Source: an uncultured Candidatus Bathyarchaeia archaeon (GTDB lineage Archaea > Thermoproteota > Bathyarchaeia > 40CM-2-53-6). From it: a stretch of 64,000 nucleotides of DNA. Made by a program: the position numbers and the translations under genes. Positions 1 to 64,000 of this stretch are shown here, in pieces (the stretch's first letter is position 1; every line of letters begins with the position of its first letter). The notes under the pieces are model-generated. The model searched no databases. It had not been told where the DNA came from and saw only the letters and a list, made by a program, of their open reading frames with translations. The stretch lies in contig CAZRDM010000006.1 in assembly GCA_964598845.1 (NCBI GenBank), positions 38,049-102,048 of the forward strand. Reading direction: 5' to 3'.

Positions 1-345
1 CAAATTGTCCACAATAGGCCCGAAGCTGCGCAGAGCGAACGTGGTTGGCACGAGAGAGCCGTGACTCTGCTCGTTCAAAGTTGTCATAAGGCTGATGCCT
101 TAACCAGCACATAACACGAACCTGACGATTCGATATAAGCGGATAAACTGTGTTTCACACAGGCGCCTTAAAATGTCTAAACAAACATGCGGCAAACCTG
201 GCATGCAACTTTTTTCATCAATCAAAATCGATTCACGGCTACTAACCCAGGCATCGCGCACCAGGTCGATCCTGCCCACGTACTCAAAACAGGGTGCCTC
301 GCGGAGTAGAGTATATCACAACAAGCCTGCCACAAAGTAGGATCG

Positions 346-1467
346 GTGGAAATGACTTCTGATGAAAGTAGGAAGCGCTCGTACAGTGTCCGGCTTGGAA
401 GACTAGCGTCGGCCATCCGTGAAAGCGGCCTTGATGGGATCGTTCTAGTTCCTGGACCCAACCTCAGATACTATACGGGCGTGAACTCGCTACTCTTGGA
501 GAGACCGTTTCTCTTCCTCTTACCGAAAGAGGGACAATCACATCTCCTCGCGCCGAAACTCGAATCAGGACCGTATCGAAGAGGCCCGATCCAAATGATG
601 ATCCACGACTGGACTGATTCTGAGGGACCGTCCCGAACCTTCGAGGAGCTTACGCAACATGTTTCGATCAAAGGGAAGTGGGGACTAGAAGGGAGAGTCC
701 CGTTTCGGTTCGTACACATCCTCCTGAAGTATGCTCACCCGGACTTGGAAGATGCGGAGCCCTTGCTGGGAAGAATCAGAGAGACCAAAGATCCTGAGGA
801 GATGCGCTATCTTCAACAAGCTGCATTGATTTTGTGCAGATCGCTCCTGAGATTCCCGAACATGATCAGACCTGGGATGACGGAACTGCAACTGGCGAGA
901 GAGTTGATGGAGGAAATCTACTCGAATGGCGCGGAGCACGTTGATGAGGTTCTGATTCAGTCTGGTAGAATGGCGGCAGACCCACACCACCTCCCTTCCA
1001 CTAGGAAGTTGCGACGTAAGGAAAGCATAGTCGTCGACGCTACGTGCCAGTTTGCCGGATACTACGCCGATATCACTCGAACCTTCATCCTAGGTCGCGA
1101 TGAGAACTTTGACAGCATCTACCTAAGCGTCCTTGAGGCACAAGAAGCTGCTCTCAGTACCTCAAAGGCTGGGGAGACGGTAGGAGCAGTCGATTATGCT
1201 GCGAGAAGTCGCCTCGAGCAGAATCAACTTGGTGAGTTCTTCATCCACCGCACCGGTCATGGGCTCGGCCTCGAAGTTCATGAGCTCCCCTACATAGTTC
1301 AAGATGGGAGAGAACTGCTTGAGCCAAGAATGGTTTTCACGGTAGAGCCTAGCGTTTACTTTCCAACTAAGATGGGTGTGAGGATAGAGGACGACGTTCT
1401 GGTGACTGACAGCGGCCGCAAAGTCTTGACAAGATCCCTACCGAAAGGATTGGGCTGGTGGCGTTAG
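346..1467 (+). CDS. M24 family Xaa-Pro aminopeptidase / prolidase
   Basis: 373 aa ORF with the M24 metal-binding signature HRTGHGLGLEVHE, a creatinase/prolidase N-terminal-like region and a C-terminal E..E pair. Confidence 0.8.
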   Translation: MEMTSDESRKRSYSVRLGRLASAIRESGLDGIVLVPGPNLRYYTGVNSLLLERPFLFLLPKEGQSHLLAPKLESGPYRRGPIQMMIHDWTDSEGPSRTFEELTQHVSIKGKWGLEGRVPFRFVHILLKYAHPDLEDAEPLLGRIRETKDPEEMRYLQQAALILCRSLLRFPNMIRPGMTELQLARELMEEIYSNGAEHVDEVLIQSGRMAADPHHLPSTRKLRRKESIVVDATCQFAGYYADITRTFILGRDENFDSIYLSVLEAQEAALSTSKAGETVGAVDYAARSRLEQNQLGEFFIHRTGHGLGLEVHELPYIVQDGRELLEPRMVFTVEPSVYFPTKMGVRIEDDVLVTDSGRKVLTRSLPKGLGWWR

Positions 1468-1890
1468 GCACCAGATCGCTAAACGTCTTCCTTAGAAATG
1501 GCCGGGCAGCCCTCAGTATTCGCCTCATTGAATGGATTTCGGCATTTGCTGAGCCGATCCGAAAAGATGCGTGTTTCCCCCGTGCGAAGGATTACCGGTA
1601 TTCTAGTCTCCCGCCAGCGTGTATTCTGGCTCTGTGTCCTTCGCTACATCTACAACAATCTTGACAAGCGCCACAATAGCTGCAGATGAAATGGGCTTCC
1701 TTCTTGCATATGGGGCACGTTGCGAAACGAATCTCGGTCATAGGATTGATTACCATTCTTTCAGGCGCTTAAGGTTCCCAGTGAGCTTGCATATTTGTTG
1801 ATGGGCATGTTCAACCAGTGATACTTACCTGTAGCATTATGCTCGGAGAGGTGTCGAATTCTTAATGCCTCAACTGAAGCTGGGTAATTC

Positions 1891-2235
1891 TTGCGTGTCT
1901 CCGGGTTGGATAGTGGAGGGCTCGCCGCACTCATCGTAACCCAAGTGGGGTTCGGCGGATCTATGGGATTTCTTCTGGGTTACGGCATGAAGAAACTTAC
2001 GACATTCTTTCTGAAAATTGTGGCGCTCACTTCATCGTTGTTCATGCTAGGCATTGCTTGGCTGGCATCCATCGGAGTCGTCACGTTGAATCTCGACGCC
2101 TTCACTTCAACGTTGGAGATTGGTCTCGGAGATGCGATAGCGAATCTAGTGACCTTGTTTGCGTTTCTTGCTCAGATTCTCCCGATAACAGGAAGTTTCG
2201 CGCTCGGATTCTACGCAGGGGCAAGAAAGGGTTAG
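1891..2235 (+). CDS. small hydrophobic membrane protein, function unknown
   Basis: 114 aa ORF with 3-4 predicted TM helices and no recognisable motif. Confidence 0.3.
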   Translation: MRVSGLDSGGLAALIVTQVGFGGSMGFLLGYGMKKLTTFFLKIVALTSSLFMLGIAWLASIGVVTLNLDAFTSTLEIGLGDAIANLVTLFAFLAQILPITGSFALGFYAGARKG

Positions 2236-2303
2236 TCTCGAGGGAAGAAAATTCGGACGGAAGAGAATAAACTGCATCTATATGCAAGCCGGCACAGTGT
2301 TAC

Positions 2304-2819
2304 TTGAAGTTCGAGCCAGAGGCCGAGGATATGAGGAGGATGCTTCTTGCGGCCTTGGGTATACTCATTGTCATTTCGGTTGTAATGGGCTATATTTTGG
2401 TTCTTGCCTCCAACGAGGCACGGATAAGGATCTCCGGCGTAACTCTGACCGTTGAGCTCGCTAACACGCCGGATGAACAAGCAAGAGGTCTCTCAGGTCG
2501 CGAATCCTTGGCCCCGGACCATGGAATGTTATTCGTCTTTGACCATGAAGCTCGCTGGAGTTTCTGGATGAAGAACATGAACTTCCCCTTGGATATCATC
2601 TGGTTTGACTCCAAGAGGCAAGCGGTTTTTGTAGAGCAGAACTTGAAGCCCTGCAGTCCGCAAGCCTGCCATGTTTACGCTCCTTCCACCGCCGCGATGT
2701 ATGTGCTCGAAGCGAACGCAGGGTTCGTGAAGACTCATGACATCCACTTGGGAACGACATTCGTCTTCTTGAACTGGTTTAGCTTCGAAGTCAGGGTTCT
2801 CGGAACCAAGGAGCGTTAG
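2304..2819 (+). CDS. DUF192 domain protein with N-terminal TM anchor
   Basis: motif LFVFDHEARWSFWMKNMNFPLDIIWFD is typical of DUF192; the N-terminus has a hydrophobic helix. Confidence 0.6.
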   Translation: MKFEPEAEDMRRMLLAALGILIVISVVMGYILVLASNEARIRISGVTLTVELANTPDEQARGLSGRESLAPDHGMLFVFDHEARWSFWMKNMNFPLDIIWFDSKRQAVFVEQNLKPCSPQACHVYAPSTAAMYVLEANAGFVKTHDIHLGTTFVFLNWFSFEVRVLGTKER

Positions 2820-2847
2820 GGGCTTGAACATATAGGCCGGAAAGATA

Positions 2848-3273
2848 ATGCCTGTAGACATGCCAGTAACCCGGTTAACCTATGAGGAATTCGCCAAGAC
2901 TGCGCGAGAATATCCGGATGATCCCTTCTCAACATTCGTGCGAGAAGGGAGGGTAGTTTACGTCTACGCTTTGACGCGAGACCTATGCAGTGGATGTGAA
3001 ATCCAAAGGCCTCTCTATGATGAACTGGCACACAAAATCCAGGAAAAGTATGGTGAGCGCGTCAAGTTCGCGGCGATCCACGTCTCGCAGCAAGAGGAGT
3101 TTCGAGATAAGCTCAGAGATTTCCGAAGGATGTTGAGGTTTGCTGCATATCCTACCTATCTGATTCTTCTAAGAACTGAGGTTGGCATCCTCGAGGCATA
3201 TCGGGGTATAGAGCCTCCCATGGAAGAGATCGCGCGAAGTATCGATATAGCAATGGAATTGGCAAACCGCTGA
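2848..3273 (+). CDS. thioredoxin-fold protein (CSGC motif)
   Basis: 141 aa with a C-S-G-C dithiol motif at thioredoxin-like spacing (VYVYA..CSGCE) followed by a hydrophobic core. Confidence 0.45.
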   Translation: MPVDMPVTRLTYEEFAKTAREYPDDPFSTFVREGRVVYVYALTRDLCSGCEIQRPLYDELAHKIQEKYGERVKFAAIHVSQQEEFRDKLRDFRRMLRFAAYPTYLILLRTEVGILEAYRGIEPPMEEIARSIDIAMELANR

Positions 3274-3348
3274 TAAGCGGTTCGACTCCTCAAAGAAAGG
3301 ATTTCCTCTCTACAGACTGATTACGCTTCTCTACAGCCTTCCAGAAGC

Positions 3349-4260
3349 TTACGTGGATCTACTCGCTGGTTTGACTGTTAGATAGACTCCTGCTAGGATT
3401 AGGATTGCGCCCAGAGCCACGTTTGCATCGAGCACCTCACCCAGTACAACCCAGCCCATTATCAGCGCAATTATTGGTGTGACGAAAACAATGAGAGATG
3501 TGTTTGTGGCAGTGGCGGCGGTCCTAGTTAGAAGCCAGTACAAACCAACAAACGCCAACGCCGATCCAACGATCCCCAGATAAAGCGTCGCCGCGATGGC
3601 AATCGGCGTGAATTGTAGGGTAGAATTCCGTTCTATGAGTAAACCAACTGATGACAAAACCACCGTTCCAGTAATTGCCTGTACGAGAACGTTAGCCGCA
3701 GGATCTATTCTGTGTGCGTGTAGTTTGACGACGACACTCGCTGACCCCCCTGAGAGAGCGCTTCCAACAACTGCGAGGCCTCCATAGAGAGAGTTGTGGA
3801 CGCCCGAACTCTGCGACGCAATGATATCTCGCCAGAATATTGCGGTCAACCCCACAAACGAAGCGACTATCCCTATCGCCTTGGACTTCGTTAGCCTCTC
3901 GCTTGGGATCATGAAATGGGCGAAGATGACGACGAAGAATGGCAAAGTGGCGAATAGGAGCGAGGAAATGCCTGAGGAGATGTATTGCTCTCCCCAGAAG
4001 ACCAATCCATAGGGCAAGCTGATCTGGAAGATCCCTAAGAACAGCATCAGAATCCAAGATGAAAGATCTTTTGGGACCCGAGCGTGAAGCAGCCTCACCA
4101 AGACCAGTAGCGCAAGGCTTGCTACCGCGAAGCGGATGCCTGCGAATAGGAAGGGAGGAAGAAACTCAAGTCCGATCTTGATGGCTAACCAAGTGGAACC
4201 CCAGATCAGACAGAGAGTTGCGAAGACGACCCCCGAAGTTCTGAACTGCAAATGCCGCAA
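3349..4260 (-). CDS. EamA/DMT superfamily transporter
   Basis: 303 aa with about 10 TM helices and the duplicated 5-TM EamA pattern. Confidence 0.75.
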   Translation of the reverse strand: MRHLQFRTSGVVFATLCLIWGSTWLAIKIGLEFLPPFLFAGIRFAVASLALLVLVRLLHARVPKDLSSWILMLFLGIFQISLPYGLVFWGEQYISSGISSLLFATLPFFVVIFAHFMIPSERLTKSKAIGIVASFVGLTAIFWRDIIASQSSGVHNSLYGGLAVVGSALSGGSASVVVKLHAHRIDPAANVLVQAITGTVVLSSVGLLIERNSTLQFTPIAIAATLYLGIVGSALAFVGLYWLLTRTAATATNTSLIVFVTPIIALIMGWVVLGEVLDANVALGAILILAGVYLTVKPASRST

Positions 4261-4348
4261 CGTCCGAACATGGAGTCTTGAGGCGCTCTCTGAGCTCAGA
4301 AATCGCGAGTTAGTCCGTTTCTACTTCCCATGTGAAATTCTTTGGCGT

Positions 4349-5503
4349 CTATTCTTGGGGGAAGTAGGCTTTCATCCTCTCTTCAAGGAAGCGATGTTTC
4401 TCTTGATATCCCCCTGTTGAGGGAGGAGTGAACTCCCAAGTGGGCGCAGGTTGTGCGAAGAAGTTGGCTCGGACAGGAGCGGCCTTTCCGTCTCCGACTT
4501 CCATATAACATACGCCTTCGCCCCCGAACCTTGCGGTTCTTTCAAGGCCTTGAATTTCCAGTACGACGTTCTGGGCAGCAACTCTACCCTGCTCGTCAGC
4601 TAGGACCCCCGCTCGAGGAAGTAGAAGACCTCGGGGTATCTTTACAGCGGCGCAGTCCCCGACCGCATAGACCCTAGCGGTATTCGTAGCCATCGTCTGG
4701 GAATCTACGGGAATCCATCCTGATTGATCGAGGAGCCCTGCCTCTCTCAGAACGGACGGGGCTACGTGAATAGGGACTGCAAAGACATGATCATGAAGAA
4801 TCTCTTCTCCACCTTCGATAACCACGCTGTCAGATCGAATCTCCTTGGCTTTTCGCGATGGGTAGTATTCGACTCCACGTTCCTGAAGAAGTTCCATGAC
4901 TATCTTACCCGCGTCGGGACCGAGTATGGTGAGTGGATGTGGTTCCGGAGTGACTACCTGAAGTTTCACCTTGTTCCTCGTGCCCCTCTTCCGCAGAACA
5001 TCATCGATGATCATCGTGGCCTCGTAGGGGGCTGGTGGACATTTGAATGGTAGGCCGCAGACCAGAACTGATAATACGCCTCCGTTGAGTGAATTCAGAG
5101 TATCCCTAATCTCTGCGCAACCGCTTTCAGTGTACACATTCCTCGCGTATTTTGTGAATCCCGGAGTAGACGCAGGAGAGTAATCTGCGCCAAGCGCGAT
5201 TATCAAGTAGTCGTATAGCAGCTGCTGTTTCCCAACTCGCACTTCTTGGTTTGGTACGCTAATGGCGGTCACCTCGCCTTCTAAGAAATTGATCGCGCGC
5301 TTCGCTAGGCTTGCACGGTTTCCGGCGTTCTCCCCAACCCTTCTCGAACCATTTAGTACCCAGAGCTTCGTTAGACCCATCATGAAAAGAGGCTGCCGGT
5401 CGACCAAAGTGATCTTGTGCTCTAACTCCAGCTTTCTTCGAAGTTCATTTGCAGCGGCTAGGCCGCCGAAACCGCCACCAAGGATGAGGATATGCTCGCC
5501 CAT
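4349..5503 (-). CDS. FAD-dependent pyridine nucleotide-disulfide oxidoreductase, sulfide:quinone oxidoreductase / NDH-2 like
   Basis: N-terminal ILILGGGFGGLAAA dinucleotide-binding motif, a second GxGxxG-like region (YAVGDCAA) and conserved cysteines; length 384 aa. Confidence 0.7.
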   Translation of the reverse strand: MGEHILILGGGFGGLAAANELRRKLELEHKITLVDRQPLFMMGLTKLWVLNGSRRVGENAGNRASLAKRAINFLEGEVTAISVPNQEVRVGKQQLLYDYLIIALGADYSPASTPGFTKYARNVYTESGCAEIRDTLNSLNGGVLSVLVCGLPFKCPPAPYEATMIIDDVLRKRGTRNKVKLQVVTPEPHPLTILGPDAGKIVMELLQERGVEYYPSRKAKEIRSDSVVIEGGEEILHDHVFAVPIHVAPSVLREAGLLDQSGWIPVDSQTMATNTARVYAVGDCAAVKIPRGLLLPRAGVLADEQGRVAAQNVVLEIQGLERTARFGGEGVCYMEVGDGKAAPVRANFFAQPAPTWEFTPPSTGGYQEKHRFLEERMKAYFPQE

Positions 5504-5600
5504 GATGAGTCAACACCCGAAACAGCAGGTTGACACTATTTAGTAAGCTTGCCGCCAATTCCTAGCGACGGGATTATGTTGGGCGATTCTGGGCTCTGAC

Positions 5601-5786
5601 TTACCTTATGTCAAATACGACGACTGACACTCGCTTTCCACATCTCTGGCAGAAGACGAAATTCTGCAGGACCTGCCCGACACTGGTTATGACGGATGTA
5701 TCAAAGGCATCATACTTGCTGTCGAACTTAGCTTTACATTCCATACATCTGAGTTTAACATGCGCTGTTTTCTGACTCATTATCAA
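5601..5786 (-). CDS. small zinc-ribbon protein
   Basis: 61 aa with two CxxC pairs (CMECK ... CQRCGK). Confidence 0.3.
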   Translation of the reverse strand: MIMSQKTAHVKLRCMECKAKFDSKYDAFDTSVITSVGQVLQNFVFCQRCGKRVSVVVFDIR

Positions 5787-6190
5787 TACTTCGCAGCTAG
5801 CCGGAAAGTGATATCTATTTTAATTGAACCTTTCGGTCAATGTCCTCGGATAGCAGTCCGTCTGCGAGCAAGGGTGAACATTCCCTCGCCGCATGCGTCA
5901 TCAGAACCCGCATATTGCAGGCTGTGGAGAGCGAGTAGCTCCATGGGCGTGGGACCAACGAAAATGACCCCACGCTCCTTGTTCAATCGTTAGGACTTGA
6001 CGAAGGGGCTGAGATCCTGAATAGGGGTGGAGCCAATGTTACCTACCGTGAATATGCAATGGGCCATGAAGCTCGCTAAGATACCTTGCGTGATTTAGCT
6101 GCTTGGATTAGAGAATTTCTGGATTCCAGTTGAGAGGAGCGTTATCTTTTATCTAGGTGTCTGCGAGCATTCCGCTGGGTTGCGTCCATT

Positions 6191-6808
6191 ATGGGCGAGA
6201 TGAGCGGTCCGAAGCCTCGCGACGCAGCACTTACAGCGGTGATGACAGCCGCCACCGCGGCAGCTACGATGGCCATCAGTGTTCCATTCCCACTCACACG
6301 CGGATACTTCAATCTAGGTGACGCGTTTGTGATGCTTTCCGGTCTTCTTTTTGGAGCGCGGCTAGGGGGAGTTGCTGGCGGGGTCGGCTCGGCCTTAGCG
6401 GATGTCTTGTTGGGTTACTCGTACTACGCGCCATTGACACTCTTTGTCAAGGGTACAGAAGGATTTCTCACTGGCTTGATAGGTTACAACAGGAAGTTCT
6501 CGTACAAGGTTGCGGGGGTAGCGACAGGTGCCATCGCGATGCTTGTCGGTTACTTTTCCGTGGAAATACCCCTCTATGGTATCGGCCCAGCTCTCGCCGA
6601 ACTAGCAACAATAAACTCAATTCAAGTCATTTCCGGCGCAGTCATATCACTTGTGCTAGCTCAAATCCTAGTCAGAGCCTATCCGAGCATTCAGTTCTTC
6701 AAACCACCGGCCGAACGCTTTAGGTCTGGGATAGTGATGGTAATCATTGCGGTCGTGATTCTCAGTGCCATCGTCAGCATCTATGTTATGACAGGGACCT
6801 CACCGTAG
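6191..6808 (+). CDS. ECF-transporter S-component-like membrane protein
   Basis: 205 aa, 5-6 TM helices, glycine-rich helix packing (GGVAGGVGSALADVLLG) typical of ECF substrate-capture components. Confidence 0.45.
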   Translation: MGEMSGPKPRDAALTAVMTAATAAATMAISVPFPLTRGYFNLGDAFVMLSGLLFGARLGGVAGGVGSALADVLLGYSYYAPLTLFVKGTEGFLTGLIGYNRKFSYKVAGVATGAIAMLVGYFSVEIPLYGIGPALAELATINSIQVISGAVISLVLAQILVRAYPSIQFFKPPAERFRSGIVMVIIAVVILSAIVSIYVMTGTSP

Positions 6809-6809
6809 C

Positions 6810-7100
6810 TGTCACAATTCTCACAGCACTTGCAAGCGACTGCTCCATTTTCAACGAACTCATTGTCCAAGTAGTGACCATCGCTCTTCTCGTAGTTGAT
6901 CCTCATTTCCAGTGGATTGCTTCCGGCCTCAGGTTCAGTCAATCCAAAAGCAAGGATCTTCTCTCCTCTCGTAGACGGGGGAAGGTACCGCTTTCTCTGA
7001 TCTTCATTTCCCCATTCTGAATCGGAATCTGGCCGATTGACGTTTGACCGGAAGACAACGTCCGGATCCCGGTTCCTTCCATGTCAATGCGCACCAGTTC
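6810..7100 (-). pseudogene. acyl-CoA dehydrogenase remnant (fragmentary)
   Basis: minus-strand translation gives ILAFGLTEPEAGSNPLEMRINYEKSDGHYLDNEFVENG, which matches the ACAD signature [GA]-[LIVM]-TEP-x-[AS]-GS. The flanking frames are broken by stops and shifts and the gene is truncated by the neighbouring gene. Confidence 0.3.
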
Positions 7101-7434
7101 TCTAGTGTAGGTGAGTCGGTGCCGCGTCCCCGTCTCTTCTGACGGGGATTCCGAGAAGATTGTAGCTCTTACAGAGAGGAATCAATTGATCGTTGTAGCG
7201 GTGCTCAAGGTAGCAGACTTCCTCTATTGGTCTAAGTTCCTTGCAGAATCCACTCACGTCATGGGGCAGGTTTTCGCGTTTCTGATTTTCCGTCGTTCTC
7301 ACTGAATGTGTTCCCTAGCCTAGCGCTAGGACGCGAACATAGTTCTTCACCAACTTCTCGTCTGAGCGGTTTCACATTAGTTTGCGGGTGAAATCTACGC
7401 CGCGAACTACCTTTTTACATAGGTCGGACTCAAC

Positions 7435-8541
7435 TTGACGAACCAACCTGCTAGAATGGAGGTTTTCGGTTCGCCAAAGATCCGTGTAGCAATTGTTGGT
7501 GTGGGCAACTGCGCCTCGTCTCTTGTTCAGGGCGTTGAATTCTACAAGAATGCGAAGGACGACGAATTCGTTCCGGGCCTGATGCATGTTAGGCTTGGTG
7601 GCTATCACGTTCGCGACATCACTTTCACGGCTGCTTTTGAAATCGATAAGGACAAAGTGGGGAAGGACCTAGCTGAAGCAATATTCACGCCTCCGAACAA
7701 CACGATCAAGTTTTGCAAGGTACCCAAGCTGGGAGTAGAAGTCCAGAGGGGTATGACCCACGACGGCCTCGGAAAATACTTGAGTAAGGTGATTGAGAAA
7801 CATCCCTCCCACACGGTTGATGTTGCACATGTCCTTAAACAAACGAAGACGGACATTCTCGTCAATTTTCTCCCAGTGGGTTCCGAATTCGCGACGAAGT
7901 GGTATGTGGAACAGGCCCTAGATGCGGGCTGTGCCGTCGTCAATTGCATCCCAGTCTTCATTGCCAGAGAAAAGCGCTGGCAACAGATCTTTGGAAAGCG
8001 AGGTCTCCCCATAATCGGCGACGACATCAAGTCGCAGGTCGGTGCAACGATAGTTCACAGAGTGCTGACTCAACTCTTCAGAGAGCGGGGAGTGAAGCTT
8101 GAACGGACCGTGCAGCTTAACGTTGGAGGAAATACTGACTTCCTGAACATGCTTGAAAGAGAGAGACTGGAGAGCAAGAAGATCTCGAAGACAAACGCGG
8201 TAACATCGATTCTGGATTACAGACTTGCCCCTGAGAACGTGCATATTGGACCAAGCGACTACGTGCCCTGGCTCCAAGACAGAAAATGGGCCTATATACG
8301 CCTTGAAGGAACGACCTTCGGGAATATTCCGTTGAATCTCGAACTGAAGCTCGAAGTCTGGGATTCTCCGAACAGCGCTGGAGTGGCAATAGATGCGATT
8401 CGATGCGCAAAGTTGGGATTGGACAGAGGACTCAGCGGGGCGCTGAAGGCCCCGTCAGCCTACTTCATGAAGTCTCCGCCGGAACAATACCTAGATAACG
8501 TGGCAAGAAGAATGCTTGAGGACTTCATTCAGGGAAAGTGA
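7435..8541 (+). CDS. myo-inositol-1-phosphate synthase (inositol-3-phosphate synthase)
   Basis: 368 aa with N-terminal Rossmann motif [18 protein letters not shown] and the overall MIPS family pattern; the true start may be the internal Met at 7456. Confidence 0.8.
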
Positions 8542-8557
8542 TGACGTCCCGGCTAGC

Positions 8558-9223
8558 TCATTCCAGCAAAGTGATCGCAGCTGCGATCACTGCATGCTCT
8601 GCCAAGAGTCTGCTGGACGCGCTTGTGATCGTTACAACATCGTTTTCCTTCGGATGAAATACTCTCTCTAGTTCTTCGACCAAGGGATCCTCAGGGCCAA
8701 ATGTCCAGTCCCCGTTCTCTGCCATTGGCATCACATACTTTCCTTTGCGCACCACAAGTGTGCACGCACCTCTTGCACCCGCTCGAATTGCCTCATCGCG
8801 CTGCTCAATTCCTCTCTTCACCAGTCGACTTGCTCCTCTTATCAAAATGGCCGCACTGACTTTATCCAAAGCAAGTTGTTTAGCATCAACAATAGAAACT
8901 TGTGACAGCTTGGCTCTCAGCGACTTGTAAATGGTCGTCCCTCGCTTTGTTAAGACGCAGCCTTCTTTTACAGTTGCGACGAGGTCTGCATCTGCCAGAT
9001 GCTTAATGATCGTTCGAATTGTTCCTTCTCCCAATCCCAACCTTCTTGATAACTCAATTCTGCCGATCGGGCCGCCGTCACCGATTGTCAACAGTGCAAG
9101 ACAGATGTGCGTATACGAAAAGACTGGCGCTGGACCAGGGCTGGGTGCTTTGGAGAGAGAAATCAGGATTCGCAGGACCTTGCCTGATGCAGCTGCCATT
9201 AGGTGCCTGCTCCTCTCCGTCAT
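8558..9223 (-). CDS. winged-helix transcriptional regulator with uncharacterised C-terminal domain
   Basis: 221 aa; the N-terminal wHTH-like segment (GRIELSRRLGLGEGTIRTIIKHLADADLV) is followed by a conserved-looking about 120 aa domain with no motif I can name. Confidence 0.45.
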   Translation of the reverse strand: MTERSRHLMAAASGKVLRILISLSKAPSPGPAPVFSYTHICLALLTIGDGGPIGRIELSRRLGLGEGTIRTIIKHLADADLVATVKEGCVLTKRGTTIYKSLRAKLSQVSIVDAKQLALDKVSAAILIRGASRLVKRGIEQRDEAIRAGARGACTLVVRKGKYVMPMAENGDWTFGPEDPLVEELERVFHPKENDVVTITSASSRLLAEHAVIAAAITLLE

Positions 9224-9283
9224 GATTCAGTGTAACGGCCCTTCAGTAGGCTCAGGCCTCGTCAGATTCCCGAGATATTCAAG

Positions 9284-10471
9284 TTACGGTCTGGCCTTGG
9301 TTGTCAACTTGGGCTTCGGTCTTAGTATCCACTTTTTCAGTCGCCTCGCCGCCTCTTGCAGGGTCACATCTTTCTTGCAGAAGGCGAGTCGAACTTTCCG
9401 TTCACCGAGATTCTTGTCATGGTAAAGGGCCTTTGCCGGCAATGCGGCTATTCTTGCTTCTCTGAGCAGGTGGTCTGTGAAATCTTCTCCGTTTCTGAAT
9501 GTGTCAGGTGCATTCATGAGAATAAAGTACGCACCTTCAGGCCTGTGGTATTCAATCCCGACCTCATCAAGGGCTTTCATGAGACGCCTTCGCTTCTTGT
9601 CGTACATGTCGGCGAGTCTCTCATAGTAGCTTCTCGGGAAGTTCACTGCTGTGATGAGCCCCTCTTGGAAAGGTCTGGGTGCCCCGCCTGTTATGTAATC
9701 ATGGACTTTTCTCACAGCATCCGATAACCTCGCTTCGGCAATCGCCCAGCCAACTCGCCAGCCTGTCACGGAGTATGTCTTTGAAGCGCCGCTCACGGTG
9801 ACGGTTCGTTCATGCATATTTCCCACCGTGGCTAGGCTAACGTGCTTCTTGCCATCGTAGGTGATATGTTCGTAGATTTCGTCCACAATCGCTATGACTT
9901 CCTGTTCTTCGCATAGATCGGCTATGAGCTTCAACTGTTCTGAGTCCAGCATTTTTCCGGTAGGATTGTTCGGCGTGTTGAGAATAATCAGTTTGGGACG
10001 CTTCTCCATCGCATCCTTGAGATTTTCCTCATCAAGCGTGAGATGTCGTCCCACGAATGGAACATAAGTCGCATGAGAACCAGCGAGTATGGCAGCTGGG
10101 ACATAACTCTCGAAGAATGGTTCGGTTACAACCACGCCTTCGCCAGGATTAGTCAAGGCCAGTACAGCGGCCGTGATGGCCTCTGTCGCCCCACACGTCA
10201 CAGTGATGTCTTTCTCTGGATTAGCCTCGATTCTATTATACTCCTTCAGTTTTCTTGCTATACCTTCTCTAAGTTCAGCCTGACCACAGCTTGTCGCATA
10301 CTGATTTGAGCCATGCCGTATCGCGTTAACGGCCGCCTCGATCAGCTGGGATGGTGGATCGAAATCGGGCATACCCTGAGATAGATCGATCGCCCCGTAC
10401 TCGTCGCTGAGTGTAGTCATGCGCGAGATTGGTGAGCTCGTGAATTGACGAACTTTTTCCGCGACCGCCAA
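9284..10471 (-). CDS. class I/II pyridoxal-phosphate aminotransferase (aspartate aminotransferase-like)
   Basis: 395 aa with the PLP-lysine region SGASKTYSVTGWRVGW and the fold-type I pattern. Confidence 0.8.
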   Translation of the reverse strand: MAVAEKVRQFTSSPISRMTTLSDEYGAIDLSQGMPDFDPPSQLIEAAVNAIRHGSNQYATSCGQAELREGIARKLKEYNRIEANPEKDITVTCGATEAITAAVLALTNPGEGVVVTEPFFESYVPAAILAGSHATYVPFVGRHLTLDEENLKDAMEKRPKLIILNTPNNPTGKMLDSEQLKLIADLCEEQEVIAIVDEIYEHITYDGKKHVSLATVGNMHERTVTVSGASKTYSVTGWRVGWAIAEARLSDAVRKVHDYITGGAPRPFQEGLITAVNFPRSYYERLADMYDKKRRRLMKALDEVGIEYHRPEGAYFILMNAPDTFRNGEDFTDHLLREARIAALPAKALYHDKNLGERKVRLAFCKKDVTLQEAARRLKKWILRPKPKLTTKARP

Positions 10472-10526
10472 GAAACATCCCTAGCCCCAGTGAGCGCTCT
10501 GCGACGCTTTAAAACTAAAGCCGGCT

Positions 10527-10949
10527 TCAGAAACGAGTTGAGTCCCTTCTCTTTAGATAGATGAAAACTCCCAGAAGAGCCACCAGGATGACGGCGACGA
10601 AGGTAGAGTCCTGGTTCACTGGGTCGAAACGGACTAGTCGCCCATGGCCTCCCGGAGCAATCGCGCCTCCTGGACTCACCGAACCCTTCCCGGTCAGCCA
10701 CACATAATCGTTCTTGTCGATCGTTATGCCCCGCATATCACCAGCACCCGGGACGGGATATTACGTGAGGCTACGGTCAGAGGGATCAAACCTAGCCAGC
10801 TTACTTGCGTTTGACTCTGTGAACCAGACTACTCCGTGGCTATCAACCATTATGGCCAGGGGAGCTGACTCTGGAGTTGGGACATCATATTCCTCAATGT
10901 AATTCAGCTGGGTGTTAGCAGCCAAGACTGGGTCTATCGGAAGCAACAA
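10527..10949 (-). pseudogene. Vgb/NHL-like beta-propeller-repeat protein with C-terminal TM anchor, interrupted by in-frame TAA
   Basis: two ORFs in the same frame are separated by a single TAA codon (complement of 10761-10763). Both halves carry the repeat motif (VVWFTE..KLARFDP / YVWLT..RLVRFDP). A signal-peptide-like segment lies upstream without a canonical start codon. Confidence 0.4.
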
Positions 10950-11107
10950 TCCTAGCGTAACTCCAACGATAAGAAAAACAGGAAAAAAAGGGCGGCCGCC
11001 GATAAGTTTGCGACTTCCAGTACCTTCTCCGACCGATTATGAACAGAGCGATGGGGGAATCCCCGATAGATAAACGAACCTTCTTTCAGAGACTGTGTTC
11101 AAGAGAT

Positions 11108-11290
11108 TCAGTAGTGGAGATTGCAGGTTTCGCAATAGAACCTGTTATAGTAAGGTATCTCAGTGAGTTGCGTGCCACATTCCGAGCAAACGTACAGGAA
11201 GCTTCCACTCTCGGCCACTGGCATTAGGACGACAACCTCTTCTTCAGCCGGTTCCTCCGTGACCTGTTCCCCGCCAATATCTTCAGACAA
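11108..11290 (-). CDS. small acidic zinc-ribbon protein
   Basis: 60 aa with CSECG ... CETC pairs. Confidence 0.3.
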   Translation of the reverse strand: MSEDIGGEQVTEEPAEEEVVVLMPVAESGSFLYVCSECGTQLTEIPYYNRFYCETCNLHY

Positions 11291-11483
11291 GATAGGACAC
11301 TCGAACTTCCGTTAGCCACCCGGTTACTTCATAAGCATTTCGTGACCGGGAACCACAGAACGGTTCCTCCCGTGTAAACGAAGAACGCAAGTTTTCGGTT
11401 CTCTTATTCGGACTTCTCCAGAAATCTTCTTTACAGAATCTTGCTGCTTATACCGGCTGTCTCTCGCTAGACCGATCTCTTCT

Positions 11484-11562
11484 GGGGGCGTGGTCTAGCA
11501 TGGTCTAAGATTCTCGGCTTGGGCCCGAGAGGTCGCTGGTTCAAATCCGGCCGCCCCCACCA
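11484..11562 (+). tRNA. tRNA-Pro (anticodon UGG), intron-less, CCA encoded
   Basis: manual fold: acceptor GGGGGCG/CGCCCCC, D-stem GUCU/AGAU, anticodon stem CUCGG/CCGAG with loop CUUGGGC (UGG, G37), T-arm GCUGG-UUCAAAU-CCGGC, discriminator A, then CCA. Confidence 0.85.
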
Positions 11563-11614
11563 GTCATACCTGCTTGCAGTTTGAGTCTTTATTAGCGGCT
11601 AGATTCAAATTGGA

Positions 11615-13273
11615 TTGGCAATGACCTCGCAACTGCGTCTCTTGCTTTCGGTTTTCGTTTCGGGCGCAGTGGTGATGGCACTTGAGCTCCTAGGCAGCAG
11701 ACTCCTCGCCCCAGTCTTCGGCAACTCAATCTTCGTCTGGGGTAGCCTCATAGGCGTAGTATTGTCAGCCCTAAGCGCCGGCTACTACCTAGGAGGAAAG
11801 CTCGCAGATCGAAAGCCAGACCTCCAGGTCCTATCAACGGTTATTTTCTCGGCGGGAATCGTGGTTCTTGGCATGCCTGCTCTGGCTCCTCCCGTTTTCG
11901 ATTCAGTGATCCGACTTAACATCGGCGAAAGGTATTCCCCCCTATTGGCCACTATAGCGCTACTTGGACCACCAAGCTTGCTCTTGGGCATGGTTTCCCC
12001 TTTCGCTATTCGGCTCGCGGCGAAAAGTTTCGAGAAGCTTGGCAAGGCATCAGGGAACCTGTACGCGCTCTCAACGTTAGGCAGTATCGTAGGCACTTTC
12101 GTCACTGTATTCGTTCTGATTCCGGAGTTTGGGGTTAACAAGATCATTGTCGCGCTGGGCATGACACTGTTAGTCGTTGCATTCCTAGGGCTGGGCCATC
12201 GAATGAAAGTTTTCGTTCTGCTCGTGCTCGCAGTTGTTCCGTTCGTAGCGCCCTATATGGTTAATCATAGATTGACGGTAGCGGCCTACACGTTGGCGCT
12301 AGGCGACACGATCTACGAAACTGACACCCCCTACCATCATCTCGTGGTCGCCGACTCCTATGACCCAGCGCGTCAAGCGTACATTCGAATCCTCATCTTG
12401 GACGACAATTTCCATAGCGCTATGGACCTGCAAGACCCGGCTAGAACCGTCTTCACTTACACGGACTACTTTCACCTAGGATTCTTGCTAAATTCAAACA
12501 TCACCCGCGTCTTGTTCATCGGAGGCGGAGGATTCACTGGCCCCAAGATGTTCTTGAAGGACTATCCCACCGTGATGGTGGACGTTTCAGAGATAGACCC
12601 AGAAGTCACAAGGGTTGCTGAACAGTATTTCGCGCTCGAGCTCGGCGACCCCAGACTGCACATCTACACTGAAGATGGACGCACATTCCTCCACAAAACC
12701 AGTCAGAAGTATGACTTAGTAATCCTCGACGCCTACTCAAAGAGCTACGTCCCATTCCACCTCATGACCCTCGAGTTCTTCAAGGAGGTGGCAAGTCACT
12801 TGACCGCGCAGGGTAGCGTAGTCTCGAATATTATAGCTAGCGTATCTGGGCAGGGATCGCAACTTCTTCTTGCCCAGATTAACACCATGCGTGCCTCATT
12901 TCCGAACGTCTACACCTTCGCTGTGAGAGGTCCGGGATACCCTGACGTTCAGAATGTCATCATCCTAGCAACCCTCATGTCGAACACTTTTTCCAAATCG
13001 GACCTGGAACAGCTGGCCGAAAATGCAAAGGTTGTTCGGATTCAAACCTTCAAGGACTACGTCGCGAATTATTTTGAGGCAGACGTAAGCAAGGCTCCAA
13101 TCCTCACAGACAATTTTGCACCTGTTGACACGTTACTTAACCCAATAACTGGACAACCTATTTCTCTGAGCGAGCAGGAGACAGTGCTTATTCAAGAAGC
13201 GCAAAGAGTTGCAGCAGTCATTCTGGTCGCTGCTTCTATCTTCATTTTTCTGACAAGGAAGAAGATCATCTAA
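11615..13273 (+). CDS. spermidine synthase-like aminopropyltransferase fused to an N-terminal multi-TM domain
   Basis: 552 aa; the N-terminal about 230 aa are polytopic membrane. The C-terminus has the PABS/methyltransferase fold motifs VLFIGGGGFTG ... DLVILDAYS, plus a final TM helix. Confidence 0.7.
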   Translation: MAMTSQLRLLLSVFVSGAVVMALELLGSRLLAPVFGNSIFVWGSLIGVVLSALSAGYYLGGKLADRKPDLQVLSTVIFSAGIVVLGMPALAPPVFDSVIRLNIGERYSPLLATIALLGPPSLLLGMVSPFAIRLAAKSFEKLGKASGNLYALSTLGSIVGTFVTVFVLIPEFGVNKIIVALGMTLLVVAFLGLGHRMKVFVLLVLAVVPFVAPYMVNHRLTVAAYTLALGDTIYETDTPYHHLVVADSYDPARQAYIRILILDDNFHSAMDLQDPARTVFTYTDYFHLGFLLNSNITRVLFIGGGGFTGPKMFLKDYPTVMVDVSEIDPEVTRVAEQYFALELGDPRLHIYTEDGRTFLHKTSQKYDLVILDAYSKSYVPFHLMTLEFFKEVASHLTAQGSVVSNIIASVSGQGSQLLLAQINTMRASFPNVYTFAVRGPGYPDVQNVIILATLMSNTFSKSDLEQLAENAKVVRIQTFKDYVANYFEADVSKAPILTDNFAPVDTLLNPITGQPISLSEQETVLIQEAQRVAAVILVAASIFIFLTRKKII

Positions 13274-13382
13274 GGGTTGGGAGAGACCGAATAACTGCAA
13301 GAGAAAGGATTGGCTTATCTTCGCTAACCGCTAATGAACTATTGACTGATACAGCAACCAACTTGCACGTGGGACAATCAGA

Positions 13383-13487
13383 ATGCCAATCCTCTCCTAC
13401 GAATCGTTGGTCATAGTCGTGATCGTCGCGTTGATTGCTTACGCCGTGTGGCGAGTTATCAACAAGAGGAGAAGATTTACTCCTTGA
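13383..13487 (+). CDS. possible 34 aa single-TM micro-protein
   Basis: ATG ORF MPILSYESLVIVVIVALIAYAVWRVINKRRRFTP; a hydrophobic helix followed by a basic tail. Below the 60 aa ORF-track cutoff. Confidence 0.2.
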   Translation: MPILSYESLVIVVIVALIAYAVWRVINKRRRFTP

Positions 13488-13695
13488 AACCAATCGCTGA
13501 AATCCATTCCTTAAGAGGTCTCAATAGAGAGGGGGACGCCGGTAGGAATGTGAGAGGGGAAAACGCCGGATCAGTTCTCTGGACCCCCGAGTCGAAACCT
13601 GCAATCTCTTACCCTTCGAGAGGCTTCCGTGAGTAACATGTATAACTCAGCGCTCAGGGGACGTGCTGGAGTACAAGGTTCAAAGCGGGTCGTTA

Positions 13696-13830
13696 GTGCT
13701 TTCTAAGCCAAAGAAGGTCGAAAATCCAACGAAAAGACTGTTCGGAATCGCCAGCGGCATCTCAGGTGACCTGTCCGGCGACGAACTCTTTCTTGAAGAG
13801 GCAGGCGCAAAGTTGCGTAGGTCGAAGTGA
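13696..13830 (+). CDS. VapB-like antitoxin (small AbrB/MazE-like swapped-hairpin protein), GTG start
   Basis: 44 aa ORF whose stop overlaps the GTG start of the downstream PIN gene (GTGA overlap), the classic TA operon arrangement. Not in the ORF track because shorter than 60 aa. Confidence 0.45.
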   Translation: MLSKPKKVENPTKRLFGIASGISGDLSGDELFLEEAGAKLRRSK

Positions 13831-14290
13831 ATTTTCTCGATTCAACGATTTTCATTAACTGGTTCAGGGCAACGAAACGGGACCTTTTCAAACCGGAAGT
13901 CGCTGCGTCGGGTTTCATCCTCCACAGGATAGAGAACGGTGAAGCAACGCTAACATCGACTATCGTCAAGGACGAGGCGGCTCTATGGCTCTCCAGATAC
14001 AAACGATCAAGACTTGCCGATTTTTGGACAGCATCCAATCGTACACAAGCCTAGCAATCGAGCCCCCGACCATGGAGGATCAACTGGAAGCGGAACACCA
14101 CCTAGGCACGTATCCGCTCGGCTACTTAGATTGCATTAACCTCACGATGATGATGAGAGCTCACATAACCACGATCTACAGTTCAGACAGAGGATTCGAC
14201 GCCGTTCCCGGAGTCCGTCGACTCCTCCAAGACCTCACGAAAGACACTAAGTCTGCCAGTTTCCAAAAATGGACACGTCAAAGCCTGTGA
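13827..14290 (+). pseudogene. VapC PIN-domain toxin, disrupted by a frameshift
   Basis: the N-terminal PIN motif (FLDSTIFINW) in frame 1 ends at 14054. The C-terminal PIN half (DCINL..SSDRGFDAV) continues in another frame from about 13985. This is either a genuine frameshift or a sequencing error. Confidence 0.55.
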
Positions 14291-14670
14291 GAGGGAGCGC
14301 TAGCTAACGATCAGGCGATCGCTTCGACAGATGCAGCCAAGACCTTGGATCGCGTAACCATAGAAACATCCGGACGTGTCTCAGAGCAGGAGAGGAAACA
14401 TATCACACATATACCTTAAATATCGAGTAGCAGTTTCCCACATATTTTTCACACTTACGTCTAGCTCTCCGCTTTAGCGCGCGTTTCATGTTAGCCACGG
14501 GCGAGGGCTTGGGAGCATGATGCGGACGAGTCTAACCAACCGAGGATTCCGTTCTAGCACAGAATCAAGAAAGCGGTTTTCATGGCGTCATACAGCGGTA
14601 GCGCCGGTTCAAATACAACTGCTCGCACCACGGATGACACACAAATAGTAATCTTGGGCAGTTTCGGGTT

Positions 14671-15870
14671 ATGGAGAGCAGCCCAAGTTCCTCCGAAGCC
14701 TCCCGTCGAAAGTTGTTCCTGCCGACATTAGTTGTGGCTAGTTTTGCTTCTGGTCCGATAGCGGTCTTCGCAGCTCTCCTTCTTATCGATATAGGGAACA
14801 CATTCAATACTTCAGTCGGTGTTACGGGGCAAGTCAATACGGCATATTCTATTGCTGCATTCGTTCTTGCGTTGCTGATGGGTGTTCTGAGCGTCAGATT
14901 CAGTCACAAGTCACTACTCCTCGTCGGGGTGCTGCTGATGACTGTCTCTGCTTTGGGTTGCCTTCTAGCTCAAGACTTCACGCCGTTGCTTGTGTTCTAT
15001 TCGCTGAGCGGAGCAGGGTATGCGATAGTCAATCCGATGACATTCACTCTAGTCGGGGAGCATTTTCCTTTGGAGAAAAGACCGAGGGCAATAGGATGGA
15101 TCGTTGCCGGGGGAGCACTAGCCTACGTCATAGGGGCACCAATAATTGCCCTGATGTCAGGATTCGGAGGCTGGCGTTTTCCGCTTCTAGGTTTTGTCCT
15201 GCCAATTCTTCTCACAAGCCTTCTGACCGCTTTTGTCGGTCTTCCATCGGCTTCCGGGAGCCCGGCGACCTCGTCGGATACGAAAGCTCATCTGAGTTTC
15301 AAAGAGATCATCACGAACAGATCCGCTGTTGCCTGTTTGATCGGTGACACTCTTCGTTCCGCAGCTTTTGTTGCAATTCTACTTTACTCAATGTCATTCT
15401 TTAGGCAACGATTCTTGATGCCTATGGAACTTGCCTCGCTCGTACTGTTAGGAGCAGCATTATCCTATGCCCTAGGTAGCTTGAGTACGGGTCGGCTTGT
15501 GAATAGGATCGGAAGAAAGCCTTCAACAGTTCTTGCTGCTCTGTTGTCAGGAATACTCACTGTCTCATTTGTTCTTGTGCCCAATGTTTCGCTTTCCATC
15601 CTCTCGATGTTGTTAGGAAGTTGGTTCTTCGGTATGGTTGCTTCGTCAGCTAACAGCTTGACTCTTGAACAGATACCAAGGCTCAGGGGTACAATGATGT
15701 CGATGGACACTGCGGTCCTCAACATCGGTTCCGCCCTTGGAACTATGGCTGGAGGACTATCGTTGCTCTCCTTTGGCTACGAAGGCATGGGAAGCGGTCT
15801 TGGAACCCTAGGTATTGCTGCAGCGATGGTTTTCTTTCTGCTAGCAAAAGATCCGACTAGGCCAAGATAG
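14671..15870 (+). CDS. MFS transporter
   Basis: 399 aa with 12 predicted TM helices in a 6+6 arrangement and an MFS-like loop R/K motif between TM2 and TM3. Confidence 0.75.
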   Translation: MESSPSSSEASRRKLFLPTLVVASFASGPIAVFAALLLIDIGNTFNTSVGVTGQVNTAYSIAAFVLALLMGVLSVRFSHKSLLLVGVLLMTVSALGCLLAQDFTPLLVFYSLSGAGYAIVNPMTFTLVGEHFPLEKRPRAIGWIVAGGALAYVIGAPIIALMSGFGGWRFPLLGFVLPILLTSLLTAFVGLPSASGSPATSSDTKAHLSFKEIITNRSAVACLIGDTLRSAAFVAILLYSMSFFRQRFLMPMELASLVLLGAALSYALGSLSTGRLVNRIGRKPSTVLAALLSGILTVSFVLVPNVSLSILSMLLGSWFFGMVASSANSLTLEQIPRLRGTMMSMDTAVLNIGSALGTMAGGLSLLSFGYEGMGSGLGTLGIAAAMVFFLLAKDPTRPR

Positions 15871-16081
15871 TGCTCAGGTCGAGAATTCACAGAGCTTGAT
15901 TGAGCTCAAGGATCATCGCGCTAGGAAAGTATGGACGATTGGTCCGGCAGAGCATAGATCGAGCCCCTTACCTTGCAAAGCTGAACTGGATTTGGAGACC
16001 TTAGATTTCAAGGAGCAGTTTCCCACATATTCGACACACGCGTATCTCTCCGCTCCAGTGCCGAGGCCCAACCTTGCTCTG

Positions 16082-16537
16082 CTACCAAAGGGGCGCAGCA
16101 TACGGTCCCAGCACTCTGAAACTCACGATCAACAGTAGTAAGGCTACCAGACCTACGAAAGCGCCCTTCTTCGCCCATCTGGTCTTGACCAAGTAAACAG
16201 CAGTTACAGTCATCACTAAATGCTGGCCCTGCATGAGAAAAGCAAGCTGAAGGTCAAGCCATCCCCACCAGAATACGAAGAGACCAAGGAAGCCAAACCA
16301 CAGTAGAAGAGGCACCATTGAACTGCTGAGGACTCGCATTTCCTTCCCGAAGACGAGTACCACGGCAGTTGAGATGCTGATTGGTGTACAAGTATTCCAA
16401 ACGAACACCGACAGCAGGGTGGCTTTCTTCAAGACGAGGAATGTGGAGATGTTGTTGATTGAATAGAGTAAGAGGACAATCGCTAGAATCAGAGGGAGGC
16501 TCTGCATGAGTCGCTGTTTCGATAGGAAACTGTTCAC
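16082..16537 (-). CDS. integral membrane protein, unknown function
   Basis: 151 aa with 4 TM helices. Confidence 0.4.
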   Translation of the reverse strand: MNSFLSKQRLMQSLPLILAIVLLLYSINNISTFLVLKKATLLSVFVWNTCTPISISTAVVLVFGKEMRVLSSSMVPLLLWFGFLGLFVFWWGWLDLQLAFLMQGQHLVMTVTAVYLVKTRWAKKGAFVGLVALLLLIVSFRVLGPYAAPLW

Positions 16538-16614
16538 GATCCTGTTCAGTACTGTTTCAATGTGACGATGCAGAAACCTCTCGTCTTCTAATTGCCTGAG
16601 ACGTTATTGATCAC

Positions 16615-17028
16615 TCACGGCTTCGATTTGTGTTTCTTCAAGTGTTCTTCAAGTAGCTCGCGATAGGTCTCACAGAACTTGCCGCAGACTTTACATTGGA
16701 ACGACTCGATCACAAAGATGTTCCCGTCAGGGTCAACGAAAGTAGCGGCGCGACCTCCCCAGTGCTGATCTTTTGGCTCGCTTAGAAATTTGACTCCTTT
16801 GTCCTTAAGATCTCCGTAGGCTTTGTCAACGTCGTCAACGAGCAGGCAAATCTCAGGTCTCTGTCTTGGCTGTAAGCCGAGCTCTACTCCGGCGATGTCA
16901 AAGATTGCATAAGTGGGCCACTCGCCCATTTTCTCAAGACCTAGAATCTGCTCGTAGAAGGACACTGCCTTTTTCATGTCAGATGCGCCGAGGGTGATGT
17001 GCGGTATCCTTTTGACATGACCGGTCAT
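16615..17028 (-). CDS. VOC/glyoxalase-family protein with C-terminal C2H2-like zinc-finger tail
   Basis: glyoxalase/bleomycin-resistance fold motifs (HITLGASDMKKAVSFYEQILG, DPDGNIFVIE) followed by CKVCGKFCETYRELLEEHLKKHK. Confidence 0.65.
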   Translation of the reverse strand: MTGHVKRIPHITLGASDMKKAVSFYEQILGLEKMGEWPTYAIFDIAGVELGLQPRQRPEICLLVDDVDKAYGDLKDKGVKFLSEPKDQHWGGRAATFVDPDGNIFVIESFQCKVCGKFCETYRELLEEHLKKHKSKP

Positions 17029-17481
17029 TACAGTGTGGCTCCTTCATATTCGTGTGGATATTGGACAATCGTGCTGCTATTCAGCATTTCGACCTGAATT
17101 CATCACGATGTTCGGAGGACAGCTACAGCCAGCTCTCCACTCACACGATTCCTCTCTTTCCTCAACTGGCTCCACTGTATGAACCGCGTCCGCTAGGTGT
17201 GGACCCAACAACACAACGAAAGTAGCCTAGTCAGCACCAAGGACGCAACGAAAGTCGAGAGTTAATCAATTTCGCGCCCTACGTTCCAGAGTTCTGTGAT
17301 TCCTTGAACATTAGCGCTTGCCTGAACTAGTGTAATCGAGAGAGTTGCAGAGTCCGATCAGAGGTTTGGAGCCTCGGGCTATTTCCTGTGAGGCGTCTGA
17401 GCCCGTATCCGACGATTCCCTAGTAGAATCGGGTTTCAGTCGGGTTAGCGGGTTAAGAGCCTCAGCGATGAAACTCGAAAC

Positions 17482-17793
17482 ATGGGTCGCCCTTACGGTT
17501 CAAGAGACAGCCTCTTGGAATTGATGATTGACGGCAAGCCGAGAAGCAGTAGGGATGTGGCTGAACAGCTGCATCTCACTGCTCGTGCGGCTGAGTCTGT
17601 CTGCTATCGCTGTTGGAAGGCAGGGCTGCTGCTCAGGACACCGATGCCGCTTCGCGAGAGACACAGCGAATTCGCTGGCAGAGCAGGCCACCGATACAAC
17701 ACTCGCTCATACCACCTCTTCCTTCTCAAAAGTGGTTCTGATGAGAAACAAGTGGAGAGCCTGAGATTCCTCTCGTTCTCCAAAACGCCGTGA
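17482..17793 (+). CDS. small winged-helix DNA-binding protein
   Basis: 103 aa; an HTH-like segment (SSRDVAEQLHLTARAAESVCYRCWKAGLL) followed by a basic wing. Confidence 0.35.
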   Translation: MGRPYGSRDSLLELMIDGKPRSSRDVAEQLHLTARAAESVCYRCWKAGLLLRTPMPLRERHSEFAGRAGHRYNTRSYHLFLLKSGSDEKQVESLRFLSFSKTP

Positions 17794-17919
17794 AAAAAAA
17801 CATCGTGAAGACGAACAAGTCTCAGCTGATACTCAATCTGCTGAGAGAAACCTGACAGGGCCTTCTACACTAGCGAGATCGCAAAGCTGCTGAAGGACAA
17901 AGGCATAACGATCCGCGAT

Positions 17920-19104
17920 GTGGCAACAGACCTGCGCAGGTACGAGAGACGAGGCCAAGTATTCTTCCGCGGCTACAGAACAGCCGAGCATGAAACGCCA
18001 TTTGCAGCAGGATTCATCGTAACCTATCTAGATCCGTCAATATTTCGCAGCCAAGCAATCGCAGAAGCCCTCCAACGAACTGACTCATTGCTCGCAGGCG
18101 GTTCACACATTAATCCCTTGGCCGAAAGAATCCGTGTCATTCGGGACGAGATTCTCAAGGCTAAGGAGCTCAAGGAGATCGTCAGCCTCAGCTTTCTGAA
18201 GCAGAAGCTTCGGTGCAACGAGGATCAGATTCGACTTGCACTTGACAGAGCAATGCAACTATACAGAGACGAGATTAAGGAATTGAAGATCTTCAGCTTC
18301 CCCTACTGCTATCACTCAGAATTAAGCGAGAACGATCTCAGAATCGCTATTGAGGACAAGAGAGACTACATCAGGAGAGTCAAAGGCAAAGACAACCGCG
18401 TGGGCCATAACTGGGAGGCCTGCGTCGAGTTCTTCGTCGACAAGCTCACAAAGGGAGTAGAGTTCCTCGAACAAACGCACCGAACAAGAATGGACAAGCG
18501 CCGGATCACCCTGAAGCTCCTCAGGCCAATAGGTGAGAGAAAGCTGTTCGCTGAGGTTGATAGGGTTTGGACAGTACAGCCTAGCCCAATCAGCCAATCC
18601 ATCACGTACGTTCTGGAATGCAAATGGGGGCTGGTGAGAAGGAGGGACCTAGAGGGCTTTCTGAACGTCCTAAAATGGAGCTACGACTTCGGCGTTGACA
18701 CATCAGAAGGCAGAACAATCAAACAAGGCGTTATCGGCATCTTCGCAGGAACAGCCTTCAACCCCGAGGAAAAGATCGCCGTAGGAAACGAGTCGATATC
18801 TATAGCCCAGTACGCTGCCAGAATGAACATTCAACTCTTGAAGACTGCTGACCTGAACGAGATGTTCCACAACCGCGGAGTCGAAAAGCCGGCGACCGTA
18901 CAGAAAGTCTGCACAAGGGCACGAAATGAGGCTGAAGTCAGAGATGTTCTGGACAAGATTTGGAACGAACCGAAAGACGCCCAAAAAGTGATTGACGGGC
19001 TGGTCACAAAGAATGCAAGTCTATTTGAGTTCGAACATCAGCTGGAAATTACTTCGGCAGAACGCGCTAGTCAGGAAGACCCTATTGCTGTGCGAACCGG
19101 GTAG
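17920..19104 (+). CDS. uncharacterised protein with PD-(D/E)xK nuclease-like core (GTG start)
   Basis: 394 aa; the central region AEVDRVW...YVLECKWG matches the D-x(n)-E-x-K restriction-endonuclease-fold pattern. An HTH-like peptide is encoded in-frame just upstream of the GTG start but lacks a canonical start codon. Confidence 0.4.
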   Translation: MATDLRRYERRGQVFFRGYRTAEHETPFAAGFIVTYLDPSIFRSQAIAEALQRTDSLLAGGSHINPLAERIRVIRDEILKAKELKEIVSLSFLKQKLRCNEDQIRLALDRAMQLYRDEIKELKIFSFPYCYHSELSENDLRIAIEDKRDYIRRVKGKDNRVGHNWEACVEFFVDKLTKGVEFLEQTHRTRMDKRRITLKLLRPIGERKLFAEVDRVWTVQPSPISQSITYVLECKWGLVRRRDLEGFLNVLKWSYDFGVDTSEGRTIKQGVIGIFAGTAFNPEEKIAVGNESISIAQYAARMNIQLLKTADLNEMFHNRGVEKPATVQKVCTRARNEAEVRDVLDKIWNEPKDAQKVIDGLVTKNASLFEFEHQLEITSAERASQEDPIAVRTG

Positions 19105-19725
19105 AAGCATTCTAGAGCTGGGTTTCGAGCCCACTCCTAGAGGTAATATTGAGGGCTGCATTTGACAATTTCAGACGGAACGTTTGTCTCCACTCTCGGA
19201 GCGCTTCACCCATTCGTCGAGTTCGCGCTCTGCGTGCCATTTCCTGTGACGCACCTCTTGCTCGGGATTTCGTGTCCAGAAGTCACAACCTTTCTTGTAG
19301 CAGAAGTGGGTCTGCCGCAGACGCCTTATCACTTTGTCGTCGAGTTTGGTATGTGCGACGCCTGATATGCCACCTATTTCTCCCGATGCATAAGGATCAG
19401 TTGTCACTATCAATCGTAGGGTTACGGGGACTCTTCTCAACTTCTTTGCTTCGTCTGTGACTCTGGACGAGTGGGAAACCTCGACCGCAATCGACTGCAC
19501 GGATGGCGACAATCCATAGGCTGGACATGCGATAGACGGGGGCATATGAGCCGTCTATTGCTACAATCTCAGCTGAACCGTCCCTAAGCGAGAATGGTAT
19601 TGCTTCTATGTGCGTTATCTTCTGTTCCGCTTCTCCTGTTGCATTCTTCCAATGGCCAGAGATGATTGAGAATGCTCTCTTGACATCGTCTTCTATGTCG
19701 CTTAGGTGCAGGACGCCGTTACCCG

Positions 19726-19965
19726 TTGGGCGGCACCTCCGCGATTGAGGTCAAGTCCTCACGCGACGATGTTGTTCGCGGCATTGGGCAGTGCTACGAA
19801 GCGTTGGCTGCGGGTTATAGCAGAGCGGTTCTGGTCACGACGTTTCGAGTTGCTCGGAAGCTGAAGAAACGAGTTTTCCAACGGCGAGGCATAAAGTTGG
19901 TTGGGGTTGACGCGAAAGCCGGAATCCATAGGTATGATTCCGAAGGTTGGCGAATTCTGCGCTAG
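19726..19965 (+). CDS. short Hjc/restriction-endonuclease-like fragment (TTG start), possibly a gene remnant
   Basis: 79 aa beginning GGTSAIEVKSS..GIGQ, resembling the second half of a PD-(D/E)xK core. No upstream catalytic Asp region is in frame. Confidence 0.25.
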   Translation: MGGTSAIEVKSSRDDVVRGIGQCYEALAAGYSRAVLVTTFRVARKLKKRVFQRRGIKLVGVDAKAGIHRYDSEGWRILR

Positions 19966-20156
19966 GAGCCGAGTAATCCGTGATCACGAAATCCGATAAT
20001 GTGGAAAGGGGAAAACCGAGGCGGCCTCGTGAAACAGACATCGGTACACAAGTGGATCATAGTTCCCAGAAGGCGGATCGAAGAGCGGACAGCATGGTAA
20101 GTATGATATAGTAGCAGCCCGCCGTATCGTACTGTCTCGTTTGAGGTCTGAGGAAG

Positions 20157-20912
20157 GTGGCTCGTTTGGTCAAGGTTGCTCGAAGGCGATTCATGTTTCT
20201 GATCGCGGTGATTCTGATTTCGACCGTGGTTCTGCTACCGATTGAGGTGGCTGCGGCAGGTACGCTTGACCAGCAGCAGACACAAGTAAACCATGATGTG
20301 AATTTGGTTAACTTTGGCGGAGCTACCAATTTTCACGCCCAGACTTTTACAGCTGGGTTGACCGGTTCCTTGACGGAGGTGGACCTTATCATCGCATGCC
20401 AAACTGGTGGCCTAACTGGTTGTGCTTCGAATGGTGCCATCACAGTTGAGATTCACTCAGGGAGCCCTGCGGGAGCGTTGCTGGGTTCCAGCTCCCTAGT
20501 CCCTACAGCGTCGAATCCACCGGTCTGGAATGGAATTCCTCCAATTCCTTCCGTTTTCGTTGCTTTCACTTTCTCTTCCCCTTCGGTCGTTGCAGGGAAT
20601 GTATACGCAGTAGTCATAACAGCCGCCCCTAATTCACCGCCGGGGGGAACGCTGTATACTCTCGGAGATTCTTCTGGGGATCCTTACGCTGGAGGACAAG
20701 AATATTACAACAATAATGAAGCGGGTTGGAATGCGGGAGGAATTGAAGGATATGATCTTGCTTTCAAGACCTTCGTCACGCCTGTCGCCCCGGTCGGTGG
20801 TCTCGTGGAACCCGTCAACACGCTCGCAGTCTTGGCGCCGTGGCTGGCAGCCATCGGAGTAGTCGGCTGCATCGGCATCATCGCTGTGATCGCTAAGAAG
20901 CGCAGGTCCTGA
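20157..20912 (+). CDS. secreted Thr/Gly/Ala-rich surface protein with C-terminal TM anchor and basic tail (archaeosortase/exosortase-type sorting-signal-like)
   Basis: N-terminal signal peptide, low-complexity beta-rich body, C-terminal PVGGLVEPVNT + hydrophobic helix + KKRRS. Confidence 0.55.
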   Translation: MARLVKVARRRFMFLIAVILISTVVLLPIEVAAAGTLDQQQTQVNHDVNLVNFGGATNFHAQTFTAGLTGSLTEVDLIIACQTGGLTGCASNGAITVEIHSGSPAGALLGSSSLVPTASNPPVWNGIPPIPSVFVAFTFSSPSVVAGNVYAVVITAAPNSPPGGTLYTLGDSSGDPYAGGQEYYNNNEAGWNAGGIEGYDLAFKTFVTPVAPVGGLVEPVNTLAVLAPWLAAIGVVGCIGIIAVIAKKRRS

Positions 20913-21305
20913 ACGCGAAGAGAGGCCACCGAGGGGGGCCTGTGCTTGCAAAGAAGCGTCAGCCCTAGCCAACGCCCTGTCGTGACCCGCTGAAAGCGAG
21001 GATGGCGTTCTCCTCGCGGTGTCGTTTCCTAGCTATGATAGTCGACGTGTGAGCGACCGCTCATCGCTTATCTGAATCCAACAACAATTCCGTCAGCAGG
21101 GATTCACCATTGACAAACGATGAGGGTAACGGGGACATGCAAGGGGAGAAACCGTCAGGTCGCTTGAACCGATCACTTGGGCTCCACAGTCTTATTCCCC
21201 GGCTGCGCCCCTAGACCAAAGAGCATAGGCGGAGGGAAGCATAGAGAAAGGGCTCCAATGACATGTGCCCTCAAATGATGAATTCTCAGAAGCAAAGCAG
21301 AGCTT

Positions 21306-21650
21306 GTGCGCTTCTCCCGGCAGACACGAGAAGCGCCTCAGGTTGAAGCCAAGGCCGAAGCTCAGCAAGACCTGGATGTTGGAGCCGACCCGCGTGCGGA
21401 AACAGACTCAGTCGACGAGAAGATACCTGAGATTGATCCTAGTGAGGTGCCTGTTGAGCTAGATTCTCTCCTATCCCCTGAAGTCTCGCAGGAAATCAGT
21501 GCCTCGATTGAACAGACCCCGCAGCCGATTGACCCCTATGAGCTTCCTGTCACGGACCTAGAGCTTCTGCTCATCGAACTTGATGCCAACCCGTTCGAAG
21601 TGCAGCCAGAGAAAGCTATCCAGGTAGAACAGGGAGCAGAGCAACAATGA
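21306..21650 (+). CDS. highly acidic Pro/Glu/Asp-rich protein
   Basis: 114 aa, low complexity, strongly acidic; the coding status is uncertain. Confidence 0.3.
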   Translation: MRFSRQTREAPQVEAKAEAQQDLDVGADPRAETDSVDEKIPEIDPSEVPVELDSLLSPEVSQEISASIEQTPQPIDPYELPVTDLELLLIELDANPFEVQPEKAIQVEQGAEQQ

Positions 21651-21741
21651 CCACCGATGAGTCCGACTCCGAGAAACCGGAACGAAGGCTAGTTACGAGG
21701 AGATAAAGGCACACATCAAGGAACTGCACGAATCTGTTGGC

Positions 21742-21987
21742 ATGGATTGGGACGGAACGCTAGAAGATCTAGAACTTTTTTGGGAACTCAAGCAAGCGAT
21801 CGCGCGTTCAGTGGAACTTGGTCAGCTAGGGGAGTTCGAAGAGCCTGAGCCAGCTATCGAATCGGAACCTGCTCAATCATTCGACATCCCACCCAAGGAC
21901 GTAGAGTTGCCTCTCGTCGACGTAGATGCTGATCGACCGGAAACCGAAATTGATCGTGAAGTTGAGAAGACTGAAGATGCAGAATGA
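21742..21987 (+). CDS. highly acidic protein
   Basis: 81 aa, E/D-rich; overlaps the start of the downstream RHH gene. Confidence 0.3.
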   Translation: MDWDGTLEDLELFWELKQAIARSVELGQLGEFEEPEPAIESEPAQSFDIPPKDVELPLVDVDADRPETEIDREVEKTEDAE

Positions 21988-22180
21988 CCGCTATAGCACG
22001 AGAATAGACTTCGACCTCACAGGTGAACTGGCAAGACGACTTGACGCGATAGTTCAGAGAGGAATCGTTGGATCCAAACCTGAGGCGATAAGACAAGCAT
22101 TGACTGAGTACTTCAACAAACTTGACGAACAGCAGCTCAGGCGCGCAAGACTCAGGCTGCTAGAGAAAGAGTCAACGTAG
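21977..22180 (+). CDS. ribbon-helix-helix (CopG/antitoxin-like) DNA-binding protein
   Basis: RYSTRIDFDLTGELARRLDAIVQRG fits the RHH beta-strand plus helix pattern. The start is taken as the internal ATG of the 84 aa ORF. Confidence 0.45.
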   Translation: MQNDRYSTRIDFDLTGELARRLDAIVQRGIVGSKPEAIRQALTEYFNKLDEQQLRRARLRLLEKEST

Positions 22181-22369
22181 AAGAGAAGAAGTCCAAGTTC
22201 TAGAGAGCCCAGCTTGAGCAGGTGACCGCCCAGAATGAGCTCTCATGCTTGAAGATTATGAGGGCTTGTACCCATTAGGAAATCTCGTAGCACCGGAAAA
22301 CCAACTGGCTGAAATCCCAACCAATCGGGTCAGTATCGGCCAGAAATCGGGAAAAACAAGCATTTAATA

Positions 22370-22487
22370 TGGAGCCTCGGGCGGGCTTCGAACCCGCGAC
22401 CTGCCGCTCTCTAGGAATGTTCCTACAAGGCGGCTGCTCTCCGTTGCCTAAGTGGAATCTGCATCTACCAGGCTGAGCCACCGAGGC
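22370..22487 (-). tRNA. tRNA-Thr (anticodon UGU) with two introns (D-loop about 26 nt; anticodon loop about 15 nt at 37/38)
   Basis: reverse-complement fold: acceptor GCCUCGG/CCGAGGC, D-arm GCUC-AGCCUGGUA-GAGC only after removing a 26 nt insert, anticodon stem GCCGC/GCGGC with loop CUUGUAA after removing GGAACAUUCCUAGAG, V AGGUC, T-arm GCGGG-UUCGAAG-CCCGC, discriminator U, CCA encoded. Confidence 0.7.
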
Positions 22488-22538
22488 GCCGGTCCGACTA
22501 TGAGGAGACCTGCTTAAAATTCTCTGTTACCATCCGCA

Positions 22539-23762
22539 CTAGCCTCTCTCCTGTCGCTTCGCGGCTTCGACAAGTGCTTTGATGGCGGGCAGTTCCTCTC
22601 CCGCAAGTAAGGAAAGCATTGCGCCTCCGGCAGTGCTCACGTGTGAGAATTTGTCTGCTATGCCCAAGATTCCAGCATAGCCAGCCAGATGGCCTCCACC
22701 TATTACGGTGAAGGCGCTGCTGATGGCCATCGCCTCAAGAATGGTCTTCGTTCCACTCTCGAATCCGTCCCGCTCGAAAACGCCCAAGGGTCCACTAGCC
22801 ACTACGGTTCTTGATTCGTTTATTATGGTGGCGAACCTTTCTGCGGTTTGAGCGCCAATGTCAAGTACCGTGCCTGCTCTCACTACCTTCTGGATTGATG
22901 TCTCAACTCGCTTCCCGCTGCTCAGGGTTCCGAAATCTGAAGGCATGAGAATGCGTTTTCGATGCTTTGCCAAGATCTGCTTGGCCTTCTTGACTTGGTC
23001 GCTAGCCTTGGCCAGTTCTCCTTCCTCAGACTTGTCGAATCTCTGCCCTTCGGCTTTGAGGAAGACTTTCGCAACATTGCCCCCCACAAGGACATGGTCA
23101 GCGCAACCAGTCGCCAGAATGTTTTCGATGACTGGCACCTTGTCCTCTATCTTTGCGCCTCCTAGGATGTATGTGCTTGGTCTTTCAGGATCTTTCAATA
23201 GACGCTTGAGGGTGCTCAGCTCCTTCTCCATGAGTCGCCCCGCTGCGGATGGAAGCACGTACGGAAATGCCACAAGGGAAGCCTGCGACCTATGAGCAGC
23301 CGCGAAGGCATCATTGACGTAGAGGTCGAAGAGCGCGGCTAATCTGGAAACCAGATTTGTTTTCGCGAGTTTCTCACCTGTGTCTTCCACGTTTTCTTCA
23401 GAGCAGAAACGAACGTTATCCAGAACGAGAACCTCCCCTTTCTGAACTTGCTTAATCGCCTCTCGCGCAGCCGGGCCCATGACATCGTCAATGAACCTGA
23501 CATTTTGTGAACAGTTCTTCTGGAGTAACTCTGCATGTTGCTTTAGTGAGGTGAAGTCGTCCTTCCCGGGGCGGCTTTGATGAGAAAGCACTGCCACTCT
23601 GGCTTCGGTCAGCGCATCCAAAGTGAACTTGGCCGCCACGATCCGGGTGTCATCGAGAATCTGGTTGGTGGTAGGATCCAACGGGGAGTTTATGTCGAGC
23701 CTAAGTAATACTCTCTTTTCCCGCAGGTCCAAGTCATCGAGCGTTAGGTAATCGAACTCCAT
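22539..23762 (-). CDS. pgk: phosphoglycerate kinase
   Basis: PGK family motifs (RVLLRLDINSPL; GGGHLAGYAGILG near the C-terminus). The ORF-track start at 23984 is an over-extension that runs across a tRNA gene. The start is set at the Met of MEFDYLTLDDL. Confidence 0.85.
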   Translation of the reverse strand: MEFDYLTLDDLDLREKRVLLRLDINSPLDPTTNQILDDTRIVAAKFTLDALTEARVAVLSHQSRPGKDDFTSLKQHAELLQKNCSQNVRFIDDVMGPAAREAIKQVQKGEVLVLDNVRFCSEENVEDTGEKLAKTNLVSRLAALFDLYVNDAFAAAHRSQASLVAFPYVLPSAAGRLMEKELSTLKRLLKDPERPSTYILGGAKIEDKVPVIENILATGCADHVLVGGNVAKVFLKAEGQRFDKSEEGELAKASDQVKKAKQILAKHRKRILMPSDFGTLSSGKRVETSIQKVVRAGTVLDIGAQTAERFATIINESRTVVASGPLGVFERDGFESGTKTILEAMAISSAFTVIGGGHLAGYAGILGIADKFSHVSTAGGAMLSLLAGEELPAIKALVEAAKRQERG

Positions 23763-23876
23763 GCCCGTCTGATCCAGCCTGCACTCTGAACATGCGACGT
23801 TTATCATTAAACAGTTTTGAGCCCGGTTCGGGTGGCAGAGAACATTATTACCTACAGACCCGGTTTTGTTCGTTGG

Positions 23877-23983
23877 GCCGGGGTGGCTCAGCTGGTAGAG
23901 CGCCAGCCAGGCTAAAGGGGCGAAACTCATAATCTGGAGAGCATTGGGCCCAGAAGCCGCGGGTTCGATCCCCGCCCCCGGCA
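23877..23983 (+). tRNA. intron-containing tRNA, probably elongator tRNA-Met (CAU) with two non-canonical introns
   Basis: acceptor GCCGGGG/CCCCGGC, D-arm GCUC-AGCUGGUA-GAGC, T-arm GCGGG-UUCGAUC-CCCGC, discriminator A. An anticodon-loop-like CUCAUAA is flanked by CCAG(A)/UCUGG only after excising about 17 nt from the anticodon stem and about 16 nt from the variable region. The 107 nt length means about 33 nt of intron. Confidence 0.55.
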
Positions 23984-24043
23984 CTAAAGAAGAACCGAGC
24001 CGACGAAGCTCTCCGACGTCAAATTAGTGTAAAGGCGACATGT

Positions 24044-25351
24044 ATGCGTGACCCAATCCTGAGATACGCCATCTCACCACTGGTGGCCATCGCCACCGGA
24101 TCTCTTCGGAAATACAGGTTTCTAAGCCGTCTCCAATGGGACCGGGAAACCCTACAAAAGTGGCGGAACGAGAGAATCAGAGAACTGATCGCGCATGCGT
24201 ATTCGAGTGTTCCCTTCTATCGAGAAGCCTACGATTCCCTGAACCCATCTATTTCAAATGTCAGAAAAGCAGAAGATCTAGGAAGATTGCCTATTGTCTC
24301 GAAGGGCTCAATGAAGAATTCGTTTCCACACAAGACGGTTTCTTCTACGATTTCGAATAGGAGAAGGAAACTCGCACAAACGTCTGGGACTGGTCGAATG
24401 TTTGAATTCTACAGCGACAAGGATGCAACAGGATTTGTCCTCGCTTCTCGACTCTTGTTCGAATCTTGGATGGGATTGAGATTTGGAGATAAGACTGCTA
24501 TGCTAACGGACCAGCCTAGTGGGCGCACAATGCTGATAGGAGAGGTAAGGGTTCCGGTTTCCAGACTGACAAGAGACTCTTCGGCCGCGGTTCGCTTGAT
24601 CCGTTCACTTCATCCTGCTTCGTTGCTTGGCGACGTGTCCGTTCTGAGTTCTCTTGCAAATAGAATTCTCCGTGCGAGTGTAGACGCAACAATGGGATTG
24701 CGTGGCATCGCCACCATAGTGGAGGTGCTTCTGCCCAATCATCGTGACCTAATCGAGCGAGCGTTCAACTCTCCCGTATTCGACCGCTACGGACTATCAG
24801 AAGTCGCAGGATACGTCGCGCAGGAATGCAGCGAACATAAGGGTTTGCATGTGAATGAAGGCATGGCCTTGGTCGAAGTGGTGACGAAGGATGGTGAGCT
24901 CTGTGGACCAGGTGAAACTGGACGACTGATCGTTACAAACCTTCACAATTATGTGATGCCCTTCATTCGGTATGAGTCTGGTGACTTGGCAACCGTTGGT
25001 GATGAATGCCCCTGTGGCCGAGCGTTTCCTGTTCTCGCGAGAATTGAAGGTCGGTCTCCAGGCTGGGTCCTTACACAATCTTATCCAATATCTTGGACAA
25101 GCTACTTGGTTCCACTACTGTCAATACGACTGCCCCTGATCGAACAATTCCAATTTGTTCAATCGAAAGTCGGCGAACTCACCTTGCTGGTGGCTCCGAG
25201 AACAGCGCTAACTACGCAAGAGATCCAGACGCTCACGCAGAGATTGAATTCGGTCAACCCACTTGTCAGGGTCAGATTGGAAGAGGTCGATTACATCGAA
25301 CGAACGGCGAGCGGAAAACACATTCTCTTCAAACAGTTAAAGGCCGAATAA
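24044..25351 (+). CDS. PaaK/CapK/F390-synthetase-family adenylate-forming ligase
   Basis: 435 aa; the N-terminal region (SVPFYREAY, IVSKGSMKNSFP, TSGTG) matches the phenylacetate-CoA ligase-like ANL family. Confidence 0.7.
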   Translation: MRDPILRYAISPLVAIATGSLRKYRFLSRLQWDRETLQKWRNERIRELIAHAYSSVPFYREAYDSLNPSISNVRKAEDLGRLPIVSKGSMKNSFPHKTVSSTISNRRRKLAQTSGTGRMFEFYSDKDATGFVLASRLLFESWMGLRFGDKTAMLTDQPSGRTMLIGEVRVPVSRLTRDSSAAVRLIRSLHPASLLGDVSVLSSLANRILRASVDATMGLRGIATIVEVLLPNHRDLIERAFNSPVFDRYGLSEVAGYVAQECSEHKGLHVNEGMALVEVVTKDGELCGPGETGRLIVTNLHNYVMPFIRYESGDLATVGDECPCGRAFPVLARIEGRSPGWVLTQSYPISWTSYLVPLLSIRLPLIEQFQFVQSKVGELTLLVAPRTALTTQEIQTLTQRLNSVNPLVRVRLEEVDYIERTASGKHILFKQLKAE

Positions 25352-25473
25352 GACATCTACTAATCCAAGGTGATCTCAAGATACCATATCCCGTCGCTGA
25401 ATTCTTGAAAGCGCCTATCGAAGCTCTCAACCCGTCAGATACGCGAGAGACCGCTCGACTTCTTAGCGCGACG

Positions 25474-26007
25474 ATGTGCAACCTTCCAGCTACCATCCGA
25501 TTATGGGGATCTCCATACCAAGCCCGCAAGCGACTCACTGCGGTTATTAGATCTATTCTCGAAACACTTCCGCACGACGGAATATGTGTCAGAAGTCGCG
25601 GCAGAATCATCGCCGCGATGTACATCATGAAACCTGGAACGTGCAGAGCATCTAAGGGACAATTACTTCAAGTGTTACCGCGCTTATTCTTGGCAACAGG
25701 AGCCAATCTACTCCGAGTCTTAAAGTGGCTTTCACTATTTGCTGAACATGATTTCAACGAACGCCACTGGCACTTAAGCTGGTTCGGTGTCGAACCCGAA
25801 TTTCAAGGAAAAGGTTTAGGCCGCAGGCTGCTAGGTCATTTCTGTGCTCTCGTCGACAGCGCTGGCGAAGCCGCATATGTCACGACTGACGGACCTGCAA
25901 ATGTGGGCCTTTACGAAGGCTATGGCTTCAAGGTAATCCGAGAAGTCTCACTTTTTGATGTCAAGAACTGGTTAATGAAACGCCCCAAAACGGAAACACA
26001 TGACTAG
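25474..26007 (+). CDS. GNAT family N-acetyltransferase
   Basis: acetyl-CoA binding motif A FGVEPEFQGKGLGRRLL. The ORF-track start at 25093 overlaps the upstream gene. The first ATG after it is 25474, and a TTG about 90 nt upstream is an alternative start. Confidence 0.7.
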   Translation: MCNLPATIRLWGSPYQARKRLTAVIRSILETLPHDGICVRSRGRIIAAMYIMKPGTCRASKGQLLQVLPRLFLATGANLLRVLKWLSLFAEHDFNERHWHLSWFGVEPEFQGKGLGRRLLGHFCALVDSAGEAAYVTTDGPANVGLYEGYGFKVIREVSLFDVKNWLMKRPKTETHD

Positions 26008-26063
26008 AGACTCTTTCCGTGATGGATAGGAGAGGGCGACCACAACTACCGCTGGAACATTCC

Positions 26064-26477
26064 TCAACTTGAAACTGAAGAAGAGACTGGTTGATTCTGC
26101 AGGACCATACCTACCATGAGGGCACGAGTCGAGATTCCCGGAATTGAAAGGATGCGACTAACTGCTTCCTTCAGCTCCGCCAGATCCAGCATTGCAACTT
26201 CGCAGATCACGTCGAACAGCCCGATGACCACAGACACGGCAAGAACCGTGTCAACATTGTAGAGGGACTCGATCATCTTGTCGAACAACTCTCTGGACGC
26301 CAATCGACCCGCACGAAAGAAACAAAAAGCCATCAGTTTCTTGTCTGTTTTCTTGCGTATCTGATCTAAAACCATGTACGTCGAAGTGTTCTCGACGATC
26401 GCTCTGCCTCTTTCTGTTGTGAAAAGCACGCTGTCGACGACCTTCCTGAGTTCCTCTAAGTCCGCGAAGGAAGGCAA
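26064..26477 (-). CDS. hypothetical protein
   Basis: 137 aa ORF with good coding appearance and no recognisable motif. Confidence 0.35.
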   Translation of the reverse strand: MPSFADLEELRKVVDSVLFTTERGRAIVENTSTYMVLDQIRKKTDKKLMAFCFFRAGRLASRELFDKMIESLYNVDTVLAVSVVIGLFDVICEVAMLDLAELKEAVSRILSIPGISTRALMVGMVLQNQPVSSSVSS

Positions 26478-26829
26478 TCGACACAGTACATCGTGAATAG
26501 CAATATGGAGTTATTTGCCGGGTGCACGCAGATTCGGCAAGACTCTTGACTGATCCACCAGTACTCTAGCGCGAACTTCTCACTTGAAGCCCGCGTCCAC
26601 TAAGATTCGTCTTGGTCCCGGTACGTGAGACGGCATCGCATGACAGAGTTCAAGGGTTAGGATTCGTATTCTTCCGAAGTGGACTGCCCAGTGGTCACTC
26701 TCTCAGCTCGCGAGAGGTCGCTTGCTACATGTAACTTCCTGACCTTTTTCTTTCGCAACTTCCTCCCTCTACGACTCAAGCGTTAGGTAGGAGTAGAAAT
26801 TAAGGTAGCTCGGAGCTTGAGCCGCTTTA

Positions 26830-27603
26830 TCACAAAGAAGAAATTTTGCCCAAAGTGCCTCTACCAGAGAGTCGGACACTAGGCTTGTCCTTGCCGATAT
26901 CATGCGAAGTAAGCAGTCTGACTTCTCCGTCTTTCAGTCCGACATAGGCGAAATCTGCCAAACCTAGGAATAGGCCCGTTTCCAAGAGTCCTGGAATGGC
27001 CTTTAGGCGCTTCTCCAGATAGATGGGCTTGGTGATTCTGCCAAAGTCAGCGTCCAATACGAAGTTTCCGTTGTCCGTTATGACGGGACCGACTTTCCCA
27101 AGTCCCTCACGCAACTTTGCTCTGCCGCCCATCTTCGCAATTCGCGCTTGAACATACTTGTAGGCGAACGGGAGCACTTCAATTGGAACCGGCTGTCTGC
27201 CGCCAAGATGTACCGATAGCTTGGTTTCATCAACGACTAGCGCCAACCGGTGTGCGGCTGTGTCCACGACCTTCTCGCGCAGCATGGCCGCTCCGCCTCC
27301 TTTGATGGCGTACAATGTGGATTGCTCGATTTGATCAGCCCCATCAATCGCGTAGTCTATTGTGAAAGCTTCATTGAGGCTAATTGTTCTAAGCCCATGC
27401 GAAATGGCTAGATGTTCGACTTGATGCGATGTCGGGACGACGGAGACGTTGAGCTTTCTAGCTTTGCTTAGTCTCGCGAGTTCGGGAACAGTGTAACCTA
27501 CTGTGGAACCGCTTCCGAGTCCTATTATCCACCCATTCTTTATGGGTTCCATGGCCTTGAGGACGGCTTTCCTTTTCGCGTCCTCAATCCAAGACAAATT
27601 CAT
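26830..27603 (-). CDS. rpiA: ribose-5-phosphate isomerase A
   Basis: GLGSGSTVGYTV phosphate-binding motif, AIDGADQIE and KGGGAAMLREK catalytic regions. Confidence 0.85.
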   Translation of the reverse strand: MNLSWIEDAKRKAVLKAMEPIKNGWIIGLGSGSTVGYTVPELARLSKARKLNVSVVPTSHQVEHLAISHGLRTISLNEAFTIDYAIDGADQIEQSTLYAIKGGGAAMLREKVVDTAAHRLALVVDETKLSVHLGGRQPVPIEVLPFAYKYVQARIAKMGGRAKLREGLGKVGPVITDNGNFVLDADFGRITKPIYLEKRLKAIPGLLETGLFLGLADFAYVGLKDGEVRLLTSHDIGKDKPSVRLSGRGTLGKISSL

Positions 27604-28283
27604 CCTTCCGCTTCAATCTGCTCAAGGCGGTCCATGGCCCTGAGGATCTCTTCACGAATCTGCTCAATGCGCCTTTCCGCATCGCTTATCTGTTGTTCTT
27701 CTTCCTCGTCTGAGGGTCTCCTTTCCTTAGCAGGGTACTTGGCGTTGGAATGCTCCTTCTTCTCTTCTTCACCCGAAGCTCCCTCTCTCTGGCTCGCCTG
27801 ATTGGGCTTCTGCTCTTTCCCTTGGGGGGATCTAGTGGACTTTGGAGAGGCTCCGGCTTTCAGATTCCCAATTTGCGTGTCCAGTTCCATGAGCTTAGTT
27901 CTGAAGTTCTTGATGAGTTCTTCGCGGGCAGACTCCAAGTCGTAAAGATCTACGACCCGCTGATTCTCATCAATCTCCTTCTCAAGCCGTTTCAAGTCAA
28001 TTTTGTACTTCTCGAGCAGTCGGTCGCGTTCAACTTGGGTAATTACACCCTTGGTGTGAGACTCGTATATCGTGGTGACAGCCGAGCCAAGGATCTGTCT
28101 CTCAAGCTTCAGAAGCTTCAGTGCCTCTCTCGCCCGATTGGCTTCATCTGGTGAGGTTGAACGGGTCGTCTCAAGATCCGGGCTGGGGAGCTTAGGTAGC
28201 GGAATTATCCTCTCCGGGGCAGGGGCCACTGGTTCAGCCTCTTTCTTTCTCCAGAATGTGATGAGCTCGGCTAGATTAACCAA
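27600..28283 (-). CDS. coiled-coil protein with acidic/basic low-complexity tail
   Basis: 227 aa with heptad-rich central segments; the stop/start overlaps rpiA (ATGA). Confidence 0.45.
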   Translation of the reverse strand: MVNLAELITFWRKKEAEPVAPAPERIIPLPKLPSPDLETTRSTSPDEANRAREALKLLKLERQILGSAVTTIYESHTKGVITQVERDRLLEKYKIDLKRLEKEIDENQRVVDLYDLESAREELIKNFRTKLMELDTQIGNLKAGASPKSTRSPQGKEQKPNQASQREGASGEEEKKEHSNAKYPAKERRPSDEEEEQQISDAERRIEQIREEILRAMDRLEQIEAEG

Positions 28284-28329
28284 AGATTGGCCCCTAAATT
28301 GCGAACGACTATCTGTGAGTGAATGTATT

Positions 28330-28812
28330 AATGCTTCGCGCCATCTTGCCCATCCTCAGGGTCTACATCGATCTTCCATATGGCCACAAAATAGTCGTTG
28401 AGGATTAACGCCAACGCGTCAGTCTGCAACCTCCATCCGATTGCTTGTTCCTTGAGAGATGAAGCATTTAACCATCCAATCAGCCACTTAGACTGGAATT
28501 GGTAGTGGATTTGGGACTCGAGAATGCATCTTGAAGGTTCCTTCGAAACCCCTGCCGATGAGTTTGCCGTGCTGGACATGGGATTTTGCCCGATCCACCG
28601 TATTCCTGTGAAACCGTGAGGCCGGTCAGATTGTACTTCTTGAGGAGTCTTGGGGTTTCTTCATTACACTTGCGGGCTAGATAATGTTCAAACCCGGAAA
28701 GATACAGCTCTTGGCACGCCTCGTCAACCCTCTCTAGGATAGTCAATTGCTCGTCGCCCAGTTCGCGGAGCCTGCCAGCGAGTCTGATTGCTTCCGCGAA
28801 TGAAGCTTCCAT
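28330..28812 (-). pseudogene. acyl-CoA dehydrogenase N-terminal remnant
   Basis: the 110 aa ORF has the ACAD N-domain signature LTGLTVSQEYGGSG, but the remainder of the about 380 aa enzyme is absent or out of frame (next ORF 28328-28579). Confidence 0.4.
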
Positions 28813-28929
28813 AGCTGAAATCCTCCGCTGCGTCTGAGAGCAGGGAACCTTCTCACTCTAAACATTCATTTACGTGTTTTGAGACACGAAAATGATGGTT
28901 TTGAGTCGCCGAGAAAATGCGAATCTCAA

Positions 28930-29934
28930 CTAGACGGGATATGCACCGCATGTTCTGCAGTAGTTCGCATTCTCCTCTAAGCGTGCCCCGCATCCCAGGC
29001 AGGCCTTGGTTCCCTTACCAACTCCGCGAGGAATCTCCAACATCTTTCGGTACACCTGGTAGTATGCGAGATGCTCCTTACTTGTGATTCGCACGCCGTC
29101 CGATAGTTCACAGGCCTTCTTCCTCGCTTCAAACTCCTCATCGGGAATCTTAGAATCATAATATCCGGGGAGCGAGGAAGTTCCAGATCCCTGTTCAATA
29201 GGCATCTTCACTCGCCACGTAATGTCTTCGGGCAGGAGTTCTTCGAAGGCCTTTCGCAGGATCCATTTTCCGTACACTTGACCCCGTTCCTTTCGAACCT
29301 TCAGGCCTGCTGGAATCCTCATGGCAAAGGCCTTGAACTCCTCATCAAGGAACGGGAGTACGGCGTGCATCCCTAAGCTCTTGGCGAGAGGAATCGAAGA
29401 GAAGCGCATGATCTTCCACATATTCGCAAGGCTCTTTTCGAGATCAGCTATGTTCTTGTTGAAGAGGAAGCTGTAGCCAGCGAAGAGCTCATCTCCTCCG
29501 TCCCCTGTCATGACAGACTCAAAGCCAGCTTCCTTCGCTGCACGAAGCCCAACCAGAATCGGGATATCGTTCCGAACCTCCATGGGATCGAATGTTCTCA
29601 TCACCCTGACGACATCTGGGATTGCTCTCTCAACATCACTTTCGTCAATGTGCACAATCACATGTCTCGAAACGAATCTTTCTGCAATCATCCTCGCAAA
29701 CTTCAGGTCCGGCGCCTCTTTCAATGAAACTGTAATACCCGTAAGTCTTGCGTATCTGTATGAGGTAGCAGCGACAATCGAAGTATCGAGTCCACCCGAA
29801 AGTAGGACAGATTCCGCTAAGTTCTTACGAACAGCGTTATCGAGTAAGAGCCTAAGTCTTGCGCCAGTCTCATTGACTGAGTATTCGAATGGAGATGATT
29901 GAGAACCAAGGCGGACCGGTCTTCTTTCCTGCAA
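28930..29934 (-). CDS. asparagine-synthetase-domain (PP-loop ATP pyrophosphatase) protein with C-terminal zinc ribbon
   Basis: PP-loop SVLLSGGLDTS, AsnB C-terminal domain-like body, C-terminal CLGCGARLEENANYCRTCG; no glutaminase domain. Confidence 0.7.
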   Translation of the reverse strand: MQERRPVRLGSQSSPFEYSVNETGARLRLLLDNAVRKNLAESVLLSGGLDTSIVAATSYRYARLTGITVSLKEAPDLKFARMIAERFVSRHVIVHIDESDVERAIPDVVRVMRTFDPMEVRNDIPILVGLRAAKEAGFESVMTGDGGDELFAGYSFLFNKNIADLEKSLANMWKIMRFSSIPLAKSLGMHAVLPFLDEEFKAFAMRIPAGLKVRKERGQVYGKWILRKAFEELLPEDITWRVKMPIEQGSGTSSLPGYYDSKIPDEEFEARKKACELSDGVRITSKEHLAYYQVYRKMLEIPRGVGKGTKACLGCGARLEENANYCRTCGAYPV

Positions 29935-30445
29935 TACCTCTCTGCTCTCCTGATCTCACATTTCTTGTGAGAAGCAGACTTACTATCAAGACGCCAATCA
30001 AGGTTATCGCGATAGCAGGAAATTCCGAAAGAGACGCTTCTGACAGTACGTTTGCATCATACACAGTTACTGTTGGAGTGGTTGCCTCTGTTGAGTACAT
30101 AATGTAGGCAAGCGTGTGTTCTCCTGGCTCCTTCGGTGCCCATGTCCAGCTGAATGTGGGATAACCGTTCACGTTAACGGTCCACACCGCGTACTCATGA
30201 CCAGCTATGGCGAATATGCATGCGAAGGGGGAACTCCAGGAATGATCAAGCAGGCGAAAGATTCCCCAGTAACCATTCACGTGAAGCGTCGTTCCTTGGA
30301 TGTACGTGCCATTTTCGTAAATCACGTTAACTTCGACGAGTGCATTGTCATTGGCATGCTCCCGTTGATCCCAGTTACAGTGAGGGACCACATCATATGC
30401 TGAGCCAGAGCTCATGAAAGTCGTGGCCAGCATCGATAGCAGCAA
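29870..30445 (-). CDS. secreted/membrane-anchored protein
   Basis: N-terminal signal sequence, beta-rich body, C-terminal TM helix plus basic residues. Confidence 0.4.
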   Translation of the reverse strand: MLLSMLATTFMSSGSAYDVVPHCNWDQREHANDNALVEVNVIYENGTYIQGTTLHVNGYWGIFRLLDHSWSSPFACIFAIAGHEYAVWTVNVNGYPTFSWTWAPKEPGEHTLAYIMYSTEATTPTVTVYDANVLSEASLSEFPAIAITLIGVLIVSLLLTRNVRSGEQRGIAGKKTGPPWFSIISIRILSQ

Positions 30446-30705
30446 AACAGCGACCGGCAGTCTCAGCTCCCCTACCTCCTAACCGACCGATTCTTGCGCG
30501 TTGAAACACTAACGTTTCACACATCGCACATTAATCTTTCGTTCGTTTCTCGCAGAAAGATCTTGCCCTTTTCCTCGGTTCTAGACGAGGAGTTGAACTC
30601 CTCGGGAAACGCATGTCTCCAACCTTGTCAGGGTTCCGCGTGAATCCTTTTCCATGAAATTCATAGCCTCGATTCAGATCGGCTTGTGAGACGGAAAGTA
30701 CTGTG

Positions 30706-31011
30706 CTATGTAGCGGAAGCTTCGGTTTGTCTCTCCGGAATCCACGTGATCTCAGGGAAAAGGAGCCCCGCATGCCTCTGGGCGTGATCGTAGATCTGCG
30801 AAAGAGTGTGGGTGCGCAAATGGTCCCTGAAGATCTTGAAGGCTTCCTCGACTTCTGCCTCCTCAAGTTTGGCGACGCTCGTATTGCAGAGAGGACACTT
30901 GATCTGCGCCCTCATCACCAGTTCCCTGAGAGGGGCGGGACACTGGCAATCGATATGAAGTTTACACTCGCGAGCGGCGCGGTGTGAGGGAGCATGTTTG
31001 TTCAATTCCAT
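30706..31011 (-). CDS. Cys/His-rich zinc-finger-like protein
   Basis: 101 aa with CxC, CPLC and several His. Confidence 0.35.
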   Translation of the reverse strand: MELNKHAPSHRAARECKLHIDCQCPAPLRELVMRAQIKCPLCNTSVAKLEEAEVEEAFKIFRDHLRTHTLSQIYDHAQRHAGLLFPEITWIPERQTEASAT

Positions 31012-31065
31012 AAACTTAGCTTGACACGATAGCCTTGGTTAGATTGATCCTACCTGTGCGATGGA

Positions 31066-34000
31066 TCACGCCAGAGCAATGGTTATGATGTGCAGTTCCA
31101 CGCCCTGGGATGTTTGGACTAAAGCGCCGACATAAACCATCCTTGTAGTTCCGGTGAAGACTGTCCACACGTTTACTGTTCTGGCGTTGTTCGAGATTAG
31201 TACATCCTGTACAAAATTGTGCAGAGTTGAGTTGACTGCGTCCCAGTCCTGCAGCCCCCTGAAGGTCAGGTTGGCGTAGAGGTATTCCACGTTGGCGCTA
31301 GGCTGACGGATTGGTGTGCGGACCTCAAGGCCCATTCTTGATAGCTCATCCTTGACCGCGTCTATGCGCTGCTGTTCGCCGGAGAGTGTCACGCCGCTTC
31401 CAAGCAGCGAATAGGCCCTGAACGGCGCGGCAGCGATTTCTCGAGGATCTTTGCTATCTTGGAGCAAGTATGGGGATCCGACTTTGCCTGTGACGCCATC
31501 GGCAGCGACGACCATTCCTACGTTTAGAACTGAGGGCGATGGCGCGTAGTACGGGAGGAGATACACAGGGCGATTCCCCACAACGTAGAGGAGGAGATTT
31601 CCTTCCTGCCATTCCTGACCCGCGAGCCTCCTAGTGGTAAGAATGTTCTGTACATCAGGCTGGCTTCTAATGGAATCTAGTATTATCTGGATAGGCAGCG
31701 CCTTTTCCAAGGGGATGAACAGCTCCTTTCCGTATCCGAAGAAAACAAACATTCCAGCGACGGCTCGCGGTGTCCACTGCTCGCTTCTTTGTTTGTAGAC
31801 TTCAACTATTCTAACTGCGGCGTACTGCAAGTGGCCATCGTAGAAGACCGGCACGTAGCGGATGTCGTCGATTCGAGTGTTGAAGTAGTCGTCCCTTCCT
31901 AGAGGAAAGTCAAACATGTTGAGCGTCTTGTACCAACTGCTCGCATCCGAACTTTCGATCCTATACGTATTGTACAGGTCGATAAGCCGATACATGAGGC
32001 TCTTCGGAAAACGTACTTGGCTTGCGAGCCAGTCTGGCATCTCCTTGTCCCATGCTCCGTAGAACGAACCGTAGAACTTGGTGATGTAATTCTCCTGCCA
32101 GTTTCCATATCTGTATCCGCTGATCTTGCCGTCATGGGTGTTCACGAGCATGACGGCGAAAGGACGTCTGAAATCGCCGCTTGTTTCAACGAACTGGCCC
32201 AATCTCTCGGTATCAGCATACGGCGTGTTCAATGCCCTCTCGATGTAGACAGAGAAGGCGTAGTAGATGTTCCCCTGCGGGTCTGTGACTAGATATGGAA
32301 TCGGTGTGTTCGCGACCGGCTCGTTCTCTACGACCAATCCCTTGATTAGAATGGCTGAGACTCGATCGATCACGTCCCTGTGCATCAGCACCGATATGTC
32401 TCGACCGAAACCTCCTGTTGCGAACTGTATATTGCCCTGCAGGAGGAGGAAAAACCAGAATCGCTCAGAGAATCCCAGAACTTTTTCATCTTCGCCGAAG
32501 ATGTAGTCTGGTTCTCCATCGTAGAAGGTCGAGTGCTTGTACCCAGGCATGTGAGTTTCAGTCCAATTGCCTATTCTCAGGAAGACCATTCCCTGCTCCT
32601 TGAACAGACCCCCGATCCCGTAGTACATTGAAATCCTAGTTGGATCTGCCTCAGGGAACACCCTGCTGATTGGCACCACTTCGCCTGTGGCTGCATCCAC
32701 CGCGAGAATAACCTCGCTGTGCGTATACTGGTAACGCGCACCAACCTCCTGACTGGATTGTTCCGGTAGCACGGGACTCGTAGGCAAGACCCAGTATTCC
32801 TTGTCGCCGCTCCAAACTATCATCGGCCCATAGGTGATCTGCCCGCTTGAATCCACATCGTATGCTAGCTTCATCCATGGCTGTCCTATGTCACGCCCGT
32901 AGGCGTACTGCATCTGACTTATCGCAGCTGTGAAGCTGACGACCCTTATTGAGCGAAGGATCTCCTCCTCTACAGGAGGAGGAACGGTGAGCATGCTAGC
33001 ATTGGCGACCTGAATTGTTCCGAGACTATCCGCCCACTTCACGTAGTCTATGTGAGGCCTAATTGTGTAGGGAAACTCGAAGATATTCCTGTTACCCTCA
33101 TAGTCCTGCAACCTGTGATATGCCAAGTCCGTCTGGAGACTTGGCGCGATGAGCAGCAGTCCTATCAGCATGATCACAAGTATCGATCTCATGATTGTCC
33201 GGCGCGTGCTTTGAGGTACAGTCCCCCGCCACAAACGGTCGGCAACGGTGAAGAAGAGCGTCACACCGACCAGTACGACTGCCGTCGCTATGCGCCACAT
33301 TGTGTGAATCGGAAGCGAGATGTCGGCCAGGATCATGGGTGACTCGGCTATCATGATGTAGATGTACCATATGGTTGCAATGAGCATGATGTTTCGCAGC
33401 GATTTAACCCAGTTGTGGTGCACGGGAATTGAGAACAGCGCAGTCATGGAGACAAGGACAAGCAGTGGGATGACATACGCCCGCATTAGCCTGATGAAGT
33501 CGAATACGACCGTGTTCGCTATTAGAAAAGCGCCGTCCGGATAGTGCCCGCTCATTATGTAGGTCACTGCCCGTAAGTAACCCTCACTCAGAAACTGTGG
33601 CCAACTTATCCCCGCGTCTTGAATGTACCCGTTCACCAAGAGAAATTGCGCCGCAACCGTATGGGCGAGACTTGAACCCACTACCGCACCTATGAAGGCG
33701 AAGAACAACGGTACTGCTGGCAGCCATTTCCTAACGTCCATGTGCGGCCTCCTTGGTATCCACCCAAAATCATCTTGCGGTCGCCTGCTCTCCCTGTCTA
33801 CTCCCTTGAGTCTTGTTCCCCACCAAGCCGCGAAAACCACACCAATGAATGCGAAGGTTACCACGTAGGCCAGCAATGCGTACCAGTAGACACCCTTCTC
33901 GAACCAGAGAGCCCAGACATCCAGACCGCCCTTTCGCGATATCCAGACCCCTTCGATCTTAATACTGAAGAGCCAATTAGCTACCAGGACGACTACAATT

Positions 34001-34074
34001 AGAGCCACTATTCCAAGAAGTAGGGCCCGACTTATCCAACTTGTCATGTAACTCCGAGACAAACTCCGCTGCAC
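31066..34074 (-). CDS. UPF0182-like large membrane protein (about 7 N-terminal TM helices plus about 700 aa extracytoplasmic domain)
   Basis: 1002 aa; the architecture and size are characteristic of the UPF0182 family. Assigned by overall pattern only. Confidence 0.6.
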   Translation of the reverse strand: MQRSLSRSYMTSWISRALLLGIVALIVVVLVANWLFSIKIEGVWISRKGGLDVWALWFEKGVYWYALLAYVVTFAFIGVVFAAWWGTRLKGVDRESRRPQDDFGWIPRRPHMDVRKWLPAVPLFFAFIGAVVGSSLAHTVAAQFLLVNGYIQDAGISWPQFLSEGYLRAVTYIMSGHYPDGAFLIANTVVFDFIRLMRAYVIPLLVLVSMTALFSIPVHHNWVKSLRNIMLIATIWYIYIMIAESPMILADISLPIHTMWRIATAVVLVGVTLFFTVADRLWRGTVPQSTRRTIMRSILVIMLIGLLLIAPSLQTDLAYHRLQDYEGNRNIFEFPYTIRPHIDYVKWADSLGTIQVANASMLTVPPPVEEEILRSIRVVSFTAAISQMQYAYGRDIGQPWMKLAYDVDSSGQITYGPMIVWSGDKEYWVLPTSPVLPEQSSQEVGARYQYTHSEVILAVDAATGEVVPISRVFPEADPTRISMYYGIGGLFKEQGMVFLRIGNWTETHMPGYKHSTFYDGEPDYIFGEDEKVLGFSERFWFFLLLQGNIQFATGGFGRDISVLMHRDVIDRVSAILIKGLVVENEPVANTPIPYLVTDPQGNIYYAFSVYIERALNTPYADTERLGQFVETSGDFRRPFAVMLVNTHDGKISGYRYGNWQENYITKFYGSFYGAWDKEMPDWLASQVRFPKSLMYRLIDLYNTYRIESSDASSWYKTLNMFDFPLGRDDYFNTRIDDIRYVPVFYDGHLQYAAVRIVEVYKQRSEQWTPRAVAGMFVFFGYGKELFIPLEKALPIQIILDSIRSQPDVQNILTTRRLAGQEWQEGNLLLYVVGNRPVYLLPYYAPSPSVLNVGMVVAADGVTGKVGSPYLLQDSKDPREIAAAPFRAYSLLGSGVTLSGEQQRIDAVKDELSRMGLEVRTPIRQPSANVEYLYANLTFRGLQDWDAVNSTLHNFVQDVLISNNARTVNVWTVFTGTTRMVYVGALVQTSQGVELHIITIALA

Positions 34075-34269
34075 ACTACTCTCGTCTCATTCATATTCGT
34101 GCTAGAAAAATCCAGTGCAACAGCCAGATTCGATTCGATTTCAGGATTGATGGGGGCTATCACGCATGAAAATCAAATTGACGATGAACAGACGACGTTG
34201 ATGTTCTACTAACGAACTCAATACGCCTCTGGATACTTTGAAAGAGGAATCGGCCGCAAAGACCTAATC

Positions 34270-34470
34270 TCAATCATAGAAAACGACCTTCATCTCGTAC
34301 AAGAGGGCCGCGAAGCAGAGTATGGCGAGACCAGCGAAGACCCCGAACATTCTCTGCTGGTCAGCCAGATCCGCCAAGAGAGCTTCGTAGATGAATATCG
34401 ACTCCAGCAGGATTATTACTCCAGCTAGCACGAGCCAGCTACGGGAAACCCGGCAGATTTTCGATCCCAT
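34270..34470 (-). CDS. small two-TM membrane protein
   Basis: 66 aa, hydrophobic. Confidence 0.3.
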   Translation of the reverse strand: MGSKICRVSRSWLVLAGVIILLESIFIYEALLADLADQQRMFGVFAGLAILCFAALLYEMKVVFYD

Positions 34471-34640
34471 TGCGGACTCGGGAACAATCTGATTTGCCTT
34501 ATAACGCGTTGCATAGCAGAGCAGAGGAGAAGATAGCCCATCTTCTTGGTCTCATCGAAACGATATTCAGTTAGCGATACCCAGCACTTCTAGAAGGTTC
34601 AGTCATTAGTGGATGTATTGCACAGTTGATTACCGTAAGT

Positions 34641-35156
34641 TCATCGAGTGACTTCGTGCAACGTAACCAGGAGGTAGATGTCTTTGTCACCCTCAAAGAT
34701 CGTTAGATATAGTCCCGACAAGAATGCAGTTATCGCTCCTAGGCCAATCCACCTCTTGGGCACAGTGATTACTGCCTTCTGTCTGCACACTCGGAGAATC
34801 TCTAACAAAGCCACATTCGGGTTATCTACATTCTGCATCACAGTAAGTGCGATGACCTTGTTGAAAGCCTTGTCCCTGAACGGAAGCGCAGCCGCGTCGG
34901 CAACAACATAAAGGGGACCTGTCTTTCTCCTAGCTTCCGAAATCATCCCCTTGGCCACATCTATACCGACAACCGATCCTGCTACGCGAGCCAAGAGTGT
35001 CGTTACAAGGCCAGTCCCGCACCCCATATCGAGCACGAAATCGTCAACCGAGATCGACAAGAACTCACTGATATCCGAGAACTTCTTCAGTTGCTCTTCT
35101 CCATAAAGCTCCTCGTAGCACGGAACGATCATTGAGTAGTAATCCTTGACGGCCAT
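34641..35156 (-). CDS. class I SAM-dependent methyltransferase
   Basis: motif I VLDMGCGTGLVT, motif post-I VVGIDVAKGMI. Confidence 0.7.
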   Translation of the reverse strand: MAVKDYYSMIVPCYEELYGEEQLKKFSDISEFLSISVDDFVLDMGCGTGLVTTLLARVAGSVVGIDVAKGMISEARRKTGPLYVVADAAALPFRDKAFNKVIALTVMQNVDNPNVALLEILRVCRQKAVITVPKRWIGLGAITAFLSGLYLTIFEGDKDIYLLVTLHEVTR

Positions 35157-35194
35157 GAGCTTACTCTGCCGAGGAAAGAAGGATCACCCATTTG

Positions 35195-35383
35195 CTATGC
35201 TGTTATAGGATCCAGTCGAATGCGTGGTTTCCGGACAGCTTTCTCCGTAATTTTCGGCGAGCTTCGGCCATGCGAATAACAGTATTGTTCGCAGCGTTCA
35301 GCGGTTTCAAGATCTCCGTAGGCGAACCCGCAGATCTCGCACTCGTAAATGGTTCGACCTTTCCACATGACCTCATTTACCAT
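35195..35383 (-). CDS. small rubredoxin-like zinc-binding protein
   Basis: 62 aa with CEICG ... CEQYC. Confidence 0.35.
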   Translation of the reverse strand: MVNEVMWKGRTIYECEICGFAYGDLETAERCEQYCYSHGRSSPKITEKAVRKPRIRLDPITA

Positions 35384-35627
35384 TTTTCGGGCATCAACGC
35401 TGATTGCTGCTACTACTAAGGGAAAGGAGTGCTGTAAGAAGATTGCTCCCTCCTAGGTCCACTCCGTGGGAGGGATTGCTTGCTCTACGCGGGCGAAAGC
35501 AGCTTCAATTGCAATAAGCCTACTAGGCCTCACGAGCGCCCCCTCTTCTCGCTCGTGGTCGCGCATCATCAATTCGCCTCTGAAAGTTGACAAGAGGGCC
35601 TTACTCTTGGGATTGACCGGTCATGGA

Positions 35628-36581
35628 TTACACGGGAGGGGATGAATGCTTCAGGTTGGCGCGGAAGAGGTTCTCCCATCGCCTATGCGCTAGGTCCAGG
35701 TTGTCGCTTGAGATGACTATGTCGAGATATTGAAGATGCATCCCTACGGCCGCATGTATCTGTTCGTTGGTAATCTTGCTGAGCCCGCGAATTCTAGCTA
35801 GGGTAATGAGTGCAGATAGAGGAGGTTTGAGGTAGTGTTCAACGAAGCACACTTGAACCGCGAATCTGTTCCCGCGGAGTATCTTTATGATGGGATACGC
35901 AGACCCACGCCATAACACGGCATTGGCTAAGTTGCGTCGAAGCTTGCGGAGCACGTGGTAACACGCAGTTCTGAAATCAATTTGAGACTGCTGGAGTTCT
36001 TCTGCTAGGTATTGACGCCATGATTGCGCGTCGATTCCAGAAATCTTGGAGCGAAGCTCCATGGCGAGAAGCTTTTCAGAGATTCTTGCGTGGGCTAGTT
36101 CCGCTTGCAGACTGCCGTAGCAAGCGACTATGAGTTCTGGCTTGAGGAGTTTGGCCCTGCGAATTTCTTGGAAGAAGAGGTCCCATGAATAGCGGGCGGC
36201 TCTGAGGAAAGGGTCCGTCACGCCAAGGAGGCTTTGGTAGTACGACCAGAACTGAACATCGGTTCGCTCAAAATTCAAGAAATCACTTAGCCCGGCCTCG
36301 ATCTCGATAGGCATTTCAACGAGTGCGAGATCTGGAAGCCTAGAGACGAATAATTTCCCAGCCTTCCACATGCACTCCCTACGGCTTGGCGTTAGAACCA
36401 GAGCCGTCTGATTGGTTTGGAACGTAGATTGACTAGAGCGTTCATTGCAAGGCCTCGGCGGTGACAAAATCATTGCTTCTCTTGGACCAAGAGGCAAACT
36501 CGATGCTCGTCCTTGGAAAATCTTGCTCCCTGGATGAGATTCGTCGCAAAGTGGTTGTCTGGGGTTGCGCACCATATGCAA
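35628..36581 (-). CDS. hypothetical protein
   Basis: 317 aa ORF; the N-terminal about 60 aa are probably an over-extension and no motif was recognised. Confidence 0.4.
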   Translation of the reverse strand: MHMVRNPRQPLCDESHPGSKIFQGRASSLPLGPREAMILSPPRPCNERSSQSTFQTNQTALVLTPSRRECMWKAGKLFVSRLPDLALVEMPIEIEAGLSDFLNFERTDVQFWSYYQSLLGVTDPFLRAARYSWDLFFQEIRRAKLLKPELIVACYGSLQAELAHARISEKLLAMELRSKISGIDAQSWRQYLAEELQQSQIDFRTACYHVLRKLRRNLANAVLWRGSAYPIIKILRGNRFAVQVCFVEHYLKPPLSALITLARIRGLSKITNEQIHAAVGMHLQYLDIVISSDNLDLAHRRWENLFRANLKHSSPPV

Positions 36582-36732
36582 GATTGCCTTCCCAAGAACT
36601 CGGAAAGGCCTGCAAAGCGCCGCCGCATACCTCAGAGTGTCGCAATTGCCAGGATATTACCGATTATACTCGATTGGTAATATTCATTAGATCGACTGCT
36701 TCAAAACCTTGGTTCGGGACGGGTTTCCGGGC

Positions 36733-37056
36733 ATGCAATTTTGTCCGAAATGTGCCTCAGCGCTTCTGCCTACAAAGAGGCAGAAAGCCATAGTGCTAAG
36801 CTGCCCCAAGTGTGGGTACGAAAGCAGGCAGTCAGATCGCATTGTTCAGAAGCTCGAACAACAGAAAGAGCGTGTAGTCATTATAGGCAGGGAGGAAGAG
36901 AAGATTCGGACGTTACCCAAGACTAAGGTAGAATGCCGAAAGTGCGGGCATAAGGAAGCGTTCTACTGGCTGGTTCAAACGCGCAGCGCTGAAGAGTCAT
37001 CTACTCAGTTCTTCAGGTGCACTAGTTGCGGGACGACTTGGCGCGAGGTTTCCTAG
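36733..37056 (+). CDS. tfs: transcription factor S (TFIIS-like, RNAP subunit M paralogue)
   Basis: N-terminal zinc ribbon MQFCPKC...CPKCGY, C-terminal TFIIS zinc ribbon with acidic hairpin (TRSAEESSTQFFRCTSCGTTWRE). Confidence 0.8.
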   Translation: MQFCPKCASALLPTKRQKAIVLSCPKCGYESRQSDRIVQKLEQQKERVVIIGREEEKIRTLPKTKVECRKCGHKEAFYWLVQTRSAEESSTQFFRCTSCGTTWREVS

Positions 37057-37283
37057 ACTCATTCTCCCCGAGGCCTGTTGCAAGTAACTGGCATGGTTCA
37101 GTATCGAAGGGGTCGATCGATAGTCGTTTGATAGGATCTTCCTCCCCCTCCACCTAAGCTTACGCGATGAACAAAAGACCCACAAAGATCAGGATCAAAG
37201 CTAAAGAAGTAGAGCTAAGGCCGTAATGTCTTCAATCCTCATTGAGGATGGGGACTAGTGGATAGGTGAAGAGGTGAATCGAA

Positions 37284-37766
37284 GTGGAGACCAAGGTAAA
37301 GGTCGGTGATACAGCGCCTGACTTCGAAGGTATAGCATCCGAGGGGACACTACTTCGACTCAAGGACTTTCTCGGAAAGAAGAATGTAGTGCTCTACTTC
37401 TACCCCGAAGATGACACGACAGGTTGCACGATGGAGGCCTGCAGTTTCAGGGACAACTTGCAACCAATTAGAGCCATGTGGACTGAAATCGTGGGCATAA
37501 GCGTAGACAGCGTCGAATCGCATGAGAAGTTCTCAGAGAAATACGGACTAACGTTCCCGCTAGTCAGCGACTCGGATAAACGGATCGCCAGAGCCTATGG
37601 CGTTTTGAGTGATGATGGAACCACTGCTAAGAGGGTAACGTTCATCATCGACAAGAGAGGAAAAGTTGTGAAAATCTTTCCGAAAGTCGATGTAACGAAG
37701 CACACGCATGAAGTGGTCGAAGTACTGAAACGACTGATGTCTGGTCAATCGCCTAATATCTCCTGA
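37284..37766 (+). CDS. bcp: peroxiredoxin, Bcp type
   Basis: AhpC/TSA motif VVLYFYPEDDTTGCTMEAC. Confidence 0.85.
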   Translation: METKVKVGDTAPDFEGIASEGTLLRLKDFLGKKNVVLYFYPEDDTTGCTMEACSFRDNLQPIRAMWTEIVGISVDSVESHEKFSEKYGLTFPLVSDSDKRIARAYGVLSDDGTTAKRVTFIIDKRGKVVKIFPKVDVTKHTHEVVEVLKRLMSGQSPNIS

Positions 37767-37808
37767 GTCAGCTACGCTTGTGGTGTTGCGTATGGTCTTC
37801 GCGCAAAA

Positions 37809-38330
37809 TCAGACCTTTCGAGAAAGTAGAGTCACGATTGCAGCCCCGTATACAAACGAATCTGCCAAGATTTCCAGGCCATGAAAAATCCTCAGCGGGA
37901 CAGGTGATGGGAGGATTTCGAGAGGGCTCAGCAGGAAAGGGATCAGGGTGCCTAGAACATACAGAAGAGTGACTACGCGAAAATAGGGATACCTGTTCCG
38001 GATTTTTAGGATGGCGAGTAGTGGCAGTAGCGCTAAGACGTAGAGAAAGCCTCGAACGATCTCGAGAGGAAGAATGACATTGAAACTTGGAATAGCAAGA
38101 CCCAGAGAGAAGTTCGTGTGGTAGGGGATGACGAAGGGACTCACCAACGCACCGAAAGTGAAGTAAATCGGAGAATAGATGAGTGAGCCCAAACCCATTC
38201 GTAAAATCCACAATCGGCCTCTCCTTTGTGCTAAGTACTGCTCGACTTCGATGAAGAATGATTTGCAGGCAAGGTTAGATGTCTTCACCCGTCTTTTGGC
38301 GGAGTATGCGGTTCCATTCGGCGATTTCAT
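37809..38330 (-). CDS. membrane protein
   Basis: 173 aa with 5 TM helices. Confidence 0.4.
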   Translation of the reverse strand: MKSPNGTAYSAKRRVKTSNLACKSFFIEVEQYLAQRRGRLWILRMGLGSLIYSPIYFTFGALVSPFVIPYHTNFSLGLAIPSFNVILPLEIVRGFLYVLALLPLLAILKIRNRYPYFRVVTLLYVLGTLIPFLLSPLEILPSPVPLRIFHGLEILADSFVYGAAIVTLLSRKV

Positions 38331-38769
38331 ACTGGTCGGTTCGATAGTCGCTTCTGTAGGGTTTGATATCTAAGACGGGGGTTCCGTCGAAGCAGTCGAG
38401 TCCTTGGACGACCAGCTTCCCCTTCTCTCTCCGATTTAGCTTGACCAAGCTTAGCCCGATCGGGTTAGGTCTGGTCGGTGAGTCGATGGCGAAGACTCCA
38501 ACGAGAGGCAGATCCTCAAGCTTGAATCCCCTCCTCAAGAGCCGACGCGGCCTAACCTTCAACGCTCCGACTTGCTCAGGCCTCAGTTTGTGCAGATATG
38601 TCAGAACAAAGATGTGTGAGAAACCTTCTATTCCATCCAGTCCTTCTTGGTACTCTGGAAAGACCTCTACACTCGCTTCCAATTCACAACTAGCCTCTCT
38701 TATCTCGTCGTCAGAGGCATGAGTTCTGACTACGCCTATGGAACGAAAGGTCACCTCTACGCTGCTCAT
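38275..38769 (-). CDS. TsaA/YaeB/TrmO-family tRNA (adenine37-N6)-methyltransferase
   Basis: conserved RPNPIGLSLVKL ... GLDCFDGTPVLDIKPY. The start is placed at the MSSVEVTFRSIGVV Met. Confidence 0.75.
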   Translation of the reverse strand: MSSVEVTFRSIGVVRTHASDDEIREASCELEASVEVFPEYQEGLDGIEGFSHIFVLTYLHKLRPEQVGALKVRPRRLLRRGFKLEDLPLVGVFAIDSPTRPNPIGLSLVKLNRREKGKLVVQGLDCFDGTPVLDIKPYRSDYRTDQYEIAEWNRILRQKTGEDI

Positions 38770-39409
38770 TTCGTCGTCCCTTTGATTAATCCCCAGTAAA
38801 TACTGACCGCTTGAAGAAAAGCATCTTCCAATCTGCCGCAACGTAGTACACAGCAGTTCTCGACCTTCTTGGTCAGTACCGAGACGGAGAGGTTTAAGGA
38901 GGACCAGTTTAAGGTCTGCACCTAGGACTCATTCTTTCAAGGGAAACTGAGGTAGAACATGTCGCCCTCTCTGTCATACTGACTATCAGTTTTCTCCTTT
39001 CCAATCTACAGGCGACCTCTTTATCATGTCTGTGAAGTAGTTCGTAACAATAGACCCTTCTTGATCCGGGTCCTTGATAACGACAGCGAGGTACTTGGGG
39101 CTCCTTGGCGTAGATTCGTAGAATCTGCAAAGAACGCGAATGTCGGGGGCTCCGCCTGCTGTAGCAACGTCTTTCTTGGCGAGCGTCCCCCATCAGCCAA
39201 GACCTCTGGATGAGTCTGATCCGCTTGTCGTCGTAAGGGAGCCTCTCCCAAACAATACTCAAGTTGCTTCCTCCTCCAAAAGTGAGAACCCTGATAATAT
39301 GAAGGCAAAGTCCCTTTAGGAAATTGGTTTCTTGGAGGTCTCTCTCGTGAGATTCCGAGCAGCAACCATTCTGTTGCTGAAATCGAAAATCCGTTTAAGC
39401 GGCTATGTT

Positions 39410-39541
39410 TGGAGCCCCGGGCGGGACTTTCAGCGAATGAAAGTTCGCTTTTGAACCCGCGGCCTTCGCCTTTTCGTTGTCCAGTTACCAAGGCGGCGCT
39501 TTTGGCGTTCTATTGAATCTACCAGGCTGAGCCACCGGGGC
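39410..39541 (-). tRNA. tRNA-Thr (anticodon GGU) with three introns (D-loop, anticodon loop, T-loop)
   Basis: reverse-complement fold: acceptor GCCCCGG/CCGGGGC, D-arm GCUC-AGCCUGGUA-GAGC after removing 18 nt, anticodon stem CCGCC/GGCGA (one mismatch) with loop UUGGUAA after removing about 16 nt, T-arm GCGGG-UUCAAAU-CCCGC after removing a 23 nt hairpin-forming insert (AGCGAA..UUCGCU), discriminator U, CCA encoded. The ORF-track entries 38909-39491 are artefacts over this gene. Confidence 0.65.
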
Positions 39542-40200
39542 GGAGGAACTGAATCCAGCGGTGGAGCGCTAATTAACCTTGACCCCGGGTATTCGTCATT
39601 AGGTCGGGGAATTATTCGGTGCGGTGAATCTCTGATAGTATGCTTCGGGACATGAGCTCCTCAATCAGATCACTTCGCCTCGCCCCAGATCCCGTTCTCA
39701 GAAGCGGGACAGCTATGTGAGGACTAGGATTGATGTTCTTCAGGATCAAGATTCGTGTACATCGATTCTCTTGGAGATATCTGTGCATTGTGCAAGTTGG
39801 TTACACAGAATTGCGGGAGGTAGTTGCTGGATTGCTTTCGCTCTCAGAGGATCGATCGCGGCAAGAACCAAGCAGCAGAATTGTTCCATTAAGGCTGCCC
39901 TGAGCCTTGCTCCTTTCCATTAGTAAAAAATGCTTATTAGTGGTCATCCCGAGTCCTTTGATGGATCGTTGAACGAAAGGGTTCCGATACGCGTAGTACT
40001 GGTCCTGAGACGGCCCTTGCTATCTCTTTGTCAATGCTAGGCTTGAAAATTCGCTTGGAATGGCATTTTGACATCGCGTGATATTTTTGCGCTGAAAAAT
40101 GGTATAATTCGACTTTTACCAATCACCAATGTGATAACACTTGACCAAATGCTTAAGAGCGCTCCTAAGGGCAACCCTGTTTCCGTGTTAAATCACTCAA

Positions 40201-40206
40201 AGGAGG
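40201..40206 (+). promoter_or_regulatory. Shine-Dalgarno-like AGGAGG 12 nt upstream of the 40219 ATG
   Basis: seen directly in sequence. Confidence 0.5.
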
Positions 40207-40218
40207 ATATTTAGGAAA

Positions 40219-40986
40219 ATGGTCAAGAGATGCCCATCATGCGGCTACAATAACCGCGACGATGCAGCATTCTGTTCAAGTTGCGGCGCCTCACTTGTAG
40301 GCGCAGTGCCCCCCACACTGAAGCCAGTCCCATCAGTTCGAGTTGTGACGCCAGTTGCACCAGGCGGACCGATTAGGGTTCCACCACCGGGACAGTGCTT
40401 CTATCACCCGAACTTGCCGGCGGTCTATGTCTGCAACCGCTGTGGAAGAGCGATCTGCCGAGACGATTCGAAGGCATACATGGACTTGGTCCTCTGTCCT
40501 CAGTGTTATGCTGGTGTAGTGCCTGTGGTTGCCCCACCAGTACAAGTTCCGGCACCAGCATATGCCCCACCGCCAATGCCAGCCGCACCGGCACCAGCAA
40601 TCATGGCCCCGTATCCACCGCCTTTTGTTGCACCAGCAGCCCCAAGAGCCCTCTGGGGATTCATACTCTCAATGATAGCTGGAATCCTCGTGATCCTTAA
40701 CGCTGCTGCATTGCTCTCGAGCCCATTCTACACCTTGTGGTCAGGTGTATTCTTCTGGTTACCAGTCATCGATCCTTCACCAACTCACGGCCTAGTCTTC
40801 GCTATCGGTGCAATAATCGGACTCATCCTAGTAATCGGGTCGATACTCATGTTACTTGGATACGGTACTATTGGAAGCATAGTCGTCTTCCCGCTGGCGG
40901 TTCTGAGTCTGATTATTGGCGGAGGTTTTGTGGCCGGCTTCGTTCTCGGCGTGTTGGGCGGAATTCTCGGCATGCTGGGAAGGTAA
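40219..40986 (+). CDS. membrane-anchored zinc-ribbon + B-box/RING-like zinc-finger protein (candidate small E3-like factor)
   Basis: N-terminal zinc ribbon CPSCGY-x10-CSSCG; second module C-x2-H-x8-C-x2-C-x4-C-x12-C-x2-C (CFYHP..CNRCGRAIC..CPQC); a Pro/Ala-rich linker, then 3-4 TM helices. Confidence 0.6.
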   Translation: MVKRCPSCGYNNRDDAAFCSSCGASLVGAVPPTLKPVPSVRVVTPVAPGGPIRVPPPGQCFYHPNLPAVYVCNRCGRAICRDDSKAYMDLVLCPQCYAGVVPVVAPPVQVPAPAYAPPPMPAAPAPAIMAPYPPPFVAPAAPRALWGFILSMIAGILVILNAAALLSSPFYTLWSGVFFWLPVIDPSPTHGLVFAIGAIIGLILVIGSILMLLGYGTIGSIVVFPLAVLSLIIGGGFVAGFVLGVLGGILGMLGR

Positions 40987-41030
40987 CGCGCTCAACAAGG
41001 TCCCCGATTTTTTATTTTCCTTCGATTTTG

Positions 41031-42578
41031 GTGTGGCCTGTGTCCTATGTTAGCATCTGGAAGCCTGTCAACGACCGTATTGTTCAGGCTTCACGTGAAA
41101 CCGGAAATGAGATCATAGGACTGCTCCTCGGCAAACTCGAAGATGATACGATAATCATCGAAGACTCGATTACGGGCGATTACTTCGCGGAAGAGCATCG
41201 AGTGACTCTGCCTGCAGCAACACTCGCAAAGATTGCAGACGGCATAGTCACTGGGCGAATCAAAGGCAACATTGTGGGCTGGTATCACTCACACACTAAA
41301 GACGGACTCTTCTTCTCGGAGACCGACATTCAAACCCAGAAGCAACTGCAACAGTTTTCGTCCCTCGTCACCGGAATGGTTGTGGACGCCAACACGGGAG
41401 AGGTCGGATACTACAGAATCGACCCGCAGACTGCCAATTCCATCCGTTTATCCGATGATAGGGTTCGGATCTACAAGGAGGCGAGTGAGGCGATTCCTTC
41501 AAGAGTGATAGCGAGAACCCGGGTTCGTCCCACTCCAACCATTGAAATTCGCGAGCACGCGACCCAGCGGGGAACTCCGACTCGGAAAGTGGTTATCGGA
41601 ACGGTCTTGATAACACTCGCAGCGTCCGCAATACTTCTCGGCGCGTTGTTCCTCAGGGGCCCTACAGAGGCAGAGAAACTAAACGTAATCCTTGCGCCTG
41701 TCTCAAGCGCCACGGTTGGAACGCCCATTGAGATCAAAGCCAATGTTACGGGTCAGGTTCGCAATGTAACCCTAGTCTACGCTACTTCGGGTGCTTCATT
41801 CAAATCGATGGACATCAGTCCGCGCTTACCCGGCGAGTATGCCTACGTAATATCGGGCCAAGAAGTTACAGGGAACATCGCCTACTACATCAAAGCAATC
41901 GACACTTCTGGCAACGTGGTTCGTACGGATCTGATGCACATTCCAGTTTCAGACTACCTGATCGTCGCGAGGACGGCGGAACTGACAGTTTACAGGAACC
42001 GATCTGCCACAGCCCACCTCGCCTTGCTCCCAATAAACGGTTTCAGCCAATCAGTGACTCTAAGCGCGTCAGCACCCCAAGGACTCACTTTGACGTTTAC
42101 TCCGAACCCAGTCCTCGGCGGAACGCTAGAGCTCACGATGAATGCTGTAGCCAGCGACGACATGCCGAATGGCACCTTCCCTCTTTCCATAACTGCCACC
42201 TACTCTCCCCCCGAGGCTCCGCGGGTAACCCGTCAAACAACAATCGCCATCACAATAGCAGACTTCGATCTGCAGGCTTCTCCGACCTCAAAACAAGTCT
42301 CAAGGGGAACCACATCCGTCGCCTACACCTTGACCCTAACAATACAACAAGGCTTCGTAGATCCCATTACGGTCACCGTTTCGGGAATCCCACCCGGCGC
42401 AAGATATCAGTTGACAACCACAAGTACGACGATGTTGGCTAGCGGCGCAGGCTCAAGGACGATAATGCTCCAAATCACGTTAACCCCAAGCGTCAAGCTC
42501 GGAAACTATACTTTATCCATAAGTGCAACAGGTGGAACCATCGTCCATACTGAAACTGTGGAACTCATAGTAAGATAG
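41031..42578 (+). CDS. JAMM/MPN+ (Rpn11/Mov34-type) metalloprotease fused to a TM helix and a long extracytoplasmic beta-rich (Ig-like repeat) domain
   Basis: JAMM motif E..GLLLG ... GWYHSHTKDGLFFSETD (ExnHxHx7Sx2D). The start is placed at the GTG/TTG at 41028-41031 because the 5' part of ORF 40737-42578 overlaps the upstream gene. A TM segment lies near residue 290 and is followed by about 300 aa of Thr/Ser-rich beta repeats. Confidence 0.8.
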   Translation: MWPVSYVSIWKPVNDRIVQASRETGNEIIGLLLGKLEDDTIIIEDSITGDYFAEEHRVTLPAATLAKIADGIVTGRIKGNIVGWYHSHTKDGLFFSETDIQTQKQLQQFSSLVTGMVVDANTGEVGYYRIDPQTANSIRLSDDRVRIYKEASEAIPSRVIARTRVRPTPTIEIREHATQRGTPTRKVVIGTVLITLAASAILLGALFLRGPTEAEKLNVILAPVSSATVGTPIEIKANVTGQVRNVTLVYATSGASFKSMDISPRLPGEYAYVISGQEVTGNIAYYIKAIDTSGNVVRTDLMHIPVSDYLIVARTAELTVYRNRSATAHLALLPINGFSQSVTLSASAPQGLTLTFTPNPVLGGTLELTMNAVASDDMPNGTFPLSITATYSPPEAPRVTRQTTIAITIADFDLQASPTSKQVSRGTTSVAYTLTLTIQQGFVDPITVTVSGIPPGARYQLTTTSTTMLASGAGSRTIMLQITLTPSVKLGNYTLSISATGGTIVHTETVELIVR

Positions 42579-42616
42579 TTTAAGCTCGACCGTGGAAATG
42601 CCAAATTAGCATGAGC

Positions 42617-42624
42617 GGAGGTGA
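42617..42624 (+). promoter_or_regulatory. Shine-Dalgarno GGAGGTGA 10 nt upstream of the ATG at 42635
   Basis: seen directly; it supports the internal ATG as the true start of the ubiquitin-like gene. Confidence 0.5.
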
Positions 42625-42634
42625 AACACCCCAA

Positions 42635-42877
42635 ATGAAACTCTTCGTGCAGGCGCCGATCGGTCCTCAGACGGGTCTAGCGGAAATAGATGTGATTCCC
42701 GATCACACTGTCGCTGAGATTAAGCAGCAGGTCTGCCAATCCTTCGGCGTCGATCCTACAACTGTTGCGCTCATGTACGGAGGCGCAATACTCGACGAGA
42801 ACACGACAGTCTCAAGGCTTGGTATACCTGAAAACGCTCAACTCGCCCTCATGCCATACACCATCATTGGCGGATAA
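42635..42877 (+). CDS. ubiquitin-like beta-grasp protein with C-terminal Gly-Gly
   Basis: the 80 aa MKLFVQ...LALMPYTIIGG* shows the Ub pattern (MQIFVK / hydrophobic core / C-terminal GG immediately before the stop). Confidence 0.8.
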   Translation: MKLFVQAPIGPQTGLAEIDVIPDHTVAEIKQQVCQSFGVDPTTVALMYGGAILDENTTVSRLGIPENAQLALMPYTIIGG

Positions 42878-42889
42878 GGCTGGTCGAAA

Positions 42890-43474
42890 ATGGACATTTC
42901 ATTGCTCTACAAGGAGAAGAATCTGCTCAACCATCAGTTCCCCACAGTAACCTCGCTGAACGACCCTCCAACGCAATTCGAAGGCCTCATACGCTGCGAG
43001 AAGGGAGAGGTCAAGAAACTCGCAGAGAAGGGAATCTGGCCATTCACCGAGTACGCCAACTGGAACCGCTTCCGACTCGAACTCTCCCCTGAATATCCCC
43101 TGAAACCACCGATAGCAACATGGCTCAGCAACATCTCACACCCCAATATCGTCCCGAACATAGCGAATGCAGTATGTGTTTCCATATTGGGCGAGAAATG
43201 GGATCCTAGGCTGAAGCTGATCTCCGTAGTCAACGCATTTCATTACCTCCTGACCGATCCCAATCCTCAGAACGTCTTCGACCACCCCCGCTCCCTTAAG
43301 GCAGCCAACGTCTGCCGATCCTACGGATTCCCGAAGATGACAAAGAATCAGCAGACAATGAGGGACCCAGACGACATAGTCCGATTCAACATTGTGCCAG
43401 TGCCTAGATTGACATCCCTCCCGTCCGCACCCGGGGACATAGTAAGGTTTTCGATTCCTGGGAGAGAACGCTGA
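42890..43474 (+). CDS. UBC-fold E2-like ubiquitin-conjugating enzyme
   Basis: HPN motif and catalytic Cys region HPNIVPNIANAVCVSILGEKWDP, followed by LTDPNPQNVFDHP (UBC helix-3 PNP motif). Confidence 0.75.
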   Translation: MDISLLYKEKNLLNHQFPTVTSLNDPPTQFEGLIRCEKGEVKKLAEKGIWPFTEYANWNRFRLELSPEYPLKPPIATWLSNISHPNIVPNIANAVCVSILGEKWDPRLKLISVVNAFHYLLTDPNPQNVFDHPRSLKAANVCRSYGFPKMTKNQQTMRDPDDIVRFNIVPVPRLTSLPSAPGDIVRFSIPGRER

Positions 43475-43482
43475 GCGTCGTT

Positions 43483-44733
43483 TTGATGCGCGTGAGAGCC
43501 TCTCTCCCCTCCTACAAGGAAATCGAGGTGGAGCTGAACTCAGGAAAGACCGTGGGAGAACTCAAACAGCTCCTATGCTCGAGACTGGGAATAGAACCTG
43601 AACTCACGAAACTCTTGCTTCACAATGAAGCACTCTCTGAAAAGTCACGCATATCGAAGCTCAAAGAAATCGACACCCCACTGGTCATAGACTACCTTTG
43701 GGCCCGCCATCTAATTCTCTGGGGACCTGAAGGTCAAAGAAGAATTCGGTCATCGTCGGTCCTGATCGCCGGCGCAGGCGCCATCGGTAACGAAGTTGCG
43801 AAGAACCTCGCGATGCTGGGTGTTGGCAGGCTATTTATCGTTGACCGCGACAGAGTTGAAATGTCCAATGTCAGTCGGATGATATTCTTCGAACCGAACG
43901 ATTTGGGTATGAACAAGGCAGAAGTGCTAGCCAAGAACATTCACAGGAAGTTTCGTTTCGTCGAGACGATGGCCTTCAGAGGCGAATTGGAAAATCTCCC
44001 CCACAAGTTCTATTTGGATTCCGATGTCCTAATCTGCGGACTTGACAATGTAGCCTCAAGGATTTTTCTCACACAACTCTGCCGGAAGTATGACATCCCG
44101 ATGGTGGACGGAGGAATAACTGGACTCAACGCGAGAGTCCACATCTTCATCCCTCCCGACGACGCCTGCCCCATCTGCATCTTTCCACAGAGTCAATATT
44201 CGCAGATAATCGGCTTGCGCAATCCCTGTGACGCACCCGTGGAGCAAGAAGCCGTCCCGTCCTTCGCAACCTCAATATCACTGGTTTCCTCAATCCTGTC
44301 ACAGGAAGCCATCAAACTCATCTTGGGCCTGAAGGAGCAGCGGCGACGCGCAAGATGGCCCGAGAATGTTGGCCAGCCGTTAAAATCTGTTCTCTTCATC
44401 GATCTCAAGAACAACCGATACTCTCCAATGGACCTGAAGCGAAACGAGAGATGCCTCGTATGCGGAAGACAAGGGACCGCTAGGGAACTTGTGCCACGCC
44501 TCGAGCTACCGATCAAGAACGTCCGTGACTCAAGGAGAGATGTGGAGAAAGTGATTCGAATTGCCGTTAATGCAGAAAACAGAAGCCTCACAGTCTTCTC
44601 CGAAACATCTCGCGGGACCAGAAGACTAGACCTGTCCCGTCTCATGGAGAGTCTTGAAAGAGGCGATTACCTAAGAATCCTAGCTGAGGACAAGAATGGA
44701 GAACTACATGAATCAATAGTCAAACTGACGTAG
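43483..44733 (+). CDS. E1-like ThiF/MoeB/UBA-family activating enzyme with N-terminal ubiquitin-like domain and CxxC zinc motifs
   Basis: Rossmann VLIAGAGAIGNEVAKNL, DRDRVEMSNVSRM (E1 D-x-D-x-V-E-x-SN-x-R), CPICIF / CLVCG zinc pairs. The first about 75 aa have a beta-grasp-like pattern. Confidence 0.8.
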   Translation: MMRVRASLPSYKEIEVELNSGKTVGELKQLLCSRLGIEPELTKLLLHNEALSEKSRISKLKEIDTPLVIDYLWARHLILWGPEGQRRIRSSSVLIAGAGAIGNEVAKNLAMLGVGRLFIVDRDRVEMSNVSRMIFFEPNDLGMNKAEVLAKNIHRKFRFVETMAFRGELENLPHKFYLDSDVLICGLDNVASRIFLTQLCRKYDIPMVDGGITGLNARVHIFIPPDDACPICIFPQSQYSQIIGLRNPCDAPVEQEAVPSFATSISLVSSILSQEAIKLILGLKEQRRRARWPENVGQPLKSVLFIDLKNNRYSPMDLKRNERCLVCGRQGTARELVPRLELPIKNVRDSRRDVEKVIRIAVNAENRSLTVFSETSRGTRRLDLSRLMESLERGDYLRILAEDKNGELHESIVKLT

Positions 44734-44784
44734 CAATCGTTTGCACCCAATTGCCGCTCGCGAGGAAGCAATGATTCAGTGAAG

Positions 44785-44940
44785 ATGCTCGGGGACTCGA
44801 AGCTTACGCGGAAGTTTCAGGTGGCGATCCCGAAATCTGTGAGAGAGATTTTGAAGTTGCACACTGGCGACCTTCTGGTCTTCGTGAAGAACCACGATGA
44901 AATCGTGGCGAAGAGAGGTCGGGTTGAGATTGAGCCATGA
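44785..44940 (+). CDS. AbrB/SpoVT-type swapped-hairpin DNA-binding protein (51 aa)
   Basis: KFQVAIPKSVREILKLHTGDLLVF matches the AbrB/MazE fold consensus; below the ORF-track cutoff. Confidence 0.5.
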   Translation: MLGDSKLTRKFQVAIPKSVREILKLHTGDLLVFVKNHDEIVAKRGRVEIEP

Positions 44941-45557
44941 GTCTACCCGATCACGCGCCTATGAGACTGGCGCCATGCGTCTAAGGTTCGCGGTCGCTTT
45001 CGCTGTGATGGCTGGGCTTGTGGGCTTCTATGGCTTCGCCCAGGAATAGGGCGATCTTCTTGTCTTATCGACCGATGTGATCTTCGTTATCGTTTCAGGC
45101 GTCTCCGCTCTTTTTGCGGGACTTGTACTTCGCAGGTGGGGGCTTGATCGGTGCGGGTTCGAGTTGGATCTTTATTGGGGTGGTACTCGTAACATTGGGC
45201 AACATCACCTTCTCTCTGGGGACGCTCGAAGAATGGTACTATTCAGGCCATCCCTCGTAACTGCTCTATCTGGCTGGATACATCAGCCTGGCTCTAGGTT
45301 TTCTCGCTCAAAGATCAGTATTTGACCTTCTTGAGCCGGGAACGCGGAGAGGTTGAGTTGGGTTGAGTTCCTCTAAGGGCAGATTGGTTCATGGAACAGC
45401 CAACACCGAGGATCCCGAGGAGGCGCCATACCATCTAACATGTCAACAATAGGGCTCTAGACAATTCCATTCAGATGCCCAGAACAAACCAAAGCTTCAA
45501 AGAAAGAGCGGGAATAGTTAAAAAATCCATCATACCAAAGAAAGCCCGGGTTCCATT

Positions 45558-45950
45558 ATGGCCGTATGCCACGTATGCGGTAAGTCGAATGCTGACGATG
45601 CTAGGTTCTGCTTCAGTTGCGGCACACAACTCTCTCAAACCCCGCCTGTAAAAGTGGAGGTGAAATCGCCACTGGCCGGTGTTCCCCCTGCGCCTGCAGT
45701 CCCCCCCATGTATACTCCCAGGGCATTGCCCAGACCGGGAATGTGTTACTACCATCCCGATCTGCCGTCTTCCTTCGTGTGTTCGAGGTGCGGCCGATCC
45801 ATTTGCGCAGGATGCTACAAGCCCTACGGCGTACTCAGTTTCTGTCCAGAATGTTTCTGGGGATTAGCCCCCAAGCTTGGTTACCAAGCGGCGCAGTATC
45901 TACAGTACGCAATGGGGCAGCAGCAGGAACAGCCTCGATCCTTATTCTAA
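45558..45950 (+). CDS. soluble zinc-ribbon + B-box/RING-like zinc-finger protein, paralogue of the 40219 gene
   Basis: CHVCG-x10-CFSCG, then CYYHP..CSRCGRSIC..CPEC with the same spacing as in 40219-40986; a Pro-rich linker and no TM domain. Confidence 0.55.
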   Translation: MAVCHVCGKSNADDARFCFSCGTQLSQTPPVKVEVKSPLAGVPPAPAVPPMYTPRALPRPGMCYYHPDLPSSFVCSRCGRSICAGCYKPYGVLSFCPECFWGLAPKLGYQAAQYLQYAMGQQQEQPRSLF

Positions 45951-45954
45951 TCGG

Positions 45955-47625
45955 TTAGGCCAAGCGCCCCTCTTTCTTCAATTTCTCCGCTACTTCTTTG
46001 AGTTCATCCACTGAGATTCGGAGATCCTTCGCTGCTCTACTTAGAGATATTACTCCTTCGTGTTTGACGATGTAATCGTAGACCTTATCCTCTAACGAGA
46101 TTGGCGGCGTCGGCCCGCCCAGAGGTGCTCCGCATTTTTGACAAAAAGTGGCACCCTGCGGCATGCGACTCCTGCAACTGCTGCACACCAAGGTTACTCG
46201 CGCAGGTGCTGGAATAGGACGAGGCATTGGTGTCCTTGGCCCAATCATCCCGCGCCTGTAGGCTATTCCAATGCCAATAGCAAGTGCAGCGATAGCAACG
46301 GCGCTACCTCCAAAAAGGCTGATCAGGGGGAGATAATCAATAGTCCACACAGCCTCAACAACATACGGTCCGTCCACAATCAGTGTCCAAGAATCATCAG
46401 TCTGGGTTAGGCTTCCTCTCTCAGGATCGAGATGCCAGCCTGTGAGTGTGTAGGAGATCGGCCACGTTCCGGCGGTAGTTGATGACGCTATCTTGGCGAC
46501 GGAACCTTTATCGTACCATCCGGAACCTGAAACTGAACCATAGGAAGAACGAACCTCGACGTAGTATTGAGTCTCGTACGAAAGTATGACCTTGCGCGCT
46601 TTGTCCATGAAGACAGTGACAGAGACATCTGAGGATGAAGAACCATCATCGATCCAGGCGACAAGACTCAGTCGCTCAACGGTGCTTAGATTGATGATGA
46701 TCGGGGCAGGTCCAAGTTGCACATTCTGGTTCGCGTCATACCAGCCCGTATGCGTTTCATTGAAGGATGTTGATATGCTCACTGGCTCGTATTGAACTGT
46801 GAGCAAGTACTGAGCGATATAATGGGCTACGATCACATTCGGACGATCCATTAACACGTTTCCGGTTGAGGATTGCCCTGAGTATGCACCGCTCCAGTGG
46901 CTGAATCTAAGACGCGTGTCTCCGGTTGTGGGCACAATTGCAGCTGCGGCGAAATCTGCTTGACTATTGGCATCGTACCACCCATCGCCCCTCAGACCGC
47001 TGACGTTGGGTGGATCCGATTCGATGGTAAGAGAGTACTGTGTCTTCCATATCGCTATCGCCTTCTTTGGACTGTTCATCAGAATGCCGTCCGATGTCAA
47101 CCCCCCGCCAGAGATGTCTCCAGCCCAGCCTGTGAAGACATGCCGAATTCCAACACTCTCGCTGATCTCTCCTTCCCTGAGGCTTGCATGGACTATTGTC
47201 CCATCATCGTACCAGCCCTCACCTTCCGCAGAGCTGTAGCTAGTCTCTATGGTGAGGTAGTACTGGGCGGTGTATGTGAATGTGTGATTGCCCGCTCCAC
47301 TGAATAACCATGACGTATCCTTCTCATAGTACCTGGCTCCGTCAAGCCCCACACTGTTCGGAACGTAATAGTCTACAGTAATTATGTGGGCGTTGGGCGA
47401 CGTCATGAATGTGAACGAACGCGTCTGTCCACCGCTCAAGGTGCTGTTCGGGGCGCCGTCAATGTAGATATCCGTGCTTATGGTCGATGGAAGACCTTGA
47501 ATCGTAATCGTCACTGTGTACGTCGTTTGTCCATTCACGCCCGATGTCAACGAGACGACCAGACTCAGGCATAGCACGGATAATGCTAGAATCCCTGTTC
47601 TCAATTGCAACTCCGGCCGTCTCAT
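45955..47625 (-). CDS. bitopic membrane protein: signal peptide + large beta-rich ectodomain + TM + cytoplasmic zinc ribbon + winged helix
   Basis: 556 aa; the N-terminal signal peptide and Thr/Ser/Gly-rich ectodomain are followed by a TM helix (AVAIAALAIGIGIAY), then CSSCRS..CQKCG and a C-terminal wHTH-like domain YDYIVKHEGVISLSRAAKDLRISVDELKEV. Confidence 0.55.
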   Translation of the reverse strand: MRRPELQLRTGILALSVLCLSLVVSLTSGVNGQTTYTVTITIQGLPSTISTDIYIDGAPNSTLSGGQTRSFTFMTSPNAHIITVDYYVPNSVGLDGARYYEKDTSWLFSGAGNHTFTYTAQYYLTIETSYSSAEGEGWYDDGTIVHASLREGEISESVGIRHVFTGWAGDISGGGLTSDGILMNSPKKAIAIWKTQYSLTIESDPPNVSGLRGDGWYDANSQADFAAAAIVPTTGDTRLRFSHWSGAYSGQSSTGNVLMDRPNVIVAHYIAQYLLTVQYEPVSISTSFNETHTGWYDANQNVQLGPAPIIINLSTVERLSLVAWIDDGSSSSDVSVTVFMDKARKVILSYETQYYVEVRSSYGSVSGSGWYDKGSVAKIASSTTAGTWPISYTLTGWHLDPERGSLTQTDDSWTLIVDGPYVVEAVWTIDYLPLISLFGGSAVAIAALAIGIGIAYRRGMIGPRTPMPRPIPAPARVTLVCSSCRSRMPQGATFCQKCGAPLGGPTPPISLEDKVYDYIVKHEGVISLSRAAKDLRISVDELKEVAEKLKKEGRLA

Positions 47626-47751
47626 TCACGAAGTTCGGGAGTTCAACGCCTTAAGTATTTTACATATCCACATTCATTCTAGGCTTAGGAACCGAATGCG
47701 CTTAGCGCGCATCCATGCGCGAGAAAGGCATCTCTAGGAACTGAACGAAAA

Positions 47752-48054
47752 ATGGTCTCAACTCCATACACGAGGGGGCGTAGCCGCGAGTACCAAGTGC
47801 TACGCAAACTGAGGCAAGAAGGATGGCTCTGCAGTCGGAGTGCAGCGTCCCATGGTCCTGTGGACATACTCGCAGGCAAAAACGGACGAATCCTCATGGT
47901 CCAAGTTAAGAGTGGAAAGGGACGAGCAACAAAGAGGGAGAGGGATCTACTCAAGCTTTGGGGAGAAGAATTCCAAGGGCGAGTTGAAATCTGGAGGTTC
48001 AGAAAGGGGAAACCTCTGGAACGAGAAACTGTGTACGATTACGAAGTGCGATGA
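47752..48054 (+). CDS. Holliday-junction resolvase Hjc-like PD-(D/E)xK nuclease
   Basis: GRSREYQVLRKLRQEGW..RSAASHGPVDILAGKNGRILMVQVKSGK matches the Hjc E-x(n)-D-x(n)-E-x-K arrangement; at 100 aa it is shorter than typical Hjc. Confidence 0.6.
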   Translation: MVSTPYTRGRSREYQVLRKLRQEGWLCSRSAASHGPVDILAGKNGRILMVQVKSGKGRATKRERDLLKLWGEEFQGRVEIWRFRKGKPLERETVYDYEVR

Positions 48055-48060
48055 AAAGTC

Positions 48061-48342
48061 TTAGCTTTTGGTTCTCACCTGACCGTTCTTGGCGTGCTGG
48101 GTAGCCTCCTCTACATCTTGAGCTGAAAGACCTCGGCCTAGAATACCATCCTTTCTGAATGCGGCGTTCCCATCCCTGAACACTATAATCGTGGGAACAA
48201 CTTGGATATCGAATGTATCCCATAGCGGGTTCATTAGGTCGCTGACATCAACGTAGGCCCATGGAATTTCCTTCTCTTTGACAGCCGATTCGAAAACCGG
48301 TGTGAATCGTCTACAGAATGGACACCACTCTGCTGTGAACAA
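48061..48342 (-). CDS. thioredoxin
   Basis: WCPFC active site, 93 aa. Confidence 0.8.
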   Translation of the reverse strand: MFTAEWCPFCRRFTPVFESAVKEKEIPWAYVDVSDLMNPLWDTFDIQVVPTIIVFRDGNAAFRKDGILGRGLSAQDVEEATQHAKNGQVRTKS

Positions 48343-48649
48343 CGTGAGTAGCGTTCCCCATCTCCTTAGCTTTCTTCCATCGAAATCGGAAAGGCGAAGA
48401 TCCGTAATCCGTTCCCCAAGAGTTGCGGGCGTTGTTCCGGGTTTTCAACATATCTCTGAATATCAGTGAGGAAAACTAGATCCTCGGTGTTTCTCATGAA
48501 CTCGGACCAAGGATCACCCTTTGCCATGCAATCGTTCCCGATAGCTTTGACTCGGATTCCGTGCATCAGACAGCAAGAGACCTCTTGTTCGCTGGTGGAA
48601 AGATTTGTTATTATCGAATTGAATTCGATATTTCTCGAATTCGGTTCCG

Positions 48650-49240
48650 TTGAGTATCTTGACGGATAAAGATGAGATGAGCTCGGACGACATGCGGGAG
48701 TTGAGAGAAGAGATAGCGAGATTGAGAGATGAGCTACGCCGCCTCGCAGAAACAATCCCCGCTAAGAGGGATGCACCTGCAGAGCCATCTGAAAGACGCG
48801 GATTTGGAGAGGCGATCTCAGAATATGTGAACGATGTCCTGGAAAGCGTACTTTCTGGAATTTCGTCAGAGATAGAGAAGTCAGTTTTCATCGACCCGAC
48901 CGGCGTCTGGTTCGATCGGCACATCGCACGAGTTCAGTCGAGATCGATGACCGCCGCCGAGGCGCAACGGGCTGCTTCTTTCATGGGGGCTATGGCAAGT
49001 GAGCACAGGCTTCGCATTCTCAGTGAACTGCTCTACGGGGGACGATATGCTAGCGAGTTAGAAACCGCTCTGAAAGACCTTTCGCCCAGCACCATATCTA
49101 ACCATCTCAAGATTCTGGAAGAATCCGGGTTAGTGATGCAGGAGGGTGACCGCGGCCGCTATCTAATCACTCTTCCAGGCAGAATCGCACTGAAGATGGC
49201 GACCCGCTTGGCTCGCTTCGTCGAACGAAGAAAATCCTAG
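48650..49240 (+). CDS. ArsR-family-like wHTH regulator with N-terminal coiled coil
   Basis: C-terminal HRLRILSELLYGGRYASELETALKDLSPSTISNHLKILEESGLV. Confidence 0.6.
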   Translation: MSILTDKDEMSSDDMRELREEIARLRDELRRLAETIPAKRDAPAEPSERRGFGEAISEYVNDVLESVLSGISSEIEKSVFIDPTGVWFDRHIARVQSRSMTAAEAQRAASFMGAMASEHRLRILSELLYGGRYASELETALKDLSPSTISNHLKILEESGLVMQEGDRGRYLITLPGRIALKMATRLARFVERRKS

Positions 49241-50100
49241 GCCCCACGAGGATACGAGCCCAATATTTTGAGAAAAGTCGTCGAGGTCCTCAAGGCTTCG
49301 AGAGCCTCAGCACATGCAGTGTCCAGACGATGCCCTTCAAAATCCACGAAGAAATGATACTCCCATGGAGTTCTTCTAGTAGGCCTCGACTCAATCTTGG
49401 TCAAGTTGATCTTTCTAAGGGCGAGTTCGCCCAGCGCTGTGTACAGCGAGCCCGGTACGTGTCTAGTTCCGAATACGATTGAGGTCCTGTCCTTCCCGGT
49501 AGGCGGCAGATCGTCCCAACCTACAATGAAGAATCGCGTGAAATTCTCGGCGACATCCTCGATGTGGGTCCTCAAGATTCTCAGATCATATATTTGGGCC
49601 GCGCGTTCGCTTGCGATCGCACCTGCGTCGCGAATCTTCCTTTCTCTTATCATCTTGGCACTACCAGCTGTGTCGTAGGTCGGCTCCGTCTCAACATGCA
49701 AACCTGCAAGAAATCCTGCGCACTGAGCCAATGCTTGCGGATGTGAATATACCACTCGGATGTCTGCCATGTCAGTCTCCGGGAGCGAGAGTAGGCAGTG
49801 AATTATTCTGAGCTTGACCTCGCCGCATATTCTCAAGGAGGATTCGAGGAGGAGATCATAAGTTTGGGTGACACTGCCCTCAATCGAATTCTCAGCTGGT
49901 ACGACACCAAACTCTGTGGTTCTATCTTCCACCCATGAGAAGACTTGCCGCAGTGTTTTACACGGTTTCGTCTTGGCACTCGTCCCAAAATGAGTGAAGG
50001 CAGCCTCCTCGCTATAGGCACCATGCTCGCCTTGAAAGGCAGTAGCGCGCTCTGCTTCCCTGACCTGTTGAACCTTCCTGTAATTAGCCATTTGACTCAT
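49237..50100 (-). CDS. pheA: prephenate dehydratase
   Basis: PDT domain plus the C-terminal ACT motif ESRPTRRTPWEYHFFVDFEGH. Confidence 0.8.
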   Translation of the reverse strand: MSQMANYRKVQQVREAERATAFQGEHGAYSEEAAFTHFGTSAKTKPCKTLRQVFSWVEDRTTEFGVVPAENSIEGSVTQTYDLLLESSLRICGEVKLRIIHCLLSLPETDMADIRVVYSHPQALAQCAGFLAGLHVETEPTYDTAGSAKMIRERKIRDAGAIASERAAQIYDLRILRTHIEDVAENFTRFFIVGWDDLPPTGKDRTSIVFGTRHVPGSLYTALGELALRKINLTKIESRPTRRTPWEYHFFVDFEGHRLDTACAEALEALRTSTTFLKILGSYPRGA

Positions 50101-50201
50101 GGCTTCATCATCGGTTTTTCGCCAACTGAAAGCTCATGCGAGCTATGATATCAAGGCATTTTAGTTCGGAGTACGATTCCACTCGATGGGGTAATGGAAC
50201 G

Positions 50202-51104
50202 ATGTCCGTTGATTTCAGGTTGCATGGCATAATAACAGCACTTTCCACTCCATTCTCAACTACGGGCGTTGTTGAAGAAGATTCACTACGTGAGCTGGTT
50301 GAATTTCAGATTGAGAGAAAGGTGAATGGTTTCTTCTCGCTTGGAACTACGGGCCTTGGCCCGATCATGAAAGCTGAACAGAGGAAGCAGGTAGCAGAAA
50401 TAGTTGTTGAGGAAGCGAGGGGACGACTGCCTGTGATAGTTCAGATAGGGGCATCCGACCCTCTTCAGTCCCTCGAACTAGCCGCGCATGCCGAGAAGAT
50501 CGGGGCCGATGCCGTGGCAAGCCTGACGCCGTTCTACTACCAGCCTGGAGAAGATGCGATTCTTCAGTATTACAGCAGATTATCTGAAACGACCAAGCTG
50601 CCAATTCTTGTGTACAATATCCCTCGTCACACGGGAAACAATGTCGATGCGAAATTGCTTCTCAACCTTAGCAAGATATCTAATGTTGTCGGGATAAAGG
50701 ATAGTAGCAGGGACTTTTCACAGCTACTCGATTACCTTGAGATCGCCCCCCCGGCTTTCAATGTGATCAACGGAACCGACTCCTTTCATTTCTCAGCTCT
50801 TTGTGCGGGGGCTCGAGCTGGTGTGTCCGCAGGCGCCAACGCTTTCCCCGAACTGTTTGTTGGCCTTTACGAAGCTTACCGAGAAGGTAATCTCGATAGA
50901 GGCAGACAGCTTCAGTTGAAGATCCATGCAATGCGAACTGTGTTGACTAACCCTCCCATCGCACCGCTCTTGGAGGTGCTGAGGATGCGTGGGTTAAAGA
51001 GCGGACTAGTGAAGCCACCTCTCCGTTCAATGTATCCGAGGGAAACTCAGGAACTACGTGCGTACCTCGGTAGGCTGCTTCCTGAGATCAAGCTGATTCA
51101 GTGA
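50202..51104 (+). CDS. DapA/NAL-family class I aldolase (4-hydroxy-tetrahydrodipicolinate synthase-like)
   Basis: GIITALSTPF..., GTTGLGPIMKAEQRKQV, YNIPRHTG, KDSS. The start is placed at the MSVDF Met inside the longer ORF. Confidence 0.75.
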   Translation: MSVDFRLHGIITALSTPFSTTGVVEEDSLRELVEFQIERKVNGFFSLGTTGLGPIMKAEQRKQVAEIVVEEARGRLPVIVQIGASDPLQSLELAAHAEKIGADAVASLTPFYYQPGEDAILQYYSRLSETTKLPILVYNIPRHTGNNVDAKLLLNLSKISNVVGIKDSSRDFSQLLDYLEIAPPAFNVINGTDSFHFSALCAGARAGVSAGANAFPELFVGLYEAYREGNLDRGRQLQLKIHAMRTVLTNPPIAPLLEVLRMRGLKSGLVKPPLRSMYPRETQELRAYLGRLLPEIKLIQ

Positions 51105-51109
51105 GAGAC

Positions 51110-52213
51110 CTATCGCTGCTCATTTGGCGCTGCAAACGAATCGAGCGTGTGTTCAGCGACTGGTCTCGGCGTCGCATCCTCTATTCCAGAAAGCCTCACT
51201 CCAACGAGCCTTATCTTCTTTGGATAGTTCCTAAACTCGTCTGCGAGAGCATGAACAGTCTCGACAATCGCATCCTTGCTGTTAAGGGGAGAACGGAGGG
51301 TCTTGGCGCGCGTATATGTCTCGAAGCCAGTAAACCTGATCTTCAGGGTGACAGTCCGAAAGATCTTCCGTTCGTCGACCAGTCTCCTATGAACTGTTTC
51401 GACAAGCGTTAGGAGCTGATTATTGACTACTGACCAGTCATCTGTGTCCACTTCAAAAGTCTGTTCTGCTCCGATAGATTTCATCACGTAAGTCTCTTGA
51501 ACTTCGACGCGCTCCTCGGCATTAGCAATGGCCCAAGCCCATATTGCGGATTTCCCAAACCGTCTGTAGAGCTCCTTAGGAGGATACCCTGCGAGGTCAC
51601 CAATTGTCCTAATACCGAATTCATTCAGTCGACGTTCCGTTTTCCTACCGATCCCAGATATCTTGGACACCTGCAACGGCGCTAGAAATTCCTTTACACC
51701 CTCGGGGTCGACATATGTTAGACCATCTGGTTTCTGCAAGTCCGAGGCTATCTTGGCTGCTGACTTGTTTGGTGCTATTCCAATAGAGCAGCCAAGCCCT
51801 TCCAACTGCTTCAAGTCAGACTTGATGCGTCTGGCGAGTTCGATCGGTCCACCATGTTTCACGCAGCTTTCTGTCACATCCAAAAATGCCTCATCGACGC
51901 TTACCTGTTCGAACTTGTCCGCGAATTCTCTTAGTAATTCCATCACATCGAAGGACACTTCTGCATACAATGCCAGATTCGGTCGGATGTAGATGCCGTC
52001 AGGACAAAGCTTGTATGCCCTCGAAATCGGCTGCCCAGAATGAACGCCTAGCTTTCTAGCTTCGTAGGAGCATGCGACCACCACACCTCGCCCTTTTCCT
52101 CCCCTTGGATCCGCGCCAATTATCAAAGGCTTGGCGCAAAGAGACGGATTTTCTCTTTGCTCAACAGACGCATAGAAGGCGTCCAGGTCCACGTGGAAGA
52201 TGACTCGCGACAA
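51110..52213 (-). CDS. dinB: Y-family DNA polymerase IV (Dpo4/DinB)
   Basis: N-terminus MSRVIFHVDLDAFYASVEQ, SIDEAFLDV catalytic motif, little-finger domain. Confidence 0.85.
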   Translation of the reverse strand: MSRVIFHVDLDAFYASVEQRENPSLCAKPLIIGADPRGGKGRGVVVACSYEARKLGVHSGQPISRAYKLCPDGIYIRPNLALYAEVSFDVMELLREFADKFEQVSVDEAFLDVTESCVKHGGPIELARRIKSDLKQLEGLGCSIGIAPNKSAAKIASDLQKPDGLTYVDPEGVKEFLAPLQVSKISGIGRKTERRLNEFGIRTIGDLAGYPPKELYRRFGKSAIWAWAIANAEERVEVQETYVMKSIGAEQTFEVDTDDWSVVNNQLLTLVETVHRRLVDERKIFRTVTLKIRFTGFETYTRAKTLRSPLNSKDAIVETVHALADEFRNYPKKIRLVGVRLSGIEDATPRPVAEHTLDSFAAPNEQR

Positions 52214-52231
52214 TTCGAGCGCAACGAGTAC

Positions 52232-53047
52232 TTATTGCGGTGCAGAGAAATCGAACAATTTCCTTTGCGGCGCAGGGCCTTCTCTCAGATCAGACCAGTC
52301 AAGTTCGACAAGGCCCATCAATCGTCTGAATTCATTCACTGATCCGGGACCGAAACCGGCAAAATGATTGTTAAAGAAAATGAACCGCTGCCTAACAGTT
52401 TCTCCGACTTCCTGAAGGGTATTATTCCAAGTTCTCATCACTTCAGTTTGATCCCTCTGCAGCTCTCCGAATTCGCTCAGGGACCTATCCCCAACGAGGC
52501 GGAGATAAACTAAATCGGCGGTCACGGTCGGCGGCGTCGTTAGGTACTGGTTGACTGACCAGACTTGGCAGATGTTGTTGTCTCGAAGTAGGCTCTCCAC
52601 TTCCTTGTTGAACCAAGACCTGTGTCGGAACTCAATAGCGTATCGGTATTGATTGCTCAGGGCTACCATGAATTCTGATAGTGCCTTCAAATGTTTGGGA
52701 TGCTTGAATGAGGGAGGCAACTGGACACATATCGGACCGAGCTTCTCCTGCAGCAGGCTAATAGTTTTGAGAAAATGCTCCATGTATGAGCCAACATTCT
52801 CCAGACGCTGATCATGGGTGATTCGTTTTGGCAATTTCGGAGCGAACACGAACCTAGACGGCGTTGAATTGTACCATTGCTCTACCATGCTTAGGGATGG
52901 TGCGCGGTAGAATGAGGAGTCAATCTCCACGCAGTCAAAGACTCGCGAGTAGAGTCTTAGATAGTCTTGCGGACGAGCGTCTTTGGGATAGAATGGGCCC
53001 ACCCAGTCCCCGTATGACCAGCCGCTACAACCGATCCGAATGCTCAA
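52232..53047 (-). CDS. DUF72 family protein
   Basis: N-terminus IRIGCSGWSYGDWVGPFYP. Confidence 0.75.
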   Translation of the reverse strand: MSIRIGCSGWSYGDWVGPFYPKDARPQDYLRLYSRVFDCVEIDSSFYRAPSLSMVEQWYNSTPSRFVFAPKLPKRITHDQRLENVGSYMEHFLKTISLLQEKLGPICVQLPPSFKHPKHLKALSEFMVALSNQYRYAIEFRHRSWFNKEVESLLRDNNICQVWSVNQYLTTPPTVTADLVYLRLVGDRSLSEFGELQRDQTEVMRTWNNTLQEVGETVRQRFIFFNNHFAGFGPGSVNEFRRLMGLVELDWSDLREGPAPQRKLFDFSAPQ

Positions 53048-53110
53048 CCGTACTCCCCGGAAGATGCCTACACATCAGAGGGAAAACGCCGCGTAGGATA
53101 ATCCTTCCTC

Positions 53111-53905
53111 ATGAAAGTTGCACACCGGCAAGCTTTACTTCTTGCAGGGAAGCCCTTGGGACGAACGGCGGTGGCTAGAATGGTGCCCACAGTGGATGCA
53201 GCGAGCCGGCATGGGAAGGGCTCTAAGAGTGAACCGGTCAGACCGTTCCGTAAGACTGTCCAAATAGCGACAGTCGGGGAGGAGTCGGGGGGTGTTCTGG
53301 CGGGCGTCAGAAATGCGCCTGCCAACAAGCTGGTTCTGATATGTTATGAACGCGACAAAGAGGTTGCGAGACGCCTAGGCAAGAGTATGACGGACAGTCT
53401 CAAGACAGAGGTTGAAGTCTACGACAAGATAAGGCCTGAACAATGCTACAAGGACATCATGCAGATCTTCACGCAGATCGTGGAGAAGAATCGCGAGCAC
53501 TACGATGATTTTCTCCTCAACGTGAGCAGCGGCGACAAAATGATATGCATTGCTGCAGCCGTCACTTCGTTCATACTTGGCTTCAAGGCGTTTTTCTGCA
53601 AGGGCGACGAATGCGTCATGCTTCCTCCGATGAAACTCAGCTATACAGAGATGGTTTCGGAGGTCAAGATGAGCATTCTGAAAGCACTCGATGGGGTTGG
53701 AGGAGAGGTCGAAAGCTTAGACGAGCTCGGTAAGTTGACGAACTACGGGAAGCCTTTGTTGAGCTACCATATTCACGGGTCGGAGGACGCGCGAGGACTG
53801 ATCGATCTCGGACTCGTAGACGCAGTCCGTCATTCGAGAGGCAAGACAAAGGTCACTCTGACAACACTAGGGAAGATGTTGCTCGTCGAGAAAATAGAGG
53901 CATAA
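53111..53905 (+). CDS. putative CARF/Csa3-like Rossmann + winged-helix regulator
   Basis: VQIATVGEES, LNVSSGDKMICIAAAVTSFILG (resembling the CARF x-TGG-x-K-x-M strand-helix), C-terminal wHTH-like LSYHIHGSEDARGLIDLGLV; the true start is probably internal. Confidence 0.4.
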   Translation: MKVAHRQALLLAGKPLGRTAVARMVPTVDAASRHGKGSKSEPVRPFRKTVQIATVGEESGGVLAGVRNAPANKLVLICYERDKEVARRLGKSMTDSLKTEVEVYDKIRPEQCYKDIMQIFTQIVEKNREHYDDFLLNVSSGDKMICIAAAVTSFILGFKAFFCKGDECVMLPPMKLSYTEMVSEVKMSILKALDGVGGEVESLDELGKLTNYGKPLLSYHIHGSEDARGLIDLGLVDAVRHSRGKTKVTLTTLGKMLLVEKIEA

Positions 53906-53989
53906 CGGCGTTAGGCAACCAATTCGGACCGGCCGAGCAATCAATTCTTATGTTCTCAGTTCACTTTCTTACCTCTCATATACCAAGCG

Positions 53990-54628
53990 ATGCTGGAAGC
54001 AATGGTTCTCACACTTTTCCAAGAAGCCTACAGCCACTGGTGCGTGAAAGTCCGGAAGATACTCAACTACAAAGGTCTCAAGTACGAAATCAAGAATGTC
54101 GGTTACCACGATAAGAGGGAACTGATCAGAGCCACGGGCCAAGATTATGTTCCGGCTATCGTGAACGACGGACAGATCATCACCTATCCCGACATTCCGG
54201 ATTACTTGGAGAAACTCGCATCTAGTCCAACAATCTACCCAAACGGAACACGAGCTCTTTGCAAGGCGTTGGAGAACTGGGCACATTCCCGGCTCGAAGA
54301 GGTTGTATGGAGATACTGTGTGGTCGACTTTCCCAAGACGTTCGCCGATGACTTGGAGCGTTGGGTCTTCGTGGAAATGCAGGAACTCAAGCGAGGCCCG
54401 TTAGAGTTGATGGAGGTCAGGCGACCTGTCCTCAAAGCGGACATGGAGGCGCACCTCCAGATTGTGGAGGACGTGTTGGCGGACCATCGATTCATGCTGG
54501 GCGATAGACTGAGCCTTGCAGACTTCGCGGTCTTCGGCGCCATATCTCCGCTAACCTACTCGAGAAATAAACTACCCGAGAAATTCGCAGACCTACAAGC
54601 CTGGTTCAATTCAATCGACAAGATCTGA
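53990..54628 (+). CDS. glutathione S-transferase-like / thioredoxin-fold protein
   Basis: N-terminal GST-N pattern (VPAIVNDGQIITYPDIPDYL) and a helical GST-C-like C-terminus. Confidence 0.6.
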   Translation: MLEAMVLTLFQEAYSHWCVKVRKILNYKGLKYEIKNVGYHDKRELIRATGQDYVPAIVNDGQIITYPDIPDYLEKLASSPTIYPNGTRALCKALENWAHSRLEEVVWRYCVVDFPKTFADDLERWVFVEMQELKRGPLELMEVRRPVLKADMEAHLQIVEDVLADHRFMLGDRLSLADFAVFGAISPLTYSRNKLPEKFADLQAWFNSIDKI

Positions 54629-54666
54629 GAACTCTCGTAGCAAAGCTTCCCCGAACCTGGGCTCGA

Positions 54667-55230
54667 GTGATGCATAGCGTCGAGCGCTCGCGGATTAGGG
54701 ACTCTCCTTCCGTCTGGATGGCGATAATCTTAGTCCTAGTGTATTTCGTAATGGGTGTGCTAGGAGGAGATCTGCTGTCTCTGAACTATGACTTAGCCTA
54801 CCCGTTTGCACAAGTGAATTCTGCGGTCTGGCAAGGTGCGGTTTGGGGGCTTTTCACATCGATGTTCTTACACGCGAATCCAATGCATCTTGCAGGGAAC
54901 ATACTCTTCCTTCTTATCTTCGGGACATCACTCGAAGAGCAGGTCTCAAGACAGAAATGGCTGGTCACTTACTTCTTGAGCGGTCTAGCTGGTAATATCG
55001 CTTTTCTCTTTCTTGGAGGAAATGCCGTCGGTGTCGGAGCCTCCGGGGCGATCTGGGGTCTGCTTGCCGCGGCAGGTGGAATCAGAGGACTCTTCGGCGC
55101 AATCTTCTACTTGGGCCTGAACATTTTCGCAGGTGGAGGTTTCCTCGCACATGCAGGAGGACTCCTCGGTGGTCTGGCATTGCGCTACCTGTGGCTGGCG
55201 AGACAACCCTGGAATCCTCCCACTCGATAA
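54667..55230 (+). CDS. rhomboid-family intramembrane serine protease
   Basis: 6 TM helices, GASGAIWGLL (GxSG catalytic Ser) and a downstream His in LAHAGGLLGG. Confidence 0.75.
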   Translation: MMHSVERSRIRDSPSVWMAIILVLVYFVMGVLGGDLLSLNYDLAYPFAQVNSAVWQGAVWGLFTSMFLHANPMHLAGNILFLLIFGTSLEEQVSRQKWLVTYFLSGLAGNIAFLFLGGNAVGVGASGAIWGLLAAAGGIRGLFGAIFYLGLNIFAGGGFLAHAGGLLGGLALRYLWLARQPWNPPTR

Positions 55231-55269
55231 CGCTTCCTCATATATACCGCAACGGGGAACTCTGGGTTT

Positions 55270-56160
55270 ATGGGCTATGAGCCTCGGATGCGCGGCCCGC
55301 GATTTCGAAGACCGACAACGAAGAAACTTTCGGCGAAAGAGAAGCGCGAGCAGAGGGAAGAATCGCTTCCTTACTATCAAGAGCCTGAGCAGGTGGATCC
55401 GTCCGAAGTCGTAGCCAAGACCTTGAACGCACTCGAGCATCTCGGCAACCAGCGATTCGGACTGCCGCCGTATTCGGAGCATTATCGACGATGGGTCAAG
55501 GACATGAAAGCATTGCTGGAAGAGTTTGAGACGCAACTCCAAAACGCGGCGGATCAACAGTACCGTGAAACTGTGGACAAATCCCTCGCCTTCGTAAAGG
55601 AGGAATTCGACAGGCGCATGGCTGTTGAGGCCGAGAATTCAGTACAGATCTCAAGCCTACAGAAGCGTTTGGACGTGATAGGAATTGAGCTCTCGAAGCT
55701 GGAGCATGAGTACAAAATCGGTGTGAACGAATTCAAGAAAAGGAATGAGAAGACCGCAGCGAAATTGCGGGGAGAGATTGATACACTCGATAAGAAACGT
55801 CTTCAGATGATCCGCAAGAAGCCCAGTCTCTTTGAAAGGCTCTTCAAAAAACCCGATTTGAAGTTGGAGTCGAATACGAGCGTATTGCGGTCTAAGAAGG
55901 AGAAATTGAGCGAGAGCAGGGAAGGCCTGAAAGCCGAGTTGACGCGCATGAGAGCCGAGTATGAGAAGAAGCGTAGGCAGTTGACTGTGGAACAAGAAGA
56001 ACTGCGTACAAAACTCGCCCGATTCAAAGAAGGCACATCCGACGAAACGTTGGAACGTCGTCGCCAAGTATGTCAAGAACTACGCCGCGCCATAATCGAA
56101 ACCGTTGAGAGGACAACAAAGCATGCTCCTCAAGATGTAGACATAGCAGAGGGTTCTTGA
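55270..56160 (+). CDS. coiled-coil protein
   Basis: 296 aa, K/E/R-rich heptads; overlaps the next gene by 4 nt. Confidence 0.4.
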   Translation: MGYEPRMRGPRFRRPTTKKLSAKEKREQREESLPYYQEPEQVDPSEVVAKTLNALEHLGNQRFGLPPYSEHYRRWVKDMKALLEEFETQLQNAADQQYRETVDKSLAFVKEEFDRRMAVEAENSVQISSLQKRLDVIGIELSKLEHEYKIGVNEFKKRNEKTAAKLRGEIDTLDKKRLQMIRKKPSLFERLFKKPDLKLESNTSVLRSKKEKLSESREGLKAELTRMRAEYEKKRRQLTVEQEELRTKLARFKEGTSDETLERRRQVCQELRRAIIETVERTTKHAPQDVDIAEGS

Positions 56161-57458
56161 GTTGCGACGTAGATGAAGCGCTCGCTATTCCCCTCACATG
56201 TTTGCAAGGGGATCCACAGCCCGGTCCAGTGATCGCAATGAGCGCTAAGGTGATTGAGATTGATGCTCTCTCAGTTTTCTGTGACTCCTTGGCCCAAGAC
56301 CTAATGAAGCCGCATGAGAAGAGGTTTCAAGAACGAATTAGATCGGTGAAGGAAGCCTCCGTCGGACTATCGAACGCAGCCTCCCGACTTGCCGCAGGAG
56401 TGAAGAACGCCTGGGGTACACTGGAAAAGTTGACTTCGGAGTACGGGATGCGCTTGGCCCAAACAATCCAAGAGATTACAACCGAGCTCTCCCGCAAAGA
56501 ATCGAGCCCGAGCTTCGAGGCCGCCGAGAAGTTTCATGATGATGCAGTCGAATTGATGAACAAGATCGTTGTGACGATTCGGAAGTACATTCCGAAACTT
56601 CACAGAGTCCTCAAGCCGGAGATGACGGCGCTCAACAGCTCCCTAGCTAGGCTTGAGGGCTCCATCAAGGCGCTGGGAGCAGCGTTGGATGAATCTCCTG
56701 GATCAAAGCTTGAAGACCTTCGACGAGGGGCTCAGGAAATCGTTCAAAAACACCGCGAACTGGTTGAGCTTAGGGAGAAGGAACGAAAGGAGAACCAATC
56801 TCTCCAGGACATCTCCGAACAAGAGCAGAATCTGCTCTTGGAGAAAGAGAAACTTGCCTCGACAAATGATTTCCTTGAATTGAGGAGCTATGAGGATTCG
56901 CTGAAAGCGAAAGAGGACGAGATTAAGCAGTTCGTTCAACCGCTGACGAAGCCTCTCCTCAAACTGGAACGCCTAGCGTCCACCAAGGAATCTTTGCCCA
57001 TGGACATGGGATTGCTTCGAAGTCTTGTTGAGAAACCTGTGGAGGCCGTGCTAACCGGTCAGTTGTTCGCCATCACCGAGCTCCTTGAGAAATTGGAGGA
57101 ATCGCTCGTGAAGGGTGAGGTGGAATTTGAGGATAGACGACATCGAAAGGCGATGGAGACAATCGGTGCCATCAGAACTGGCTCGATTGACAGGATGAGA
57201 GAGGAATACTTGGCTATACAGGCGAATCTGCAGGAAACTCTCAGACAGCTGAAAGGTAAGGGATTGGTTGACCAGATGGAGAAACTCGATCAGAGACTGG
57301 TGGAAACGCGCTCGAGGAAGGAAGAGACATCGAACCGTCAGAAGGAGCTGCGAAGGAAAGTAGATGATTTGGCAAGAGCAGTTACGAAACGGAAAGTGTC
57401 GGTGGAGCTGCTGATTTCTAAGGTTGCCCGTCAATCTGTTACAGTTCGTGCTGGATGA
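56157..57458 (+). CDS. coiled-coil protein
   Basis: 433 aa, heptad-rich; translationally coupled to the upstream coiled-coil gene. Confidence 0.4.
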   Translation: MSCDVDEALAIPLTCLQGDPQPGPVIAMSAKVIEIDALSVFCDSLAQDLMKPHEKRFQERIRSVKEASVGLSNAASRLAAGVKNAWGTLEKLTSEYGMRLAQTIQEITTELSRKESSPSFEAAEKFHDDAVELMNKIVVTIRKYIPKLHRVLKPEMTALNSSLARLEGSIKALGAALDESPGSKLEDLRRGAQEIVQKHRELVELREKERKENQSLQDISEQEQNLLLEKEKLASTNDFLELRSYEDSLKAKEDEIKQFVQPLTKPLLKLERLASTKESLPMDMGLLRSLVEKPVEAVLTGQLFAITELLEKLEESLVKGEVEFEDRRHRKAMETIGAIRTGSIDRMREEYLAIQANLQETLRQLKGKGLVDQMEKLDQRLVETRSRKEETSNRQKELRRKVDDLARAVTKRKVSVELLISKVARQSVTVRAG

Positions 57459-57584
57459 GAAGAAGAGCTGTGCATATGTAGCCTATTTTCTAGCCATTCT
57501 TGAACCGCTGATCAGCATCAGGATTCCTTGTGCATCGAATCATGAAGCTGTCCCATGAAGGTCCCAGCCTCCTTTCGGAATTGT

Positions 57585-58415
57585 TCATCCGTGCGGGAGT
57601 AAGAGGGCCATGCCCATCACCAGCGAAAAGCCCAGAGCCATTGAGACGACGACCATCGGGCTCCTCGCTTCATGCTGAAGCTCCGGGACGAGGTCGGCGG
57701 CTGAGACATAGATGAACGTCCCAGCTGACAGTCCCAGACCTAGCGGGATTACAAAGTTACCCAATCCAACAAACAAGATACCTACGGCTATTCCGACGGG
57801 AGTGTCTGCTGCGGTTGCGAGGACGTAAAGCATAGCTTGCTTCTTCGTTTCGGTGCTTCCCAGAGCTAAGGATAGGGCGGCGAATGAGTCTGGGATCTGG
57901 TGAATGGCCACGGCCAACGTAACAATAAGACCTACCTCAGGACCTGCTGTGAAGCCCACTGGAATAACGAAGCCGTCCATGAATCCGTGAAATGTCAGTG
58001 CGCTGACTCCCATTAAGCCATGTCTCGGGTCGAGTGGTTTCCCGTGTATGTGGAAGTGCCCGCCATGAATCTCTTGGGTCGTCAGCAGATACCTCTCCAC
58101 GATGAGGAGAATGAAGAATCCAACTCCGATGCCTGAGGGAACATAGATTGAAAGTAAGGATAACTCCTCAGCGATGGAGAATGCTTCAGGAAGAATGTCC
58201 ACAAACGTGACTCCACCCAGGATTCCAGCACTGAAACCGAGCATGAGGTGCAGGACTCCTTCGCTGATCTTCACTTTCATGAATGGGAGTATAGCGATGA
58301 TGAGCGGCGTCGCGAAAGTGATCAGAGCCCAGTACACTAGGTCCCAGATCGATACCATGAAAAGCCGCTCTATCCCTACAAGCACCCGCAACATGCGTAA
58401 AAATCTCTTGGGCAA
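57585..58415 (-). CDS. ZIP-family divalent metal (zinc) transporter
   Basis: 8 TM helices and the conserved AIHQIPDSFAA metal-binding helix. Confidence 0.7.
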   Translation of the reverse strand: MPKRFLRMLRVLVGIERLFMVSIWDLVYWALITFATPLIIAILPFMKVKISEGVLHLMLGFSAGILGGVTFVDILPEAFSIAEELSLLSIYVPSGIGVGFFILLIVERYLLTTQEIHGGHFHIHGKPLDPRHGLMGVSALTFHGFMDGFVIPVGFTAGPEVGLIVTLAVAIHQIPDSFAALSLALGSTETKKQAMLYVLATAADTPVGIAVGILFVGLGNFVIPLGLGLSAGTFIYVSAADLVPELQHEARSPMVVVSMALGFSLVMGMALLLPHG

Positions 58416-58489
58416 GCAGGGACTGGTGACTTGCTATGTCCCGAAAGGACTCGTTTCAACGCTTATGATTGATATCTATCAGAATTGAG

Positions 58490-58950
58490 ACAACTCGGAG
58501 AGGAGAGATTGGCTTCACAAATCGAAGAGAGCTTCATTGATGTCCACCTCCGTCCGCCTACCAAGGAGTTTCCGATCGACGCTGGAGGCGCATATTTTGA
58601 GGCAGCGTCAAGCTCCGCTATTCTGATCCAATGTTGATGGATGATGTTGCTGCCGACTTCCCAGACTTGAAACTGATCATCGCGCATCCGGGATGGCCTA
58701 GCAGGACGGGCAATTGGCCTTTGCACAAGGAGAATGTATGCATCCACCTCTCTGGCTAGTCGCCGAAGTATTTCCAACCACTCCTCGTCACATACATGAC
58801 GGAACTGATTCCGCAAAAATTCCTTCTTGGAACCAACTACCCTATGCTTACTCCGCGGCGTTGGCTTCAGGGCTTTTACAGCCTACAGCTTAGCGACGAC
58901 GTCAGAACGATGATCCGGAGGGAAAATGCTCGGAGATTACTGAGACTGTA
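58490..58950 (+). pseudogene. amidohydrolase-2 (TIM-barrel metal-dependent hydrolase) C-terminal part, multiply frameshifted
   Basis: three consecutive frames give IDVHLRPPTKEFPIDAGG / DDVAADFPDLKLIIAHPGWP..NVCIHLSG / KFLLGTNYPMLTPRRWLQGF..IRRENARRLLRL, which together match the C-terminal half of the amidohydrolase_2 family. Confidence 0.45.
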
Positions 58951-58999
58951 GTTGACAACCTAGAACTCGCCGAGCTCTTTCGCAGTTGCGATGTACACT

Positions 59000-60304
59000 T
59001 CAGTTGCTAGACTGTAGAATGGAACTGTAAGCGTCGATGTCGAGAAAGCCATGTCCGCTTATGTTTACAAGAATGCATTTCTCTTCACCCTTTGCCTCCG
59101 CAACCTTCGCTTCGTCTACCGCTGCCTTGACGGCGTGAGCTGATTCTCCTGCAATTAACCATCCCTCCGCCTCAAGGAATAGTCTTGCTGCAGAAAAGAC
59201 GACGACCTCATCTTTAGGAAAGGCGACAGCTCTCACATGTCCATCGTGTTTCAGTGCACTTATGATCGGAGCCGCCGCATGATACCGCAGACCGTCAGAC
59301 CGTATCGGAGGCATCACCGTGTCATGGCCGAGTGTGTACATCATCATTAGCGGCGTGTGGCCAGCAGCATCACCGAAATCATACCGATACTCGCCTCTTA
59401 CCAGGTTGGGCGCTGCTTCCGATTGAGCAGCTAGGAATTCACACCGTCTCTTCCCCGCCAGAACCTCTCCAACAAATGGAAGCGCGATACCTCCGAAATT
59501 TGAGCCCCCTCCAAGGCAACCGACAATCAGATCAGGCGAGTCCGATACCTGCTCGAATTGCTTGATCGCCTCAAGCCCGATAATCGATTGATGTATCAGA
59601 ACGTGATTTAGCACGGAACCCAAACAGTAAACTCGATCGGGTGAGCCATCAGTATACTCGAGACCTTCCGAGACTGCTATACCGAGAGACCCCGGATGAT
59701 CCGCGTCTTCCTCAAGCAGTTTCCTTCCGAATGAGGTTTCCGCACTTGGTGACGCATTGACCGTAGCCCCATACATTTCCATGAGCGTCCGGCGTTGAGC
59801 TTTCCAGTTGTAGACAGCTCTCACCCAAAAGATAACGGTTGAAAGCCCCATCAAGCGGGCCGCGTAGGCAAGGGCGGTTCCCCACTGCCCTGCGCCCGTT
59901 TCCGTGACAAGGACCTTCTTGCCCTCCTTTGCTGCGTAGTACGCCTGCGCGAGTGCCGTGTTCACCTTGTGTGAACCTGTTGGACTTAGATCCTCTCTCT
60001 TGTAGTAGATTCTGACCTTCCTGAGTCCCAATTTCTCTTCAAGTCGATAAGCCCTGTAAAGCGGCCTTGGCCTGCCCGCTTGAATGTAAAGTTCCCTTAT
60101 GCCTTCAGGGATGTCGATCCACCTTGACTCAGAGGATTCCTGTCTGAGACATTCACGAATCATCCTCCTACCCAATCCTTCCAGCCTCGACTCACCTTCT
60201 GGAGGATCTTTAGCGGATGGAAGAGGGATCGGCAAATCAGGTGTTACGTTATACCACTTGGTTGGAAGTTCATCAACCGGGAGCGATATCTGTGCCTGCT
60301 TCAA
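59000..60304 (-). CDS. tryptophan synthase beta-like PLP enzyme, TrpB2 type
   Basis: PLP-lysine motif EDLSPTGSHKVNTALAQ, length 434 aa with the TrpB2 N-terminal extension and a C-terminal GGGSN-like region. Confidence 0.8.
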   Translation of the reverse strand: MKQAQISLPVDELPTKWYNVTPDLPIPLPSAKDPPEGESRLEGLGRRMIRECLRQESSESRWIDIPEGIRELYIQAGRPRPLYRAYRLEEKLGLRKVRIYYKREDLSPTGSHKVNTALAQAYYAAKEGKKVLVTETGAGQWGTALAYAARLMGLSTVIFWVRAVYNWKAQRRTLMEMYGATVNASPSAETSFGRKLLEEDADHPGSLGIAVSEGLEYTDGSPDRVYCLGSVLNHVLIHQSIIGLEAIKQFEQVSDSPDLIVGCLGGGSNFGGIALPFVGEVLAGKRRCEFLAAQSEAAPNLVRGEYRYDFGDAAGHTPLMMMYTLGHDTVMPPIRSDGLRYHAAAPIISALKHDGHVRAVAFPKDEVVVFSAARLFLEAEGWLIAGESAHAVKAAVDEAKVAEAKGEEKCILVNISGHGFLDIDAYSSILQSSN

Positions 60305-60701
60305 GAATTCGCCCTGCTATGGCGGGGATGAGCCATACTACGTGCATAAAACCTTCACCGGAGAAACGGGTGGCGGAGAGGACGTACGGATAAAGCTGCT
60401 AGTCATCCGCTACCGACGTCACAAGGAACCAATAGATGCCGACCAACAACTCCTGGAAAGGATGCTTCGAAAGTATGAAACCCTCAACAGGGGAAAGACC
60501 AAGACCCGACTTCATCTCCGAGTGGTTGGAAGCGCAGCAAACCGCAAGCTGCGACGTACTCCCTAAAGGATGTGCTCTGTAACCATTCTTCTCATTTGCT
60601 CTTGTTCTGTCGTTGCGAACTCCGAGAAGTCACGGAGGATCGAGCGTCTTATAATGACACCCTGTTCACAAGACAAGTTCTGAGAGACACCGGGGAGCCG
60701 A

Positions 60702-61997
60702 ATGGGATTCTGGACTGAGTGGCTAAGACTCCAGAGGAGCCAGTGGTTCAATCGAAGGCGTCTTGAGCGTTTGCAACTGAAGGCTCTGCGACAAGTGGTT
60801 CGCCACGCATATTCCACAATCCCGTTCTATCGCAAGCTATACAGATCTGCATCGATCGACCCGTCCGATTTGAACTCATTCGACGACCTTGCTCGGTTTC
60901 CGACCGTTTCGAAGGAGGAGTTTAGAGCCACTCCGATTGAGGAGAGGCTTTCGAGCGAGTTCTCCGCCAGCGAATGTTTTAGAAGAAGAACATCTGGGTC
61001 CACCGGTCAGCCCATGGAAATACTCTATGAACCAAGAGCCGTCGATGTCATGCGAGCGTACCAGCTCCGAAGGATACTGTCCTATGGATTCATGCCGTGG
61101 GAGAAAATTGCCATGCTTGATCCCCGTAGGGTGGACAAACCTTCTAAGGGCCATGCGTATCGGAGCGAGTTCACGAGATTTCTTCCTGGCGGAGGCCTAT
61201 ACGAGGTTCCCATGCTGTCTCCAAGCGAACAGATCGATGCAATACGCAAATTGAGACCGAGAGGTATTTGGGCACTCCCGTCCGCGTTGCGCTCTCTCGG
61301 AACTCTTATCGACTCAGAGGATCTGGCGCATTTCGATCTTCGGGCAATTCTCAGTATGGGCGAACTGCTAGACATGAGAACGCGAAAACTTGTTGAATCA
61401 AGATTCGGTGCGCCTATCTTCGACGGATACGGGACAGTGGATACAGCGTCTTTCGGCCTAGCATGGGAATGCAGAGAGCACGGTTTTCACATCAACGCTG
61501 ACTGCGCCATGCTCGAATTCCTTAGGGATGAAGAGCCGGTCTCCGTCGGTGAACGAGGTGAGATTGTTGCAACGGCACTTTTCCGATTCGCCATGCCTGC
61601 CATTCGATACAAGGTTCAAGACTATGCTGTTCCCACCGACGAAATCTGTAATTGCGGAAGGAACTTTCCATTGCTCAAAGCCTTGGAGGGCAGAAAAGTA
61701 GACTGCCTCGTCGCAGAGTCCGGAGAGTTGGTTTCTCCCTTTAGAGTAATAGTTGCTCTTGAAGAGATTGAGGAGGTAGGTCGATATCAGATTGTGCAGG
61801 AAGAACGTGATCATGTAGTGGTAAATATTGAGGCGCTCTCACCAATTCCAAGCGAAACCGTCGAGAAGACCGTTCGTGTTTGCAGATCGCTTGTCGGCGC
61901 TAGCGTGCGTATCACTGTGAACACCGTCTCCGCAATCATTCATGAGCCCGGAAGAAAATTCCAGCCCGTAATCTGTAAGGTTCAAGAAACCCCATGA
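60702..61997 (+). CDS. PaaK/CapK-family adenylate-forming ligase (second copy)
   Basis: YSTIPFYRKLY, TVSKEEF, AMP-binding P-loop-like RRTSGSTGQPMEI. Confidence 0.7.
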   Translation: MGFWTEWLRLQRSQWFNRRRLERLQLKALRQVVRHAYSTIPFYRKLYRSASIDPSDLNSFDDLARFPTVSKEEFRATPIEERLSSEFSASECFRRRTSGSTGQPMEILYEPRAVDVMRAYQLRRILSYGFMPWEKIAMLDPRRVDKPSKGHAYRSEFTRFLPGGGLYEVPMLSPSEQIDAIRKLRPRGIWALPSALRSLGTLIDSEDLAHFDLRAILSMGELLDMRTRKLVESRFGAPIFDGYGTVDTASFGLAWECREHGFHINADCAMLEFLRDEEPVSVGERGEIVATALFRFAMPAIRYKVQDYAVPTDEICNCGRNFPLLKALEGRKVDCLVAESGELVSPFRVIVALEEIEEVGRYQIVQEERDHVVVNIEALSPIPSETVEKTVRVCRSLVGASVRITVNTVSAIIHEPGRKFQPVICKVQETP

Positions 61998-62435
61998 TCG
62001 TTTGCCAGCGCAATTGGGGCGCTGGAGACTCGGTCTACTTCGTCATTTCTGATTCGTAGATGGGAAGGCATGGAGAGCGCTCTCACCGAAAGAAGATAGG
62101 ATACATTCAGGCGCACGCCCTGCGAGAAGAAGGATGTTTGAGGGGTATCCCGTTGGAAGAGGTTGAAGAAGTGATCAGGAAGGGAACGAAATGGGGAGAG
62201 GACAATATGAAAAAGGGAGCTGGGTGCCCTGGGTGCAAAAGCCTTCTTCACGTTGGGGAAAACGTCGTAAGATGGAAGGGACGCTTGCTAGCACCCAGAG
62301 GGAACCTTGGGGTTGCGGACTGAGAGAGACATACCGACGTCAGCTGAACAAGACCAATGCTCGAAGCGTTGACCCCAGGTGTTGATCTCCACTCCATGTA
62401 GTATCAGATCGTGGACCGTCAACCAACTGCAGCAC

Positions 62436-63371
62436 TTACTTATCTTGGGTAAGAGACTCCGTCGGTTTCTCTGCTGTACATAGTATGGTATCTCTAAACG
62501 ATGGATAGACCATTGATACTGATAAGTACAGGAACTTTGCCAATCTTGGGTATCTCGATGTCGTCTTTGCCATACTATTGACAAGCCTAATTTGGATCTT
62601 CGAAAAGCGACAGGCAGAGAGGATGCTGAAAATCTCTGCGGAAGTGTATTCATGAAGATGCCCAAAGCCGACGTCGCTTCTCAGCCAGCCTTCAGGTGCC
62701 GGTTTGGTAGGCGCCAAACAACTTTTCCCAAATAGAAGTCGGATTCTGTTGTAAAGTGAACTAAGATTGGGAGTTGTCAAAAAGAGGTAGCCTCCACGTC
62801 GCAGGACCCTTCTGATCTCTCTGAGGCAGCTGATAGGCTCGGAGAGATGTTCTAGCACGTCGCAGAACAGAACCGCATCAAACCAATCGTCCGAGTATGG
62901 GAAGCCGTCGCATACATCATGGGTCCTGAAATCTATACTCTCCATCCGAAATCTCTCTTCCAAATACTTGGTCTTCGGATTCGCAATGTCGATGGCTTGC
63001 AAGTCATATCCTAAGCCTTTAAGCACAATTGCGATGTGTCCGTACAAAGCCCCTATGTCCAGCACACGTTCTATGCCTGTGCGCTTCCCGAATTCCTCCA
63101 GCACCTCGGCGTATCTGTGGACATGACTGTGCAGGTAGGCCTTTTCTCGCTCGCAGAAGGTGCTTGGAAGTCCTCTTGACCACATCTCTAGGCGTGGACC
63201 GAGGACGCTCAAGATGTATTGCTCTCTTCTCAACGTCATCACCACGATCTTACAGATATCCTCAAGTAGAAAGATCGATGAATAGCGCTCATAAGTGCGT
63301 ACTACTTGACACTCATATCCGGCTCGGGCTTCAGCTTCTAGTCCCCAGTGAACAAACTTACTCGGCTTCAT
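62436..63371 (-). CDS. class I SAM-dependent methyltransferase (type 11/12)
   Basis: VLDIGALYGHIAIVL, AIDI, FDAVLFCDVLEHL. Confidence 0.7.
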   Translation of the reverse strand: MKPSKFVHWGLEAEARAGYECQVVRTYERYSSIFLLEDICKIVVMTLRREQYILSVLGPRLEMWSRGLPSTFCEREKAYLHSHVHRYAEVLEEFGKRTGIERVLDIGALYGHIAIVLKGLGYDLQAIDIANPKTKYLEERFRMESIDFRTHDVCDGFPYSDDWFDAVLFCDVLEHLSEPISCLREIRRVLRRGGYLFLTTPNLSSLYNRIRLLFGKSCLAPTKPAPEGWLRSDVGFGHLHEYTSAEIFSILSACRFSKIQIRLVNSMAKTTSRYPRLAKFLYLSVSMVYPSFRDTILCTAEKPTESLTQDK

Positions 63372-63978
63372 CGAGACTCGAACGTTGACTCATTCCTCTC
63401 GCGTGCTCACGAGACTGGAGTTTGTGCCTTATGATCTCTAGCAATTGAGTTAGACTGAAGTTCAATATATCGTCTTTCTGTTTGATGATGTTCTCCGTTA
63501 CCAACGGACCTGCAATTCGATCCAAGAGGTGATTCATCGCGACGGACAGCCCCTGCGTGACATAGAAATTCTCCTCGCTCAGCTGGAATACGAGCGGCAC
63601 GACAAGTCTGAATCGCTGGTATAGGTCCAAGACAGCCCATCGCTCAGACAGATCTCTTCTGTGTATCGCACTCAGGACTTCTTCCTCAAGTTCCATAAAT
63701 GTTTGCCACACTATTTGGCCTTCAGGGACGAATAGTGGCTCCGGTGGGAACAGCAGAGATCTTGCGGACGTCGGCACCCGACCGCTCTCGACCGCGTTTC
63801 TACAGTACTCTGATTTGAGTACGGAGTGAAGCGCCTTGGTGGCGACATCCTCTTCAACGATCTTTTGGAGAAAAGTGTAGAAGTTTTCGATTATTGTTTC
63901 ATCTGTTGTCAGTACCAGGAACATATAAGGCGTAACGGCAGTAGTCAGGTCTCTCCATCTGTTCAAATGATCGAGCAA
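63358..63978 (-). CDS. hypothetical protein
   Basis: 206 aa ORF near the window end; no motif recognised. Confidence 0.4.
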   Translation of the reverse strand: MLDHLNRWRDLTTAVTPYMFLVLTTDETIIENFYTFLQKIVEEDVATKALHSVLKSEYCRNAVESGRVPTSARSLLFPPEPLFVPEGQIVWQTFMELEEEVLSAIHRRDLSERWAVLDLYQRFRLVVPLVFQLSEENFYVTQGLSVAMNHLLDRIAGPLVTENIIKQKDDILNFSLTQLLEIIRHKLQSREHARGMSQRSSLDEAE

Positions 63979-64000
63979 TGACTCCTGATCGAGCTCTCCT

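Follow-up and report, generated by a model that had tools for sequence, protein, structure and literature searches.

A chromosomal tRNA-Thr(GGU) gene of an uncultured Bathyarchaeia archaeon with introns in the D-arm, the anticodon loop and the T-loop

Introns of archaeal tRNA genes are short, ranging from 11 to 129 nt with medians of 12-25 nt (PMC4090602), and three per tRNA is the stated maximum (PMC8450103). The intron-richest genomes are those of Pyrobaculum and Thermofilum, with Thaumarchaeota, Korarchaeota and Aigarchaeota also affected (PMC8450103, PMC3218864, PMC4033280); three-intron examples include tRNA-Glu(UUC) of P. calidifontis and tRNA-Pro(UGG) of P. islandicum (PMC4390854). Known intron positions include D-loops, T-loops, the variable region and the acceptor stem (PMC3241643). 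The splice sites follow the bulge-helix-bulge (BHB) rule, under which a 4-bp central helix is flanked by two 3-nt bulges and, in a canonical intron, holds the first two anticodon nucleotides inside the helix (PMC4090602). The strict motif is designated hBHBh', and the relaxed forms HBh', hBH and BHL; cleavage of relaxed motifs is a property of the (alpha-beta)2 and epsilon2 endonucleases (PMC4033280, PMC3241643, PMC5829648).

The gene described here lies in a window of 64,000 nucleotides (the whole stretch of DNA that was analysed) from an uncultured Bathyarchaeia archaeon, and it has introns at positions 22/23, 37/38 and 59/60. The three-intron tRNA genes of Thermoproteales (cited in PMC4033280) resemble it in having three short BHB introns at 37/38 and at non-canonical sites, with strict and relaxed motifs side by side. 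They differ in that they belong to cultured hyperthermophiles, whereas the window gene comes from Bathyarchaeia MAGs of 51% G+C and represents another isoacceptor and probably another combination of sites. The nuclear tRNA-Ile(UAU) of Cyanidioschyzon merolae, with introns in the D-arm (12/13), the anticodon loop (37/38) and the T-arm (53/54), shares the arrangement of one intron per arm, but is eukaryotic, is processed by another endonuclease complex, and differs in exact positions and isoacceptor (PMC9602550). Its T-arm intron blocks Psi55 formation by Pus4 until removal (PMC9602550), which by analogy suggests that a comparable order of splicing and modification may apply to the window tRNA-Thr(GGU).

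Among Thr tRNAs, a comparable case is tRNA-Thr(GGU) of Caldiarchaeum subterraneum (Aigarchaeota), which has introns at 24/25 and 45/46 that are polymorphic in the population (PMC3293823). The isoacceptor, the related TACK lineage, the D-arm intron, and the presence and absence of introns among close relatives are common to both; the Caldiarchaeum gene, unlike ours, has two introns at different sites, and its D-arm intron is tied to a mobile insertion of 1.8 kb that codes for a recombinase (PMC3293823); a Pfam scan of seven ORFs flanking the window gene found nothing of the kind. Aeropyrum pernix has a 37/38 intron in tRNA-Thr(CGU) and a D-loop intron in tRNA-Thr(UGU), so that D-loop and canonical introns in Thr isoacceptors are seen in both organisms, but each A. 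pernix gene has one intron and its tRNA-Thr(GGU) has none (PMC3241643). The A. pernix Thr introns are spliced in vivo and by APE-EndA in vitro, which proves by experiment that introns of this type can be taken out by an (alpha-beta)2 EndA (PMC3241643). The window gene thus belongs to an established class, within which it reaches the documented ceiling of three introns, and the lineage is what is new: we found no description of multi-intron tRNAs in Bathyarchaeia in the literature searched. The remark in an earlier note on this DNA that such a gene is unusual even among intron-rich archaea was overstated, as both three-intron genes and D- and T-loop sites have been published (PMC8450103, PMC4033280, PMC4390854, PMC3241643).

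The gene occupies 132 nt of the minus strand, from 39541 to 39410, and encodes its CCA end (39412-39410). Read from 39541 down to 39410, it consists of seven consecutive parts, the lower-case ones being the three inserts: GCCCCGGUGGCUCAGCCUGGUAG, auucaauagaacgccaaa, AGCGCCGCCUUGGUA, acuggacaacgaaa, AGGCGAAGGCCGCGGGUUCAAA, agcgaacuuucauucgcugaaag and UCCCGCCCGGGGCUCCA. The exons and introns are as follows.

39519..39541, minus strand: exon 1, tRNA positions 1-22, with GCCCCGG (acceptor 5' strand), U8 G9, GCUC (D-stem 5' strand), the D-loop AGCCUGGUA, and G22
39501..39518, minus strand: intron 1, 18 nt, AUUCAAUAGAACGCCAAA, between G22 and A23 in the 3' strand of the D-stem
39486..39500, minus strand: exon 2, positions 23-37, with AGC, G26, CCGCC (anticodon stem 5' strand), U32 U33, GGU, and A37
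39472..39485, minus strand: intron 2, 14 nt, ACUGGACAACGAAA, at the canonical site 37/38
39450..39471, minus strand: exon 3, positions 38-59, with A38, GGCGA (anticodon stem 3' strand), the variable loop AGGCC, GCGGG (T-stem 5' strand), and UUCAAA (part of the T-loop)
39427..39449, minus strand: intron 3, 23 nt, AGCGAACUUUCAUUCGCUGAAAG, between A59 and U60 in the T-loop
39410..39426, minus strand: exon 4, positions 60-76, with U60, CCCGC (T-stem 3' strand), CCGGGGC (acceptor 3' strand), U73, and CCA

When the three inserts are deleted, ARAGORN recognizes the joined exons as a perfect 77-nt cloverleaf of tRNA-Thr(GGU), with an acceptor stem of 7 bp, a D-stem of 4 bp, a T-stem of 5 bp, the T-loop UUCAAAU, discriminator U73, and encoded CCA. 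The arms are GCUC-AGCCUGGUA-GAGC (D), CCGCC-UUGGUAA-GGCGA (anticodon) and GCGGG-UUCAAAU-CCCGC (T). The earlier note had quoted all three arm sequences correctly and had placed a 132-nt tRNA-Thr(GGU) gene at exactly these limits, to which the strand has to be added; its insert lengths of about 18, 16 and 23 nt are right for the first and the third insert, the anticodon-loop insert being 14 nt. The assignment to tRNA-Thr relies on the GGU anticodon in a class I cloverleaf and on exons that are 95% identical to tRNA-Thr(GGU) of Thermococcus (locus L038, see below). The gene also has G1-C72, C2-G71 and U73, which we take to be the archaeal Thr identity elements. The G+C content of the spliced tRNA is 71%, against a window average of about 51%. 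The four exons are collinear within 132 nt, which sets the gene apart from split and circularly permuted tRNA genes.

The unspliced gene is called neither by ARAGORN in the whole window nor by the Rfam tRNA model, and remains undetected by the latter at E<=10 in a 600-nt sub-window. No better reading of the unspliced region as a single-intron or intron-less tRNA, an outcome that the earlier note had named as one to look for, was obtained from ARAGORN (with or without the -i option) or from Rfam at E<=10. The mature tRNA has a single flaw, the uppermost position of the anticodon stem being mismatched (C27/A43). The lack of a call by standard detectors, this mismatch, and the weak BHB motif in the anticodon loop (see below) would fit a decaying pseudogene, or the remnant of an integration target, that has received three unrelated insertions and is no longer functional. 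A different objection is that three freely chosen deletions could push many sequences towards a cloverleaf, so that the one obtained here might be a construction of chance. Comparison with orthologous genes bears on both of these readings.

We scanned the GTDB representatives (one genome per species) with the 23-nt 5' exon of tRNA-Thr(GGU), and obtained 59 loci (designated L001-type numbers below), nearly all of them in Bathyarchaeia/Bathyarchaeota MAGs; small numbers belong to Hadesarchaea, Altiarchaeales and Thermococcus, or to bins that bear a bacterial label. No GTDB representative comes nearer than about 80% nucleotide identity to the source of the window, which is therefore a Bathyarchaeia lineage without a close reference genome. 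From these loci, 50 Thr(GGU) orthologues were parsed. Each of the three introns is either precisely present or precisely absent in them, and the orthologues span the states of zero, one, two and three introns, which fixes the intron positions at 22/23, 37/38 and 59/60. The Thermococcus gene (L038) has contiguous exons and none of the three introns, and the sequence of the Altiarchaeales gene (L009), judged by eye, shows the same. The 22/23 intron is present in every Bathyarchaeia orthologue, while the 37/38 intron is missing from seven Bathyarchaeia loci (L004, L036, L040, L042, L043, L049, L050), with the exons joined as predicted. Among the parsed orthologues, the 59/60 intron is confined to the window gene and to L004, L039, L043, L049, L050, L051, L052, L056 and L058; the window gene and five other loci (L039, L051, L052, L056, L058) have the complete set of three.

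The deletions that give the cloverleaf thus match naturally intron-less states of orthologues to the nucleotide, and the intron-less Thermococcus gene, with 95% identity to the joined exons, reaches 70 bits with the Rfam tRNA model; a cloverleaf produced by choice of deletions has, in our estimate, a next to negligible probability. The Rfam score drops with the number of introns, from those 70 bits to 50 bits in the one-intron gene of L036; a single one of the 18 loci holding a two-intron orthologue is detected, and the three-intron genes of L051, L058 and the window are not. With regard to decay, the 50 orthologues have intact exons, at 86-100% identity to the window gene (exon 1 does not vary among the 59 loci, since it served as the search pattern), whereas introns 1 and 2 have diverged to 32-78% identity. 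For the T-loop intron, identity to the window gene is 91-96% in L050, L051 and L058, its three closest relatives, and 57-78% in the others. The C27/A43 mismatch recurs in orthologues, those with fewer introns included, which speaks against decay.

Several of the loci call for separate comment. Two Thr(GGU) genes are found on different contigs within one MAG in three cases (L050/L051 in CAZYOZ01, L002/L041 in CAVPLU01, and L006/L012 in VBBS01); of the CAZYOZ01 copies, one carries a D-arm and a T-loop intron only, and the other carries all three. Such pairs could represent either strain heterogeneity in a co-assembly or true duplication, and the CAZYOZ01 pair is reminiscent of the Caldiarchaeum Thr(GGU) locus with its polymorphic introns (PMC3293823). 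Archaeal-type, intron-bearing tRNA-Thr(GGU) genes occur in bins labelled as Methylomirabilota (L025), Dormiibacterota (L028), Acidoferrum (L042) and Acidiferrales (L058); all four match Bathyarchaeia orthologues, L058 has Bathyarchaeia-type neighbour genes as well, and the contigs are probably mis-binned. L022 and L034 (both Hadesarchaea) and L046 are tRNA genes with anticodon UGU that have the same 5' exon without the D-arm intron, and apparently two inserts within the anticodon arm, for example GAGCGACUGA-aguuaacugucgaa-ACUUGUAA-ccaggcgcaggaaa-UCAGU. L050 has a further tRNA gene about 1.8 kb from its Thr(GGU) gene (1022-1124, plus strand, Rfam 49.5 bits), whose length of 103 nt indicates that it contains one or more introns.

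The exact junctions were obtained by applying the BHB rule (PMC4090602), which puts each cut two nucleotides 3' of each strand of the central helix, to all three sites, and the register could be fitted at 22/23, 37/38 and 59/60. Over the distinct orthologous introns at each site, the mean number of central-helix pairs, out of four, is 3.69 at 22/23 (n=48), 3.40 at 37/38 (n=35) and 3.80 at 59/60 (n=10); in shifted registers these means do not exceed 2.77, 2.6 and 2.2, respectively. The lengths of the introns, 18, 14 and 23 nt, all fall inside the published range (PMC4090602).

The 59/60 intron has a strict hBHBh' motif. Its outer helix is the T-stem, the central helix pairs U54-U55-C56-A57 with UGAA (4/4 pairs), the inner helix is GCGAA/UUCGC (5 bp) closed by the loop CUUUCA, and the two bulges read A58-A59^A and A-G^U60 (a caret marks the junction); the sequence allows one position only, with no ambiguity. 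In the minimum free energy (MFE) fold, the AGCGAA/UUCGCU hairpin of the insert, proposed in the earlier note, is present, and the A/U-rich central helix is absent. In the alignment of ten genes with this intron, 93.6% of cells pair, against at most 48.6% when the partner strand is slid. Three pairs of the inner helix show compensatory change (GCGAA/UUCGC, GCGAU/AUCGC and GCCU/AGGC, for example), and the covariation score of the hairpin was reached by none of 500 shuffles.

The D-arm motif is near-canonical. The central helix pairs U17a-G18-G19-U20 with GCCA (4/4), the inner helix is UUC/GAA, the bulges are AG^A and AA^A, and the outer helix has only 2 bp; both the central and the inner helix appear in the MFE fold, with pair probabilities of 0.88-0.94 and a 3-nt 3' bulge. 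Two single-nucleotide irregularities, the unpaired C17 and an extra C before GCCA, keep it from being strict. Two registers in the D-arm and three in the anticodon loop yield an identical product. By hand count, a D-arm junction at 23/24 (GA^...AAAA^GC) has 0/4 central pairs against 4/4 at 22/23, and an anticodon-loop junction at 38/39 has 1/4 against 3/4 at 37/38; the test over many orthologues agrees in favouring 22/23 and 37/38. The boundaries proposed earlier for these two introns were each one nucleotide off this register, with the same spliced product. BHB geometry at the exon boundaries, whose failure the earlier note had named as grounds for refutation, holds at each of the three junctions, and orthologues bear out its specificity for the register. 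The note had also taken CUGA/UGAUGA for a BHB context, but these are C/D-box motifs: CUGA occurs as part of ...GCUGAAAG, box C is absent from the gene, and with no UGAUGA and introns of only 14-23 nt we see no intron-encoded box C/D sRNA. Another BHB-like motif, noticed by eye across exon 2 between CCAA near the 3' end of intron 1 and U32-G35, was rejected because the MFE fold lacks this pairing and no outer helix can be made from the intervening 8 nt.

The 37/38 intron has a relaxed hBH motif, in which the outer helix is the anticodon stem, the central helix UUGG/ACGA has 3/4 pairs (U32-A, U33-G and G34-C, with G35 opposite A), and an inner helix is missing. Thermodynamic folding predicts neither this motif nor the anticodon stem; GCCUU/AAGGC pairing is preferred, and the pair probability of the central helix in the predicted ensemble is at most 0.02. 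In view of this, and of the several orthologues that have lost precisely the 37/38 intron, maturation might be inefficient or regulated, with the D-arm and T-loop introns removed and the anticodon-loop insert handled differently or poorly. We consider this quite unlikely: the central helix stays in register over 35 distinct orthologous introns, in which the changes are compatible with pairing (A or G at the third position opposite U33, C or U at the second position opposite G34); relaxed hBH and BHL motifs are cut by the (alpha-beta)2 and epsilon2 endonucleases (PMC4033280, PMC3241643); and a 14-nt insert left beside the anticodon would abolish decoding. The presence of three introns, including the one in the T-loop, as the earlier note had claimed, is supported by three independent results, i.e., the spliced cloverleaf, the presence and absence of introns in orthologues, and the BHB geometry.

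Two putative signals flank the gene:

39567..39580, minus strand: BRE/TATA-like promoter box AAGGTTAATTAGCG, read from the sequence, with a predicted promoter function
39386..39402, minus strand: short terminator-like hairpin, CCG-CUUAAA-CGG, with A-UUUU after it, 8 nt past the CCA end, read from the sequence, with a predicted terminator function

The TTAATTA core of the box (39576-39570) has its centre some 32 nt upstream of tRNA position 1, and the same or a similar A/T box (AAGGTTAATTAGCG, ACATATTTAGCG, AAAGGTTAAATAGCG, CCATATAAT) is found at equal distance upstream of orthologous genes. To judge from its sequence and spacing, it may be an archaeal BRE/TATA promoter that leaves a leader of a few nucleotides. 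A zinc-ribbon gene (40219-40986) and a JAB-domain gene (40737-42578) recur beside the tRNA in 25 and 19 loci, respectively, and the neighbourhood is chromosomal and conserved. A Pfam scan of the seven flanking ORFs detected no integrase, and no EndA or RtcB either. The recurrence of the promoter box and of the neighbouring genes at orthologous loci, the absence of an integrase from these seven ORFs, the BHB register kept at the junctions, and the covarying T-loop hairpin join the intact exons in making a decaying pseudogene or integration remnant very improbable.

Some 570 nt downstream of tRNA-Thr(GGU), the same strand carries a TrmO-family gene (38275-38841, minus strand; Pfam TrmO_N, E=9e-29). 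E. coli TrmO methylates t6A37 in tRNA-Thr(GGU) and tRNA-Thr(CGU). The adjacency is probably coincidental, because it is not conserved: this gene and two other downstream ORFs gave no tblastn matches in the 59 orthologous loci.

Taking all of these lines together, we consider it highly probable that the window contains a functional chromosomal tRNA-Thr(GGU) gene with its own promoter and three protein-spliced introns. In the pathway that we infer for its transcription, cleavage by EndA and ligation, transcription from the BRE/TATA-type promoter would give a precursor of about 140 nt with all three introns. Each exon-intron pair would fold locally, with a 4-bp central helix in which the end of the exon pairs with the 3' portion of the intron, and with 3-nt bulges; EndA would then make six cuts, each two nucleotides to the 3' side of a helix strand, and the exons would be joined by an RtcB-type ligase. 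Since the three BHB motifs occupy separate parts of the molecule (D-loop, anticodon stem-loop and T-arm), they would be independent, and no order of removal would be imposed on the introns. Only after splicing would the D-stem form, along with the tertiary contacts made by the D-loop and the T-loop. The two relaxed motifs, at 22/23 and 37/38, would call for an EndA of broad specificity, such as an (alpha-beta)2, epsilon2 or Korarchaeum-type alpha2 enzyme.

A home-made scan for acceptor stems and T-arms gave only four convincing tRNA genes in the window, which together hold seven introns, counting the intron-less tRNA-Pro(UGG) at 11484-11562 among the four. tRNA-Thr(UGU), at 22370-22487 on the minus strand, is 118 nt long with encoded CCA and has introns of 26 nt at 22/23 (AUGCAGAUUCCACUUAGGCAACGGAG) and of 15 nt at 37/38 (GGAACAUUCCUAGAG); the joined exons form a 77-nt cloverleaf by ARAGORN, and the unspliced gene is mis-called as tRNA-Pro(AGG) by ARAGORN -i. 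Its exon sequences are shared with tRNA-Thr(GGU), as had been noticed earlier, and so are the 22/23 and 37/38 sites. The D-arm site 22/23 is common to Thr(GGU) and Thr(UGU) of the window and to Thr(CGU) of L003 and L044. The fourth gene (23877-23983, plus strand) is a tRNA with anticodon CAU, either elongator Met or Ile2, without encoded CCA. It has no canonical intron and two non-canonical ones, of 18 nt at 30/31 (CCAGGCUAAAGGGGCGAA; central helix CGCC/GGCG, 4/4) and of 16 nt at 45/46 (AGCAUUGGGCCCAGAA; central helix CUGG/CCAG, 4/4); the unspliced gene scores 47 bits with Rfam, and the joined exons form a 74-nt cloverleaf. The hairpin of the T-loop intron has no second copy elsewhere in the window, which thus gives no evidence of intron transposition. 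A 16-mer of this hairpin matched at least 120 loci in metagenomes, with none in a tRNA context among the matches listed, and was set aside as too short a pattern.

The mechanism and architecture of the gene are textbook for TACK archaea, and its value is practical and comparative. It is missed by detectors that do not handle non-canonical introns, ARAGORN and the Rfam tRNA model among them, so that Bathyarchaeia MAGs would seem to lack an essential isoacceptor. The series of orthologues with zero to three introns at fixed sites offers a good basis on which to test models of how tRNA introns are gained and lost. A broader reading, which we put forward tentatively and with some doubt, is that Bathyarchaeia, including lineages of 51% G+C known only from MAGs, have tRNA intron loads as high as or above those of hyperthermophilic Thermoproteales. 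If so, the 22/23 D-arm intron would be ancient, since the GGU, UGU and CGU isoacceptors of tRNA-Thr have it in common; the tRNAs of Bathyarchaeia MAGs would be undercounted by routine annotation; and the 59/60 intron, segregating among related lineages, would provide a natural series for following intron gain and loss.

Follow-up and report, generated by a model that had tools for sequence, protein, structure and literature searches.

A conserved gene cluster for a putative membrane-associated, eukaryote-like ubiquitin-type system in Bathyarchaeia

The window analyzed here, a 64,000-nucleotide stretch of DNA from a Bathyarchaeia archaeon, carries five co-directional genes between 40219 and 44733, encoding a zinc-finger membrane protein (ZnF1), an Rpn11-like JAMM metalloprotease, a ubiquitin-family modifier (Ubl), an E2, and a ThiF-type E1 (Table 1). 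All five open reading frames listed in the initial annotation are present, and a check of their translations against Pfam profiles places the four core families (ubiquitin, UQ_con, ThiF, and JAB) above threshold. However, comparison of loci reveals that the conserved module comprises seven genes, ZnF1-JAMM-Ubl-E2-E1-ZnF2-(partner), and reaches position 47625, the two downstream components having been overlooked. The module was found as ortholog loci in at least 42 Bathyarchaeia species, with identities across loci of 75-98% for the Ubl and 57-85% for the E2. The proposed kinship with the Caldiarchaeum and Asgard ubiquitin systems holds, but within Bathyarchaeia the module is not rare. Its chromosomal surroundings are syntenic and made up of housekeeping genes (TFS, peroxiredoxin, TrmO, Hjc, thioredoxin, DHDPS, and DinB), this context being vertically inherited. 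Orthologs retain the transmembrane (TM) segments of ZnF1, of the JAMM protein, and of the partner protein.

Table 1. Components of the conserved module, with their positions in the window and the evidence for each.
Feature	Position	Strand	Size and basis
ZnF1	40219..40986	+	255 aa; Pfam, ortholog alignment, hydropathy
Rpn11/CSN5-type JAMM metalloprotease	41031..42578	+	Pfam JAB, PDB match, hydropathy
Ubl (ubiquitin-family modifier)	42635..42877	+	80 aa; Pfam ubiquitin, PDB matches
E2	42890..43474	+	194 aa; Pfam UQ_con, PDB alignments, alignment A1
E1	43483..44733 (start 43483 or 43486)	+	415-416 aa; Pfam, PDB, alignment A4
ZnF2 (second E3 candidate)	45558..45950	+	130 aa; soluble ZnF1 paralogue, 41-45% identity
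Conserved convergent partner	45955..47625	-	556 aa; Pfam, synteny, clade architectures, wHTH profile

The Ubl, whose start is immediately preceded by a Shine-Dalgarno-like GGAGGTGA, scores 42.3 bits against the Pfam ubiquitin family (gathering cutoff, GA, 25.4), and its PDB matches include ubiquitin and the Ubl of Caldiarchaeum subterraneum (2mqj), the latter among the closest solved single-domain relatives. Judged from its sequence, it is a member of the ubiquitin family itself, not of ThiS/MoaD. As had been proposed, it ends in Gly-Gly directly before the stop codon (read here as IIGG); this ending is found in most species, and some clades carry one to three residues beyond the Gly-Gly, which suggests precursors that undergo processing. 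Only two lysines are read in the Ubl, so chain building may be limited. The E2 scores 53.6 bits against UQ_con (GA 27), and its nearest solved relatives are eukaryotic, with PDB alignments to UBE2E1, UBC12, and Rad6. The motifs H84-P85-N86-x9-C96 and D123-P-N-P126 are read directly in the protein, HPN…C96 being invariant in orthologs (alignment A1). In the UBC core, YPLKPP corresponds to loop 4 and W104-x-P106 to loop 7, and the C-terminal tail holds two conserved repeats, DxVRFNIVPxP and GDIxRFxIPGR. NCBI annotation already names an E2 in Bathyarchaeia metagenome-assembled genomes.

The E1 reaches 167.4 bits against ThiF, and its nearest solved relative is eukaryotic Uba1 (E 6e-29), with ThiF/MoeB structures following at 1e-17 to 1e-12. 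Its expected motifs are all found (G97xGxxG102, D121xDxxExSNxxR132, C229xxC232, and C324xxC327), and Pfam confirms an N-terminal Ubl domain at approximately residues 1-65 (26.8 bits, or 31.5 bits when scanned alone) that is 29% identical to the free Ubl; the C-terminal domain is of about 82 aa. Cys249, within the motif LRNPC of a short crossover loop, is the candidate catalytic cysteine and, along with GxGxxG and the CxxC pairs, is invariant in orthologs (alignment A4). Together, the Pfam families and the eukaryotic nearest solved relatives of the E2 and E1 bear out the initial reading of the locus as a eukaryote-type Ub/E1/E2/JAMM cassette.

For the JAMM gene, the true start lies at about 41028-41040 and not at the mechanical open reading frame start, 40737. 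The JAMM domain (residues 1 to ~150; Pfam JAB 45 bits, GA 22.5) shows the signature HSHx7SxxD, and its best PDB match is the Rpn11-like protein of C. subterraneum (6fjv, E 5.7e-14). A basic, K/R-rich linker leads to a single TM segment (187-208, by hydropathy), followed by an Ig-like ectodomain of ~305 aa. Motif and TM are conserved in loci L002-L034 and L047; in one deep clade (L036-L046), the cluster has no JAMM domain, and the TM and ectodomain are retained. The JAMM protein is predicted to act as a deubiquitylase and in pro-Ubl processing, tethered to the membrane on its cytoplasmic side.

ZnF1 and ZnF2 share a layout of a zinc ribbon, an invariant linker, and an eight-ligand finger. In ZnF1, the N-terminal ribbon (C5, C8, C19, and C22; Zn_Ribbon_1 35.5 bits, above GA) is followed by the linker KPVPSVRVVTPV, the B-box-like finger C60-x2-H63-x8-C72-x2-C75-x4-C80-x-D82/D83 ... 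C93-x2-C96, a Pro-rich spacer, and about four TM segments in residues 146-255 (hydropathy). With the single TM of the JAMM protein, this supports the claimed membrane anchoring of two components. The ZnF1 ligands are invariant (ortholog alignment A2), and the gene is present in nearly all loci with the upstream flank covered. In ZnF2, the linker reads PPVKVEVKSP, and the finger is C63-x2-H66-x8-C75-x2-C78-x4-C83-x2-C86-x9-C96-x2-C99. The ZnF1 finger scores 18.1 bits against zf-B_box (GA 24.1) and 17.6 bits, also below GA, against Prok-RING_1; the fingers of the window as a whole reach 18-19 bits against the B-box threshold. Nevertheless, zf-B_box is matched in 41 of the 43 members of the finger family, a profile built from the finger links to proteins scoring above the Pfam B-box threshold, and RING-H2 families in Pfam gave no match to the window's fingers. 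They are accordingly classed, from these profiles, as B-box-like rather than RING-H2, in agreement with the zinc ribbon and B-box-like protein first described in the cluster. AlphaFold models of the second finger (n=2) are unreliable (pLDDT <50 to ~75), and a Foldseek search with the finger returned no significant match. Since both structure predictions failed to give a reliable model, we can only infer an E3 role, ZnF1 being a membrane-anchored candidate and ZnF2 a soluble one.

The last gene of the module, syntenic in nearly all loci, encodes a protein with an N-terminal signal or anchor sequence (6-32), an ectodomain with an InlB B-repeat (Flg_new_2), and a TM segment (431-456), followed by a tail, predicted to be cytoplasmic, that carries a zinc ribbon and ends in ~45 aa that are strongly conserved and winged-helix-like. 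Elsewhere, the finger seen in ZnF1 and ZnF2 is found in fusions with a Flg_new_2 ectodomain and a TM region, as in P0367, which connects it with the kind of domain that the partner carries. The partner may serve the system as substrate, adaptor, or sensor.

The closest comparison is the C. subterraneum operon rpn11l | ubl-e2l-e1l-srfp (Nunoura 2011, PMC3082918), whose homologous system has been biochemically reconstituted (PMC5654768, PMC6043591). The component set is the same, and so is the core order Ubl-E2-E1-zinc finger, ZnF2 occupying the position of the small RING finger protein (srfp); therefore, the gene order is not distinctive, contrary to what was first suggested. The anticipated kinship with Caldiarchaeum is upheld by the best JAMM match and by 2mqj. 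Moreover, the two E2s have in common an unusual HPN-x9-C spacing (28% identity), both E1s combine a ThiF core with CxxC zinc pairs (33% identity in the adenylation domain), and the Ubl scores similarly against the Caldiarchaeum Ubl and eukaryotic ubiquitin. However, the JAMM gene here runs in the same direction as the others and its product continues into a TM helix and ectodomain, whereas that of Caldiarchaeum is divergent and soluble, and the Ubl mostly needs no processing, whereas the Caldiarchaeum Ubl has a 9-aa extension. Also, in contrast to Caldiarchaeum, the E1 starts with a Ubl domain and has no ~70-aa insertion after the catalytic Cys (present too in canonical eukaryotic E1s), the E2 ends in a tail of conserved repeats, two zinc ribbon plus B-box-like proteins, one of them in the membrane, replace the RING-H2 finger, and a conserved membrane partner is added.

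Based on these features, the cluster quite probably encodes a working ubiquitin-type system of eukaryote-like kind, for both conjugation and deconjugation, that acts on the cytoplasmic side of the membrane. The Ubl, with Gly-Gly already terminal, would be adenylated by the compact, probably homodimeric E1, passed to Cys249 in the short crossover loop, transthiolated to Cys96 of the E2, and discharged to target lysines with the aid of membrane-embedded ZnF1 and soluble ZnF2. The tethered JAMM domain would reverse the modification and, in species with one to three residues past the Gly-Gly, mature the Ubl precursor. Targets or partners would likely be membrane proteins, foremost the conserved neighbor with its cytoplasmic zinc ribbon and winged helix.

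It is rather unlikely, though not far-fetched, that the cascade works without the zinc-finger proteins as ligases, these serving instead as Ubl receptors or adaptors through an NZF-like ribbon, or as substrates or scaffolds, while the E2 modifies targets directly, as SUMO's Ubc9 can. The ribbon spacing C-x2-C-x3-N-x6-C-x2-C is that of RanBP2/NZF fingers, weak Zn_ribbon_RanBP matches occur in 29 of 43 members (best E 0.002) and zf_UBZ matches in 4, and TRABID NZF1 appears among the non-significant Foldseek matches, although all NZF and UBZ signals fall below threshold. The closest solved ribbon, Sulfolobus ArnA, is a protein-protein interaction module; a Tyr or Phe, and no linchpin Arg, follows the last Cys; and the finger is found in many proteins outside ubiquitin contexts, so it need not be an E3. 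To our knowledge, E3 activity of B-boxes is unproven, eukaryotes included. On the other hand, an eight-ligand binuclear finger stands at the exact place of an experimentally validated RING E3 in the Caldiarchaeum operon, and nearly every species retains both paralogues.

An anti-virus defense module is very improbable. Bil and type II CBASS (Cap2/Cap3) operons (PMC10557695) do combine the same component types (Ubl or target, E1, E2, and JAB protease), and the E1 gives generic matches to the PADLOC E1-E2 and BilD models. Nonetheless, PADLOC has no match for the E2, JAMM, Ubl, or finger proteins, the E2 fits the eukaryotic UQ_con family and has no match in phage, plasmid, or IMG/VR collections, sequence conservation is high across the species, the syntenic context is housekeeping, and no defense-system signature was found in the cluster or its context. 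Even less credible is a sulfur carrier of SAMP/Urm1/MoaD/ThiS type with bystander genes. In favor of it, the E1 is compact, its crossover loop is as short as in MoeB and ThiF, and its scores against the NCBIfam models of both are good (below cutoffs). Haloferax SAMP/UbaA/HvJAMM1 likewise unites a β-grasp modifier ending in GG, a compact MoeB-like E1, and a JAMM isopeptidase, and weak NCBIfam matches to the SAMP-activating E1 and to desampylase were obtained. Here, however, the Ubl, which is of the ubiquitin family, and the E1 are conserved together with a true E2, active site included, and with an Rpn11-type JAMM; zinc-finger E3 candidates are present, and nothing ties the locus to sulfur transfer. 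A rhodanese domain is absent from all 20 E1 orthologs, the surroundings are not those of molybdopterin or thiamine biosynthesis, and no MoaE, ThiG, or tRNA-thiolation neighbors occur, so the distinction first drawn from E1-only systems stands.

MCG and Bathyarchaeota are the same group. Single-cell genomes of MCG/Bathyarchaeota, the same phylum-level host as here, had already been reported to contain a ubiquitin modifier system (Saw et al. 2015, PMC4571567), and such systems were also reported in Asgard archaea (Hatano et al. 2022, PMC9192718), both reports being presence listings. For prokaryotic B-boxes on membrane proteins, which also place a binuclear eight-ligand finger at a cytoplasmic end, a role in membrane-protein stability and proteolysis has been proposed, according to the summary of Burroughs, Iyer and Aravind 2011 in PMC4506424; the likeness to ERAD and MARCH-type membrane E3s is by analogy only. 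Eukaryotic membrane RING E3s and TRIM B-boxes belong to the same comparison. In contrast to the prokaryotic B-boxes on membrane proteins, the fingers described here are fixed neighbors of a complete Ub/E1/E2/JAMM set, for which we found no report in the literature, Burroughs 2011 being represented by that summary. Nor did we find a published account of how the system is anchored in the membrane, of its B-box-type fingers, of the architecture of its E1, or of the partner gene conserved beside it. Taken together, this Bathyarchaeia genome holds a full gene set for ubiquitin-style tagging and untagging, of a kind described before in a few archaea, in a previously undescribed version with several membrane-anchored parts.

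The five genes that the initial annotation described as a co-directional, tightly spaced ubiquitin operon are all found as open reading frames on the plus strand, with little space between them. However, the conserved module is larger than these five genes, since it also includes ZnF2, a soluble paralogue of the zinc-finger protein ZnF1, and a membrane protein that we call the partner. A comparison of stop-to-stop ORFs from 46 homologous loci with the window proteins reveals a conserved order, being ZnF1(+) JAMM(+) Ubl(+) E2(+) E1(+) ZnF2(+) partner(-), and genes for an Hjc-like protein and a thioredoxin usually come 3' of the module, adjoining it in most related loci. When one genome per species was scanned, the module turned up at 42 loci, 39 of them with titles naming Bathyarchaeia, Bathyarchaeota or an unclassified 'archaeon' and the remaining three with bacterial titles. 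These three module contigs (L008, L014 and L020; DATIYC010000027, DATKOK010000014 and DASQZS010000030) belong to MAGs labelled Acidiferrales, Methylomirabilota and Acidoferrum, labels that are probably binning errors. In other Bathyarchaeia species the spacer between E1 and ZnF2 measures only ~110-145 nt and holds no MazE/AbrB-type ORF; the longer window spacer that carries this ORF, which has no recognised toxin partner, would seem to be an insertion specific to this lineage.

Coordinates of the ubiquitin module and other features in the window
Feature	Position	Strand	Remarks
tRNA gene	23877-23983	+	107 nt; Rfam 47.3 bits; no detection by ARAGORN
481-aa mechanical ORF	22539-23984	-	overlaps the tRNA gene; probably not a gene
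1002-aa ORF	31066-34074	-	hydrophobic N-terminus; no Pfam match at E<=0.001
ZnF1	40219-40986	+	
ZnF1 strand-like motif	40315-40350	+	KPVPSVRVVTPV
JAMM gene	~41031-42578	+	
Ubl	42635-42877	+	
E2	42890-43474	+	
E2 tail repeats	43370-43465	+	
E1	43483-44733	+	
E1-ZnF2 spacer	44734-45557		824 nt in the window
MazE/AbrB-type ORF	44779-44940	+	53 aa; PF04014 27.3 bits; within the E1-ZnF2 spacer
ZnF2	45558-45950	+	
ZnF2 strand-like motif	45642-45671	+	PPVKVEVKSP
Partner	45955-47625	-	556 aa; single-pass surface protein
Partner winged-helix-like segment	45958-46104	-	~45 aa, C-terminal
Hjc-like PD-(D/E)XK protein	47752-48054	+	100 aa; PF01870 28.3 bits
Thioredoxin	48061-48342	-	beside the Hjc-like gene

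Outside the module, the tRNA gene, detected by Rfam only, probably contains an intron, judging by its length, which points to an archaeal host, and the product of the 1002-aa ORF is probably a surface or membrane protein.

Profile searches place the ubiquitin, UQ_con, ThiF and JAB matches all above the Pfam curated thresholds, and the motifs that had been listed for the Ubl, E2, E1 and JAMM proteins are readable in the sequence and invariant in the orthologs. The Ubl (Pfam ubiquitin, 42.3 bits against a gathering cutoff of 25.4) starts at 42635, preceded by a GGAGGTGA motif, and terminates as IIGG-stop, in agreement with the Gly-Gly end already described. This Gly-Gly is invariant across orthologs except in one locus, L046, whose ORF ends differently. 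In most species the stop codon follows it directly, and in some clades one to three residues lie past it (GG-NGR, GG-T, GG-CF), which implies processing of the Ubl, presumably by the JAMM enzyme. BLASTP gave no alignment between the Ubl and human ubiquitin, so the relationship rests on profile methods. Against four solved chains named 'Ubiquitin-like protein' (6fj7, 2mqj, 5zew and 6fnn), of which 2mqj was confirmed as the Ubl of Candidatus Caldiarchaeum subterraneum, the Ubl scores ~29 bits, and against mono-ubiquitin it scores ~20 bits.

The E2 (UQ_con, 53.6 bits) carries the H84-P-N86-x9-C96 and DPNP motifs, and its HPN and Cys, invariant in 26 sequences, align to those of eukaryotic E2s and of the C. 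subterraneum E2. Its nearest solved relatives are eukaryotic E2s, and NCBI already names this E2 in MAGs of Bathyarchaeia. Some 14 residues are inserted in the protein, and its C-terminal tail holds a conserved pair of repeats (DxVRFNIVPxP and GDIxRFxIPGR).

For the E1, a ThiF domain (167.4 bits) follows an N-terminal Ubl-like domain, which had already been proposed and is now recognised by a Pfam ubiquitin-family match; it occurs in 20/20 orthologs and shares 29% identity with the free Ubl. The GxGxxG and DxDxxExSNxxR motifs, the pairs C229/C232 and C324/C327, and C249 in LRNPC, the putative catalytic Cys, are invariant in the orthologs. C249 lies ~17 residues after C232 and ~10 before a conserved PSxxTS helix, and the canonical Uba1/UBA3-type catalytic-Cys domain or insertion in the active adenylation domain is absent. 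This short Cys loop, together with the N-terminal Ubl domain and 82 C-terminal residues that have no Pfam match, makes the protein look like a compact, MoeB/Uba5-style E1 with its Cys in the crossover loop. Its best PDB matches are eukaryotic Uba1 enzymes (E 6e-29), ahead of ThiF and MoeB (1e-17 to 1e-12).

The JAMM gene starts at ~41028-41040, with an AT-rich TATA-like element, TTTTTTATTTT, 17-27 nt upstream. Its product contains HxHx7SxxD and a JAB domain (45 bits) whose best PDB match is the C. subterraneum Rpn11, CsRpn11 (E 5.7e-14), with CSN5 and Rpn11 next; a basic stretch, one TM segment and an Ig-like ectodomain of ~305 residues come after it. The TM is present in every JAMM ORF of loci L002-L034 and L047 that is not shortened by a contig end or frameshift, and the C-terminus in these loci is either the ectodomain or a DUF998 domain with 6-7 TM helices. 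Loci L036-L046 form the deepest clade; there, the gene lying between ZnF1 and Ubl (for example L036:6409-7704) keeps the TM and Ig-like ectodomain but not the JAMM domain, and no JAMM gene was found in the flanks (up to 8 kb per side, less at contig ends). The constant element in these loci is the membrane protein and not the protease. Pro and Tyr abound in the short cytoplasmic N-terminus of this protein (YYPPPRPRP…YYPRP).

One alternative is that the Ubl and E1 belong to a sulfur-carrier system of the MoaD/ThiS/SAMP/Urm1 type, with an enzyme such as MoeB, ThiF, UbaA or Uba4. This reading is rejected because E2 and JAMM are conserved together with them, a rhodanese domain is found in none of the 20 E1 orthologs, and the genes that surround the module in the window have housekeeping roles (TFS, peroxiredoxin, TrmO, Hjc-like nuclease, thioredoxin, an ArsR-type regulator, prephenate dehydratase, DHDPS and DinB); genes for molybdopterin, for thiamine or for tRNA thiolation are absent from its vicinity there. 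The distinction from sulfur-carrier systems drawn in the initial annotation therefore stands. An anti-phage Ubl operon (Bil, CBASS Cap2/Cap3 or 6A-MBL) is likewise rejected, since PADLOC returned generic E1 matches only, the chromosomal neighbourhood is partly syntenic in other species, and no E2 relatives were found in phage, plasmid and IMG/VR collections.

The module is of a known kind, an archaeal eukaryote-like ubiquitin operon with a known core gene order. C. subterraneum is the archaeon in which a cluster of the eukaryote type, with Ub, E1, E2, RING and Rpn11, came to light (PMC3082918), and its system was reconstituted (PMC5654768, PMC6043591), heterologous Sulfolobus Rad50 being the test substrate in the archaeal in vitro work, and similar clusters are known from Asgard archaea. 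Moreover, single-cell genomes of MCG/Bathyarchaeota were described in 2015 as having a "ubiquitin protein modifier system" (PMC4571567), so that a ubiquitin system in this phylum is not new. The window holds the Caldiarchaeum-type components, that is, a GG Ubl, a UBC-fold E2, a ThiF E1 with CxxC pairs and an adjacent Rpn11-like JAMM, whereas no RING-H2 protein like srfp was recognised. In C. subterraneum the order is rpn11l on the minus strand and then ubl-e2l-e1l-srfp, which the Ubl-E2-E1-…-ZnF2 series of the window matches, ZnF2 occupying the position of srfp. The suggested likeness to the Caldiarchaeum system is borne out by the core order and by CsRpn11 as best solved JAMM relative. As for the suggested distinctiveness, it does not extend to the gene order, which is the C. 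subterraneum core order, but it does hold for membrane anchoring, with TM segments in both ZnF1 and the JAMM protein. The initial interpretation was essentially right.

Nonetheless, the window system is a distinct, lineage-wide variant. Against the C. subterraneum sequences derived by OCR from the supplement of PMC5654768, identity amounts to 28% across 122 residues for the window E2, with the HPN-x9-C spacing common to both, and to 33% for the E1, across the 160 residues leading to the first CxxC. After the catalytic Cys, the C. subterraneum E1 and aligned UBA3 homologs carry an insertion of ~70 aa that the window E1 lacks. A C-terminal ubiquitin-like (UFD) domain is typical of E1s from clusters I and II (PMC5654768); the unassigned C-terminal region of the window E1 could correspond to it, and the N-terminal Ubl domain is present instead or in addition. 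What marks the variant is that its fingers are of B-box type and not RING-H2, that three of its proteins are membrane proteins, that its Rpn11-like protease is tethered to the membrane, that its E1 has a Ubl domain at the N-terminus but no Cys-domain insertion, and that its E2 ends in a repeat tail. None of the papers we could read describes these particular features.

One difference from the known systems lies in the finger proteins, the candidate ligase module. B-box1-like fingers follow the ligand spacing C-x2-[CH]-x7-12-C-x2-C-x4-C-x2-[CH]. The window fingers fit this eight-ligand consensus, the last pair being CxxC and not H…H. In ZnF1, the zinc ribbon claimed for the first gene is confirmed by Zn_Ribbon_1 above threshold, a second finger matches zf-B_box (18.1 bits) and Prok-RING_1 (17.6 bits) below threshold, and ~four TM helices are conserved. 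ZnF2 shares 41-45% identity with ZnF1 and has the same layout of ribbon and finger; all eight finger ligands (C63, H66, C75, C78, C83, C86, C96 and C99) are invariant or nearly so, and those of ZnF1 are the same except for the sixth, D82/D83. The zinc ribbons show NZF/RanBP2-like spacing, with sub-threshold matches. The zf-B_box score of ZnF2 (19.0 bits) is, like that of ZnF1, below the gathering cutoff of 24.1. In the ZnF1/ZnF2 family, 41 of 43 members match zf-B_box at E<=0.1 (best 8.9e-6) and 14 match Prok-RING_1, and neither window finger has a RING-H2 or C3HC4 Pfam match. A finger profile run against 1.84 billion representatives found only 409 proteins at E<=1e-3. The distant matches are prokaryotic proteins above the Pfam B-box threshold (35-53 bits on zf-B_box), with the finger beside TM regions or DUF4097, DnaJ, kinase or Flg_new_2 domains. 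According to the summary in PMC4506424 of Burroughs et al. 2011, prokaryotic B-boxes are linked to membrane-protein stability and proteolysis. The similar ligand spacing of ZnF2 and srfp is not taken as homology, since srfp models as RING-H2 (Phyre, 99.8% to RNF38 and praja-1) and the window fingers match B-box.

AlphaFold2 models of ZnF1 residues 1-102 (18-sequence alignment; mean pLDDT 58.7, finger only 72-78) and of ZnF2 (43 sequences; mean pLDDT 56, ribbon alone confident, finger <50) are unreliable and do not discriminate RING from B-box. A Foldseek search of the PDB with the ZnF1 model gave nothing at E<0.1 (LIM halves, the ArnA ribbon and NZF being listed), and a finger-protein profile against PDB sequences detected the ribbon only (ArnA, E 6e-6), with the TRIM28 B-box at E 1-2. 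A cross-brace fold and an E3 role for ZnF1 and ZnF2 are therefore putative, the latter suggested by gene position and co-conservation. The linkers of both proteins and the E2 tail also have in common a loose strand-like motif, V-[KR]-[VF]-x-[VI], and these short, invariant segments might serve as docking sites for a Ubl domain, for example that at the E1 N-terminus.

The partner comprises a signal/anchor, an InlB B-repeat ectodomain (Flg_new_2, 24.5 bits), one TM and a cytoplasmic zinc ribbon (29.3 bits). In all clades, conservation is highest in its winged-helix-like segment (L002-L046 consensus LDExVYxYIVKHxGVISLSKASxDLGIxVxxLKxxTERLKKxGRL). Pfam gave generic wHTH families only, below threshold, and the best natural PDB match, full-length at a non-significant E of 0.11, is the CdvA-binding winged helix of Sulfolobus ESCRT-III/CdvB (2xvc). 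In L041 and L042 this segment is found in a soluble zinc-finger protein. In other proteins, such as P0367, the B-box-like finger of the ZnF type is joined to a Flg_new_2 ectodomain and a TM region; because of this "Rosetta stone" hint, the partner would be the best candidate for a substrate, adaptor or sensor.

Starting from what is directly observed, namely the families to which the proteins belong, their catalytic motifs and membrane segments, and their conservation together, a conjugation route can be proposed. The E1 would adenylate the Ubl and form a thioester at C249, from which the Ubl would be handed to C96 of the E2. Then, the B-box-like ZnF1 in the membrane and the soluble ZnF2 would help to attach it to lysines of target proteins on the cytoplasmic side of the membrane, and the tethered JAMM domain may reverse the modification or mature Ubl precursors. 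A more ambitious reading, which we regard as rather unlikely, is that the whole module would be a membrane-embedded Bathyarchaeia ubiquitylation machine, with a polytopic B-box E3, an Rpn11-like deubiquitylase bearing a surface Ig-like ectodomain, and a single-pass zinc-ribbon/winged-helix substrate, adaptor or sensor.

We know of no natural substrate or cellular role assigned to the archaeal eukaryote-like ubiquitin systems. The present variant, a fixed feature of dozens of abundant species from soil and sediment, has clues to place and partners built in, since three conserved proteins of the operon are membrane proteins, one with the deubiquitylase and one with the candidate ligase finger. 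It leads to testable hypotheses, which are the ubiquitylation of membrane proteins, the B-box as ancestral E3 module, and a compact E1 using its N-terminal Ubl domain. If the membrane-embedded machine were real, it would represent a prokaryotic forerunner, outside the Asgard lineage, of ubiquitin-dependent quality control or sorting of membrane proteins (ERAD, MARCH/ESCRT-like), and the first case of a B-box as ligase module in a natural setting. The variant also widens the view of the ubiquitin-system features present before eukaryotes in TACK archaea, the superphylum that includes Bathyarchaeota.

Follow-up and report, generated by a model that had tools for sequence, protein, structure and literature searches.

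Ubiquitin operons of archaea serve as models for how the eukaryotic system arose, and srfp of Caldiarchaeum is, to our knowledge, the only archaeal E3 tested so far. The window analyzed here (the whole 64,000-nt stretch) comes from the Bathyarchaeia, archaea that are abundant in sediment and soil, and carries a complete Ub/E1/E2/JAMM operon without a RING. The place of the RING is taken by a conserved pair of Zn-ribbon and B-box proteins, one membrane-anchored and one soluble, and the question raised by this locus is what the pair does. Neither a bathyarchaeial ubiquitin operon nor an archaeal ubiquitin cluster with a B-box is described in the open-access papers and bioRxiv entries searched. 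The genes concerned are as follows.

40219..40986, + strand: membrane Zn-ribbon and B-box protein of 255 aa, at the head of the ubiquitin operon
41031..42578, + strand: JAMM/MPN+ metallopeptidase, with a single TM helix and extracytoplasmic Ig-like domains (PF01398 JAB, E-value: 1.1e-11)
42611..42877, + strand: ubiquitin homolog (PF00240, E-value: 6.5e-11)
42890..43474, + strand: E2 (UQ_con; PF00179, E-value: 2.3e-14)
43483..44733, + strand: E1 (ThiF; PF00899, E-value: 3.8e-49) with an N-terminal ubiquitin-like domain (PF00240 on residues 10-60)
45558..45950, + strand: soluble paralog (130 aa), identified by ORF, homologs, paralogy and regular expression
45955..47625, - strand: convergent membrane protein; InlB-B-repeat ectodomain, cytoplasmic Zn-ribbon tail (PF13240, PF18998)

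The membrane-copy gene has a GGAGG located 9-14 nt 5' of its ATG and is separated by 45 nt from the JAMM gene. Gaps between the first five genes are 8-45 nt, which fits co-transcription. The JAMM product (515 aa, with the gene start taken as called in L001) has its TM segment at residues 184-211 by hydropathy. The ubiquitin translation ends in TIIGG, with Gly-Gly directly before the stop codon. Across 33 archaeal sequences, the E2 keeps the YPLKPP and HPN motifs, the catalytic Cys and W-x-P-x-L, together with the canonical E3-contact positions (the hydrophobic residue in YP[LV]KPP and the invariant Pro in W-x-P-x-L). The C-terminal tail of the E2 contains two D-I-V-R-F-x-I repeats. A ubiquitin ending in GG, a UQ_con E2, a ThiF E1 and an adjacent JAB protein, the features of an archaeal eukaryote-like ubiquitin operon, all follow the membrane-copy gene, which therefore heads a Ub operon as a reading of the sequence without database searches (hereafter the sequence-only reading) had proposed. 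No RNA element or tRNA was found near the genes, and no compositional anomaly was seen at the locus.

In related genomes, the soluble gene lies approximately 160 nt past E1, making it sixth in the operon. In this genome the two are separated by 820 nt because of the insertion of a MazE/AbrB-like gene found only here. Although missing from the public annotations of contigs that are identical to the window, the soluble gene is intact, has 76 conserved homologs and carries a TTAAAAAA box approximately 35 nt 5' of its ATG. The convergent membrane protein has two hydrophobic segments and adjoins the operon in nearly all loci; in distant loci its cytoplasmic tail is the only conserved part, and in P0249 and P0216 a B-box is fused to Flg_new_2. 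This protein may be linked to the ubiquitin system.

By sequence comparison, the 255-aa and 130-aa proteins are true paralogs (41% identity over approximately 100 residues, BLASTP E-value: 5e-23; hhalign probability 99.8 between the two families). When all 64 kb are translated in six frames, the regular expression for their shared module matches the two copies and nothing else. No zinc ligand varies among 56 soluble-copy and 55 membrane-copy homologs, a conservation that rules out a chance Cys-rich ORF. The membrane copy has more than 268 homologs, which belong to Bathyarchaeia wherever they are named, and is about as conserved as the E2 and more so than the E1 or the JAMM protein. The parts of the two proteins are as follows.

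40231..40284, + strand: membrane-copy N-terminal zinc ribbon, C5-x2-C8-x10-C19-x2-C22 (PF13240 match)
40321..40353, + strand: membrane-copy linker motif K-P-V-P-S-V-R-V-V-T-P (invariant columns K35-V43 and P45 in 55 orthologs)
40396..40506, + strand: membrane-copy B-box-type binuclear zinc module (regular-expression match, zf-B_box as best Pfam family)
40516..40647, + strand: membrane-copy Pro/Ala-rich linker of variable length (indels and low conservation in the alignment, pLDDT <50)
40648..40983, + strand: membrane-copy four-helix transmembrane domain (hydropathy, AF2 helices, invariant residues)
45567-45620, + strand: soluble-copy Zn ribbon (C4/C7/C18/C21)
45744-45854, + strand: soluble-copy B-box (C63, H66, C75, C78, C83, C86, C96, C99)

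Much of the sequence-only reading was borne out. Both ORFs lie where it had placed them, both proteins have the CxxC-x10-CxxC ribbon that it described, and the operon-leading copy has a Pro/Ala-rich linker. Its 3-4 TM helices are refined to four: hydropathy marks residues 140-171 and 186-255 of the membrane copy, and AF2 helices span 145-164, 191-212, 216-234 and 238-253. These helices are Gly-rich with many invariant residues, and the domain matches no Pfam family (best: DUF6114, E-value: 2.3). No TM segment is found in the soluble copy by hydropathy. The spacing given for the second module was exact, but the eighth ligand, C86 in the soluble copy (C83-x2-C86) and D83 in the membrane copy (C80-R-D-D), had been missed.

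The proposed double zinc-finger architecture also holds. The first finger matches PF13240 (Zn_Ribbon_1) at 35.5 bits in the membrane copy and 30.2 bits in the soluble copy (cutoff 25). In the membrane copy its four Cys and N12 are invariant among 55 homologs, and AF2 pLDDT is 66-73. Best hits to unrelated ribbon families such as DZR, together with a predicted structure lacking cross-brace Cys/His geometry, had been named as evidence against the sequence-only reading. Half of this applies, in that the top whole-protein hits are Zn_Ribbon_1 and DZR, but they concern the N-terminal ribbon only. A DZR double ribbon (PF12773) was rejected: scores of 29.9 and 28.4 bits formally exceed the cutoff of 27.3, yet the full 45 profile positions are not covered. 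The membrane-copy match takes in profile positions 1-22 only (residues 5-26) and the soluble-copy match is drawn out over the linker to span residues 4-99, so the similarity is to a single N-terminal ribbon. Between the two fingers, T44 is the sole variable residue of the membrane-copy motif, whose V-R-V-V core is beta-strand-like. Its counterpart in the soluble family, P-P-V-K-V-E-V-K-S-P, is near-invariant among 56 homologs, and this family also keeps a C-terminal R-S-x-F.

Judged from its ligand pattern and profile matches, the second finger is a B-box, a RING-like binuclear treble cleft, and not a RING. The full pattern, C-x2-H-x8-C-x2-C-x4-C-x2-[C/D]-x9-C-x2-C, is that of prokaryotic B-boxes, and the four dyads and eight ligands of PF00643 can be read in both families. 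These dyads are C-x2-H, C-x2-C, C-x2-[C/D/H] and [C/H]-x2-[C/H], the first followed by 7-8 residues and the second by 4. In the membrane copy the ligands are C60-x2-H63-x8-C72-x2-C75-x4-C80-x2-D83-x9-C93-x2-C96; distant membrane orthologs have Cys at the D83 position (CRDC in P0119, L033 and L037). The first dyad is C-x-Y-H with an invariant Tyr and the last is C-P-x-C with a mostly conserved Pro. The top Pfam family is zf-B_box for all 31 module sequences (best E-value: 1.3e-6). The whole proteins of the window score 18.1 and 19.0 bits and the isolated soluble-copy module 21.9 bits, below the Pfam cutoff of 24.1; nine of 20 distant relatives scanned exceed it (24.6-53.5 bits), and P0119 bears a precomputed PF00643 match. 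Among solved structures, the best matches of a broad prokaryotic B-box profile are the B-boxes of TRIM28 (22.3 bits, E-value: 8.7e-4) and MID1 (E-value: 0.011). A PDB search with the narrow module profile gave only short CxxCG-type matches (C2H2 fingers, TraR), one with the whole protein gave only the ArnA ribbon (E-value: 0.011), and the NCBIfam search returned nothing useful for either protein. AF2 models are unreliable in the module (pLDDT approximately 50-70); with these low-confidence models, Foldseek gave only E-values >0.1, LIM domains being the top matches. A cross-brace RING-like fold is therefore assumed for the module.

The sequence-only reading had suggested examining whether the pair is conserved together in related genomes, and this proved to be the case. 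Of 26 Bathyarchaeia species loci, 25 have the membrane copy before JAMM, at the head of the order ZnF-TM protein, membrane JAMM, Ub-GG, E2 and UBL-E1, and in 22 of 27 species-level loci the soluble copy comes after E1. Of 30 loci, retrieved with the E2 as query and not with the zinc-finger protein, 29 have at least one B-box copy. The operon arrangement is conserved in L004-L043. Distant orthologs found by module-profile search (E-values 1e-13 to 1e-18) also lead JAB-Ub-E2-E1 operons (L039-L042). In L043 the operon is rearranged, with a Ub-E2 fusion, and a protein with ribbon, B-box and TM segments is still present. A homolog search with this variant (P0234) was dominated by a DUF4190 membrane domain and gave no further ubiquitin-linked relatives.

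No match to a RING-H2 regular expression was found in the window or within 10 kb in 37 related loci (L001-L037), so the B-box pair provides the only candidate E3-like zinc fingers nearby. We tentatively propose, with a probability of roughly 0.45, that the two proteins are dedicated E3-like or adaptor components of a Bathyarchaeia-wide ubiquitin-conjugation system. In this proposal, the proteins would use their B-box region to bind E2~Ub (or Ub) from the operon, delivering it to targets. The tethered copy would act at the inner membrane face, beside the membrane-anchored JAMM deubiquitinase, and the soluble copy on cytosolic targets. The proposal is favored by the near-universal operon membership of the pair, the short gaps between the first five genes, the B-box class of the module, the E3-contact positions kept by the E2, the strong conservation of the membrane copy and the precedent of srfp, whose dyad spacing is similar. 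Several observations tell against the proposal. B-box and TM proteins also occur without nearby ubiquitin genes (L038, L044), and the membrane copy is missing from L020 and the soluble copy from one subclade. The proteins of the window fall below the zf-B_box cutoff and far below those of all RING families, the AF2 models of the module are of low confidence, and an aromatic residue takes the place of the linchpin. In addition, PMC4506424, citing Burroughs 2011, connects prokaryotic B-boxes with membrane-protein folding, stability and proteolysis and not with ubiquitin.

In the main alternative, the membrane copy may be a partner of the JAMM protein with no role in conjugation, either recruiting or presenting ubiquitylated proteins or precursors to it or regulating it. 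The two genes are adjacent, both products are membrane-anchored, and domains of membrane peptidase or stress type, for example an Rce1-like CAAX protease and a DUF4097 toastrack, occur in fusion with relatives of the module. This explanation is rather unlikely, however, as the soluble paralog sits after E1, away from JAMM, and has no membrane anchor. In addition, L020 retains JAMM without a membrane copy, the JAMM product adjoining the B-box gene in L041 is only 191 aa, and the B-box gene of L043 lies among E1-like genes, apart from JAB.

A less probable explanation is that the proteins are ubiquitin receptors, in which the ribbon or strand motif binds Ub in the manner of NZF/RanBP2 fingers or a SIM, or that they are the main ubiquitylation target, an anchor marking a membrane site. 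The ribbon has RanBP2-type spacing (C-x2-C-x3-N-x6-C-x2-C) with an invariant Asn, gives weak matches to Pfam Zn_ribbon_RanBP (E-values 0.011-0.25) and superposes on Nup153 fingers in Foldseek (rmsd 0.5-0.6 A over 21-22 residues). Invariance also extends to the V-R-V-V and V-K-V-E-V motifs and, in the membrane copy, to K35 and K85 (55 orthologs). However, Npl4-type NZF fingers require a Thr-Phe dipeptide for Ub binding, and G-Y and K-S are found here instead. With PF00641 scores of 11-15 bits against a cutoff of 27 and the NZF Trp absent, the ribbon does not classify as an NZF finger. The same ribbon type is also very common in archaeal membrane proteins, and the strictly conserved B-box would be left unexplained.

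The sequence-only reading had likened the pair to the Caldiarchaeum srfp gene product and thus to a canonical RING E3, for which operon context and small size match, and dyad spacing resembles the published srfp motif. The last four ligands also align with the RINGs of RNF4 and TRIM21, with marginal E-values. This orthology is nevertheless very improbable. The profile comparison that the same reading had called for returned zf-B_box as the best family, as described above, and RING profiles far below their cutoffs (Prok-RING_1: 17.6 against 29.1; zf-RING_5: 13.5 against 27.9; best zf_RING-like E-value: 0.0032). The ligand order C-H-C-C-C-C/D-C-C, in which dyads 2 and 3 lie four residues apart (module centre C-x2-C-x4-C-x2-[C/D]), is neither C3H2C3 nor C3HC4, patterns that have C-x(1-3)-H-x(2-3)-[C/H] at this point. 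A Trp helix is absent from the module sequence, in which an aromatic residue rather than an Arg/Lys linchpin follows the last Cys, and the distant relatives belong to the widespread prokaryotic B-box family. Because zf-B_box is the best match, RING profiles fall far short and no RING-H2 was found, the module is classified, on these comparisons, as not orthologous to the RING-H2 srfp.

A role in anti-phage defence like that of Bil or CBASS-Cap2 systems, in which the zinc-finger proteins would be sensors or effectors, is hardly credible because PADLOC matches only the E1 core (adenylation domain against the E1-E2 (Cap2) and BilD models, E-values 2e-17 to 1e-6) and none of the other six proteins (the zinc-finger pair, JAMM, Ub, E2 and the convergent membrane protein), while the conserved order and convergent neighbor with a variable upstream flank in 30 species-level genomes fit a vertically inherited core, and compositional anomaly is absent.

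Returning to the E3-like or adaptor proposal, if it is correct, more kinds of zinc finger than known would have been recruited to ubiquitin transfer before eukaryotes, the published view of prokaryotic B-boxes as unrelated to ubiquitin would be contradicted, and the operon would give a first indication of archaeal ubiquitylation aimed at membrane proteins. In a stronger form that we consider doubtful, the B-box proteins would be true non-RING ligases, the tethered copy ubiquitylating membrane or envelope proteins at the inner membrane face and the neighboring membrane JAMM protein reversing the modification. This would constitute an archaeal membrane-protein ubiquitylation cycle, and the link between B-box and ubiquitin, seen until now only in eukaryotic TRIM-type proteins, would already have been present in archaea. 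The 130-aa soluble copy is convenient for biochemistry.

Among known systems, prokaryotic B-boxes (PF00643) are joined directly to the module by profile search, with relatives that exceed the Pfam cutoff. They share an identical ligand pattern (C-x2-H-x8-C-x2-C-x4-C-x2-C-x9-12-C-x2-C) and a cytoplasmic position on the N-terminal side of a membrane domain. The B-box belongs to the RING-like binuclear treble clefs (PMC4506424), and the functions assigned to prokaryotic members in that source, citing Burroughs, Iyer and Aravind 2011, concern membrane proteins and do not include ubiquitin. In contrast, the B-box described here comes after a Zn ribbon and a strand motif that is conserved, and the proteins are fixed members of an E1/E2/Ub/JAMM operon.

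The srfp protein (CSUB_C1477) is, like the pair here, a small zinc-finger protein of an archaeal Ub/E1/E2/JAMM cluster with a second copy in the genome. The duplication that the sequence-only reading took as a difference is shared with Caldiarchaeum, which also has two E3-like RING proteins (PMC6043591). The published ligand spacing of srfp, with dyads 11/4/10 apart (PMC3082918), resembles the 8/4/9 found here, a comparison made on the published motif. The Caldiarchaeum protein is needed for ubiquitylation in vitro; as a RING-H2 (C3H2C3), it was modelled with 99.8% confidence on RNF38 and Praja-1 (PMC5654768). It is soluble and requires I30, W58 and R69 for activity, whereas the pair here is of B-box type, has an extra Zn ribbon and includes a membrane-anchored copy. 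There is no Arg/Lys linchpin corresponding to R69, nor room for a central helix with a W58-like Trp.

The B-boxes of TRIM/RBCC proteins (TRIM28, MID1, PML, TRIM5) belong to the same domain class and are linked to ubiquitin ligases, but their similarity to the module is marginal. They have a His-x-His end with a true RING and coiled coil alongside; the module here has C-x2-C as its last dyad, no RING and no coiled coil. The eukaryotic membrane-embedded ligases Hrd1 and Doa10/MARCH carry RING or RING-CH fingers and not B-boxes, and the TM domain of the membrane copy shows no homology to known membrane domains in Pfam. The likeness to Hrd1 and Doa10/MARCH would be one of analogy, in that a cytoplasmic binuclear zinc finger is placed on a polytopic membrane domain with a soluble E2 as its putative partner.

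Two paralogous zinc-finger proteins, one of them anchored in the membrane, are fixed members of a ubiquitin operon, and both combine an N-terminal zinc ribbon with a B-box-type module. The operon and its neighbours are as follows.

Genes of the ubiquitin operon and its surroundings (window coordinates, strand, product, basis of the call)
40219-40986, plus: membrane zinc-finger protein, 255 aa (ORF)
41031-42578, plus: JAB/MPN+ metallopeptidase, JAMM (ORF, Pfam, public annotation of identical contigs)
42611-42877, plus: ubiquitin homologue with Gly-Gly directly before the stop codon (ORF, Pfam)
42890-43474, plus: UQ_con E2 (ORF, Pfam)
43483-44733, plus: ThiF-type E1 with an N-terminal ubiquitin-like domain (PF00240, residues 10-60) (ORF, Pfam)
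44779-44940, plus: MazE/AbrB-like ORF, 53 aa (PF04014, E-value: 3.5e-6)
45558-45950, plus: soluble paralogue, 130 aa (ORF)
45955-47625, minus: convergent membrane protein, 556 aa (ORF)

The five genes from the membrane copy to E1 are separated by gaps of 8-45 nt. Approximately 600 nt lie between the MazE-like ORF and the soluble copy, a stretch for which public annotations of identical contigs call no gene; in relatives, only approximately 160 nt separate E1 from the start of the soluble gene. The MazE-like gene is confined to contigs identical to the window and is absent from 34 other loci (L004-L037, tblastn), and the stretch 44779-45557 looks like a recent insertion splitting the operon. 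Three public contigs identical to the window lack a gene call for the soluble paralogue (13340-13732 in L001), whose exact sequence is missing from a 5.8-billion-protein collection, in which the best relative is 77% identical. The ORF is intact and conserved all the same; this is likely an annotation gap. The approximately 1.4 kb 5' of the operon (38842-40218) contains only short overlapping ORFs, with no public gene call, Rfam match or tRNA. Elsewhere in the window, an Rfam tRNA match at 23877-23983 (plus strand, 107 nt, 47.3 bits), not reported by ARAGORN, is probably an intron-containing archaeal tRNA.

Both zinc-finger proteins begin with a C-x2-C-x10-C-x2-C ribbon (Zn_Ribbon_1, PF13240; 35.5 bits in the membrane copy and 30.2 bits in the soluble copy, Pfam cutoff 25 bits), followed by a second Cys/His module of identical spacing. 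The sequence-only reading had described this arrangement, and ORF, Pfam and pattern searches bear it out; the spacing of the module stands as written, but seven ligands were counted and an eighth position was missed. This position is C86 in the soluble copy (C83-A-G-C86), D83 in the membrane copy (C80-R-D-D83) and again Cys (CRDC) in distant membrane orthologues (P0119, L033, L037, P0202, P0208, P0211 and P0214). With eight positions read, the full module is therefore four dyads, C-x2-H / C-x2-C / C-x2-[C/D] / C-x2-C, spaced by 8, 4 and 9 residues. Its ligands are invariant across 55 aligned homologues of the membrane family and 56 of the soluble family, and a six-frame search of the whole 64 kb finds the pattern in exactly two places, the two zinc-finger genes. 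The two proteins are 41% identical (BLASTP, E-value: 5e-23) and their families align with a probability of 99.8 (hhalign); on these alignments the paralogy, also part of the earlier reading, is solid.

Between ribbon and B-box, the membrane family carries a strand-like motif, K-P-V-P-S-V-R-V-V-T-P, invariant in all but Thr, with the counterpart P-P-V-K-V-E-V-K-S-P in the soluble family. Soluble-family proteins have a conserved [RH]-S-x-F at or near the C-terminus (R-S-L-F here, 45930-45950); this R-S-L-F agrees with the S/T-x-hydrophobic pattern of docking motifs at protein C-termini. The membrane copy, for which three to four transmembrane (TM) helices had been counted, has four (hydropathy segments 140-171 and 186-255; AF2 helices 145-164, 191-212, 216-234 and 238-253). 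With R143 ahead of the first helix and R255 as the last residue, an N-in/C-in topology is likely, which would place the zinc fingers in the cytoplasm, on the same side as E1, E2 and ubiquitin.

The second module had been read as a small RING-finger E3 like srfp (CSUB_C1477) of the Caldiarchaeum subterraneum ubiquitin operon, a reading that profile comparison does not support. When modules were isolated, zf-B_box (PF00643) was the top Pfam family in 31 of 31 sequences (best E-value: 1.3e-6), with an ANCHR-like B-box next, while RING-type families matched at most 13 of the 31, with E-values of 0.003 or worse. The profile check proposed earlier thus favoured zf-B_box for the module, although whole proteins reached only 18-19 bits against its cutoff of 24.1; the membrane copy scored 17.6 bits against Prok-RING_1 (cutoff 29.1). 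No RING-H2 pattern was found in the window or in 37 loci scanned. Judged by its sequence, the module is not a RING-H2 of the srfp kind.

A search of 1.84 billion representative proteins with the module profile returned 478 proteins at E-values of 0.001 or below. The more distant relatives share the ligand spacing, and of 20 scanned, 9 score above the Pfam cutoff for B-box (24.6-53.5 bits). Their modules are cytoplasmic, N-terminal on membrane proteins and often in tandem, with fusions to DUF4097 toastrack, Rce1-like CAAX protease, DUF4064, Yip1-like, DnaJ or kinase domains. Against solved structures, the best single-domain match of the broad prokaryotic-family profile is the TRIM28 B-box (22.3 bits, E-value: 8.7e-4), followed by MID1, PML and TRIM5 B-boxes and RNF4 and TRIM21 RINGs (E-values: 0.01-0.4). 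AF2 models from the two family alignments are of low confidence (mean pLDDT 59.7 and 62.9; module 50-72); they predict three short strands and then a helix starting at the last C-x2-C, an order consistent with a treble clef. Foldseek searches with these models gave only E-values above 0.1, with LIM domains on top. Membership of the B-box family would imply cross-brace ligation.

The window derives from a member of the Bathyarchaeia. Named-source homologues of the 255-aa protein are mostly labelled Candidatus Bathyarchaeia. Related loci were retrieved with the operon's E2 and not with a zinc-finger query, so they test the link to ubiquitin independently. This yielded 30 species-representative contigs, 26 labelled as Bathyarchaeia or Bathyarchaeota and four labelled as an unclassified archaeon or under bacterial names that look mis-binned. 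Co-conservation of the pair, a check suggested by the sequence-only reading, was evident: a B-box gene lies 5' of JAMM in 25 of 26 loci with sufficient upstream sequence, and a second lies 3' of E1 in 22 of 27 with sufficient downstream sequence. At least one copy occurs in 29 of 30 loci, the exception being a 3.2-kb contig truncated at both ends. Locus L020 has lost the membrane copy (an aspartokinase lies upstream) and retains the soluble one, which is absent from one subclade (L027, L029, L030, L031 and L036). Distant membrane-copy orthologues also lead JAB-Ub-E2-E1 operons (L039-L042).

The operon of locus L043 is put together differently: it encodes a Zn-ribbon protein, a membrane-bound JAB, ubiquitin fused to E2, an E1 and additional membrane proteins, and the locus also encodes a protein with ribbon, strand motif and B-box on a different membrane domain (DUF4190). 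That this differently built system still has a ribbon/B-box protein argues for a functional link, not inherited gene order alone. In its fusion (5225-5923, one ORF), ubiquitin (...MVGG) is joined directly to the E2 domain, such that the JAB peptidase would have to free ubiquitin from its own E2. Ribbon-less B-box proteins with TM helices occur away from ubiquitin genes (L038 and L044), so the ubiquitin link is specific to the ribbon-bearing subfamily and not to B-boxes generally. The 5-kb contig L038 has four consecutive B-box/multi-TM genes without a Zn ribbon (183-3731) and no ubiquitin genes; here the wider B-box family has expanded in tandem.

Across 33 archaeal sequences compared with human UBE2D2, the E2 motifs YP[LV]KPP, HPN and W-x-P-x-L and the catalytic Cys are invariant or conservatively replaced; by this comparison the E2 retains the positions by which canonical E2s contact RING-type partners. 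Its C-terminal extension (43330-43474, residues ~150-194) has two D-[IV]-V-R-F-x-I repeats, conserved across Bathyarchaeia. The repeats are loosely similar to the strand motifs V-R-V-V and V-K-V-E-V in the zinc-finger pair, and may be shared docking strands. In the window, JAMM joins a cytoplasmic JAB domain through one TM helix to a long extracytoplasmic region of Ig-like type; its C-terminal part is replaced by a polytopic DUF998-like domain in L004 and L020, and the protein is much shorter in other relatives (226 aa in L006, 191 aa in L041). The convergent 556-aa protein combines an InlB-B-repeat ectodomain with a cytoplasmic tail, which carries a Zn_Ribbon_1-type ribbon as in the zinc-finger pair and ends in a helical, possibly winged-helix, segment. 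In distant loci, conservation beside the operon is limited to this tail. The fusion of B-box to InlB-B-repeat domains in the proteins P0249 and P0216 hints at a functional link.

We tentatively propose that the pair acts as E3-like adaptors (probability about 0.45). The B-box region would dock E2~Ub or ubiquitin, the membrane copy would place conjugation at the inner membrane face, where the adjacent membrane-anchored JAMM could reverse it, and the soluble copy would serve cytosolic targets. The main alternative, a less likely one, is that the B-box protein serves the adjacent JAMM and not the E2. This matches the published view that prokaryotic B-boxes are partners in membrane-protein proteolysis (PMC4506424). 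That the soluble copy lies after E1 counts somewhat against this alternative, as does the gene arrangement of L043. A receptor or substrate role is less probable still: the ribbon spacing is RanBP2-like and the strand motif is invariant, but the ribbon lacks the Thr-Phe dipeptide through which NZF fingers contact ubiquitin and which those of Npl4 type require for ubiquitin binding. A canonical RING is very improbable, as is a defence system, for which the E1 core was the sole PADLOC match.

Ubiquitin operons that include a small zinc-finger E3 are already known among archaea, from Caldiarchaeum (PMC5654768, PMC6043591) and the Asgard group, as are finger-gene duplication in Caldiarchaeum (PMC6043591) and prokaryotic B-boxes joined to membrane proteins (PMC4506424). 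In open-access papers and preprints, no description was found of a Bathyarchaeial ubiquitin operon, of any prokaryotic ubiquitin cluster that includes a B-box or of a pairing of finger protein and JAMM in which both are anchored in the membrane. Srfp was modelled as a RING-H2 with RNF38 and Praja-1 as templates (99.8% confidence), and its I30, W58 and R69 are needed for activity (PMC5654768). Compared through its motif published in 2011, C-X2-C-X11-C-X2-C-X4-H-X2-C-X10-C-X2-C (PMC3082918), srfp likewise has four dyads, spaced 11/4/10 against 8/4/9 in the module of the window, a resemblance that may serve as a lead. The zinc-finger pair is a concrete candidate, and one that is easy to test, for a ligase or adaptor of non-RING type in an abundant lineage of archaea.
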